Origin: Octopus vulgaris
Lineage: Eukaryota
DNA length: 64,000 bases
Reading direction: 5' to 3'
Assembly: GCA_951406725.2 (NCBI GenBank)
Contig: OX597827.1
Location: forward strand, 64,046,001 to 64,110,000
In this document: in pieces, positions 1 to 64,000 of the stretch
Numbering within the stretch: position 1 is the first letter of the stretch
Layout: each line of letters begins with the position of its first letter
Notes under the pieces: model-generated
What the model saw: only the letters and a program-made list of their open reading frames with translations
What the model was told of the DNA's origin: nothing
Database searches by the model: none
Position numbers and translations under genes: made by a program

Positions 1-261
1 ATGGTAAAGTAAAGAATTCACTTTACCACACACCGAACTTTTCAGAAATAGCAGCCAAAAATTTGGCTATTTCTTCAACTGCAAATAAAAGTCTCCAGAC
101 AATGCATACTCAGAAAAATAACTCACATAGGTATGTGAGTTATTTTTCTGAGTATGCATTGTCTGGAGACTTTTATTTGCAGTTGAAGAAATAGCCAAAT
201 TTTTGGCTGCTATTTCTGAAAAGTTCGGTGTGTGGTAAAGTGAATTCTTTTACTTTACCAT
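1..261. repeat. Near-perfect palindrome (129/130-bp arms, 2-nt spacer)
   Basis: 1-129 is the reverse complement of 132-261 apart from one indel in an A/T run. Confidence 0.95.
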
Positions 262-367
262 ATTTTTATAAATTAATACTTCAAATATACCGTAAATGGT
301 CTTTACATACCAAATACTGCTTGGTCGAATTTATTAACAATTAATTAATTCGACCCCCTTCTTTGAT

Positions 368-404
<37 letters not shown>

Positions 405-405
405 T

Positions 406-499
<94 letters not shown>

Positions 500-642
500 T
501 AATAGAAATAGGTTTCAAAGAGAAAAGAAACTACACATGTTAGCTATATGGGGAAAGTAAGAAGGAAAAAGTGAAAATGCACATTGGATATAAAAAAAAG
601 TTTTTTTTTATGAAAAGTAATGATAAATATATACAATTATAC

Positions 643-1030
643 AGGCGCAGGTGCAGCTGTGTGGTAAGTAGCTTGCTTACCAATCACATGGTTCCGGGTT
701 CAGTCCCACTGCATGGCACCTTGGGCAAGTGTCTTCTACTATAGCCTCGGGCTGACTAAAGCCTTGTGAGTGGATTTGGTAGACGGAAACTGAAAGAAGC
801 CCGTCGTATATATGTGTATATAAATATATATATATATATATATTTTGTGTGTGTGTTTGTGTGTCTGTGTTTGTCCTCCCCAACATCGCTTAACAACCGA
901 TGCCGGTGTGTTTACGTCCCCGTAACTTAGCGGTTCGGCAAAAGAGAGTGATAGAATAAGTACTAGGCTTACAAAGAATAAGTCCTGGGGTCGATTTACT
1001 CGACTTAAGGTGGTGCTTCAGCATGGCCAC
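643..1030 (+). mobile_element. tRNA-derived SINE family A (representative copy)
   Basis: Head GGCGCAGG..GCTGTGTGGTAAG, B box GGTTCAGTCCC, internal (TA)n(TG)n. Further copies at ~37642-38015, 41743-42150, 43140-43535, 50648-51035, 61627-61810, and on the minus strand at 19985-20372, 42668-43083, 43670-44095, 57192-57598. Confidence 0.9.
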
Positions 1031-4000
1031 AGGTTGGCACCTGTGACGTCGCAACTCATTTCTACAGCTGAGTGAACTGGAACAATGTGAAATAAAGTGC
1101 CTTGCTCAAGAACACAACACACAGCCCGGTCCCAAGTCAAACTCCCAACCCCAAGGTCATAAGCTCGACACTCTAACCACTGAGCCATGCTTATATATAT
1201 ACACTACAGATAATACTACCACTCAGAGAAGTGATCACGAAATTACACATCGGGTGGTGTTACAGGATGAGTGACACTAATTGTGAGTGACCAATAAATG
1301 TCACTCAGTGTGAGTGACTGATAATATGTATACACGTTAAAAACTAATTGATGTAGTTAGCTGTAACCTGGAACATAATTGAGAGCAGCCACGGTATCCG
1401 CCTGTATAATATACTCCCCCAAACTCTCGCTGTCTCTCTTTCTCTCACATGCACATAGTACCACAGAAAGTCAGCCATAACATTTTATTATTAGTAAGAC
1501 AGTAGTAATTGTAAAAACACTTACTTGTTTAAATACTATCAGCTAGGTGCAAGGTCTTCTCTGGACTAGCTTCTCCGTCTAGCAAGAGTAGATTTAGGTG
1601 AAATGATATAAAACATACACAACCGAGTGTTGATAGAGTAATACAACTGTATGCTTACGTGCCTCTATGCACATGAAAACACACATTCACACACACGTAT
1701 ATATATATATATACACACATATATATTATATCATGTATACTTATAAATATATTTAATGCATGTGTTTATGTAAACAAATAGATGTGTGTGTGTATGCCTT
1801 TGTTTAAAAAAAAAGTCATGCATTTGAGTATATTTGACAATCTTGACAATAAATACTTGACTCACCTAACAGGTTATGTGGGAACTGATGACTCTAAAAT
1901 AATGTCACTTGTAATGCGTTGTTAAAATTTTGGCGAAGGCGTGGTTGTGTGGTTTTCCAACCACATAGTTCAGGATTCAATCCTACTACGTGGAATCTTG
2001 GGCAAGTGTCTTCTACTAAAGCCTCAAGTCAATCAAAGCTATATATATATCGGAGACCCCCTTTGGTCACGAATGACCATGGGACTGCACCTAGAAAATT
2101 ACCCTCCGAGGCACAAGTCTGGGCAAGGTTGTTTGTGGAAGACCAGCAGTCACCCATGCATGCCAGCCTCCCCTCTCCACGCCACCACTGTTATCTAAGG
2201 GAAAGGCAATGGCCAATACAGCTTGGCACCAGTGACGTTGCAACTCATTTCTACAGCTGAGTGAACTGGAGCAACTTGGTTATGATATCATTTTTGAAAC
2301 TCTAAAATTGTATTTTTATACAACATAACAATATTGTTTATAAACATTTCCCCCATAGTGCCCCTAAATAAAATTTCCTCTGTATTAATATCTTAGGTTT
2401 CTTAGTGTCTTGCCCCTTTAACTGGTAATTAATATCATGATTTAAAGCCTACCCCTACGCTGCCTCTTTTTATAGACAGTTACTTATATCCAACTGACTA
2501 CTCCCAATGTCTTCTTTCCTCTCCGAGGAAAAGGGATAGATATGATAATATTCATGACCATACCTAGCCCTGAGATGTCAACTCACTCTTGTCTTTTATT
2601 CAAAATAGACACAGTCTTCCAGTCTCAGATTTAGTAGCTGATAAATAGATGAATGAATTAGAAATGAATTACAACCCTTACAACCCTATGGCCTCACTAT
2701 GCTCCATGCAATTTTTAGAAGTTGTCTATTCTTAGCTACACTAGTGACAACATGAATTTCTTCCATCTTGCTCTCCTAAAATATTTAAGAAAAATTATTT
2801 TAATGTGTCCTACTTGTTAAAATTCCATTTATCTATTTGTTCAGCTGAAGACGGCACTAAATTCGAATTGATGCAATGAGTGCATTGTCCAATTAAATGA
2901 AGTTGTTTGAAATGGTTGTACTACATTACTACTTGTTATCCTATTATTTTCATTATATACTTATGGAATTTTGTTATCAATAAATTCCATACATTGGGTA
3001 AATGCATTTGAAAGTTGTGGTTTCTTTGGTTAGTTTTTCCCAAAACAACACTTATTCTAGTGCTGTTTACACCACCGGATTGAATGGCACTGCTCAGATT
3101 TCGAAACCAAAATCCGTAGGGCAGCGGAAGATGGAGGTATGTTGGATTGCTGGTATAGCTGTGGAATAGTATTATAACACATCCTTTTGTTATATATATA
3201 TATATATATCATCATCATCATCATCATCATTTAGCGTCCGCTTTCCATGCTAGCATGGGTTGGACAGTTCAACTGGGGTCTGTGAAGCCAGAAGGCTGCA
3301 CCAGGCCCAGTCTGATCTAGCAGTGTTTCTACGGCTGGATGCCCTTCCTAATGCCAACCACTCCGTGAGTGTAGTGGGTGCTTTTTACGTGCCACCCGCA
3401 CAGGTGCCAGACGGAGCTGGCAAACGGCCACGGACGGATGGTGCTTTTTACGTGCCACCGGCACGGGGGCCAGACATATATATGTCTGTGTATGTGTGTG
3501 TGTGTGTACACAGTCAACAGGCTACTTCTACTAAACAGGCTACTTCTACTAAATCCATTCACAAGGATTTGTTCAGCCTGCAGCTATAGCAGACGAGATT
3601 TGCCCAAGGCGCCATGCTGTGGGACTGAACCCTGGAACCATGTGGTTGATAAGCAAGCTTCTTATCACACAGCCACGCCTTCAACTTAATCAAACATAGA
3701 TTTCATCTTTTTAAGCAAGGGATTTATTTAAAGAAGGACTGACAAAAGGCATTATCATAGACGGTAGCCTTCATTTCTTTCTCATGGCAATTCTATTTAT
3801 TCCCTGCTCTCTTATACTTTTTATTTGTTTCAGTGACTGGACCGTGACCATGCTGGGGCACTGCCTTGAGGAGTTTTCGATGAAGAAATCGACTTCAGTA
3901 GTGTTCTTAAAATTTGGTTCTTATTCTATCGGTTTCGATTGCCGAACCGTTACGTTACAGGGACGTAAATAAACTAACGCTGGTTGCATTGTCAAGCTGT

Positions 4001-4357
4001 GGGAGATGCGCAACACTGATACAAGAACAAAGACGCAAACACACACACACACAAACACACGCAAACACACAAATACACACAAACACACACACACACAAAC
4101 ACACAAAAACACACACACACACACACAAACACACATCAAGCTTCTTCTCACTTTCTGTTTACCAAGTTAACTCACAAGGCATTAGTCAGTTCAGGGAGCT
4201 TTTGTAGAAAATATCTGTTTAAGGTGCCCCACGGTGGGATTGAACTCGAGACCAGAGTGTTGCAAAGCAAGCATCTTGATCTCAGAGACAGCTGTCATTC
4301 CTGGCATATCTCTCGACCGCACCGCTACGCTCGTTACTTCCAGTACAAATACACTAT

Positions 4358-5072
4358 ACATACATAAATACATACATACATACATACATACATACATACA
4401 TACATACATACATACATAAATACATACATATATACATACATACAAACATACATACATACAAACATACATACATACATACATTCATACATACATACATATA
4501 TACTACATACATACATAACATAAATACATACATACATATATACATACAAACATACATACATACATAACATACATACATACATACATACATAAATACATAC
4601 ATACATAAATACATACATACATACATACATAAATACATACATACATATATACATAAATACATACATATATACATTCATACATACATACATATATACATAC
4701 ATACATACATAACATGAATACATACATACATATATACATACAAACATACATACATACATAACATACATACATACATAAATACATACATACATAAATACAT
4801 ACATACATACATAAATACATACATACATACATATATACATACATACATAAATACATACATACATACAAACATACAAACATACATACATATATACTACATA
4901 CATACATAACATAAATACATACATATATACATACATACAAACATACATACATACATACAAACATACATACATACATACATACATACATACATACATACAT
5001 ACATACATACATACATACATACATACATACATACATACATAAATACATACATACATACATACACACATACAT
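4358..5072. repeat. (ACAT)n microsatellite
   Basis: Directly visible in the sequence. Confidence 0.98.
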
Positions 5073-5650
5073 ACGAAATGGGGAATAATTAGCAGTCGAC
5101 AATTCAGGAGGGGTTTGATATTTTGTGATATTTTGTCTAGTACTTGTCTCTCAGTATGTGTTTACGTATGTATGTATATATATATATATATATTAGTCGT
5201 GGAGGCGCAATTGCCCAGTGGTTAGGGCAGCGGACTCGCGGTCATAGGATCGGGCGTTGTGAGTGTTTATTGAGCGAAAACACCTAAAAGCTCCATGATC
5301 CCTGCTGTACTCTTTCATCCACAACTTTCTCTCACTCTTACTTCCTGTTTCTGTTGTACCTGTATTTCAAGGGGCCAGCCTTGTCACTCTCTGTGTCACG
5401 CTGAATATCCCCGAGAACTACGTTAAGGGTGCACGTGTCAGCCACTTACACGTTAATTTCACGAGCAGGCTGTTCCGTTGATTCGGATCAACCGGAACCC
5501 TCATCATCGTAACCGACGGAGTGCTTCCAAAAAAAATATATATTAGACATACGATATAGTGTATATTTAAACACATAAGGAATCCACACAGCTAGGTTCT
5601 ATAACCACAAAACTTGGGGATAAAATTCGACAGGAATAAATTTGGAAATG

Positions 5651-5702
<52 letters not shown>

Positions 5703-5831
5703 TGCATCAAGAACAGGAGAACACCAACGAGTGAAAAATATGTTAACACATAAAGAGAAAAGTATGAGACAGAATGTCACAAAATGTCAAACCCCTCCTC
5801 ATCTGTCGACTGCTAATTACTCCCTATTTCG

Positions 5832-6231
5832 TATGTATGTATGTATGTATGTATGTATGTATGTATGTATGTATGTATGTATGTATGTATGTATGTATTT
5901 ATGTATGTATGTATGTATGTATGTATGTATGTATGTGTGTATGTATGTATGTATGTATGTATGTATGTATGTATGTATGTATGTATGTATGTATGTATGT
6001 ATGTATGTATGTGTGTATGTATGTATGTATGTATGTATGTATGTATGTATGTATGTATGTATGTATGTATGTATGTATGTATGTGTGTGTGTGTATTTAT
6101 GCATGTATGTATGTATGTATGTATGTATGTATGTATGTATGTATGCATGCATGTATGTATGTATGTATGTATGTATGTATGTATGTATGTGTGTGTGTAT
6201 GTATGTATGTATGTATGTATGTATGTATGTA

Positions 6232-6268
<37 letters not shown>

Positions 6269-6350
6269 ATGTATGTATGTATGTATGTATGTATGTATGT
6301 GTGTGTGTATGTATGTATGTATTTATTTATGTATGTGTGTGTGTGTGTGT
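5832..6350. repeat. (GTAT)n/(GT)n microsatellite
   Basis: Directly visible in the sequence. Confidence 0.98.
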
Positions 6351-7119
6351 GTATACATATATACATATTTATGCGTAGACGTATATCTATAGGTATACAC
6401 ATATATACACATACATACACACACACATATATATACACAGACATTGGCCCAGGCGTTGCTGTCTGGTAAGATATGTATGTGTGTGTGTGTGTGTGTGTAT
6501 ACATATATACATATTTATGCGTAGACGTATATCTATAGGTATACACATATATACACATACATACACACACACATATATATACACATACATTGGCCCAGGC
6601 GTTGCTGTCTGGTAAGATTATATGTGTGTGTGTGTGTGTGTGTGTGTTTGTATGTGTCTTTCTGTCTGTGTCTGTACACCTACCTCACCACCACCACCTG
6701 GAAAACTGGTGTTAGCGAGTATACGTTCTCATAACTTTGCAGGTCGGCAAAGAGAACCAATAGAATTAGTACAAGGGGACAGGCATTCCTTTGGAGATGG
6801 TATCACCAAAGTGAAAATGAAAATTGGCAATTTCCATAATTTTTTTCTATTTCTTTAACTTAATGCATAAATACAAACATATATACACAAAATATATATA
6901 AACATAAGCGATTCGTGGAAACATAAAGAAAACGATGTGTATATATATTTATGTATATATATACCCATGTATGTATGCGTGAGTGTGTGTGATCAAGTGT
7001 ATTCGAGTGGATGTTTCATTGTTTAAACCACTCCCGGACATGAAGGTGCGCCTCTCTGCATGTGTGTATATGTGTGTAAGCGTTGGAAGAGAGAGAGAGG
7101 GAGAGAGAGAGAGGAAGTG

Positions 7120-7156
<37 letters not shown>

Positions 7157-7240
7157 TAGAGGACAGACAGACAGAGCGAACTTGTATTTCACTGTTCATC
7201 TCGCCCGCGGACCACTAATGCCTAAGTATTTTATTTTGTG

Positions 7241-7300
<60 letters not shown>

Positions 7301-8533
7301 TGTATGTATGTGTTTATGTGCGTGTGAGTACATGTATTTAAGTATGTATGTATGTATGAATGTATATTCATGTATGTGTATAAATATATATTTCTTTACT
7401 ACCCACAAGGGGCTAAACATAGAGGGGACAAACAAGGACAGACAAATGGATTAAGTCGATTACTTCGACCCAGTGCGACACTGGTACTTTATTTATCGAC
7501 CCCGAGAGGATGAAAGGCAAAGTCGACCTCGGCGGAATTTGAACTCAGAACGTAGCGACAGACGAAATACGGCTACGCATTTCGCCCGGCGTGCTAACGT
7601 TTCTGCCAGCTCGCCGCCTTATAAAATATATATGTGTGTGCGTGTATGTGCGTGTGTGTGTGTGTGTGTGTGTATGCATGTATGTATAAAAATTAAAGAA
7701 ATAATATATTTTTTGACAGAAATTGCCGATTGTATAACACGTCTGGTGCCTTCGATGATTGCGTGAAGACAGCAGACGTGTTATAAAATGCTGTCTGAAT
7801 TGTTTTCAGTCTTTGAAAGTATTAGTAGCTCATTCGTTTATTACTGTTCTTATTCAAACTCATGTCCATTGTCCAGAAATCTTTTGTCACACATCTGTGA
7901 CCTCCTCTGCGACACTTTCCATCTTTGTGTGTGCTCTTTGTCCTGCTTAGTCCATTCTGTTATTCAGTTCTGTTCTGGAAGAACGGAATGGAATAAGCAG
8001 AGCAAAAGCACACACAGAGAAGGGAAGTGTCGCTGAACAGGTCACAGGTGTGTAACAAAAGAGTGAACGACGAATATATAGTGCGTGTGTATATTTGGCA
8101 AAAATTTTTTTTTAAATGACCATCTCGAAATACAACAAAATATATAGGAGCACTCAATCGGTTATGACGAAAAGGGCCACAGCTGATTCAATCAATGGAA
8201 CAGCTTGCTCGTGAAATTAACATGCAAGTGGCTGAGCACTCCACAGACATGTGTACCCATAACCTAGTTTTCAGGGATATTCGGTGTGGACACAGAGCGT
8301 GATAAGGCTGGCCCTTTGAAACACAGGTACCACTCGTTTTTGCCAGCTGAGTGGACTGGAGCAACGTGAAATAATGTGTCTTGCTCAAGGACACAATGCA
8401 TCACTGAGAATCGAACACTCAACGTTTCGATCGTGAGCCGAATGCCCTAACCACTAAGCCACGTGCCTTCACACACACACACACATACACACACACACAC
8501 ACACATATATATGTAATATAATATATATATATG

Positions 8534-8599
<66 letters not shown>

Positions 8600-8888
8600 A
8601 GTCGCAATGGCCCAGTGGTTAAGGCTCGCAGTCGTAGGATCGCGGTTTCGATTCCCAGACCGGGCGTTGTGTGTGTTTATTGAGCGAAAACATCTAAAAG
8701 CTCCACGACGCTCCGGCAGGGGGAGGTGATCCCTGCTGTACTCTTTCACCACTCTTTCTCTCACTCTTTCTTCTGTTGGCCTGCTCGCTTAGCCAGCGGG
8801 GTGGCGTCATTCGAAGGCCAGAACAATGCGAAGCGCATTGTGACCAGCGATGTGTAGCAACATCTGATGGTCTGGTCGGTCACGTGAT

Positions 8889-8941
<53 letters not shown>

Positions 8942-9952
8942 CATGCAGATGAATTAGTTGAGGCACTAGAATTTTAGAATGATATACATACAATTTCAAA
9001 ATCAAAATAAGCATCAGAATATCTAGAGGTAATGCAGTACGATCGTTTCAAGTGACTCCATTTAAGTGCAGAGCAATCTTCAAGTGACTCCATTTAAGTG
9101 CAAAGCATTTAAATTGATGTAATGGTTGCATTGTTCACTTAAATGGAGTCACTTGAAACGATCATACAGCATTATATATATATATATATATACACACTAT
9201 ATATATACACACGCATATATAGGATCGGTTGTCAAGCGATGCTGGGGAGACAAACAGACACAAATATATACACACGCGATCCTATATATGCGTGTGTATA
9301 TATTTGTGTCTGTGTTTGTCTCCCCAGCATCGCTTGACAACCGATGATGTTGTGTTTACATCCCCCTAACTTAGCAGTTCAGCAAAATAGACCGATAAAA
9401 TAAGTACCAAGCTTGCAAAGAATAAGTCTTGCAGTCGATTTACTCAACTAAATGCAGTGCTCCGGCATGGCCGCAGTCAAATGACAGAAACAAGTAAAAG
9501 AATAAAAGAATATATATATATATATATATATAATACAGCGAGACAGTCTTAACTTCGTATTTTTAGTAAGAGAATAGTAGCTATATGAATACTTACTTAT
9601 TTAAATACTGTCAGCTGGGTTCAAGGTCTTGTCTGCAATAGCTTTTCCGTCGATTTAGGGTAGAGCTAGGCGAAACGATATAAAACATTCACAACCGAAT
9701 GTTCAAAGACTAATACAGCGGTGTGTATGTATGTGTAAATCTATACGTATGTTCCGGTCGGTTCACACATACACACTTTCTCATACACAAACACACACAC
9801 ACACACACACACACAGATATGTCATATTACATTATTTAATATTTATTGCAATATTAAATAAACTAAAATTACCATCCCGAAATACAAGGATGATTGTTGA
9901 TAAATATTGTTTATGTATGTGCCTATGTAAACACATTGGTATGTAGGTGTGG

Positions 9953-10017
<65 letters not shown>

Positions 10018-10439
10018 TGTGTGTCTTTGTTAAAAAAGCCGATTGTATTTATGAGAAAATAAAAGATAAAAAACGCCCAATATCTCGTCGGGATGTTTTG
10101 TATTAGTCGAATACTATTATCATGCTCTAAATAACAACAGATTGTCAAATCTTGCTTATTGTATATATTGTCTATGTGTGTGTCTGCGTGGGTGTGCGTG
10201 TCTCTGTATTTATGTATGTATTTATGTATGTGCTTGAGCGTGTGTGTATATGTGTGTGTATATAGTTTAATAAGTTGATATTTTATAAGTTTGTAGTTTT
10301 CTAAGTTCAAAATTGTTGTACAGCAACACCCAACCCATACCTTGATTATCATCCACACAAAATTTCGCCTTTGTGGGCAAAATTTTAAAAAATTCTCAAA
10401 GGCTTCGTAGTTTGATTTTAGCCATATTTATTTTCAAGT

Positions 10440-13400
10440 CGAGGCGCAAGTCAAGCGTGACGCCGAAACAAAAGAGCAAGATTCCCTGCCATTATACGCT
10501 GAACCTGACAGTTTGAACGCCCCCATCTCACCACCACCATCAGCATCAACAACAGCAGCAACTATAAAACAATGGTCGTAAGGCCACCGCCACCAATGAT
10601 TCCTCCATCAACACCGACACCACCACCATGGCGGCTTCGGCTACTACAACTGCTTCCTCTGCTAACGATACCACTACCAACAACAACAACAACAAAACCA
10701 AGGTTGCTAGACCATTCACCATCACCGCCACCAAAGACCATGCCGTCAATACCAATGCCACCACTTCAATATCTGCTGCTACGGCTGCCTCCCTTAATGA
10801 CAATTACAACAATAACAACAACAACAACAACAATTCCCTTCAGCCATTGCTCCCTCCACCACCAACAACTGAAGGAAAGAAAGAAAAAGCCGTGACCACC
10901 AAACGAATTGCCGAAATATGCTCAAACGCAGGGGCAAATTATGCAAAGAATTTTCCACCCCTTCCTAGTTGTATAATCAGCAATCATACACCTAATATAC
11001 CTACGACCTTCACCCCTGCCATCAACACCAGCACCATCACCACCAGCAACAACAATAGCACAACAACAACAAACTTCGCCGAGGCGATAAAAGAAAAAAA
11101 GACAATACCAAAGCCTTAATCACGAAAGAAAATGGCAAAGTGCAACTAAACATACCACGAAACGTACTGGATGACGAAAAAAAAAGGAAACAATTATATA
11201 TAAAATAATAAACAGCACAACTAAAAGTCCAGAAAAAGCAAACACAGACAAAATCGAAAAATGCCTACGCCCTATCTGGGGATACAAAGAGTATGTGACT
11301 TGGTCGAACAAGTTTGCCCACGTACAGGTAGTCTTTCAAAATGAAGAGTTAGCAAAACAATTCTCAGCGCTAATTCTTCATTCAGACGAGCTTATAATGA
11401 TACCCAGCTACCTTGGCCAGAGGGTAACAAAAGTCATTATCAATAATGTTCCACAAATAACAGCCACACTATGGATAACATTGGCCATATGCGTCGAAAT
11501 GGAGAACATAAATCTCCTGCAAATCGCTGTTTCTGAACACAAGAACTGGGTAGGAGAGAGATTGGAGATTCTCCTCCGCATAAACCAAGACGCCATTAAC
11601 AAAATACCCACCCATATAAATCTTGCGGAAGACCACAAATTGTATGTAGTAGTCGAGGGCAGAAGACCATGCTGCTATATATGTGGCAGTGAAGCTCACC
11701 TCGAAAAGGATTGCAAATCTGCCGCGAAACAACGGCAACAACAAAAACAGCCGCATGAAAAACCAAAAAAGCCAGCATTATTATCCACACCACAGTATGG
11801 ACGACTGATCAAGGAGCTATACACGGAAATGCAAGAAAAGCAACAAAGAAAGAACCAACCCAACCAAACAAACACCACCACCTGCGCCAAGAACAGAATC
11901 AACACCACCAACAACAACTAAAGATAAACCAATTCCAACACCAAGAACAACTACGAAGAAGACAAGCACCGAGGATGTAGAAGAGACAATTACCACTCCC
12001 AATCCCCCAGCAACACACACCCCACACACCACAACAATATCTACAATATCACAAACAGACCCAGATGCTTTGCCCTTACCCCCTTCTGATTCGTCTGACT
12101 TTTCGTCTAACGATGAAAGCTCAACAGAATGGCAATTAGCCACCGGGGGTAAAAGAAAAAGATTAAAAAACAACAACAAATAAGCAAATGCAACCAAAGC
12201 TGTGAGGTATCTGAACCCCGAAAGCTCCTTACACAACCAAACCAGCACCAACACCACAAAAACACATACAATGCTATCAGCGATAGACACCAAAGACTCA
12301 AAACTAATGGAGTACATCACAGCTCACGCAAACATCTGTGAAGATGACTTCAAAACTAACAACCATCCACGCACTACACCACCCAAACACATCAAAATAC
12401 TACACATCACACAAACACAACACCACACACTCAAAGCCCTCTTTCCAAAACAGAAGGAGATGCAAATGCCTCAGAGACCTGCTCAGACGATTCCAACTGT
12501 CTGACAGGTACCGACTCGACCACCCAAATGCACCAACATGGACATGGAGCAACCGCAGTGGGTCGTCGAGATCGTATCTAGAAAGGATACTGTGTAGGAT
12601 AGTAGACAGGGATAATTTAGGATGTCCACAATTCCACACAGTCAGCTACACGAATCACAAATTCGGGACGTGTTCGCTAGACTTAGATAAGGCACAGAGA
12701 CAGGATCCCGATTACTGGAAACTAAACGTATCTTTCCCGTCCAGACAGGTTTTCAGAGACAGAATCAGCACGTTAGTAAAGAGGGCTTTAACGGGAGCCA
12801 TCGTCAACAACAAATGGGGGTTCGCTCTCAAGAGAGCAGTAAAAGCGGAAGCAATTAGATATAGCAAGGCACTAGCCGTAGATAGAAATAGAGCAGAGGG
12901 TGAGTTAGTAAAGAAGTCAGAAGACGCAATAAGAAGCGGTATCATATCCGACGCTTTGGCGGCGAGGTTGGCCCTCGACCAACACTTCAACGCCAAACAC
13001 GAAGGGTGTGCTGTCAGGGCTAGGATGCGTGCTCTAAGAATGGAAGGTGTTGGAGCCGCGAGAGAGGCCCGGGTGGCGGAGGCGCAGCAGGGCAACAAAG
13101 CCATCATTCGGTCTCTGGTAGATGAACAAGGGCGCGAATTGGTCGAGCCCAGCAAGATGTGCGAGGCATTTCAGCGGAACTAAGCCCAACTGTACGGGAC
13201 GAGTGGCGAGCGTGAACGCAGGTTGGACTTCAGTGCCTATCTGCACAGCCTGCCACGACTCTCGGCAAGAGTGGCAAAGTGCTGCGAAGGTGCTAACACG
13301 GCGGCGGATGTGCGGGACGCGATGGCAAAATGCTCGAGGGACAAATCACCGGGTTTGGATGGTCTGCCCTACGAGTTTTACAATTGTATGCCAGACTTGT

Positions 13401-14400
13401 TTGGAGACGTCTTGACAGCAGTATACTGCAATTGGCAGCAAAACGGGAGCATACCCGGTTTTGTGAGTCGAGGAGCCGTAACGCTGCTGAAGAAAGATCC
13501 AAACAAGGGGGACATTATAGATAACTTTAGGCCCATCACTCTGCTCAATGCAGACTTGAAAATTTTGACCAAGGTGTTAGCAAAGAGGTTGGCGCTTGTC
13601 ATCGAGAAACTGGTCGACAGGGCGCAAACGTGTGCCGTGCCGGGCCGGAGCATCCATGACAACCTCCATCTGATGCGCTACATCATAGACAGAGTAGTTA
13701 AGGAACCTGGCATGGGTGGGGCCCTGATCAATTTGGATCAATCAAAAGCTTTCGATAGGGTAGACCATCGATACTTGGAGGCAGTCCTGAGAGCGGATGG
13801 TTTCGGTCCCGTCTTCCGCGGCTGGATAGCTACTTTGTACAGAGGTATCCGTTCGGTAATTCGCGTAAATGGACATCTATCGAGACCTTTCGACATTGCA
13901 CGTTCGGTCTGTCAGGGATGCTCCCTCTCGTCGCTTCTATACGCATTAACTCTCGATCCACTATTGCGGAAGCTGGCGACTCTGAGGGGCATCCCGCGAG
14001 AACTGGCATGTGGGACGAGCGTGTCTGTATACGCGGACGACGTCACCGTCATAGTGTCTAGCCACGAGCACATCGAGCTGGTCGGCGAGACACTGAAAGA
14101 CTACGAAGCGGTGACAGGAGCGAAAATAAACCGGGAATAGTCAGTGGACTTGCGGCTCGGCACCTGGAGAAGCAATCTTATGCCGTCCACCAGTGCCTCC
14201 GTCGTGGGACACTGGACGGACGGCCCTGTCCAGTTGCTCGGGGTCTGGTTCGGTCCGGACCTCCAAATGGAGAAGAACTGGAACGAGATAACGAGTAGGG
14301 TGGTCACTCTCGCACGGCAATGGGCCGAGAGGAAACTGTCCCTAAAAGGTCGGGCGGAGGTGGCGAAAACGTACATCGCGTCCATCATCTACTACCGCCT
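10440..14400 (+). mobile_element. Disrupted L1/Tx1-clade non-LTR retrotransposon (ORF1 plus partial ORF2)
   Basis: ORF1 zinc knuckle CYICGSEAHLEKDC (11295-11921). APE endonuclease C-terminal motifs TWTWSN..SRSYLERI..SYTNHK, YWKLN. RT motifs KSPGLDGLP, NFRPITLLNADLKI, LDQSKAFDRVDH, QGCSLS, YADD. In-frame stops are present. Confidence 0.9.
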
Positions 14401-15856
14401 GATTTTTATACATGAAGTTCTGTTTGTTTATTACATGATAATAATAATTGAAATGTATGTGTTATTCTATTTATCAATACAATAATGACAATTATACAAT
14501 ATAGTTCTGTTTGTTTATTATACAAATACGTCTACCCTTAGCGTAGTTCTCAGGGAGATTCAGCATGACACAGAGTGTGACAAGGCTGCACTTTTGAAAT
14601 ACAGGTTCTACTCATTTTTGCCATGTTAGTGGACTGGAGCAACGTGAAACAAAACGTCTTGCTCAAGGACGCAACGCGTCGCAGGGAAACGAACTTACGA
14701 CCTTATGATAATGAGCCGAATACTCTAACCATTAAGCCACGAACCGTGGTACGAACAATCATCCTCAAAAGCAGTGGAACCACAAGCCTGAAAAGCTAAG
14801 CACCTGACACACAGAGTGTACTGAAGTCAAAGCTCCCACCCTGGAATATTAGAACCATGGTCGATACAGCAGACAGTGATAGCACAGAACGTTGTTCTGT
14901 TTTCGTAATGCATATATCAGCGCTGAATAATTGCATCGTTGCTCTTAGCGTAAATCGACGCAGGAGGAACGCAGTGTGTATCATGACAGCCGCTGCCCTC
15001 TCATACCTATGGCACAACAAAGGCTGGAAATCTATTTTACGGAGTTGAGCATATGATCAGGAATTCAGTTGCCTTGAAGCTCAAAATCTTACCAAGTAAC
15101 TCTCCATATAGCTCGCATTTCAAACCAAGCGACTTACTGCACGCTTCATTGCACCCAGTGCTCTTGAAACTTCTTTCAGTTGCAGAACCACGTGTCAGCA
15201 GTTTTTTTCTTTTTTTTTTTCACACGTTCCATTTTCTTTCTGACAAAACACTTGTTTCGGCTGCGTGAACATTGAAATTCAATGAATTCAGAAGATCAGA
15301 AGACAGAAAGCTTTAGCCACCTTTTTCTCTTCGCTTGTGCTAATAGCATTTCATCCACAATAAGTATCACAACAGCAAGGCAAGAATGGTAACACCATAC
15401 CTTAAAATCTCCTGCCAACCCACCGTTACCAATGCCAGTTAGTCCCTGTTTCAACTTCGTCTTAGTAACTATAAATCTCTTGGCATAAATTAAGGGTTCT
15501 AAATAGTCTCCCTGGTCAAGGAATACTTTGAACTAAGCTCTATAATAGATGAATTGTCTGCGATTTTCTTTTTACGCTTTGCTTTGATGTGCAGATGATT
15601 TTGTCGAAATTCGTTCAGCCTCTCCTCGCCAGGTGAATGTTTGCATTTTTGTCTGGTTTCCACAATAGTGGTAATGGTTGGTTGTATTTAGGGAAAGACA
15701 AACAGCTTCCTGACGATTTTCAGGGATATAAAACAAAGGGTGAATATGATAAGCACCTTCTTAGATTCACGCATGCGGTGGGATGGAAATTGGGGGAGAT
15801 AACTCAATCTGAAAAGCAGTGCGTGAGGTGCATCGACGAAATTAGAATGTTAGGTA

Positions 15857-16376
15857 CCGTAAATCTTCGAGTATAGTCCGCCCTTGTGTATAACACGCAA
15901 GGAATTTTAAGGGGCTGTACCTCTGAAAAACCTAAACCTGGTGTATAATACGCACCCCTTCTCTAACTTGAGTCGTGCGTAATTAAGCTAGCAGCACCTA
16001 GTCGAACAAACACTTCCGCGCATACGTAATACAATAATGGTGATGTTTTTAACTGTTATATGGGAATGTAAATATGTTTGCAAATTGTTTTTGTTACATG
16101 TTATTCTGTGTTCTGAATAGTTTTATTTTAATAAATGTTGCTTACTGCAAGTTATGAGTAATTCTTTTATGACTTCATTGCTTTCAGGCTTAGCTTAAGG
16201 TATTTTCGCGCCCGACATCACAAAATGCGTCTGGATAAACATTGCCTGACAGCAAATAGAGACTCGGACATTGCTTAGAAAATATTTTTCATTTTTAACC
16301 TCGTATATAGTACGCACTAGAGATTTTGACCATTAAATTTTGGGGAAAAATGCGGATTATACACGAGGATTTACGG
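15857..16376. mobile_element. MITE of pogo/Tc2 (Tc1-mariner) type
   Basis: TIRs CCGTAAATCTTCGAGTATAGTCCGC / GCGGATTATACACGAGGATTTACGG, flanked by TA on both sides; no ORF. Confidence 0.8.
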
Positions 16377-17906
16377 TACACGTTTTTGTGATCCTTTGGT
16401 CAATGTTGCAGACATTAATATGGCGTTTCTAGAAGTTGTCACATAAACAAAGCGTTCTGTTTTGCTTACATACAACTCAATATGCGCAGACTTCGCACGT
16501 ATTGATGTACATGACGTTGGATAGTTAACATGTTGAGCGTTATGTTATAAATAGTTTCCGCATATTTATTTAGAGATAACAATGTTTAGAAAAGTTTATA
16601 ATCCAAGCTCTGTTCTCAGAAAACATATGTGTGTGTTTCAGTTATCGTATGTATGTATGTATTGTTGTTGTTCCTTCTCGAGCCATGCCTGGCTCAGAAG
16701 GGCCGGTTTCCCGGTTTCCTTGGCGTATAGGTTCCCCACCTGGACGGGACGCCGGTCCGTCGCAGGTGAGCTGGAAGATGCAGGAGGAAAGAGTGAGAGA
16801 AAGTTGTGGCGAAAGAGTCGGCAGTAGTTTCGCCATTACCCTCTGCCGGAGCCGCGTGGAGCTTAGGTGTTTCGCTCATAAACACACACATCGCCCGGTC
16901 TGAGATTCGAACCCGCGATACCTCGACCGCGAGTCTGCTGCTCTAACCACTAGGCCATGTGCCTCCACTAATGTTTCTTCTCAAGCCATGCCAGGCTTAT
17001 AAGGCCGGATTCCCGGTTTCAGTGGCGTACATATTCCCCACCTGGACGGGACTCCAGTCCATCGCAGCTTTACTCATTTTTGCCAGCTGAGTGGACTGGA
17101 GCAACGTGAAATGAAGTGTTTTGCTCAAGAACACAACGCATCGCCCTGTCTAGGGATCGAAACCACAACGTTACGATCATGAGTTCAACACCCTAACCAT
17201 TAAGCTACGCGCCTCCACTTATGTATGTATAGAGATGTTTTATTTTAAATGAGAAATACGTAGCAGTTGGAATTTCTGTTTAATTCTATTTGTAGAGTAA
17301 TTACATATCAAAACAAATGAGTGGAAAATTTGGTATGTTTATAATTCCATACCAAATTTTTCCAGTCTTTTGTTTTGAATATGTAATTACTCGGTATGTT
17401 TATAATGTCATGTGAAGCCGCATGGCTCAGTGGTTAGAGCGTCGGGCTCACAATCATGAGTTTGTGCGTTCGATTCCCGGACCGAGCTGCGTGTTGTGCT
17501 CTTGCTCTTGCTCTTGTTCTTGAGCGATACACTTTATTTCATGTTGCTCCAGATCACTCAGCTGTAGAAACGAGTTGCGACGTCATTGGTGTCAAACTGT
17601 AACAGCCTTTTCTTTTCTCTTGAATGCTATCGGTGTCATGGTATGCTTGGGTGACTGCTATTGATATAAGCTAGCTTTCTTAATTTGCATTGATTTGTGA
17701 AGTTGTGAAGATTCAATTGCACTGTATACTGCGCCGCATGTATATTAATGCAAACATGTAAGTATAATTTCTTCCACATTGAAATTATTATTACATGGAG
17801 AAGGTTGTGAAACGGCCGTAACCCTAAGGTTGTTCCATAGTTAGATAAATAAATATATATTCACTTCTCATACTTCCTGATCTGTATGGTTTACGAGGAG
17901 TTATCA

Positions 17907-18467
17907 AAACTTATATTTACAAAGTTAGTTAAAGTTCTCGTATTTCGGTAATTTCAACCAATCAATGACATTTATTCAGCTGAATAAAATTACTGCTGTT
18001 GTTTGTCAACAAGAACTTCCGGCGGTGTATATTTCGTTTGTCACTGTTATTTATGACAACTCTAACCCTAAAACCTTAATCCTCACCCTAACCCTAAAAC
18101 TCTAACCCTAACCCCAAAACCCTAATCCTAACCCGAAAACCCTAACCCTAAAACCTAAACTTAAAACCAGTACAAATGCACGAACGATGTCATAAATAAC
18201 AGCAACAAACGAAAAATACACCGCCGATAGTTGTTGTTGACAAACAATGGCAGTGATTTTATTCAGCTGAACATAGGTCATTGATTGGTTGAAATTACCG
18301 AAATACGCCAACTTTAACGTGAAATTACTCCGTAAATATAAGTTTTTCTCAAAAACGCTAAGAGTAAAAGATGTTTTATATGACATGTTATACCAGTGTC
18401 CGAAGTTTGAAAGTGTTTTGTTACAAAAAATTATTTTTTAAATCTGTCGGTCAAAAGGTAAAGATCC
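17907..18467. mobile_element. GGATC-terminal TIR element (left end lost) with internal telomere-like (TAACCC)n
   Basis: ~150-bp inverted arms at 17907-18058 and 18188-18347, degenerate CCCTAA array at 18062-18160, right end AAAGATCC at 18467. Confidence 0.7.
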
Positions 18468-18677
18468 GAACTCCCGATTGACGGTCTGGCCCTGGGGGAT
18501 GAATTCTCGATGCACAGTACCACATTTCCGAGGGTGACGCTCGTGGCACGTGTTCCAGATCGCCCATCGTCTTCCAAGGACGGTCTTCCGCTTTTGAAGA
18601 GCCTGTGCCACTCGAAACATTACGGTAAGGTTGCCGAAGCATGCTGAATGCCTCTGTAGCAGACTCCCCAAATTCAA

Positions 18678-18680
<3 letters not shown>
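18468..18680 (-). mobile_element. Internally deleted mariner transposase fragment
   Basis: Translations GESATEAFSMLRQ (HTH region) and VHREFIPQGQTVN (catalytic region) are typical of mariner transposases. Confidence 0.7.
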
Positions 18681-18741
<61 letters not shown>

Positions 18742-18763
18742 CGTGCGTGCGTGTGTGTGTATG

Positions 18764-18797
<34 letters not shown>

Positions 18798-20564
18798 TGT
18801 ATGTTTGTACCACGCACTTCCATTTAGCTTCTAACAATTTTCATACTCGTGGTACTCCGTCGGTTACGACGACAAGGGTTCCAGTTGATCCGATCAACGA
18901 AACAGACTGCTCGTGAAATTAACGTGCAAGTTGCTGAGCACTCCACAGACACGTGTACCCTTAATCTAGTTCTTGTGAAGATTCAGCGTGACACAGTGTA
19001 TGACAAGGCTGGCCCTTTGAAATGCAAGTACAACAGATACAGGAAGAAAGAGAGAAAGTTGTAGTGAAAGAGTACAGCAGTGTTCGCCACCACCCGCTGC
19101 CTGGACCTCGTGGAGGTTTAGGTGTTTTCGTTCAATAAACGCTCACAACACCCGGTCTGGGAATCGAAGCCGCGATCCTACGACCGCGAGTCCGCTGCCC
19201 TAACCATTGGGCCATCACGCCTCCACTTCATGTTTACTCAGAAAGCAATGTTTAGCCTAGTTACTTGACCTAGTTGCAGTGCAGCGAGAATGAACCCAAG
19301 GCGGCGAGCTAGCAGAATCGTTAGCACGTCGGGCGAAATGCTTAGCGGTATTTCGTCTGCCGTTACGTTGTGAGTTCAAATTCCGCCGAGGTCGACTTTG
19401 CCTTTTATCCTTTCGGGGTTGATAAATTAAGTACCAGTTACGCACTGGGGTCGATGTAATCGACTTAATACCTATGTCTGTCCTTGTTTGTCCCCTCTGT
19501 GTTTAGCCCCTTGTGGGTAATAAAGAAATAGGTATTTCGTCTGCCGTTACGTTGTGAGTTCAAATTCCGCCGAGGTCGACTTTGCCTTTTATCCTTTCGG
19601 GGTCGATAAATTAAGTACCAGTTAAGCACTGGGGTCGATATAATCGACTTAATACCTATGTCTGTCCTTGTTTGTCCCCTTGTGGGTAATAAAGAAATAG
19701 GTACAATAGACACGACATTAATGAGTGTGAGTGGTACGGGAGTGGGTAGGAAATTCTTATATCCGGATATTCTTATATCCGGATATTCTTATCTGCCGAC
19801 TACAGGAATCGTGATATACAGACTCTTCCTTTGTTTTCCAGAGTGAAGATTGTTTGAAGCTTACTCTACAAGCATTCCGGACCTTGATTTTCGTATTGTA
19901 GTTGTTATTACTGTCTGTAATCAGGAGGGGCCTCATCTCTATCATCTTCCTCACCCTTTTTTTTCTTTAAACTTTTATATACTCTTTTACTCTTTACTCT
20001 TTTACTTGTTTCAGTCATTTCACTGCGGCCATGCTGGAGCACCGCCTTTAGTCGAGCAACTCGACCCCGGGACTTATTCTTTTTGCAAGCCCAGTACTTA
20101 TTCTATCGGTTTCTTTTTGCCGAACCGCTAAGTGACGGGGACGTAAACACACCAGCATCGGTTGTCAAGCAATGCTAGGGGAACAAACACAGACACACAA
20201 CACACACACACATACATGTATACGACAGTTTCCGTCTACCAAATCCACTCACAAGGCATTGGTCGGCCCGGGGCTATAGCAGAAGACACTTGCCCAAGAT
20301 GCCACGCAGTGGGACTGAACCCGGATCATGTGGCTGGTTAGCAAGCTACTTACCACACTGCCACCCTGCGCCTATGTATATTTCTCTTCCTTTTCATTCA
20401 ATACCATGTATACTTACATTTGGTTTTGTTACACAATTAATCATTTCATTATAAGTAAATCCCCAACACTTTGTGTCTGTATTCTGATAGTTCCCCTCAT
20501 CTTTCACCCTGGTGGCAGATAAATGAAATTATTATTATTATTTTTATTATTATTATTATTTTTA

Positions 20565-20654
<90 letters not shown>

Positions 20655-20658
<4 letters not shown>

Positions 20659-20992
20659 TAGTTTTATTTTTATAGCGTGCTTTCACTTCACTACCGAGTG
20701 CAGCTCTGTGTGCCTTGGGTATGTGCTGTGATTTGTTGTGATGCTCTGATGGTTATTGTATGGAAAGTGTTCTGCGTAGGATGTGTGCAGTGCCTAGTAG
20801 TGCAATTTTCTGTATGTTATATGTGTTTGTATATCTCTATTATTTTCCTTCCATATTTTATATGTATGTGTTGTTGTATTTTCATTTTGTGGGTAGAGCA
20901 TTGCTGTGAAGTATGCGTGTAAGATAGAAATGTATTCCTCACGTGTCCATTTACGTCTTTTGGGTTTTAATTGCGGGACATGTTGCGGGACA
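20655..20992 (-). mobile_element. 3' end of R4/Dong-type RLE non-LTR element
   Basis: Minus strand encodes IALLGTAHILRRTLSIQ*, near-identical to 30861-31030; flanked by (TTA)n on both sides. Confidence 0.7.
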
Positions 20993-21052
<60 letters not shown>

Positions 21053-21066
21053 CATCATCATTATTA

Positions 21067-21130
<64 letters not shown>

Positions 21131-21168
21131 CATCATCATCATCATTATTATTATTATTGTTGTTGTTG

Positions 21169-21214
<46 letters not shown>

Positions 21215-21257
21215 CATCATCATCATCATCATCATCATTATTATTATTGTTATTATA

Positions 21258-21292
<35 letters not shown>

Positions 21293-21329
21293 CATCATCA
21301 TCATCATCATCATTATTATTATTATTATT
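20993..21329. repeat. (TTA/TCA/TTG)n trinucleotide microsatellite
   Basis: Directly visible; similar tracts at 20528-20654, 21883-22095 and 30724-30860. Confidence 0.98.
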
Positions 21330-21882
21330 GAGTGAGAGAGCAGTGCATGCCATCAAAGTGACACTGGGGTAAAATATACGAAGCCCAGTATACCCATCAT
21401 GACTACCCGTCTGATAAGGATACACCAGGCACATGCATCACAACCATATGTGCGTGACATGATGATCTTATATCAAGATAAACAACGCATGACCTTGCAG
21501 GTGGGGCCCAGTTAGAATTTTCTTCCGGTCGAGTAACCCACCCCGCTCGAAAGGTCCCTGAATAAGGATTGCTTAAGGATGTTGAACAAGCCACCCATGC
21601 TTCCAAAGGTGAATTATCCAAACCTCCAAGAATCCATCTCAACATATGGCTATGATGCTCCTCCACTACTTCTGCTCGTGATCAGATGCACATATCGTCA
21701 GCCACAAAGGGACATGCTCAGCTGGTTAGGGTCAAACAACTGACAAGCAAATTTGTGGTATTGAGCAGAATGTTTGCTGTAGCCCATCTTTTATACCAAG
21801 ACAAAGCAATGTACATGATAATACTTCCAATCAGTTAAGATCAGATGCCATGAGAGCCACTGCCTGGTACTGCATCAGGGCA
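21330..21882. mobile_element. ~550-bp non-coding interspersed element embedded in (TTA)n; second copy at 36372-36950, fragment at 48885-48990
   Basis: Collinear, high-identity copies; both full copies are bordered by TTA repeats. Confidence 0.7.
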
Positions 21883-21892
21883 TTTATTATTA

Positions 21893-21953
<61 letters not shown>

Positions 21954-22013
21954 CATTATTATTAATAATAATATTATTATTATTATTATCATTATTATTA
22001 TTATCATTATTAT

Positions 22014-22091
<78 letters not shown>

Positions 22092-22098
<7 letters not shown>

Positions 22099-22300
22099 TC
22101 TGCCTTAGCGAAGGCAGAGGTATTGCTTTTGGTCGTGTTTGTTTGTTTGTTTGTTTGTTCGTGGACAAGATATCTCAAGAACCGCTGGATAGATTTGGAT
22201 GAAACTTCAGGGATGTTTGGCCTCGTGACTGGCTCAAATTGGTTAGATTTTGGGATCGATCCGGCGCCAGACAAGGATTCTGGATTATTTGTTATGTTTA
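22092..22300 (+). mobile_element. Non-autonomous DNA element, possibly Crypton/Helentron-like; second copy at 51290-51440
   Basis: Terminal hairpin ACCTCTGCCTT-AGCG-AAGGCAGAGGT followed by (GTTT)n and a conserved CAAGATATCTCAAGAACCGCTGG block in both copies. Confidence 0.5.
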
Positions 22301-23210
22301 CTTTACATGAAGTATTACTATCTTACGTTCACTTTCGAGTCTTTCTCTGATTATCTCCCTTGTAAACACGCTCACGGTTTCCACGTAGGTTATGGTGGCA
22401 TTACTGTTTCCAAAGTTTTATTTTCGTTTCTCTATTATTAATTTTACTTGCGTTTCTATCCTAGTAGAGACTAATGGATAAAGAAATCAAACTATGATAC
22501 ATAAACAAACGGCAGCAAAACCGTTCAGAAATTAAATAGTACTAACATATTCAGTAACAATAATATAAATTTAATTTATACTCAACAATTTTTAGTTTTA
22601 CCAATTTGGAATAATCACTTCTGTTTAAAACCTTTTACCTACTTGACAACTGCACTTCTGGCTCTACCGTCAAGGAAGCGTTACTTCTTGAACTCACGTT
22701 TTTGTGTGCAACGATGTTGTTAAACTTCCGTTAACAACACCATATGCAGGTCCCACATAGTATACCCACATATCTACACATTGAATTAATTATATACCAA
22801 CAAATCTCTGTAACGGTCTCCTTTCAAACTAAGCAGATTCGCCATTTTCTTAGAGACCGGTTAAGATTTAGCTAAGACGTGCTTAAATATAGCTAAAAGA
22901 GAAATCTACATATATACACATATTAAATTTAAAATGAGGGTGAGAAATTGGATATTAATTTAATTAATATCAATTTAACACCAGTGGTCTAGCATATTAA
23001 ATTGTATTACATTATATAATACAATTGTTCAGTAAATTGTATTATATACATATGAGAAGGATGATCACTATGTGGAAAACACTTATGCTAGAATTTCTAG
23101 CACAAGGGTTGTCCACATAGTGGTCATCCCTCTCATTTGTATAAATACACATATTATATATACACATATTATATATACACATATTATATATACATATACA
23201 AATGCATGTT

Positions 23211-23265
<55 letters not shown>

Positions 23266-23464
23266 ATACGTACATTCATACATACATACATACATACATA
23301 CATACATACATACATACATACATACATACATACATACATACATGTATATGTATATATACATACATGCATACGTACATATTGTTTTTATTTTATTTTATCT
23401 AGATTCAGCTCACGAGCTGTGGCCATGCTGGGGCACCGCCATTTGGTGTTGCTACATAATTTTA

Positions 23465-23711
23465 CTTCACGAATGCTTTTTAAGAATTGACATATGGTGC
23501 ATGAGAGAGTTTGATGCAGCTGCTCTCATCTGCACCTCCTGCCGCAAAGTTGGTTCATGTGGGACACTTGACAGGAAGTGGTCCTGCTTTATTTTGAAGA
23601 CACCTACATCCACCCCATGCAGGTCTCTCAGGTCCTTCGGGAGGATATTGAAGAGCTGTAGACCTCTGAAGCCCAGGCTATTGCAGTATCTTGTCCTACA
23701 TCTTGATGGCA

Positions 23712-23712
<1 letters not shown>
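23465..23712 (-). mobile_element. LINE ORF2 C-terminal fragment
   Basis: [35 protein letters not shown] is a typical non-LTR ORF2 C-terminus. Confidence 0.65.
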
Positions 23713-23810
<98 letters not shown>

Positions 23811-24024
23811 ATGAAGTTTAATAAATCTTTTATGAGATTAATTCCGAAATTGATTCAATATAGAGATAACGAAATTTAGAAATTCTAACGGTCAGTTCGC
23901 CCGACTTCAGTTCTTCGATTTTTTTTTTCTGTAGCGAGTAGATTATATGTGGAAATTGACGATTTAATAGTCTATCATCAGCATATTGGCTTTGAAATAA
24001 TTTTCTTTAGCTCTTACTTATAAG

Positions 24025-24063
<39 letters not shown>

Positions 24064-24855
24064 TCAACAGATGAGATCAAGAGATTCTCAGCATAGAAAA
24101 CACTTAGTAGCGCTCAAATGATTCAAGCTTAGACTCCGATGTTTTGACAGGGGATGGGGATCAATTCCGTGGGGGGTAAAGAATGGTTGTAAGAGGGGCC
24201 AAGTTGAGCAAATATGGAGCCAGTTATGCAGATAAACAAATTAGATATATTAAATATAACAGCTTGGTTATGAAATACAATATATATATATATATATGTG
24301 TGTGTACATGCAAAATGAAAGAACACAAAAGCTGGCGGATTTTCAGACAATTACTATTTACAGTTCTATATTTAAGAGATGAGGAATTATGTACATTATT
24401 TACATTATTTACATTTGACGTGCATATGGCGTAGTGGTTAAGAGCGCGGGCTACTAACCCCAAGATTCTGAGTTCGATTCCAGGCAGTGACCGGAGTAAT
24501 AATGAAAGATAAAATCGATTTCGGGTCATTATGCCAATAATAAATACACGCGCTGGTTCTATTTCATTTCTTTATTATTTATCTGTTAATTGGTCAATTA
24601 AGTAACCAATTAACTAAGCGATTGTTTCATTAATCGTTCTGTTAATCAATCAGGTAGATTTCTCAAATTCCTTTCGTCTTCATTTGCGAGCTTATCAATG
24701 ATACGCTCCCAATATTAATAATCTTTCAAACCAATTAAAAAGCAGACATATAATTATTGTATATTTGTGATTTTTAGTAATTTTAGCCGAATCAATATCA
24801 ACGTTACATTTATGACCGTAAATTCCTTTCATGACCCTCACCCACTATCACCACT

Positions 24856-25237
24856 TTAATCATCACCACTGCTATCATTCACCACCACCACAACCACCAC
24901 TATCACCACTACCACCACTGCCACCACTACAACCACTACCACGACCACTGAAGAAGCCGCCACTGCCTTCATCGTCATCATTTTCTTCGCAACTGCCTTC
25001 TTCATCATCGTCGTCGTCATCATCGTCATCCTTTTTTTTCTCTCTTTTTCTTTTTCTTTTTATATTCTTTTTTACTTTTCTCTTTGCATTTTTTTACCTT
25101 TTCCTTCTTTGTCACCTCCGCGGGATAAAAGTCCCTCTCTGGGATGTTCTTGTCATTATATGAAACCATTTCTCTATCATTTCGGCGACAACAAATTAGT
25201 TTTTGAAGTGCAGAAGGCAATTTTTTCAGTTAAATCT
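24856..25237 (-). pseudogene. Disrupted paralog of the 39570-40286 gene
   Basis: Same acceptor context (TTTTCAG|AGATTT). CCRRNDREMVSYNDKNIPERDFYPAEV aligns with CCRRTDEEMIPYHDKDTPKVVVYSLEV. The start is TTG rather than ATG. There is a frameshift in the A-run before the D/E/G/S tail and a second shift before the homologous GATTAAAGTG stop. Confidence 0.55.
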
Positions 25238-25339
25238 CTGAAAAATACAAAGATTAAAAGAAGTTAAGTAATTTGTTTAGACAAGAAGAAGAAAAACAAA
25301 CAAATATATTTCACAAAAAAGGAGAGAAGGGGCATTAAA

Positions 25340-25551
25340 GAGAGAGAGAGGGAGTGAGAGAGAGAAACAGAGAGAGCGAGAAACAGACTGAAAGACAGAG
25401 TGAGTGAGAGAGAGAGAGAGAGAGAGAATGAGAAACAGACAGAAAGACAGAGTGAGAGAGAGATAAACAGAGAGAAAGATTGACAAACAAAATCAATGAG
25501 TGAGGATGAGAGTGAGTGAGAGAGAGGGAAAGTAACAGACAGAAAGATAGT

Positions 25552-25592
<41 letters not shown>

Positions 25593-25747
25593 ACAGACTG
25601 AAAGATAGAGTGAGTGAGAGAGAGAGGGAAAGAGAAACAGACTGAAAGATAGAGTGAGTGAGAGAGAGAGGGAGAGAGAGAGAAAAACAGACAGAAAGAT
25701 AGTTAAAGTGAATGAGAGAGCGAGGAACAGAGTGAGTGAGACAGAGT

Positions 25748-25795
<48 letters not shown>

Positions 25796-25880
25796 GACAG
25801 AAAGATAGACAAACAAAATGAGTGAGTGAGAGTGAGTAAGTGAGAGAGAAAGAGAGAACAACAGAGACACGAAGAGAAAA
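25340..25880. repeat. GA-rich low-complexity/minisatellite tract
   Basis: (GA)n interleaved with recurring AAACAGACTGAAAGATAGAGTGAGT units. Confidence 0.9.
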
Positions 25881-27329
25881 GTAGGCACACATATTGTATA
25901 ACAGGCAAATATACATATTCTTTTCTGCTGTAAGCACAAGGCCTGACATTTTGGGGGGAGGGGTCAGTCGATTGGATCGATCTCAGTACGCAACTGGTAC
26001 CTAATTTATCGACCCTGAAAGGATGAAAGGCTAAGTCGACCTCGACGGAATTTGACAGAAGAAATACCTATTTCTTTACTACCCACAACGGGCTAAACAC
26101 AGAGGGGACAAACAAGGACAGACAAACAGATTAAGTCGATTATATCGACCCCAGTGCGTAACTGGTACTTAATTTATCGACCCCGAAAGGATGAAAGGCA
26201 AAGTCGACCTCGGCGGAATTTGAACTCAGAACGTAGCGGCAGACGAAATACCGGTAAGCATTTCACCCGGCGTGCTAAAGTTTCTGCTAGCTTTCCGCTT
26301 TAATTAATGATAATTATGATTTCAAATTTTGGCACAAGACCAGTAATTACGTGGAGAGGAGTAATTTGATTACATCGACCCCCATGGAATGTCGATCGGC
26401 GGAATTTGAACTCAGAACGTATGGGCTGACGAGATGCCGCTAAGCATTTTGCTCTGCATGCTAACGGGTTTCGAATTTTGAATCCAGACCAGCAATTTCT
26501 GGAGAGCGGGTAAGTCGATTATATCGATAGCAGTATTTGACTGTTACTTAATTTATTAACCCCGAAAGGATGAATGGTTAAGTCGACCTCAGCAGAAATT
26601 GTACCCAGATGGCCACAGAAAAAAAAAAGGTGGGATAGACGTTCACAGGGCGGAAGACAGGCTAGCTCCATGTCGTGTAGGCCGCCTCACACTCCACGAT
26701 CACAATATGTTCAGTTGTGTTGTGGAGAACCCTGTTGGAGAGGACACGGCAAGATGTCCCTGACGAGAGAAACGCCGGTGGGGCCAGTGATACTGGAAAC
26801 CGGAAGCGAGGTCGCTATATCTGACGGGTAAGGTGGTCTGTTGCCATCCAATGTCGTCAGATCAGACATTACATTTGTAGCGAACTCTAGTGAACTTCCT
26901 CTAAGGTCTAACCACTGACCACTTTACAGCGACCTCCATCTCCGTCTCTCACCGATGTCGTCAACAACATCTGCAGAGCACCAACACACTGCGCTGGTTC
27001 TAAGATATCGCTGTTCGTGAGCTTTCCTCATTAGGGTTAACAGCTAACATGCAACCCACGCAGATACATGTAGATATATGAATAAATGTACATCAACCAC
27101 TTTCATTTAGCATTCAGATTGGGTATGTACGTGTGGCCACATTAAAGGTATTTAAAGTCACAGCCTTGTTTATGTATTCTTTCTACCGGGTTTCCTATCA
27201 AATGATAGTACAGCCTTCTGAGTAGAGTCACATTAGATGACTCCACGACATATAAATCTATACTTTTCTTCATTGAACAATTTAAGTTCACTGGGTGGAC
27301 TTAAATGAGCTTTCTGACCATGTTAGAAT

Positions 27330-27880
27330 AGAAAACATCACCATGAATGCGAGTGCTTTGCTCCAGCGATTGTATCAATGTGTGATAGCTAACTTAAAGT
27401 CATGTTATATGAGAAAAGCTTTCTAACAACTTATGAAAGCAATTCAGAGCGTGGATAAACTTACAGTTAGAGACTTCTGGAAAAAATTCAACATGATGGA
27501 TACCATGAACAACATAGTCGAGTCTGGGATGAAGTGAAATCCACTACTTTAAAAGGTGTTTGGAATAATATTTGGCCAGACTGTGTCCACAGGCAGAATG
27601 TCTACATCGAATTTAGAAAGATATTGTGACACTTGCAAATGATATAGGAGTTAAAAGGTCATACAGAGTGATATGCTTGTGTTGCTAGTGTGTAACAGAG
27701 AAATTTTATCTAACGAGGAACTGATGTTGTTAGATCAAGAGCATTCTAAGAATACAGATGTGAATGTGGAAATTCCACCCACTCTACTTTAACTGACTGC
27801 AAAGAATATTTGGCACCGATAGAAAAAGATGTGCAAATGTTTATTGATAATGACCCTAATTGTGCACGTAACATAAAAAT
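27330..27880 (+). mobile_element. Decayed Tigger/pogo transposase C-terminal half
   Basis: Frameshifted translation LLQ.LYQCVIANLKSCYMRK..TVRDFWKKFNMMD..WDEVKSTTLKGVWNNIWPDCV..LSNEELM matches the Tigger/TIGD pattern. Confidence 0.7.
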
Positions 27881-30480
27881 TATAAGAGCATTTCCTGAAC
27901 TGAGAGTCTATTAAGACCTTTGATTTGTATTTTTCGGCTTCCTTGAAGACAGAAAACATTTTTTCTGTTTTGCTCAAATTTAGTAGCTATTTGCATCGGT
28001 TTTCTTTGATTCTGATTTTGATATTTCTGTAGTCCCATGACGGATATTTTATACAAATTATAAGAGTATTGCCTGAACTGAGCTCTATTAAGACCTTTGA
28101 TTTGTATTTTTCGGCTTCCTTGAAGACAGAAAACATTTTTTCTGTTTTGCTCAAGTTTAGCAGCTATTTGCATAGGTTTTCTTTGATTCTGATATAGATA
28201 TTTCTGTTGTCCCCTGACGGATATTTTGTACAAATTATAAGAGTATTGCCTGAACTGAGCTCTATTAAGACCTTTGATTTGTATTTTTCGGCGTCCTTGA
28301 AGACTGTTTGCTCAGTTTAGCACTATTTGCATCGGTTTTTGATTCTGATTTTGAATTTCTGTAGTCCATGACGGATATTTCATACAAATTATAAGAATAT
28401 TGCCTGAACTGAGAAAGACATTTTTTTTTCTTCCTTGTTTTTTCTGTTTTGCTCAAGTTTAGCAGCTATTTGCATCGGTTTTCTTTGATTCTGATTTTGA
28501 TATTTCTGTAGTCCCATGACGGATATTTTATACAAATTATAAGAGTATTGCCTGAACTGAGCTCTATTAAGACCTTTGATTTGTATTTTTCGGCTTCCTT
28601 GAAGACAGAAAACATTTTTTCTGTTTTGCTCAAGTTTAGCAGCTATTTGCATCGGTTTTCTTTGATTCTGATTTTGATATTTCTGTAGTCCCATGACGGA
28701 TATTTTATACAAATTATAAGAATATTGCCTGAACTGAGCTCTATTAAGACCTTTGATTTGTATTTTTCGGCTTCCTTGAACAGAAAACATTTTTTCTGTT
28801 TTGCTCAAGTTTAGCAGCTATTTGCATCGGTTTTCTTTGATTCTGATTTTGATATTTCTGTAGTCCCATGACGGATATTTCATACAAATTATAAGAGTAT
28901 TGCCTGAACTGAGCTCTATTAAGACCTTTGATTTGTATTTTTCGGCTTCCTTGAAGACAGAAAACATTTTTTCTGTTTTGCTCAAGTTTAGCAGCTATTT
29001 GCATCGGTTTTCTTTGATTCTGATTTTGATATTTCTGTAGTCCCATGACGGATATTTCATACAAATTATAAGAATATTGCCTGAACTGAGCTCTATTAAG
29101 ACCTTTGATTTGTATTTTTCGGCTTCCTTGAACAGAAAACATTTTTTCTGTTTTGCTCAAGTTTAGCAGCTATTTGCATCGGTTTTCTTTGATTCTGATT
29201 TTGATATTTCTGTAGTCCCATGACGGATATTTTATACAAATTATAAGAGTATTGCCTGAACTGAGCTCTATTAAGACCTTTGATTTGTATTTTTCGGCTT
29301 CCTTGAAGACAGAAAACATTTTTTCTGTTTTGCTCAAGTTTAGCAGCTATTTGCATAGGTTTTCTTTGATTCTGATATAGATATTTCTGTTGTCCCCTGA
29401 CGGATATTTTGTACAAATTATAAGAGTATTGCCTGAACTGAGCTCTATTAAGACCTTTGATTTGTATTTTTCGGCGTCCTTGAAGACAGAAAACATTTTT
29501 TCTGTTTTGCTCAAGTTTAGCAGCTATTTGCATCGGTTTTCTTTGATTCTGATTTTGATATTTCTGTAGTCCCATGACGGATATTTCATACAAATTATAA
29601 GAATATTGCCTGAACTGAGCTCTATTAAGACCTTTGATTTGTATTTTTCGGCTTCCTTGAACAGAAAACATTTTTTCTGTTTTGCTCAAGTTTAGCAGCT
29701 ATTTGCATCGGTTTTCTTTGATTCTGATTTTGATATTTCTGTAGTCCCATGACGGATATTTTATACAAATTATAAGAGTATTGCCTGAACTGAGCTCTAT
29801 TAAGACCTTTGATTTGTATTTTTCGGCTTCCTTGAAGACAGAAAACATTTTTTCTGTTTTGCTCAAGTTTAGCAGCTATTTGCATCGGTTTTCTTTGAAT
29901 TCTGATTTCGATATTTCTGTTGTCCCCTGACGGATATTTTATACAAATTATAAGAGTATTGCCTGAACTGAGGTCTATTAAGACCTTTGATTTGTATTTT
30001 TCGGCTTCCTTGAAGACAGAAAACATTTTTTCTGTTTTGCTCAAGTTTAGCAGCTATTTGCATCGGTTTTCTTTGATTCTGATTTCGATATTTCTGTTGT
30101 CCCCTGACGGATATTTTATACAAATTATAAGAGTATTGCCTGAACTGAGGTCTATTAAGACCTTTGATTTGTATTTTTCGGCTTCCTTGAAGACAGAAAA
30201 CATTTTTTCTGTTTTGCTCAAGTTTAGCAGCTATTTGCATCGGTTTTCTTTGATTCTGATTTTGATATTTCTGTAGTCCCATGACGGATATTTTATACAA
30301 ATTATAAGAGTATTGCCTGAACTGAGGTCTATTAAGAACTTTGATTTGTATTTTTCGGCTTCCTTAAAAAAAAAAGAAAACGGTTTTTATTTTGTTTTGC
30401 TCAAGTTTAGCAGCTATTTGCATCGGTTTTCTTTGATTCTGAGTTAGATATTTCTGTAGTCCCATGACGGATATTTTATA
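27878..30480. repeat. Satellite array, ~14.5 monomers of 175-178 bp
   Basis: CAAATTATAAGAGTATTGCCTGAACTGAG recurs at 28054, 28231, 28533, 28710, 28885, 29062, 29237, 29414 and onward; two shortened units lie near 28.3-28.5 kb. Confidence 0.97.
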
Positions 30481-30723
30481 ACAGTTTTTTAATTGTATAA
30501 GATCTCAACTACCTTCAATTTTCTGGCAGAATCATTAGCGTGTCAGGTAAAATGCTTAGCGGTATTTCGTCCGTCATACATTCTGAGTTCAAATTCCGCC
30601 GAGGACGACTTTGTCTTTCATCCCTTTGGGATCAATATATTAAGTACCAGAGAAACACTGGGTTCGATGTAATTAACTAGTCCCCTCCCCATAATTTTCA
30701 GGTCTTGTGCCTATGTCGAAAGG

Positions 30724-30777
<54 letters not shown>

Positions 30778-30793
30778 GTTATTATTATTATTA

Positions 30794-30860
<67 letters not shown>

Positions 30861-30864
<4 letters not shown>

Positions 30865-31400
30865 TGATATATTTTTTATAGCGTGCTTTCACTTCACTAC
30901 CGAGCCCAGCGCTGTGTGCCTTGGGTATGTGCTGTGATTTGTTGTGATGCTCTGATGGTTATTGTATGGAAAGTGTTCTGCGTAAGATGTGTGCAGTGCC
31001 TAGTAGTGCAATTTTCTGTATGTTATATGTGTTTTGTAGGTCCTGGTGTTTTTGTTATGTATTTGTCTGAATATTTTTTTTATCATGCCTAATGCACCTA
31101 TTACGATAGGAATTGTTTCTGTTTTTAGATTCCACATTCTGGTTACCTCTATTTCCAGGTCTTTGTATTTTGAAAGTTTCTCTATTTCTTTTAGAGACAC
31201 GTTGTCATCTGCTGGTAATTATACATCAATTAGAAAACATTTTTTTCTTCATGATCTCTGACCTCTGGTCTGTTGGCCTTAATTTCTCTATCTGTGTGTA
31301 TTGGCATATCCCAGAGTATGGTTGCTTTCTCGTTTTATGTGACCATTTCTGGTGGTGCCTATACTATCTTTTTTCTGTTGTTATTTCATAATGTTGCCAT
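30861..31400 (-). mobile_element. R4/Dong-type non-LTR 3' fragment (RLE domain)
   Basis: EKLSKYKDLEIEVTRMWNLKTETIPIVIGALG...; abuts (TTA)n. Confidence 0.8.
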
Positions 31401-31471
31401 CTTTTTTCTGTTGTTATTTCATAATGTTGTTATGTTATTTCATAATGTTGTTGTTATTATTATTATTATTA

Positions 31472-33380
31472 TGTGAAATTTCACAGCTTATTTTGCTGGA
31501 TATGATGGAAAGTGTTCAGCTGTCCGCAGCCAGCAGACTAAGGTGAAACTTGTTTACTGGTCATGCTTGAAGAACCCTGCGAAGAATTCTTTTAGCTCCA
31601 AGCAACGCTGATTTTTGTAGGTGTTCTACCTTCATCCATTCACAGATCCTCTTCAGCCTTGTTCGTAGTTGAGTGCTGATACTTCGAAGTGAACCAATTA
31701 CTATTTGTTTTGCGTTTACTCTCAAATTTTGAGGGGTTGTATTTTTAGCCTTTCATCTGTTTTCTTCGCAATCCTGGGTTGAAATGAACACGATGGCTCA
31801 ATCAGCAAGCAAATTCGATTTTCCTTCTCTGTTATTGTAATGTCTAGCTTGTTATGTTTTATGTTTTTATCCATTTGACTTCGAAAATTTGCATTTTTGC
31901 GTCTCAAAGCCTCTTTCTACACGATGATTCTACCAAGTACGTCTTGCTTCAAGCCACCATTTCTGACAAAGCTTCTAGTGTAAAACTTTCAGAACTTGAT
32001 CATGTCTCCATTTCTTATATTCTCCCTGATCATTCTTGGGACATTTTGCAACAATGTGTGCCATTGTTTCATCCCAAATTCCACATACTCTGCATTTTAC
32101 CGACACTTCCCCATATACATATTTTCTTAAGCTGTTTGTCCGCAGTGCTTGATCTTGAGATGTTATAATAAGGATTCCTGCTTCTTTTTTCAGGTCCCTC
32201 CTCTTCAGCCAAGCCAGGATCTTGTTCCACATACATTCTTAGTGTCTTTCCAAAACTGAACATGCAAAGGCTTCTCATAAAACTGTTTATCATGTTCTCT
32301 TTTAATTTCATTTCTGTCCTTTTCTCTTTTTCTGGTTGTGCTCACCTGTTCTATAGTCATTGCCTTTTGTAAGTTTTCCGTGTTGTTCTGTAAGAATTAT
32401 AGAAGGTTTTATTTTTTCTCTCCATCTGTCTACACTCTTTCGTGGAGGCACAATGGCCCAGTGGTTAGGGCAGCGGACTCGCGGTCGTATGATCGCGGTT
32501 TCGATTCCCAGACCGGGCGTTGTGTGAGTGTTTATTGAGCGTAAACATCTAAAGCTCCACGAGGCTCCGGCAGGGATGGTGGTGATCCCTGCTGTACTCT
32601 TTCTCCACAACTTTCTCTCACTCTTACTTCCTGTTTCTGTTGTACATGTATTTCAAAGGGCCGGCCTTGTCACTCTCTGTGTCACGCTGAATGTCCCCGA
32701 GAACTACGTTAAGGGTACACGTGTCTGTGGAGTGCTCAGCCACTTACACGTTAATTTCACGAGCAGGCTGTTCCGTTGAACGGATCAACCGGAACCCTCA
32801 TCGTCGTAACCGACGGAGTGCTTCCATCTACACTCTTTCACACTAATAATACCTCTTCCACACTGGTCTTTCTTCAAAGACAACCAGTTAATATCTGCTT
32901 TCGGACAGAGGACTCCATACATTGTCAATAGCTTTCTAGTTTTTTTCTGTCATGTTTCTGTATGATGCTCTTGGTTCAATCTACAATTCCAACTTCATAT
33001 CTGATTATCGGTACTTCTCTCGCATTTATTGCTTCAATAATATATGTTTTTTGAATTCAGCTGTGACTGCAATATTTTTCTCACTCTCCTTGAAAACTCC
33101 CTACTGGTGTTTTGTTTTATCTCTTCATGCTTTATTTCATATGCTTCCAGTATTCATAAATGCTTATAACGCTGTCTTTTCACAACTGCTTTCACTGTTT
33201 GCCCATTTGGCATTTCAATTCCCTGACTTGCTTCAAATTTTCCTCATTTCATTAACAAATAGCATAGCGTACTTTTCAAACCCGAATTCCATTCCTACAT
33301 CATTTGAAAATTGCAAACAGTATGTACAAGATTTCTCAGCTGTTTCTCATTTTTCGCATAAAGCTTTATGTCATCCATGA
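31472..33380 (-). mobile_element. Decayed R4/Dong-type non-LTR ORF (RT, CCHC, RLE) interrupted by a SINE
   Basis: MDDIKLYAKNEKQL (RT xMDD), QDQALRTN..KCRVCG..ETMAHIVAKC (zinc knuckle), KHNKLDITI..ICLLIE (RLE). Confidence 0.8.
32442..32826 (+). mobile_element. Full-length tRNA-derived SINE (family B) with 13-bp TSD
   Basis: A box TGGCCCAGTGGT, B box GTTTCGATTCCC; TSD TCTACACTCTTTC at 32429-32441 and 32827-32839. Related copies at ~5200-5530, 8597-8800, 16670-16968(-) and 18845-19226(-). Confidence 0.9.
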
Positions 33381-34110
33381 CTTTGTCTTTCATCCATTCG
33401 GGGTCGATAAATGAAGTACCAGTAACACACTGGGGTCGATATAATCGACTTAATCCGTTTGTCTGTCCTTGTTTGTCTTCTCTGTGTTTAGCCCCTTGTG
33501 GGTAGTAAAGAAATACTGCATATGAAAGCTTTAGAACGCCAGGTGAAATGCTTTGCGGTATTTCATCTGCCGCTACGTCCTGAGTTCTAATTCCACCGAG
33601 GTCAACTTTGCCTTTCATCCTTTCGGTGTCGATTAAATAAGTACCGGTTACACACTGGGGTCGATATAATCGACTTAATCCATGTGTCTGTCCTTGTTTA
33701 TCCCCTCTATGTTTAGCCCCTTGTGGGTAGTAAAGAAATAGGTATTTCGTCTGCCGTTACGTCCTGAGTTCAAATTCCGCCGAGATCGACTTTGCCTTTC
33801 ATCCTTTCGAGGTCAATTAAATAAGTACCGGTTACACACTGGGGTCGATATAATCGACTTAATCCATGTGTCTGTCCTTATTTATCCCCTCTGTGTTTAG
33901 CCCCTTGTGGGTAGTAAAGAAATAGGTATTTCGTCTGCCGTTACGTCCTGAGTTCAAATTCCGCCGAGATCGACTTTGCCTTTCATCCTTTCGGGGTCAA
34001 TTAAATAAGTAGCAGTTACGCACTGGGGTCGATATAATCGACTTAATCCATTTGTCTGTCCTTGTTTATCCCCTCTGTGTTTAGCTCCTTGTGGGTAGTA
34101 AAGAAATAGG
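33380..34110 (+). mobile_element. Head-to-tail tandem array of SINE family C bodies (~184-bp unit)
   Basis: B-box-like GAGTTCAAATTCC and the CCTTTCATCCTTTCGGGGTCGATAAA core repeat about 4 times. Other copies at 7390-7620(-), 19298-19700, 25930-26600(-), 34271-34500, 58010-58245. Confidence 0.85.
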
Positions 34111-35968
34111 TATTACGTTTCTTTCGATCTATGTATGTACCTACTTTCATTTTGATCTATGTATCTACTTCAGTTTCGATGTATGCATCAGTCTATTATG
34201 AAAATACTGATAAACATTTTACCTCTATCTTCAACTATAGAAAAGTAACAGTAACACTCACAGCTATTTGCGGCGAGGTGGCAGACACGTTAGCGCACCG
34301 GGCGGAATGCTTAGCGGTATTTCGTCTGTCGTCACGTTCTGAGTTCAAATTCCACCGAGGTCGACTTTGCCTTTCATCCTTTCGGGGTCGATAAATAAAA
34401 GTACCAGTTTCGCACTGGGGTCGATGTAATCGACTTAATCCCTTTGTCTGTCCTTGTTTGCCCTCTCTATGTTTAGCCCCTTGTGGGCAATAAAGAAATA
34501 TATTTGCTGAGAGAGAGAGAGAGAAAGAGACTGACAGAGCTCCCTCTGTCAGACAGAATAACTGTCACACAGATAGATAGAGAGACATTTCTTTTTGCAA
34601 TTATCATATATCGGCTTTATCGTATATCGTCGAAAACGAAAAGTTTTCCAGCATTTTCCATATGAAAATGGTTCCATTGTCTTTCATTATTATTCTTTAT
34701 CTACTCCCTTCCTTCACTCAATCTATCTCTCTAAATCTCTCTCTTTTCTCCTCCCTCCTCTATGACTTCTTGCCTCTAATTGTCCTCCTCCTTTTAACGT
34801 GGTATATTCTCTTACTTCTCCGTGCTATCAATCTCCCCCCTCTGTCTCTTTCACTCTATCTTACTTTTTCCTCTTAGCCTCTCACTTCAACTATACTTCC
34901 TCTGCTTCTGTCCTTCCCCTTTCTTCACCCACCTCAACAATACCTCCTCTGCTTAATACCTTTTATTTCTCTTTTTCTTTGTACCTCCCCCTTCACCTTT
35001 TTGTACCTCTTCCTTTGAAGCGTGACACACACCACAGGTACGTACGTACAAAATCAAAAAGTTGGCGTATTAAAATTATTGATTATTATCATAATTATTA
35101 TCATTCTTATCATTAACATTATAATTATTTTATTGTTAGGCCCCCCTCCCCCCATCATCATCATCATCGACATTCACAAGTTCCTCTTGAAAAAGGAAAG
35201 TGAGAATAAAGAGGGAAGTTCTACCCTGCCACCCCAGTAAATTTGTTGAAAGGTGAGTGAATGTGGCAACGATGGCCTGTGTGAATGAAGCTACACTGAA
35301 CTTTCGTTTGTAAACTGGAGGAATTGCGAAGGAGAAAGGCACCTGCTGAAGCGCATCTTGTAGTCAGGATAACCAGAATGTGTGGGGTTCCTCGGTTGTC
35401 CCCATGTGGAACTTCCCACTTTAGGGAATTTCTTATTGTTTAACTGTTTTGTTAATTACATTATTTACAATTGATGGATATTTGTCCTCATCTTGTTTGT
35501 TGATAACACAATGTTTTGGATGATATACCCTCCAGCCTTCATCAGGAAATTTCGAACCTGGGTTCTCTTTCCTAAGGTATTTTTTGGATGTTATTATCAT
35601 CATCATCATCATTATTATTATTATTATTAGTATTAGTATTATTATTATTGTTAGTATTCAGGTCACTGCTAGGAATCGAACTCGGAATCTTGGGGTTAGT
35701 AGCCTGTGCTCTTAACCACTACACCATATGCCCATTTCAACAAACAAGATGAGGACAAATCTGTCGAAAGTAAATAATGTAAATAATGCACATAATTCCT
35801 CATCTCTTAAATATAGAACTGTTTTGTTAATTGTTTATTGTTAGTTGTTGTATACACGGTATTGTTCAATATTCTGCTTGTCCATTGTATTGTATGGTCC
35901 CTAATTGTTTTTGTGTTCGGCCCTTGTGGCCAATAAAAGTAAGAATTATTATGATCACTATTATTATA

Positions 35969-36004
<36 letters not shown>

Positions 36005-36350
36005 TTATGTTTGACTTCTGCTTTACATTTATACAAGTTGGCTCCAAGTTCATGTTGGTGTTATGCCTAGGGTGCCATATATTTGGTTTTGTACATAGTG
36101 TTGTTCTAGAGAATGTTTAAAAAAAACATATGAAAATTATGTGTTTGTTTTAAAATTTGAGATTACATAGACAGTATTTTACGTAGAATATGGGCAGTTC
36201 CCATGAGCACTATCTTTTAAATTTCTGCCATTTTGGTGTTTCCTGGTATCTGAGTTAGGGAGCAATCAGCCCCTTTTGCTATCATTTCCAGGGCACCTAT
36301 GACAACAGATATTGTTTTAGTTTTCATGTTCTAAATATTGCTCATTTATT
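36005..36350 (-). mobile_element. R4/Dong-type 3' fragment; sister copy at 37005-37310
   Basis: Minus strand VIGALEMIAK..PKMAEI.KIVLMGTAHILRKILSM*; TTA-flanked. Confidence 0.65.
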
Positions 36351-37310
36351 ATTATTATTATTATTATTATGTGAGAGAGCAGTGCATGCCGTCAAAGTGA
36401 CACTGGGGTACAAATATATGAAGCCCAGTATACTCATCATGACTAACCGTCTGATTAGGGTACTCTAGGCACATGCATCACAACCATATGAGCGTGATAT
36501 GGTGATCTCATATCAAGATAAGCAGCACATGACCTTGCAGGTGGGGCCCAGTTAGAATATTCTTCTGGTCGAGTAACCCACCCTGCTAAAAAGGTCCCTG
36601 AATAAGCGCTGTTTAAGGATGTTGAACGAAACACCCGTTTCCAGAGGTGAATTGTTCAAACCCCAAAGAATCCATCTCAACACATGGCTATGATGCTCCC
36701 CCACTACTTCTGCTCATGATCAAAGATGCACATATCGTCAGCCACTAAGAGACATGCTCAACTGGTTAAGGTCAAACAACTGACAAGCAAATCTGTGGTA
36801 TTGAGCAGAATATTTGTTGTAACCCATCTTTTATACCAAGACAAAACAATGTACATGATAACGCTTCCAATTAGTTAAGATCAGATGCCATGAGAGCCAC
36901 TGCTTGGTACTGCATCAGGGCATAGCCACTGCCTGGTACTGCATCAGGGTGTTTATTATTATTAATATTATTATTATTATTATTAGTAGTAGTAGTAGTA
37001 GTATTATTTTATGTTTGATTTTTGCTTTACATTTGTACAAGTTGGCTCCAAGTCTCACCCAGAGACCTCAAGAGACAACAAGTTGGAAGTTCATGTTGGT
37101 GTTATGCCTAGGGTGCCATGTATTTGGTTTTGTACATAGTGTTGTTCTAGAGAATGTTTAAGAAACCATAAGAAAATTATGTGTTTGTTTTAAAACTTGA
37201 GATTACATAGAAAGTATTTTGCATAGGATATGAGCAGTTCCCATGAGCATTATCTTTTGAATTTCTGCCATTTTGGGGTTTCCTGGTATCTGAGCTAGGT
37301 TAAAATCAGC

Positions 37311-37359
<49 letters not shown>

Positions 37360-37779
37360 TATTGCAGTGTCTTTATAGTGTCTGAAAGTTTAGAATGTTT
37401 GTATGCTTCAAAAATGTTGAGAATGGATGGTATCACCCTAAGTTTGAAGCTGTGATTCGGAGGTCAGAAACTGAAGAAGAAACTTTCCCCACATTGTTCC
37501 GGGAGATCTTGGTTCATGTAGCTCTGCAATTATCCCTCAAAGTCCTTGAGTATCAGGATAACATTGTCATCATCACTGATGTGTACTAAGTATATCTTCT
37601 TTGTTATATTTTATACCATATTTTATCATTTTATTGTATTTAGGCACAGGAGTGGCTGTGTGGTAAGTAGCTTCCTTACCAACCACATGGTTCTGGGTTC
37701 AGTCCCACTGTGTGACACCTTGGGCAAGTGTCTTCTACTATAGCCTGAAGCCAACCAAAGCCTTGTGAGTGGATATAAG

Positions 37780-37810
<31 letters not shown>

Positions 37811-38786
37811 CTGTGTTTGTCCCCACCAACATCGCTTGATTACCTATGCTGGTGTGTTTATGTCTCCATAACTTAGCAGTTTGGCAAAAGGGCATGATAG
37901 AATAAGTACTAGGCTTACAAAGAATAAGTCCTGGGGTTGATTTGCTCGACTAAAGGCAGTGCTCCAGCATGGCCACAGTCAATGACTGAAACAAGTAAAA
38001 GAGTAAAGAGAGTAAGAGCATAAACATTCATGCTTTATAATGTCGTTGCATTTCTCCTCTCATCCATCACCTTCATGGAAAATAAAATAAATCATTGTTT
38101 TTTTTTTATTATTGTATGTCTGTACATTTCTTGTGTTAACATTTAATTTGCTATTAAGGGATTCAAAAAGAAATTAAAAAAAAAAATCTAATATACGGAT
38201 AATTAAGTGTCGTCAAATATCACCCCATGCACTTTATATATACATATACATACATACATACATACATACATGTGTGTATGAGCTTGCGAACAAAAGCAGA
38301 GATTCACTGTAGCATTTACGTCTCTATAGAAGTGTGACTCACTGATTGAACGTAGTCATTCGATAAATAGCGATCAATAAAAAAAAAACCTAGGCCAATT
38401 TACATTTTGTTGTTGATTTAGTTCTCTGAATTTTTTCAAGATTTTGGTTTGGATGGCCCCTGTCTTTTGAATGAAACCAGTAAGAATAAATAAAAGAATT
38501 GTAATTCTAAATGTTTTATTATAATAATTTCATTTAGAAAAGAGTATTTATCAGGTGGTTAGTTATTGTCTTTTGTTATATATTGGGTGGGTCATTACGC
38601 CAATAATAAATACATGCACTGGTTCCATTTCAGTCCTTTGTTATTTATTTGTTAATTGGTCCACTATGTAACCAATTAAATAATCGACTGTTTCATTAAT
38701 CATTCTGTTAATTAATCAGTCAGATTTCTCAAATTCTTCTCATCGCCATTTGAGACATTGTCGATATCACAAACCAAACCAAATAC

Positions 38787-39495
38787 AGATCTTTTCCTTT
38801 TGAACGGCACTTTTCAACACAATTTCTAGTTAACTAAACACTTTGAAATTTCGTATACTGGTAGAATGTGTCAAAATAAAACATTTTTTTCTCTTGGCTT
38901 TCTTGATAAAATTGTAATTCGTTTGTTTAACGTAGTTTAATTTTTCAAATTAAATGAATCGCCAATGAATTGCCTCTAATTGAGCTAAAATCATTTGCTG
39001 CGTCTAAATTGTTTTTCTTAATTGTTAAATTAATTTAATTGTTACGCGTGTAAAAAAACAAAAGGCTAAAACGAAAGCAATGGAAAATAATTTAAACAAT
39101 TAACAAACAAAATAATTCTATAATTTTATACACACGCTTTCTGTACGTATACGGAAAGCGTGTATTATGGAAAGCATGTGTTACGGAAAGTGTGTGTATA
39201 AAATTAACAATTAAGAAAAAAAAATTTAGGGTCAGGGTTAGGGTGAGGTTTAGGGTTAGTGACAGGATGTTGTCTCAGTTTTAGACGCAGCAAATGGTTT
39301 TAGCTCAATTAGAGGCAATTCATTGGTTAAAATTTGAAAAATTAAACTACGTTAAACAAACAAATTACAATTTTATCAAGAAAACCAAGAGAAAAAAATA
39401 TTTTATTTTGACACATTCTACCAGTATACAAAGTTTTAAAGTGTTTAGTTAATTAGAAATTGTGTTGACATGTGCTGTTCAAAAGGAAAAGATCC
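38787..39495. mobile_element. GGATC-TIR element with 8-bp TSD and internal (TTAGGG)-like repeats, inserted in the gene's 3' flank
   Basis: TIR (A/G)GATCTTTTCCTTTTGAAC with ~200-bp inverted arms; TSD CCAAATAC at 38779-38786 and 39496-39503; absent from the paralogous flank at ~24735. Confidence 0.9.
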
Positions 39496-39569
39496 CCAAA
39501 TACAAAGCAGACATATAGCGATTTTATATTTCCGGTTTTAGTAATTTTAGCCAAATCAGTATGCGCACT

Positions 39570-40286
39570 TTAATCACCACCCTCCTCCTCCTCCTCCACT
39601 TCTTCTTCTTCCTCCTCCTCTGCCTCCTCCTCCTCCTCTTCCGCTGCCTCCTCCTCCTCCTCTTCCGCTGCCTCCTCCTCCTCTTCCGCTGCCTCCTCCT
39701 CCTCTTCCGCTGCCTCCTCCTCCTCCTCTTCTGCTGCCTCCTCCTCCACCTCTTCTGCTGCCTCCTCCTCCACCTCTTCCGCTGCCTCCTCCTCCACCTC
39801 TTCCGCTGCGTCCCCCTCCACCTCTTCCGCTGCCTCCTGCTCCACCTCTTCCTCCTCTTTCTCTTCCTCCTCCTCTTTCTCCTCTTCCTCTTTCTCTTTC
39901 TCCTCTTCCTCTTTCTCTTTCTCCTCCTCCTCTTTCTCTTTCTCCTCCTCCTCTTTCTCTCTCTCCTCTCTCTCCTCTCTCTCTCTTTCCCATCTCTCTT
40001 TATTCTCTTCCCATATCTCTCTATCCTCTCTCGCTGTTTCCCATCTCTCTCTTTCCCATCTCTCTCTTTCCCATCTCTCTCTCTCCTCCTCCTCACTGTA
40101 ATCACTACTGCTTCCATCACTGCTACTTGAACCATGATCATGTTTTTTCTTCTTTTTCTTTTTATGTTTTTTCGTCTTTTCATCCTTCACCTCCAAGGAA
40201 TAAACTACCACCTTTGGGGTGTCTTTGTCATGATATGGAATCATTTCTTCATCAGTTCGGCGACAACAAAATATTGCAGATCCCAT
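39570..40286 (-). CDS. Orphan single-coding-exon protein (238 aa): N-terminal MGSAIFCC, poly-Lys patch, Ser/Asp linker, ERERW and EEEAA-repeat acidic tail
   Basis: Open ORF with AAAA-ATG-G start context. A polypyrimidine/TTTTAACAG acceptor lies 15 nt upstream (exon start 40301). The non-repetitive N-terminal ~40 aa, the acceptor and ~250 bp of 3' flank are conserved in a paralog at 24.5-25.3 kb. Confidence 0.6.
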   Translation of the reverse strand: MGSAIFCCRRTDEEMIPYHDKDTPKVVVYSLEVKDEKTKKHKKKKKKKHDHGSSSSDGSSSDYSEEEERERWERERWERERWETAREDREIWEENKERWEREREEREEREKEEEEKEKEEEEKEKEEEEKEKEEEEKEEEEEKEEEEVEQEAAEEVEGDAAEEVEEEAAEEVEEEAAEEVEEEAAEEEEEEAAEEEEEAAEEEEEAAEEEEEEAAEEEEEEAEEEEEEEVEEEEEGGD

Positions 40287-40500
40287 TTTTAAAAAAAATC
40301 TCTGTTAAAAACATAGATAAATAAAAAAAAAATTAAGTGACTTGCTTAAACAAGTATAACAACAAAATCAACAAAAGTAACAAGATATTTACATTATTTA
40401 CATTTGACGGATATTTGTCCTCATCTTGTTTGTTGTTGAATGTAAATAATGTAAACAATGTAAATAATGTACATAATTCCTCATCTCTTAACCCTTTCAT

Positions 40501-41527
40501 GGATCTTTTCATTTTGATGGCCAAATTTTCCTAGTTAACTAAACAATTTGAAACTTCGTATACTGGTAGAATGTGTCAAAAGAAAACATTATTGCAAACA
40601 AAATTGAAAACAAAATTGTAATTCGTAACTAAAACGTAGTTTAATTTTAAGAATTTTAACCAATGAAATCGCAGCATTCAAGCTCAAAATATTTACCTCT
40701 TCTTCTATCTTCTACATGTGCTAGAAATAACAGCTATATCTCTTAAATCGATTAATTTCGTCGCCCAATAAAAATATTAACGATATTTTTTAATATTTTC
40801 TTTATTTTTTTTACCGAAAAGGCTTCTCCGATGGTTTGGAAGGGCCAAAAACAACAAAAACAAAACAATAATATGCCTAAATCGGTCTAGAGGGTGCGCG
40901 TGGAGTGTGGGTCATATTGTAAAAATTTGCGAAATATTTTTTCATAAAAGGATGCCCCAGCTTGTCGGAGGCTGTGATATAAATTGGGAAAAAAATCCTC
41001 AACACCAGTGCATAATTAGTACTTAATTTATCGACCCCGAAACGATGAAACATTGACCCCCCACCCTTCTGGTTTATTTACCTTTTGTGCAAATTTGTTG
41101 CGGCAAGGGGCAAAACACGAACGTGTAATGTATGCTTGTGTGTGTATGTATATGTCCGTTTGTATGTGTGTGTACGCTTATATATTAATTACTATGTGCT
41201 TGTGCAAATGTATATGCATGTGTTTGAGAGAGAGAGAGAGAGAGAGTGTGTGTGTGTGTGTGTGTCGTGCGTCTGCTATATTTCTTTATCAATATCGATA
41301 ACGCAGCAATGCCGGGATTTCATTGGTTAAAATTCAAAGATGTTGGGATTTCATTGGTTAAAATTCGCAGATTTAAACTACATTTAAACTTATAAAATAC
41401 ATTTTTCTCAAAAAAACAAGTTGAAATTAGTGTTTTCTTTTGAGACACTCTACCAGTATACGAAGTTTCAAATTATTTAATTAACTAGAAAAATCTGAAA
41501 AATTTGGCCATCAAAATGAAAAGATCC
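40501..41527. mobile_element. GGATC-TIR element with 8-bp TSD
   Basis: TIR GGATCTTTTCATTTTGATGGCCAAATTTT; TSD CCTTTCAT at 40493-40500 and 41528-41535. Confidence 0.9.
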
Positions 41528-42218
41528 CCTTTCATTACTGTATTTACTTTGAGATGCTCTGTGTTTCTTTCAATTACTTGAAATATAACAAAGAATTTAG
41601 TAAAATAACTTAGTTATCATTAAGCTAGTGTTAGGAACATAAATTGTGACTAAGGTTTGGTGGAAGATTTTAATTCAAAACCTATGAAAGAAAACATTTG
41701 TACTCAGAGCCAGAGCTGGTTTCAGCCCAGTTGGTAACAAAAGGCACATGAGTGGCTGTGTGGTAAGTAGCTTGCTAACCAACCACATGGTTCCGGGTTC
41801 AGTCCCACTGCGTGGCAACTTGGGCAAGTGTCTTCTGCTATAGCCCCAGGCCGACCAATGCCTTGTGAGTGGATTTGGTAGACGGAAACTGAAAGAAGCC
41901 CATCGTATATATGTATATATGTGTATGTGTCTGTGTGTTTGTTTGTTTGTGTTTGTCCCCTTAGCATTGCTTGACAACCGATGCTGGTGTGTTTATGTGC
42001 CCATTACTTAGCGGTTCGGCAAAAGAGACCGATAGAATAAGTACTAGGCTTACAAAAGAATAAGTCCCGGGGTCGAGTTGCTTGATTAAAGGCGGTGCTC
42101 CAGCATGGCCACAGTCAAATGACTGAAACAAGTAAAAGAGTAAAGAGTAAAAGGGGTTAGAACTGTAGCAAACAGATACATTTTACAATAAAGAAGAGAA
42201 GAGGGTTCATAGACTGGC

Positions 42219-42259
<41 letters not shown>

Positions 42260-42309
42260 GGTGGAGAAAGAGAGACATGCACACATGCATGAGCACACAC
42301 AGTCACTCA

Positions 42310-42605
42310 CAGGTTACTGGCATAATGAAAGAGGGTTTTAGAGGTAAACATTATTCCAGTGATGAGGAAGTGAAAACTATAGTGAAGAACTGGCTCAAAG
42401 AACAGTCAATAGAATTTTATGGAGTAGGGATACATGCTCTCATTTGAAGGTGGAACATTGCTATTGAGAGAAACTGTGACTATGTTGAGAAGTAGGGATG
42501 TGATCCACAGAGGCCCAGCTTCATTTTGATGTATGGTACATGTTCCTGTGTTGGTGATCATTACTGTCCTAAACCATATGGCATTACTTTTTGACTCAAC
42601 CTCCT
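42310..42605 (+). mobile_element. Mariner 3' end fragment
   Basis: MKEGFRGKHYSSDEEVKTIVKNWLKEQ..FY..GI..L..RW...DYVEK*, followed by TIR-like ATTACTTTTTGACTCAACCTCCTA. Confidence 0.8.
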
Positions 42606-42619
42606 ATATACATACATAC

Positions 42620-42653
<34 letters not shown>

Positions 42654-43534
42654 GTATGCATATATATATTCTTTTATTTGTTTCAGTCATGTGACTGTGG
42701 CCATGCTGGAGCACGTCCTTTAGTTGAGCAAATCGACCCCAGGACTTATTCTTTGTAAACCTAGTACTTGCTGAATTGCTGAGTTATGGGGACGTAAAGA
42801 CACCAGTATCGGTTGTCAAGTAATGTTGGGGGGGACAAACACACGCACATACACACACACACACACATACACTCACACACATACACACACACGCATATAA
42901 ACACACATACACACATATATGTACACATATATACGACGGGCTTCTTTCAGTTTCCGTCTACCAAATCCACTTGCAAGGGTTTGGTCAGCCTGAGGTTATA
43001 GTAGAAGACACTTGCCCAGCGTGCCACTCAGTGATACTGAACCTGAAACCATGTGGTTGGTAAGCAAGCTTCTTACTACACAGGGGGCTGGCCAGATTGG
43101 AGCAATCTCAAGATTAATCAGCCAAAATTGCGAGCCAAAACAGGAGTGGCTGTGTGGTAAGTAGCTTGCTTACCAACCACATGGTTCTGGGTTCATTTCC
43201 ACTGTGTGGCACATTGGGCATGTGTCTTCTAGTATAACCTCGGGCCGACCAAAGCCTTGTGAGTGGATTTGGTAGATAGAAACTGAAAGAAGCCTGTCGT
43301 ATATATCTATCTATATATATAGATGTATGTGTGTATGTGTTTATGCGTTTGTGTTTGTCCTCCCAACATCACCAATGGTGTGTTTGCATCCCTGTAACTT
43401 AGCGGTTCGGCAAAAGAGATCAATAGAATAAGTACTAGGCTTACAAACAATAAGTCCTGGCGTCAATTTTCTTGATTAAAGGCAGTGCTCCAGCATGGCT
43501 AGTCAAATGACTGTAACAAATAAAAGATAGAAGA

Positions 43535-43577
<43 letters not shown>

Positions 43578-43881
43578 AATATATGTGGTTTAGATATGTA
43601 TATCTACCGACAAGCACCTGCAAAAATATACACATGAATCTATGTGTATATACAGCCATGTGTATATATACTCTTTTACTTGTTTCAGTCATTCGACTGC
43701 GGCCATGCTGGAGCACCGCCTTTAATCGAGCAATTCGACCCCAGGACTTATTCTTTTTTAAGCCCAGTACTTATTCTATCAGTCTCTTTTGCCGAACTGC
43801 TAAATAACGGGGACATAAACACACCAGCATCGGTTGTCAAGCAATGCTAGGGGGACAAACACACTCACACAAACACACACA

Positions 43882-43929
<48 letters not shown>

Positions 43930-44183
43930 TACGATGGGCTTCTTTCAGTTTCCATCTACCAAATCCACTCACAAGGCTTTGGTTGGCCTGAGGCTATAGT
44001 AGAAGACACTTGCCCAAGGTGCCACGCGGTGGGACTGAACCCAGAAGCATGTGGCTGGTAAACAAGCTACTTACCACACAGCCACTCCTGCACCTGTTCG
44101 TATATATGCATATGTATTTTTGTGTTTATATGTATGTGTCTGCAAATGTGTTTGTAAGTATACACACATGCACCACACACACA

Positions 44184-45422
44184 CTCACATGGAAGAAGTA
44201 AATAGACACCCCCTAATACATCGTTTTATGTATATTCTAACTTGTAAAGGTTTATATTTTTTATTACTTGACATGTTTGTCTTTCAGATTCTATATGTGA
44301 CTGTTTAATCGTTCCCTGTACAAAAGATGCCTTAGAACTGTCTGAATTTCAAGGAGGCCATATTTTGTGGCATCCTGAAGGTGGACATAGTCAGCGTAAA
44401 ATCGCAGAAAACCTTGGGATTGTGCTTTCTACAGTTAATAAAGTGATTGTGCAATTCACTAGAGAGGGGAAGGAGTCCACATCACCTCACCCAGATCAAC
44501 CAGGGCCTTCTGACAGGACCCTCTGACAGGACCCTCTGACAGGATCTGTCTCTTTGCTAAGAGAAGTGTGGAGGATAATCCTCATTGTAAGGCCTCTGAC
44601 TTAGCAGAAAAAGTTGGTGTCAGTCCCAGAACAGCTGTCAGGTATCTCCGCAAACTTGGTTACTATGGCAGAGCAGCAAGGAAGCCACTTCTTTGACCAG
44701 CCAGCATCAAGCAGCGAAAAGATTGGGCCAGTGAGATGATGGAGAGGCCACTAGCATTTTGGGACACTGTTGTATTTTCTGATGAGTCCAGATTTACTGT
44801 ATTTCATGACAGTGGTTGAGTGAGGAACTGGAGACTCTGTGATCAAGAATTCGAGGTGAAAAAATTGCAGACAACAGCGGCTATTCTGTGATGGTCTGGG
44901 GAGTAATTTGGAGCAATGGTTGATCAGAGCTGGTGAAGTGTGAGGGAAACATAAACTCAGATAAATACATGTCCATATTGCAGAAAAGACTCCTTCCAAT
45001 CTGCAGCAGTGAAATGATTAAAGAAGACTATTTATGGAAGATGGGGCTCCTTGTCACACAGCTAAAATGAGAATCATACCGAAAAGCTTCCGTGGCCAAG
45101 CCAATCGTCAGATATGAACCCTATTGAACACTTCTGGGACATAATGGACAGGACACTTCATAAAAAGAACAAGAAAGCATCTTCAAAGTCAGATCTTTCG
45201 AGATTACTGCATGAAACTTGGCAAGAAATTCCGCAAGAGAATATTCATCATCTGATCAGTAACATGCCTAATATGGTCCTTGCATTGAAAAATGCAAAGA
45301 GCATGTCTACTAAATATTAAATATTCACATTATAACAATTAATATATAATTTGAATGCATGATTTCAGATTTAAAGAAACTTTAATGGTTAGAAGGGTGT
45401 CTATTTACTTCTGTCATGTCTG
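44184..45422 (+). mobile_element. Full-length decayed Tc1-like DDE transposon
   Basis: TIRs ACATG..AGAAGTAAATAGACACCC / GGGTGTCTATTTACTTCTGTCATGT; motifs WDTVVFSDESRF, MEDGAPCH, WPSQSSDMNPIEHFW; stops and frameshifts. Confidence 0.9.
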
Positions 45423-45440
45423 TATATAGCAGGTCTGTAT

Positions 45441-46743
45441 ATAGGTCGTCAAGTATGAAATTTGAAGATAGATAAATGGTAAACTTTGACAGCTGCTCAT
45501 TTTATGCCATTATTATATTTTGACAAACTTAATTTTTTTTTAGAAAGGCTGACACATCTATTTCTTTTTTCTAACTCATTTTGCGCTTTATAAAGTATTT
45601 ATAAATCGTTTTTTGCTATTTTTGTTTTGAGATGGAAGTCGGAAATTTGTACAGTTTTGAAATATGAGTTCTTTCTTGGAAATACAGCATCACAGACAGT
45701 TCGAAATATTAATGGAGTATTTCATTCTAATGTTATTACACAGCAGACTGTATCAAATTGGTTTGCAAAATTTTGTTCTGGTAACTTTGAGCTCACAAAT
45801 GAGCAACACGGTCAACCAGAAACAAAGGTGGATAATGTCGAACTGAAAGCCACTGTCGAGTCAGATCCATTTCAAAGTGGCTGGTAACTACCATTGGTGT
45901 TTGATGTTAGCAAGCAAACGATATTGACTCACCTAGTTCAAATCAGTAAAGTGAAAAAGTTGGATAAGTGGTTTCCACATGAACTCAATGGAAATTAGAA
46001 ACAGCAACGTTTGGAAGCCTGGATTATGCTACTTTCCCATCACAAAAATGAATCCTTTTTGAATTGAATTGTAATATGTGATGAGAAATGGATCCAATAT
46101 GACAACCGTAAATGTTCAATACAATGGTTGCACAAAGACGAGCCTCCAAAACACAGTCCCAAAAGCAAAATTCGTCAAAAGAATCTGATGGTGTGTGTTT
46201 GGTGGTCTGGCGCATGTATGATCTATTATGGTTTCATTAAACCTGGCTCATCAATCATGGCTAAAGTATACTGCAGCCAACTGGACAACAAGAAATCCCT
46301 GATGCAGAAACTTACAAAAAAAAAAAAAAAACTAGCCTAGATTAGTCAACAGATCCACTCCTATTTTATTGCAAGACAGTGCCAAACAACACATTGCAAA
46401 AATGACATTGGCAAAACAATAGTTGTTGGAGTTGGAAGTTCTCCATCAGCTACCATACTCACCTGATCTTGCCCCCACTGACTACCACTTCTTCAAGAAT
46501 TTGGACGACTTTTTGATAGGAAAAAAAATTTAATTCCGCCGATGCTGTAAAACAGGTCTTCCAAGATTTTATTGACTCTAGGTTGCCAGGCTTTTACAGT
46601 TCTGGGCTGGACAAGCTACTGCTGAAATGGCAAAAGTGTATTGACAGTATGGGTGCATACTTTGAGGAATAAAACTATTCCTTGCATTTATAAAATATGA
46701 GCAAACTTTTTCTTTTCTACAAATTTCATACTTGACAACCTAA
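45441..46743 (+). mobile_element. Full-length decayed mariner (Hsmar1/cecropia-like)
   Basis: TIRs TAGGTCGTCAAGTATGAAATTTG / CAAATTTCATACTTGACAACCTA; motifs WFPHEL, VICDEKW, PYSPDLAPTDYHFF. Confidence 0.92.
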
Positions 46744-46744
46744 C

Positions 46745-46846
<102 letters not shown>

Positions 46847-47869
46847 GGGTAAAATTAATTAATCAATTAATAATTAATAATTTTACCAAGTAGTTCGGTA
46901 TGTTAAAAGGATCATTATCGGTAAACTTATGCAAAAATTCTATAATTATGAGCATAATTATAATTAGGGTTCAGCAAAACTTGCTTCACCACATACCGAA
47001 ATTTAGAAATAGCAGTTGAAATACTATTCTACTATCACAAGATATCTCCCAGACAGCAATACTCAACAACTCACGCAGGTAAAGAGAAAAAATAACGAAT
47101 CTACCCGGCTCTGTTTAACTGTATGTGTGTTTTGGGGTTAGAGAGTTGTAAAAAATGTAAAATCATATTTCTACTCACTCATTCCCTTTGTGAGTACAGT
47201 ATTTCAAATTTAAAATTTTAGAGCACTGATAATTAACATATGTATTCGACCAAGGCCACCAAAAAGCACACACATATATATATATATGTATATACATATA
47301 TATATATATAATAATAAGGGTTTTTTGGAACAAGTTGCTTAAATCACATACCGAAAATATTAGAAATAGCAGCCAAAGGACTACTATTTTGGCTGCTATT
47401 TCTAATATTTTCGGTATGTGGTTTAAGCAACTTGTTGCAAAAAACCCTTATTATTATAATTATATAAATTTTTTACCGATTATGGTCCTTTTCCATACCA
47501 AAATACTACTAGGTGAAATTTGTTGATTTTATTAAATTAATTATATTTCCCCCTACATCTATCTATATATGCATGGTGCAACGGACATGTAAAAGCACCA
47601 TGCGCTCGCGTCCGTTGCCAGCCTCGCCTGGCCCCCGTGCCGGTGACACGTAAAAGCACCATCCGTTCGTGGCCGTTTGCCAGCTCCGTCTGGCACCTGT
47701 GCGGGTGGCACGTAAAAAGCACCCACTACACTCATGGAGTGGTTGGCGTTAGGGAGGGCATCCAGCCGTAGAAACACTGCCAGATCTGACTGGGCCTGAT
47801 GCGGCCTTCCAGCTTCACAGACCCCAGTTGAACCGTCCAACCCATGCTAGCATGGAAAACGGACGATAA

Positions 47870-47904
<35 letters not shown>

Positions 47905-48216
47905 ATATCCAAAGACCAGTACTTCCGAATTCAAACAGACGAATGAGATCTCGTGAGTTGTTGAGTATTACTGCTGGGAGATAGCTTATGATAGCAGAAT
48001 AGTATTTTAACTGCTATTTCTAAGTAAATTTCAGTACATGGTGAAGCAAGTTTTGCTGAACCTTAATTATAATTAGGCTTATAATTATAGAATTTTTGTA
48101 TATACATATATATAGATTAGAGGCTTTGAGTGACCCGTCTGTTTTTTTGTGTCGTCTCTTTGTGTGTTTTTGCGTTCTTGTCCCACTTTGTAATTTATAT
48201 TTTATATTGAATTTCT

Positions 48217-48268
<52 letters not shown>

Positions 48269-48274
48269 CAACTG

Positions 48275-48394
48275 CTACCACAATTTGTAATCCTTCTATT
48301 TTAACATTGTGCCATTAGAACACCAACACAAGTTAGATTAAATACAGAAACCTACTTCATTGAAAAATATAAGCCAAAACTTAACCTTTTCTAG
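48275..48394 (+). mobile_element. Penelope-like element GIY-YIG endonuclease C-terminus
   Basis: PQFVILLF*HC...RLNTETYFIEKYKPKLN matches the E..FI....P.LN end of PLE GIY-YIG domains; follows (TA)n. Confidence 0.6.
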
Positions 48395-48464
48395 CATTTT
48401 TAAGGAACTTAGCTCATTGAAAAATATAAAGCAAAACTTAACCACTTAACCAACATATATGATA

Positions 48465-48835
48465 ATCGACATAGCATGCCCTGGTGTAAACAGGATCAAT
48501 GTGAAAGAAGAAAAAATGCACAACTATGAGGATTTAAGTTGAGAAATACAAAGATTGTGGTCAATGAAGAGAGTAGATGTGATACCAATAATAATTGGTG
48601 CACTTGGAAGTATCAGCAATCAGCTACAAACATGGTTGAAAAAGATTTTGTAGGTAGATTTTGCAAGTTTGTAGGTAGAACACCTACAAAAACCAGCATT
48701 GCTTGGAACAGTAAGAATTCTACATAGGGTTCTTGAAGCATGACCAGTAAACAAGTATCACCTTAGTCAGCTGGCTGCGGACAGCTGACACTTTCCCTCA
48801 TACCCAGCAAAATAAGCTGTGAATTTTAATACAAC
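48465..48835 (+). mobile_element. R4/Dong-type 3' fragment
   Basis: IIDIACPG..NYEDL..EIQRLWSMK.VDVIPIIIGALG..LQKPALLGTVRILHRVL, followed by (ACA)n(ATA)n. Confidence 0.8.
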
Positions 48836-49061
48836 AACAACAACAACAATAATAAAAATTATAATAATAATGATGATAATAATACTAAGTACTGGCTCTC
48901 ATGGTTTCTCATCCTAACTGATTGGAATTGTTATCATGTACATAGTTTTTTTTGTTTTTTGGTATAAAGGATGGGCTACAGTAAATATAATACTAATATG
49001 TGTGAAATTCTGTCTGTCCCTCTGTCCAGGATCCCTGTATCTCTGTCCTACATTATACATG

Positions 49062-49146
<85 letters not shown>

Positions 49147-49582
49147 CCCATCCGATCGTAGCTGTTCGCCAGCCTCGTCTGGCACCTGTGTCGGTGGCAC
49201 ATAAGAAAAACACCGAAAACACCATATCCGAGCGTGGCCGTCTGCCAGCCTCGTCTGGCACCTGTGTCGGTGGCACATAAAAAAACACCATCCGAGCGTG
49301 GCCGTCTGCCAGCCTCGTCTGGCACCTGTGTCGGTGGCACATAAAAAACACCATCCGAGCGTGGCCGTCTGCCAGCCTCGTCTGGCACCTGTGTCGGTGG
49401 CACATAAAATCACCCACTACACTCTCGGAGTGGTTGGCGTTAGGAAGGGCATCCAGCTGTAGAAACACTGCCAGATCTGACTGGCCTGGTGTAGCCTTCG
49501 GGCTTGCCAGACCCCAGTTGAACTGTCCAACCCATGCTAGCATGGAAAGCGGACGTTAAACGATGATGATGATGATGATGAT
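49147..49582 (+). mobile_element. SINE-like element with internal ~63-bp tandem repeats and (GAT)n tail
   Basis: 3' end CAACCCATGCTAGCATGGAAAGCGGACGTTAAACGATGATG. Copies at 3210-3470(-), 47570-47905, 52870-53395, 56160-56605, 60061-60497(-). Confidence 0.8.
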
Positions 49583-49762
49583 ATATATATAATCATATCA
49601 AAGGGAAATGGAATTTAATTAAAATTAAAATATTCAGTCAAAATTTACATTTCCAGTGGTCTAACATGCAAAAAAAAAATTAGTCAAGAAGACTATATAT
49701 TAATCATACGATATAGTGCATATTTAGTAGCCTTGTTTGTCTCCTGTTGAATATGTTTAACC

Positions 49763-49854
49763 CTAGGTTGGACCTTGCTGAAGAAGATCAGATCTTGTGA
49801 GTTCCCCCTGACTCGCTAAAAGAAGATCAGAAACCAATTGGTCCAGTGTACTAG
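49763..49854 (+). ncRNA. Type I hammerhead ribozyme-like motif
   Basis: CUGAAGA (49778) A-GAUC..UCUUGUGAGU/ACUCGC..AAGA-GAUC-A GAAAC (49830) CAAUUG GUC (49841). Stem III is the palindrome ACCAAUUGGU; stem I is weak. Confidence 0.55.
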
Positions 49855-49967
49855 ATGGTAAATGTTTTTCATCCGTTATTTTTGTGGTTTACAGAACCTA
49901 GCTGTTCATTCTAATGTGTTGAATTCACGTAAAGTGGATTCCTTATGTGTATAAACATGCACTATAT

Positions 49968-50010
<43 letters not shown>

Positions 50011-51722
50011 GTATGTATGTATGTATATATGTATGTATACATGTGTGTGTATATATATTTCCATACATACATAAATACATGCATGCATACACTAGCAAAC
50101 CAAGTTATGTCAGATGTAAGCCGATATTTTGTGTTCCTTTTTGAGACGGGGAGAAAAAATGTCAAAAATCTGGCCTACAAACCTTCAAATATGATGATGA
50201 CGGCCTAATTTGTTGTTTCATTGAAGTGAGGAGGAATCACATACTGAACTGAATTGAAAAACATTTTTCCACAAAAGGACCATTGAATAAAATATTGTTA
50301 GCCCGTCTTATTAACTATATTTAGCAATCTTTGCATTAAATACATTACTCATAGGTTATATAAAGCATGTCATGTATTTAAATTAACTCAACTGTAAAAA
50401 ATCAACTAACATTTAAATGACAACACAGTACTCAAACAAGACTGGATCTGTTGGAGGTGTCTGTATATGATTACTCATCCAGCTAAAAATAACAACCAAA
50501 TCAACCTATATCTACATACTAACGTCTACACTAAAATCCTATTTCATCGTCAATGTAGAAGCCCATCTCAATTTAAGTAGTTTTGAGTTAATTTTTTTTT
50601 AATAGAAATTAATGGGGAAAATAATGCTTAGTGGACATATTTAGATAGGTGCAGGAGTGGCTGTGTGGTAAGTAAGCTTGCTTACCAACCACATGGTTCC
50701 GGGTTCAGTCCCACTGCGTGGCATCTTGGGCAAGTGTCTTCTACTATAGCCTCGGGCCGACCAAAGCCTTGTGAGTGGATTTGGTAGATGAAAACTGAAA
50801 GAAGCCTGTCGTAAATATGTATATATATATATATGTGTGTGTCTGTGTTTGTCCCCCTAGCATTGCTTGACAACCAATGCTGGTGTGTTTACGCCCCCGT
50901 CACTTAGCGGTTCGGCAAAAGAGACCGATAGAATAAGTACTGGGCTTACAAAGAATAAGTCCCGGGCTCGATTTGCTCGACTAAAGGTGGTGCTACAGCA
51001 TGGCCACAGTGAAATAACTGAAACAAGTAAAAGAGTAAAAAAATAGTAAAAGAGATAATAAGTATTGGTTCCAGATTTTAGCACAAGGCCAACAATTTTG
51101 GGGGAGGGGCTGAGTCGATTATATCAAACCCAGTGTTCAACTTGTACTTATTTTTGCAACGTCGAAAGAATAAAAGGTAAAGTCAACCTTTGGGCTCAGA
51201 ATGCAAAGATGGAATTTGAGCTCATACTAGACAAAGAGAGAGGGCTGGGCCAAAAGTTAAACAACAAAACATTTCAGGTTTTATTTATATTATTACCTCT
51301 GCTGTTGCAAAGGCAGAAGTATTGTTTTTAGTTGCATTTGTTTATTTGTTTGTCCGTGAACAAGATATCTCAAGAACCGCTGGACAGATTTAGATCAAAC
51401 TTTCAGGGATGTTTGGCCTCATGACTGGCATGAACCCTGGACACATTCTAAAGTTGTAGCTTTATCTCAGAACAACCAATATCAGTAACTGAGTGTGCTA
51501 TCCCATCTCTTTATCTCTCTCTCTCTCTCTCTCTTCATCCAGCTATTACACCCAACATGTGCCTCTGTATCAAAAGATGAGTCCTGATGTCTTTATGTCT
51601 GCTCATGACTATACATAAATAAATACATACATACATACTTACATACCTGCATACATAAATACATACACACCCACACACATGTATATATAAGTAAATGGAG
51701 TTGAACGCAGATGCTATTCAAA

Positions 51723-51821
51723 TTCTTTTACTTTCGACATATGTTTCGAAAGCAACATTGGTTTTACTTCAAAGGAATAAATGGTGTAAAATGCAATCTT
51801 CTCATCAGGAAAGAAAGAGAA
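51723..51821 (-). ncRNA. Type I hammerhead ribozyme motif (Penelope-like)
   Basis: Minus strand: UUCUCUUUCUUUC-CUGAUGA-[~50-nt stem II GAAGAUUG..UUUUAC/GUAAAA..CAAU..CUUUC]-GAAAC-AUAU-GUC-GAAAGUAAAAGAA. Stem I has 11/13 pairs; stem III is the palindrome ACAUAUGU. Confidence 0.75.
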
Positions 51822-52821
51822 CCTGGAACATAATTGAGAGCAGCCACGGTATCTGCCTGTATAATATACTCCCCCAAACTCTCACTGTCTCTCTCTCTCT
51901 CACATGCACATAGTACCACAGAAAGTCAGCCGTAACATTTTATTATTAGTCGGACAGTAGTAATTGTAAAAACACTTACTTGTTTAAATACTATCAGCTA
52001 GGTGCAAGGTCTTCTCTGGACTAGCTTCTCCGTCTAGTAAGAGTAGATTTAGGTGAAACGATTTAAAACATACACAACCGAGTGTTGATAGAGTAATACA
52101 ACTGTATGCTTACGTGCCTCCATGCACATGAAAACACACATTCACACTCACACAAACATGTATATATATATATTATATCATGTATACTTATAAATATATT
52201 TGATGTATGTGTTTATGTAAACAAATTGATGTGTGTGTATGTCTTTGTTTAAAAAAAAGTCATGTATTTGAGTATATTTGACAATCTTGACAATAAATAC
52301 TTGACTCACTTAACAGGTTATGTGGGAACTGATGACTCTAAAACAATGTCACTTGTAATGCATTGTTAAAATTTTGGTGAAGGCGTGGCTGTGTGGTAAG
52401 AAGCTTGTTTTCCAACCACATAGTTCAGGATTCAATCCCACTATGTGGCATCTTGGGCAAGTGACTTCTACTAAAGCCTCAGGTCAATCAAAGCTATATA
52501 TATGACCATGGGACTGCACCTAGAAAGTTACCCTCCGAGGCACAAGTCCGGGCAAGGTTGTTTATGGAGGACCAGCAGTCACCTGTGCATACCGACCTCC
52601 CCACTCCACGCCACCAGTGTTATCCAAGGGAAAGGCAAAGGGGCCGATACACTTTGGCACCCGTGACGTTGCAACTCATTTCTACAGCTGAGGGAACTGG
52701 AGCAACATGAAATAAAGTGTCTTGCTCAAGAATACAATACGCAGCCTGGTCTGGGATTCGAACTCACAACCTCATGGTCGTAAGCTTGACGTTCTCACCA
52801 TTGAGCCGTGTGCCCTCACTG

Positions 52822-52865
<44 letters not shown>

Positions 52866-53603
52866 CTTGTGAAGACCTATTGAGGCAAGTGAAATCAAAT
52901 CAAAATTGCTGACGTATCCGATGACAGTACCACCTGATTGGCACTCACACCAGTGGAATGTTAAAAGCACATCCGAGTGTTTGTTGCCAGGGTCACAGAT
53001 TGGTTGCCATGCTGGTGGCATGTAAAAAGTTCCATTTGAGCATGCTTGTTGCTAGCGTTGCCTTACTGGCACATGTGCCGGTGGCACGTGAAAAACAACA
53101 TTCGAGCGTGGTCGTTGCTAGTGTTGCCAGATTGGCTCCAGTGCAGATGGCATGTAAAAAACACCTTTTGAGCATGGTCATTGCCAGAAGCATCTGACTG
53201 GCCCTCCTGCCGGTGGAACATAAAAGCACCCACTACACTCTTGGAGTGGTTGGCATTTGGAAGGGCATCTAGCTGTAGAAACTTTGCCAGATCAGATTTG
53301 AGCCTGGTGCACCCTTCTGGCTCACCAGCCCTCAGTCAAACCGTTGAACCCATGCCAACATGGGAAGCAGATGTTAAACGACGACAATGATGATATGTGT
53401 GTGTGTGTGTGTGTGTGTGCGCGCGCACGTGTGTTTTAAGATCTCATACTTATTTTATAGGTGCTTATCTTGCTGAACCGCTAGGGTCGTTCTTTGTGTT
53501 ACTTGTCCCGTTTTCCAATTGTTTCTCCCATTGTTTGCATATTGATCTCATTTGTTTTCGTATTTCATGTTGTTTAGTGTTGGTGACGTCCTGTACCCAT
53601 ATA

Positions 53604-53640
<37 letters not shown>

Positions 53641-53869
53641 TATATTGTTATTCGATGTGACTCTATACTGCTAAAGGGGAAAGACTCTAAGAAACCTAAG
53701 ATGTTAATACAGAAGAAATTTTATTTAGGGGCACTATGGGGGAACTGTTTATAGACAATATTGTTATGTTGGATAAAAATAAAATTTAAGAATTTCAAAA
53801 ATGATATCATAACCAAAATAGGTAAACCACTAAACCACGCACCTTCACTCATACATACATACATGTATG

Positions 53870-53922
<53 letters not shown>

Positions 53923-54291
53923 CATCAAGAACAGGAGAACACCAATGAGTGAAAAATATGTAAACACATAATGAGAGAAAAGTACAAGACAAAATGTCAC
54001 AAAATGTCAAACCCCTCCTCATCTGTCGACTGCTAATTACTCCCTATTTCGAATGTATGAATGTGTGTATGTATGCGTGTGTGTGTGTATGTATGTATGT
54101 ATACATGTATCTATGTATGTATGTATGTGTGTGTGTGTGTATATGTATATATACATATGTATATATTTATACATAGACATATATCTATAGATATACACAT
54201 ATATATGCATACACACACACATATATATATACACATATATTGGCCCAGGCGTTGCTGTCTGGTAAGATGATATGTGTGTGTCTGTGTGCAT

Positions 54292-54351
<60 letters not shown>

Positions 54352-54929
54352 CTGTGTCTGTACCCTCACCTCACTACCACTGCTGGAAAACTGGTGTTGG
54401 CGAGTATACGTTCTCATAACTTTGCAGGTCGGCAAAGAGAACCAATAGAATTAGTACAAGGGGGCAGGCATTCCTTTGGAGATGGTATCACCAAAGGGAA
54501 AATGAAAATTGGCAATTTCCATAATTTTTTTCTATTTCTTTAACTTAATGCATAAATACAAACATATATACACAAAATATATATAAACATAAGCGATTCG
54601 TGGAAACATAAAGAAAAACAATGTATATATATATATTTATGTATATATGCATGTGTATATATACCCATGTATGTATGTGTGAGTGTGTGTGTGATCAAGT
54701 GTATTCGAGTAGGTGGTTCATTGTTTAAACCCGTCGTGGACATGAAAGTCAATGGGTGTGCCTCTCTGCATGTGTGTAAGCGTTGGAAGAGAGAGAGAGG
54801 GGGAGAGAAAGTGATAGACAGAGAGAGAAAGTGAGACAGACAAACAGACAGATAGACATACAGACAGATAGACATACAGACAGAGCAAACGTGGGTTTCA
54901 GTGTTCATCTAATGCCTTTGTATTTTTTG

Positions 54930-55730
54930 TGTGTGTATGTATGTATGTATGTATGTATGCGTGTATGTATGTATGCATGTATGTATGTATGCATGCATGC
55001 ATGTATGTATGCATGTATGTATGTATGCATGTATGTATGCATGTATGTATGCATGTATGTATGTATGCATGTATGTATGCATGTATGTATGTATGCATGC
55101 ATGCATGCATGTATGTATGTATGTATGCATGTATGCATGTATGTATGCATGCATGTATGTATGTATGTATGTATGCATGCATGCATGTATGTATGTATGT
55201 TTGTGTATGCATGCATGCATGTATGTATGTATGTATGTATGTATGTATGCATGCATGTATGTATGCATGCATGTATGCATGTATGTATGCATGCATGTAT
55301 GTATGTGTATTTGTATGTATGCATGCATGCATGTATGTGTATTTGTATGTATGCATGCATGCATGTATGTGTATTTGTATGTATGCATGCATGCATGTAT
55401 GTATGTATGTATGTATGTATGTATGCATGTATGCATGTATGTATGTATGTATGCATGTATGCATGTATGTATGTATGCATGTATGCATGCATGTATGCAT
55501 GCATGCATGCATGTATGTATGTATGTATGCATGCATGTATGTATGTATGTATGTATGCATGTATGTATGTATGTATGTATGTATGTATGTATGCATGCAT
55601 GCATGTATGTATGCATGCATGTATGTATGTATGTATGCATGTATGTATGTATGTGTTTATGTGCATGTGCGTACATGTATGTATGCGTGTATCTATTTAT
55701 GTATGTATGTATGTATGTATGTATGTATGA
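54930..55730. repeat. Compound (GTAT)/(GCAT) microsatellite
   Basis: Directly visible in the sequence. Confidence 0.98.
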
Positions 55731-56614
55731 ATGTATATTTATGTATGTGTATGAATATGTGTGTGTGTCAGCATGTGCGTGCTGGTGTGTGTGTGTATGC
55801 ACGTACATATAAAAATTAAAGAAATCATATATTTTTACAGAAATTGCCGAATGTATAACGCGTCTGGTGCCTTCGATGATTGCATGAAGACAGCAGATGT
55901 GTTATAAAATGCAGTCTGAATTGTTTTCAAACCTTGAAACTTTTAGTAGGTCATAAGAAATATGTTTAACGTTTATTAAAGAATAGGCATTCTTTTGATA
56001 TAACTCGGCAAAATCAAAACGTTTCACTTTGGGTATTTGCGCGGAAGCAAATGACAGTTCGATTCTGTTTTCTGCTTGGAAATTTGCGGTTTTTACATAC
56101 ACACATAAAACAAGTAAGAAACAAATATGCAAGGCATTTTTTCTTCAAATTTGAAATGAGACATTGCTGGCATAATTTCGTTATATCATAATTTCGATCA
56201 ACATCAATGGAAATTGTAGCTGTGATACCAGTGCTGGTGGCTCGTAAGCGAACCATCTGAATGTGGCCGTTGCCAGCGCCGCCCCGATGAGCCTCCGTGC
56301 TGGTGGCACGTAAAAAGCCCCATCCGATCGTGGCTGCTGCCAGCCTCGCCTGGCCCCCATGCCGGTGGCACGTTGAAAGCACCATCCGACCGTGGCTGTT
56401 TGCCAGCCCTGTCTGACACCTGTGCTGGTGGCACATAAAAAGCACCCACTACACTCACGGAGTGCTTGGCATCAGGAAGGGCATCCAGCCGTAGAAACAT
56501 TGCCAGATCAGACTGGGCCTGGTGCAGCCTTCTGGCTTCCCAGACCCCAGTTGAACCGTCCAACCCATGCTAGCATGGAATGCGGATGCTAAATGATGAT
56601 GATGATCTATACTC

Positions 56615-57095
56615 CACATCAGATTCACTACCAAATGCAGGTTGGTGAATGCAATCGTCTTCCCAATAGTAACAAATGGATGCGAGACCTGGACACTAAA
56701 GAAAGCTGACCAGAAGAGAATTAATGCATTCGAGCTTTAGTGTTGGAGAAAACTTTTACAGATTCCATGGACAGCGAGGGTCACCAATGATGAAGTTCTT
56801 AACCAGATCAAGCCGAAACTGTCGCTAGAAGCTAGGATCACCAAGCATAGATTGGCATATTTTGGTCATATTATGCGGAGAAAATCCCTGGAGAAGGACA
56901 TCATGCTCGGAATGGTCAGTGGCAAGAGAGGAAGGGGCTGACCAAGAACCCACTGGCTTGACACCATCAAGAGTGACACGGGAATGGCCATAGCCAATCT
57001 GAAAGAAGTGACACTGGATAGAACTGGCTGGAGAACAATGATCCGTCGAGTAACTGAGAGTTGATTTTGACTGAACGGATAGATAGATAGATACT
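56615..57095 (+). mobile_element. RTE/BovB-like LINE 3' end
   Basis: TKCRLVNAIVFPIVTNGCETWTLKKAD.KRINAFEL.CWRKLLQIPWTAR..AYFGHIMRR.SLEKDIMLG..GKRGRG.PRTHWLD, followed by an (ATAG)n tail. Confidence 0.9.
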
Positions 57096-58521
57096 TCACA
57101 ACCCACAGAAATACCCGATGAACGGATAGATAGACACTCCACAACCCACGGAAATATCCGAAGTGAAATGTCCAGATTTTGTCCAGTTATACTCTTTTAC
57201 TCTTTTACTTGTTTCAGTCATTTGACTGCGGCCATGCTGGAGTACCACCTTTAATCGAGCAACTCGACCCCGGGACTTATTCTTTGTAAGCCCAGTACTT
57301 ATTCTATCGGTCTCTTTTGCCGAACCGCTAAGTGACGGGGACATAAACACACCAGCATTGGTTGTCAAGCAATGCTAGGGGGACAAACACGGACACACAA
57401 ACACACACCTACATATATATATGTATACATATATACGACGGGTTTCTTTCAGTTTCCGTCTACCAAATCCCCTCGCAAGGCTTTGGTCGGCCCAAGGCTA
57501 TAGTAGAAGACACTTGCCCAAGGTGCCACGCAGTGGGACTGAACCCGGAACCATGTGGTTGGTAAGCAAGCTACTTACCACACAGCCACTTCTGCGCCTA
57601 TCGAAGGAATGCCAAAGAAATACTTATCGGCTGCTAGAAGGAGTACTTTATTTGTTGATCTTACCATAGTGGAACAGTACACTGTATACCTTCTCTTTCT
57701 TATCTTTTATTTGCTTCAGTCAAACTGCGGCCATGCTGGGGCACAGCCTTGAAGAAGTTTTAGACAAAAGGACCGACCCAGTACTTAATTTTTGTTAAGC
57801 CTGATACCTATTCTATCGCTTCTCTTTTGTCAAACTGCTAAGTTACAGGGATGTAAACACACCAACACTGGTTGTCAAGCGGTGGTGGGAGACAAATACA
57901 GACATGAAGACTGACAGACAGACACACACAAACGACGGTCTTCTTTCAGTTTCCATCTGCAAATCCACTTACAAGGCTTTGGTTAACTCGAGGCTATAAT
58001 AGAAGACACTGGCGGTGAGCTGGCAGAAATGTTAGCACTCCAGACAAAATGCTTAGCGGTATCTTGCCTGCTGTTATGTTTTGAGTTCAAATTCCGCCGA
58101 GGTCGACTTTGCCTTTCATCCTTTCAGGGTTGATTAAATAAGTACCAGTTACGCACTGGGGTCGATATAATCGACTTAAACCGTTTGTCTGTCCTTGTTT
58201 GTCCTCTCTGTGTTTAGCCCCTTGTGGGTAGTAAAGAAATAGAAATAGGTATTACGTTTCTTTCGACCTATGTATGTATCTACTTTCCGCACCACCACCA
58301 CCATCATCGACATTTATTGGATTTTCTTGAGAATTTTTTTAAGAAGTCTTTTCTTAGTGGTCAGACCATATTGGGTCTACATCTAGCATATTGGATGTCC
58401 ACTTAGTGGTCATCCCTCTTATATGTATGTAATATAATTTTTCTGAGTCTTCAGATTTTTTCAATATGCTAGGCCACTGGCTTAAATTGATATTTATCAT
58501 CAAATTAATATTCAATTTATG

Positions 58522-58578
<57 letters not shown>

Positions 58579-58948
58579 CATTATATAGCACCTTTGCACA
58601 AGTTGATCCGGAGCTAATGTAGAAGGCACTTTCCTAACGTGCTGCGCTGTGGAACTGAACGCAAAAATACCTGTTTGCTTTTTAACAACACGGGTATACT
58701 TGTGCCTAGTCCTGAATTTTCCTAATTCAAAAATGACATGGATATTTCCACAAAACAAGATCCACGTTTTATTTATGATCTGTTACTGTATGCTGTTAAC
58801 CGTTATTTTATATATCATATATTCTGAATCACAACTGTCTGACAAATGGGAACATAAAACTGAGTAGCAGTTTTTTTTTCTTTCTGGTATTTCTGTGATG
58901 AAATCAATAATAAATCTCTGAACGAGATATAAACAGTAACTGCACGTC

Positions 58949-59456
58949 AATGTGAGGTATACTTGCCATCTCAATATGTATTTCACTACTGCCCACAAGG
59001 GGCTAAACACAGAGGGGACAAACAGATTATGTCGATCACATCGACACCAAGGCGTAACTGGTACTTAATTTATCGACCCCGAAAGGATGAAAGGCAAAGT
59101 CGACCTCGGCGGAATTTGAACTCGGAATGTTACAGCAGACGAAATACGGCTACGCATTTCGCCCGGCATGCTAACGAGTCTGCCAGCTTGCCGCCTTTTG
59201 TCATCTCAATATGGCTAACCACTAAGGGTGGGTGTTACTGCAGCTTGTAGCCCCAGGAAAACATCGTCTCCAGCTGGCTTTAGGCACACTTTCTGTGCCC
59301 TTATGGTATTTGCAAAGGGAGGTCTTGCAAGTACCATAAGGGCACAGAAAGTATGCCTAAAGCCAGCTGGAGACGATGTTCTCCTGGGGCCACAAGCTAC
59401 AGTAACACCCACCCTTAGTGGTTAGCCATATTGAGATGGCAAGTATACCTCACATT
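58949..59456. mobile_element. Fold-back MITE (~135-bp arms) with a SINE inserted in the left arm
   Basis: Arms AATGTGAGGTATACTTGCCATCTCAATATGGCT.. / ..AGCCATATTGAGATGGCAAGTATACCTCACATT. The SINE at 58980-59200 is flanked by TSD CATCTCAATATG. Confidence 0.9.
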
Positions 59457-61160
59457 TCTGTGATGATTTTGCAGTTATAATAATCATTTCTACTAAAAGC
59501 ACAAAGTCTGAAATTTTTCGGGAGGAGGCCTGTTGATTAGATCAACCCTAATATGCAGCTGGTACTTAATTTATCGACCCAGAAATGATGAAAGGTAAAG
59601 TCGACCTCGGCGTAACTTGAACTCAGGACGTAGCGACAGGCGAAATACCGCTAAACATTTTGTCCAGCGTTTTAACGGGTCTGTCAGCTTGCTGCCTTTG
59701 CAGCTTTAGTAATAATGCTTATTACTCTACATTCGGTATTCAAGTACTATGTTTTCCCACCTTGTTTCGCATTTATATGTTTACTCTGGTATATATGTGT
59801 GTGTGTGGGAATTTGTGTTGCAAGATTCCTGATGTTAAGTCATGTGTTGAAACAGATATTGTTGTATTTTGAAATGGTCATTCCTTTTTTTGTGTATGTG
59901 TGCCAAATAAGCACACACATGATATATTCATTCTTCATTCATTTATTACTGTTCTTATTCTAACACATGTCCATTGTCCAGAAATCTTTCATCACACATC
60001 TGTGACCTCCTTTGCGACACTTTCCGTCTTTGTGTGTGCTCTTGCTCTGCTTAGTCCATTCATCATCATCATCATCATCATCATCATCGTTTAACGTCCA
60101 TTCTCCATGCTAGCATGGGTTGGACAGCTCGACCGGGGATCTGGGAAGCCAGAAGGCTGCACCAGGCTCCAGTCTGATCTGGCAGTGTTTCTACAGCTGG
60201 ATGCCCTTCCTAATGCCAACCACTCCGTGGGTGTAGTGGGTGCTTTTTACATGCCACCTGCACAGGTGCCAAGCAAGGCTGGCAATGGCCACGATCGGAT
60301 TGGTGCATTTTACATGCCACCGGCACGGAAGCCAGTCGAGGCAGCACTGGCATCAGCCACGATTCGGATGGTGCTTTTTACGTGCCACCGGCACGGAAGC
60401 CAGTCAAGGCGGCGCTGGCATCGGCCATAATTCGAATAGCGCTTTTTACGTGCCACCGGCATGGAAGCCAGTCGAGGCGGCGCTGGCATCGGCCACCATT
60501 CTGTTATTCAATTCTGTTCTGGAAGAACGGAATGGAATAAACAGAGCAAAAGCACACAGAAAGACGGGAAGTGTTGCTGAACAGGTCACAGGTGAGTAAC
60601 AAAGGAACGAATATATAGTGTGTGTGTATATTTGGCAAAAAAAAAATGATCGTCCTGAAATACAACAATATATATAGGAGCACTCTGTCGGTTACGACGA
60701 TGAGGGTCCCAGCTGATTCAATCAACGGAACAGCTTGCTCGTGAAATTAACGTGCAAGTGGCTGAGCACTCCACAGACATGTGTACCCATAACCTAGTTT
60801 TCAGGAAGATTTGGTGTGACACAGAGCGTGATAAGGCTGGCCCCTTGAAACATAGGTACCACTCATTTTTGCCAGCTGAGTGGACTGGAGCAACGTGAAA
60901 TAAAGTGTCTTGCTCAAGGACACAATGCATCACTGAGAATTGAACACACGACGTTTCAATCGTGAGCCGAATGCCCTAACCACTAAGGCAGGTGCCTTCA
61001 CACAACATCCCCCACATTGCATATATATATATATATATATATATGTATAAAAAATATATATAAAAATACAAAATGGGACAAGAACGTTCTTGTCCCATTT
61101 TGTATTTTTATATATATTTTTTATACATATATTATTGTGGCGTAACATACACCTTGTTCT

Positions 61161-61227
<67 letters not shown>

Positions 61228-62029
61228 ATTCTGATGAATTAGGTACTTAAGGTGAGGCAACAGAATGTAGTATGGTATTATCCAAACAGTTTGAAAGTAA
61301 GGTGATTAAAATCAAAATAAGCAATAGGATATCCAGAGGTAATGCAAGCGACTCCATTTAATTGAACAATGCAACCATTACCTCAACTTAAATCAACACA
61401 TTAGTATAATTTTACCTTAAAACCTCCAAGAAGGTAAGGAGATAGACAAAGATCATGCTGTCTTCACTTCAGCTTAGAAGCTACTATAGGATATATTAAA
61501 TTTCTGAGCGAAATATGAACAGTAGCAAAACGGAAACTTCCTGGGTCTATTAACGTCAGTGGCACTGTCCGGTATAGGGCACCACACTTTGGTTGGCAAT
61601 TAAATGTGTGTGTGTGTGTGTGTGTAGGCGCAGGGGTGGCTGTGTAGTTATGTAGTTATTAGCTTGCTTATCAACCACATGGTTCTGGGTTCAGTCCCAC
61701 AGCGTGGCACCTTGGGCAAGTGGTAAGTGCCTTCTACTATAGCCTCGGGCCGACCAAAGCATTGTGAGTGGATTCGGGGTAGACAGAAACTGAAAGAAGC
61801 CCGTCGTGTATATACATATATATATATATATATTACGGAGATGTACTTGCATAGCTAGTGATTTGATCTGAGATCATGTCGACAACCGATGATGTTGTGT
61901 TTACATCCCCCTAACTTAGCAGTTCAGCAAAATAGACCGATAAAATAAGTACCAAGCTTGCAAAGAATAAGTCTTGCAACATTTAAGAAACACACAAAAG
62001 CCATTCGATTCACTTCAACATTTAAGTTT

Positions 62030-62264
62030 AATATATATATATATATATACACATACATACATACATATATATATATACATACATACATATATATATACAT
62101 ACATATATATATATACATACATACATATATATACATACATACATATATATACATACATACATATATATATACATACATACATATATATATACATACATAC
62201 ATATATATATATACATACATATATATATATACATACATACATATATATATACATACATACATAC

Positions 62265-62295
<31 letters not shown>

Positions 62296-62594
62296 CATAC
62301 ATACATATATATATACATATACATATACATACATACATATATATATATACATACATACATACATATATATATATATACATACATACATACATATATATAT
62401 ATATACATACATACATACATATATATATATATACATACATACATATATATATACATACATACATATATATATATACATACATACATATATATATACATAC
62501 ATACATATATATATACATACATACATATATATATACATACATACATATATATATACATACATACATATATATACATACATACATATATATATAC

Positions 62595-62625
<31 letters not shown>

Positions 62626-62626
62626 C

Positions 62627-62659
<33 letters not shown>

Positions 62660-62737
62660 CATACATATATATATATACATACATACATACATATATATAC
62701 ATACATACATATATATATACATACATATATATATACA

Positions 62738-62773
<36 letters not shown>

Positions 62774-62972
62774 TATATATACATACATATATATATATAT
62801 ATATACATACATACATATATATATATACATACATACATATATATATACATACATATATATATACATACATACATATATATATATACATACATATATATAT
62901 ATATATATACATACATATATATATATATATATATACATACATATATATATATACATACATACATATATATAT

Positions 62973-63015
<43 letters not shown>

Positions 63016-63620
63016 CATATATATATATATATATACATACATATATATATATATATATACATACATACATATACATACATACATATATATATATACATAC
63101 ATATATATATATACATACATATATATATATATATATACATACATATATATATATATACATACATACATACATACATATATATATACATACATACATACAT
63201 ACATATATATATACATACATACATACATATATATATATATATACATACATATATATATATACATACATACATACATATATATATACATACATACATACAT
63301 ACATATATATATATATATACATACATACATACATATATATATACATACATACATACATATATATATGCATACATACATATATACATATATATACATACAT
63401 ACATATATACATATATATACATACATACATATATATATATATATACATACATACATATATATATATACATACATACATACATATATATATATACATACAT
63501 ACATACATACATATATATATATACATACATACATACATATATATATATACATACATACATACATATATATATATACATACATACATACATATATATACAT
63601 ACATACATACATATATATAC

Positions 63621-63675
<55 letters not shown>

Positions 63676-63700
63676 TATATACATATACACACACATATAT
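62030..63700. repeat. 1.7-kb compound (AT)n/(ACAT)n microsatellite
   Basis: Directly visible; the source of the spurious ~600-aa ORFs. Confidence 0.98.
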
Positions 63701-63926
63701 ATGATCGTGTGTGTATATATTTGTGTGTCTGTGTTTGTCTCTCCAACATCGCTTGACAACCGATGCTCGTGTGTTTACATTCCCGTAACTTAGCAGTTCA
63801 GCAAAATAGACCGTTAAAATAAGTACCAAGCTTGCAAAGAATAAGTCTTGCGATCGATTTGCTCAACTAAAAGCAGTGCTCCGGCATGGTCGCAGTCAAA
63901 TGACTGAAACAAGTAAAAGAATAAAA

Positions 63927-63975
<49 letters not shown>

Positions 63976-64000
63976 CGCAGGAGTGACTGTGTGGTAAGTA

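Follow-up and report, generated by a model that had tools for sequence, protein, structure and literature searches.

A four-copy octopus gene family, probably coding, with a Cys-Cys head and triplet-repeat tails

In a 64,000-nucleotide stretch of the Octopus vulgaris genome (the window), a long minus-strand reading frame lies among repeats and reads as a short cysteine-bearing head, a lysine block, and a very long acidic tail. An earlier note took this frame for the gene of a lipid-anchored, highly acidic orphan protein. The questions are whether it is a gene at all and, if it is, where in the cell its product would act.

Copy A and its relatives in the octopus genome

The coding sequence of this frame, here called copy A, occupies 39570..40286 (-) and encodes 238 aa followed by TAA (39572-39570). 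It is preceded by an acceptor-like intron end (40302..40337, -) made up of a branch-point-like CTTAAT (40337-40332), a T-rich tract, and CAG (40304-40302), and then by a 15-nt leader (40287..40301, -) that is open in copy A and is likely part of the 5′ UTR; the ATG, at 40286, stands in the context AAAAATGG. The N-terminal head (residues 1-13; 40248..40286, -) contains Gly2 and Cys7-Cys8, with the Cys pair at 40268-40263, and lacks 9 nt, in frame, that the other copies have. Behind it lie a Lys block (residues 34-48; 40143..40187, -), in which 11 of the 15 residues are Lys and which contains Thr-Lys-Lys, and a Ser/Asp block (residues 53-64; 40095..40130, -). The Lys block is shorter than that of copy C by a 48-nt deletion. 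Three ERERW units follow as a 15-bp repeat seen in copy A only (40041..40085, -), and the protein ends in a poly-Glu tail (39573..39989, -) of about 138 residues of E/A/K/V repeats, built from 21-24-bp units and carrying a net charge of about -83. The whole protein has 114 Glu, a pI of 4.13, and a net charge of -86; its Lys, Ser/Asp, and tail blocks carry +7, -8, and -83 vs +12, -13, and -86 in copy C. Five of its sites fit the kinase motif S/T-x-x-D/E. The elements that the earlier note had listed (ORF, acceptor, 15-nt leader, MGSAIFCCRR, KKHKKKKKKK, SSSSDGSSSD, ERERW x3, E/A/K tail, and TAA) are all present.

About 75 nt behind the stop lies a ~710-bp non-autonomous DNA transposon (38787..39495, strand unassigned). 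Its terminal inverted repeats are long, its target duplication measures 8 bp, and copy C does not have it. Related transposon copies flank the ORF on both sides (38787-39495 and 40470-41500). The 3′ flank common to the family (38272..38787, -), partly a dispersed repeat, matches copy C at 93% and copy D at 81%, and in copy A it contains AATAAA at 38520. A 9-bp minisatellite of the AATGTAAAT type flanks both A and C on the intron side (40439-40477 in the window) and occurs again at ~24400, just behind the end of the copy B 3′ homology.

The animal's own 2.8-Gb genome was searched three times with DNA and twice with protein, and this recovered four head copies, a count that is a lower bound, all on the minus strand within ~70 kb of contig C14. 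Copy C (G000:C14:64035316-64035924, -; 202 aa) and copy D (G000:C14:64016003-64016569, -; 188 aa) are intact and lie outside the window. Copy B (24851..25220, -) was found as the in-window paralogue of copy A (E 9e-6) and is the one that the earlier note had held to conserve the acceptor, the N terminus, and the 3′ flank. All three are indeed homologous, but copy B is broken, a point the note does not mention: it has TTG for ATG, Pro at position 2, and a 1-nt insertion in an A run near 25035 (~codon 61), and its short Gly/Ser tail is read in the shifted frame. The common 3′ flank breaks off there at about 24523. By its sequence, copy B is probably a pseudogene.

Self-comparison of 264 kb resolves the copies into two colinear units that lie 48-58 kb apart in offset and contain one D/B-type and one C/A-type copy apiece. 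The first unit, with copies C and D, runs from about window -30350 to 18465, and the second unit of this tandem segmental duplication covers 24523..64000 (no strand assigned) and continues ~6 kb past the window. The units diverge by 3.5% (171 of 4899 sites over eleven flank blocks). The C/A type is separated from the D/B type by an older duplication, and the heads of C and D differ at 32 of 135 sites. Upstream of copy B, at 27873-30480, stands an array of ~14 copies of a 177-bp unit (94-96% matches), placed between two blocks common to the copy D unit.

All four copies share CTTAA and CAG/AGATTT, the latter 15-17 nt ahead of the start. Because B, C, and D each have an in-frame TAA after the acceptor and ahead of the start, the ATG is likely the N terminus and there is likely one coding exon. 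The heads begin MGSAI-FCCRR (A), MASAIRKLICCCQ (C), and MPSALQNLICCRR (D), and 20 of 42 head positions are invariant across the four copies. The order of blocks is also common to the copies: Cys-Cys head, Lys block, Asp/Ser block, triplet-repeat tail. In every copy Cys-Cys falls within the first 12 residues, behind hydrophobic residues, with Arg-Arg next in three of the four; the Lys block contains S/T-K-K in all three intact copies. The tails are of two types, both rebuilt by triplet-repeat expansion: A and C have poly-Glu, from GAG/GAA, whereas D and B have Gly/Ser/Phe, from GGT/AGT/GAT. The description "highly acidic" thus holds for A and C and does not extend to the family, because intact copy D has a Gly/Ser tail and a net charge of -11.

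Putative membrane location and a nuclear alternative

If the family codes for protein, a matter taken up in the next section, we tentatively favor a palmitoylated protein that sits at the inner membrane leaflet and whose tail is polyanionic or flexible; membrane location comes out at about half the probability of coding itself. The single coding exon would yield a predicted disordered protein whose Cys-Cys head would be S-palmitoylated, presumably without myristoylation. The Lys block would bind acidic lipids of the inner leaflet, phosphorylation of S/T-K-K within it might release the protein from the membrane, and the long acidic tail could serve as a charged spacer or a cation-binding brush. 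This reading is favored because the Cys pair, the Lys block with S/T-K-K, and the acidic block are common to the copies, which have no signal peptide or membrane helix, and have precedents in GAP-43 and Plasmodium. GAP-43 is anchored by palmitate on Cys3/Cys4 (PMC7494789), and Lys-rich repeats that were born by expansion in Plasmodium suffice to target the cell periphery (PMC5207086). Counting against a membrane location, a Lys-rich targeting sequence can be hidden by an acidic repeat next to it, as in Hyp12 (PMC5207086), and the Lys block is without the hydrophobic residues and IQ motif of known effector domains (PMC7494789). A bolder version would have octopuses build their own GAP-43-like family from scratch, with a palmitoylated head, a Lys block, and interchangeable slippage-grafted tails by which charge and release from the membrane are tuned; the proteins would be used at the cortex of neurons that grow or regenerate. 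This we consider highly improbable.

Since chance alone retains both Cys in 26% of simulations, and nucleolar proteins show Lys blocks next to D/E tracts, a nuclear role is a close rival, which we regard as possible if unlikely. The Lys block would then direct import and partition into the nucleolus, and the D/E tract would serve histones, protamines, or ribosomal proteins as a polyanionic chaperone or as part of a condensate. The K block beside Ser/Asp and Glu tracts in A and C matches both nucleolar disordered-region patterns of PMC10936679, and copy C, with 1 Arg in 202 residues, fits the paucity of Arg described there; K-K/R-x-K/R motifs occur in all three intact copies. A nucleolar role leaves the Cys-Cys head and the 20 invariant head positions unexplained, however, and copy D is without a long acidic tail (net -7 beyond residue 100). 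Such scaffolds are also old, whereas the octopus family is without a detectable relative.

Coding sequence or by-product of repeats

The four-copy family is probably a protein-coding gene. The contrary explanation is that these are transcribed or intronic triplet microsatellites, segmentally duplicated and drifting, in which the frame is open as a side effect of repeats rich in GA and GGT, and we judge it improbable on the evidence that follows. The copy A repeat is open in the other two sense frames as well, for 220 and 141 codons, so an open tail means little, and the question is whether the non-repetitive head behaves as coding. Moreover, an acceptor-like site followed by ATG and at least 100 open codons occurs at 18 distinct places in 264 kb (41 overlapping rows), as would suit an ORF of no function. 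The Arg-rich, protamine-like +1 frame (the 220 open codons) was considered and rejected, as it has 3-4 head-region stops in every copy and is Val-rich in D.

Over the first 46 codons, frame 0 is free of stops in all four copies, and the other sense frames have 3-5 stops each. Absence of stops alone has P of about 0.2. Retention of start and frame together, over the 46-codon head and 32-39 substitutions between the subfamilies, has a simulated neutral P of 0.002-0.012, which speaks against a mere by-product; this joint P covers survival of the start, no stop, and no frameshift, leaves copy B out, and is driven mainly by the indel rate of flank blocks that were picked by BLAST and abound in 1-nt slips. 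Between A and C, the head indels are 9, 3, 48, and 18 nt long (the last two in repeats), and in the flanks 2 of 24 indels are multiples of three. The C and D heads, at 24% divergence, show zero indels in 45 codons vs 6 indels in the common 3′ flank at 17%, which again argues against drift.

The dN/dS of the head ranges from 0.26 to 1.51 over six pairs, where those with A include one misaligned codon that was later dropped, and none differs from 1. A ratio about 1, a copy B that is already broken, and tails open in several frames are what drifting repeats would give. Since copy B is a broken product of DNA duplication and head dN/dS is near 1, likeness alone is no evidence of protein constraint. 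The earlier note had argued from the paralogue against a chance microsatellite ORF; that argument has to be moved to the two intact copies outside the window, which are the better evidence. The A and C heads differ at 10 of 117 sites (8.5%) vs 3.5% in the flanks (P 0.009), and 8 of 9 changed codons alter the residue, a pattern that also tells against the absence of a protein. It is a soft hint of fast protein change, since CpG-type transitions account for 3 of the 10 differences: without CpG-type changes, 7 of 117 sites differ vs about 4 expected.

Transcription of the copy A exon is likely, judging from its presence in contigs of runs guessed to be RNA. The stretch 40080-40301 is present in 20 of 24 listed runs, of which 18 carry all 18 sampled words (9 studies, 5 organism labels), and the remaining 4 have next to none of the words. 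Fourteen of the 20 exon-carrying runs are RNA by an automated guess (5 studies, 11-110 million letters each), and among the listed exon-carrying runs none is recorded as RNA. The contigs of all four examined runs (4 studies, RNA by the same guess) cover 40095-40185, a near-unique stretch in which 8 of 192 31-mers recur in 264 kb. Cover is missing from two bins that span the acceptor and the first part of the coding exon, and a joint into 40301 is absent among 15 of 55 joints listed; the records are filtered, so both are uninformative on splicing. One joint, 42713 to 40133, was found in one run with 37 foreign letters between its parts and was set aside as spurious. As to a first exon, no low-copy upstream block common to both subfamilies was found, and one donor-like site in six scanned blocks, ~3 kb beyond the window, is a candidate.

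The claim that this is an orphan, disordered, acidic ORF and probably a real gene holds up, with no relative in any protein collection searched. Word-seeded protein searches gave 136 candidates for head A, 0 at E 10, and 1 for head D, 0 confirmed; a 4-row profile against longer proteins gave 1733 candidates, 0 confirmed. The profile also matched 3 of 1.84 billion representatives, long tandem-repeat proteins that match 16-18 of its positions many times over, and we rejected these as repeat artefacts. Viral and metagenome contigs gave 601 and 590 pattern matches, none of which was confirmed. The best PDB hit had E 0.51, Pfam gave 0 families for A and C and 2 sub-threshold composition hits for D, and literature searches returned no paper on the four-copy octopus head family. 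In the ESM Atlas, residues 1-70 of A had no usable feature match (TM at most 0.38), and copy D scored 0.83 and 0.76, under the bar. The Atlas does contain copy A letter for letter, in an entry that may derive from the same Octopus vulgaris genome, and its model has pTM 0.23. Our model of residues 1-60 (pLDDT 60, pTM 0.13, 4-row alignment) shows no fold and fits either disorder or a shallow alignment. A collection of 15 billion proteins held no exact A, C, or D, although both annotated neighbors (below) are in it, which is a point for those who would see no protein here. The best reading is of a young, fast-evolving orphan, apparently restricted to octopus as far as protein collections and the animal's own genome indicate.

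The two annotated neighbors are related single-coding-exon genes of 112 and 104 aa at G000:C14:64000247-64000582 (+) (L034:4247-4582) and 63962989-63963300 (+) (L030:6989-7300). They are 39% identical over 70 residues, have an acceptor ~20 nt before the ATG, and each contain a Gly/Ala-rich hydrophobic segment; they correspond to the hypothetical Octopus vulgaris proteins CAI9733204.1 and CAI9733203.1, which form one-member clusters with no Pfam family above the cut-off. Their distances from copy D are 16 and 54 kb, so genes without known domains may form a wider cluster here.

Elsewhere in the neighborhood, 63 of 75 selected ORFs were scanned and gave transposon domains only, plus one C2H2 ORF and one composition hit. 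The window contains a broken LINE-type retrotransposon (11175-14485, +; reverse transcriptase domain, E 1.8e-28). Between D and C lies an LTR retrotransposon in several frames (G000:C14:64030429-64033954, L037:4429-7954, +) with zinc knuckle, protease, RT/RNase H-like, and integrase domains, and an element with RT and GIY-YIG is found at L036:7570-9891. The C2H2 zinc-finger ORF (G000:C14:64206659-64208158, L048:6659-8158, -; 500 codons), ~120 kb from copy A, is the nearest conserved-domain gene seen.

A real gene could also encode a rapidly changing intracellular protein, tissue-specific and with a structural or reproductive role, whose cysteines cross-link and bear no lipid, although we think this quite improbable. 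The cluster would then be built like the arrays of single-coding-exon genes that join a short common head to unlike repeat bodies. All copies do keep one layout despite bodies as unlike as poly-Glu and Gly/Ser/Phe, the head changes faster than its flanks, the two neighbors described above are further single-coding-exon genes without known domains, and arrays of restricted genes are tied to particular tissues in coleoid genomes (PMC9068888). With 1 Gln per protein in the family, however, there is little for transglutaminase cross-linking, there is no signal peptide, and the rate excess is weaker once CpG-type changes are set aside. Neither a signal peptide nor a membrane helix was found (best 19-residue hydropathy -0.09 to 0.44), and a secreted biomineral protein was rejected for lack of a signal peptide.

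Finally, the dual anchor that the earlier note took as established, in which copy A would be N-myristoylated on Gly2 and then palmitoylated as in BASP1 and MARCKS, is barely credible: A does have Gly2, Cys7-Cys8, and Arg9-Arg10, and Ser after Gly is allowed, but Gly2 is found in 1 of 4 copies (Ala, Pro, and Pro elsewhere), and Ile and Phe, which come fourth and fifth once Met is removed, fit neither the residues listed in PMC4692089 nor the MGXXX[S/T] consensus in PMC6478813. The Gly2 codon, GGA, is unique to A (GCA and CCT elsewhere) and one base from Ala. With Gly2 unique to A and Ile/Phe off consensus, myristoylation is unsupported. The note had proposed acylation predictors, and the myristoylation pattern is negative in all three intact copies.

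Comparison with known systems

If the family is coding, it is a small one largely missed by protein collections, in which microsatellite slippage rewrites most of the protein, so that a single cluster joins the same head to poly-Glu or to poly-Gly tails. If membrane location and neuronal expression were both true, the family would parallel the growth-cone proteins of vertebrates by convergence, in the invertebrate with the largest known nervous system, and its natural variants would make the functions of head and tail separable.

The earlier note had likened the protein to GAP-43, BASP1, and MARCKS. As a guess at how it might work this is reasonable, and little likelier than a nucleolar role; judged by its sequence, the four-copy family is not a member. 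The octopus proteins resemble all three in being acidic, predicted disordered, and 20-30 kDa, and in having a basic block with a possible Ser/Thr switch (S/T-K-K in the three intact copies, a candidate PKC site). They share with GAP-43 an N-terminal Cys pair, present in all four copies, with the chance retention given above. The pI values of A, C, and D (4.13, 4.05, and 4.57) compare with 4.46-4.64 in GAP-43, BASP1, and MARCKS (PMC6478813). They differ from BASP1 and MARCKS in missing the myristoylation consensus (A has MGSAIF) and from GAP-43, which uses an IQ motif to bind calmodulin, in that the motif is absent from all three intact copies. Unlike the basic and hydrophobic effector domain of the three proteins, the Lys block of copy A is without a hydrophobic residue. 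There is no sequence homology to them (Pfam and the other searches giving no true hit, as above), the charge of copy A is far more extreme, and the sister subfamily has swapped in a Gly/Ser tail.

Plasmodium GARP and Hyp12 (PMC5207086) are alike in architecture: a disordered chain with a Lys-rich block and an acidic repeat tail, both resized by repeat expansion. They are exported parasite proteins with a signal sequence, whereas the octopus proteins have a Cys-Cys head, no signal peptide, and no homology to them. The nucleolar proteins with K blocks and D/E tracts (PMC10936679) share the succession of Lys, then Asp/Ser, then Glu blocks with A and C, D being without the long tract; the octopus copies differ in the Cys-Cys head and in being without a folded domain or known homologue.

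Orphan low-complexity arrays are already a known feature of coleoid genomes. The restricted arrays described in PMC9068888 (reflectins, suckerins, and histidine-rich beak proteins) are likewise tandem low-complexity genes unlike known proteins; the octopus family differs from them in having only four copies and an unlike composition. The squid arrays in Supplementary Table 4 of that paper might bear on the octopus family. From these comparisons, we conclude that the four-copy family files best, on what its sequence suggests, as a small new case of the taxonomically restricted tandem arrays of coleoids (PMC9068888).
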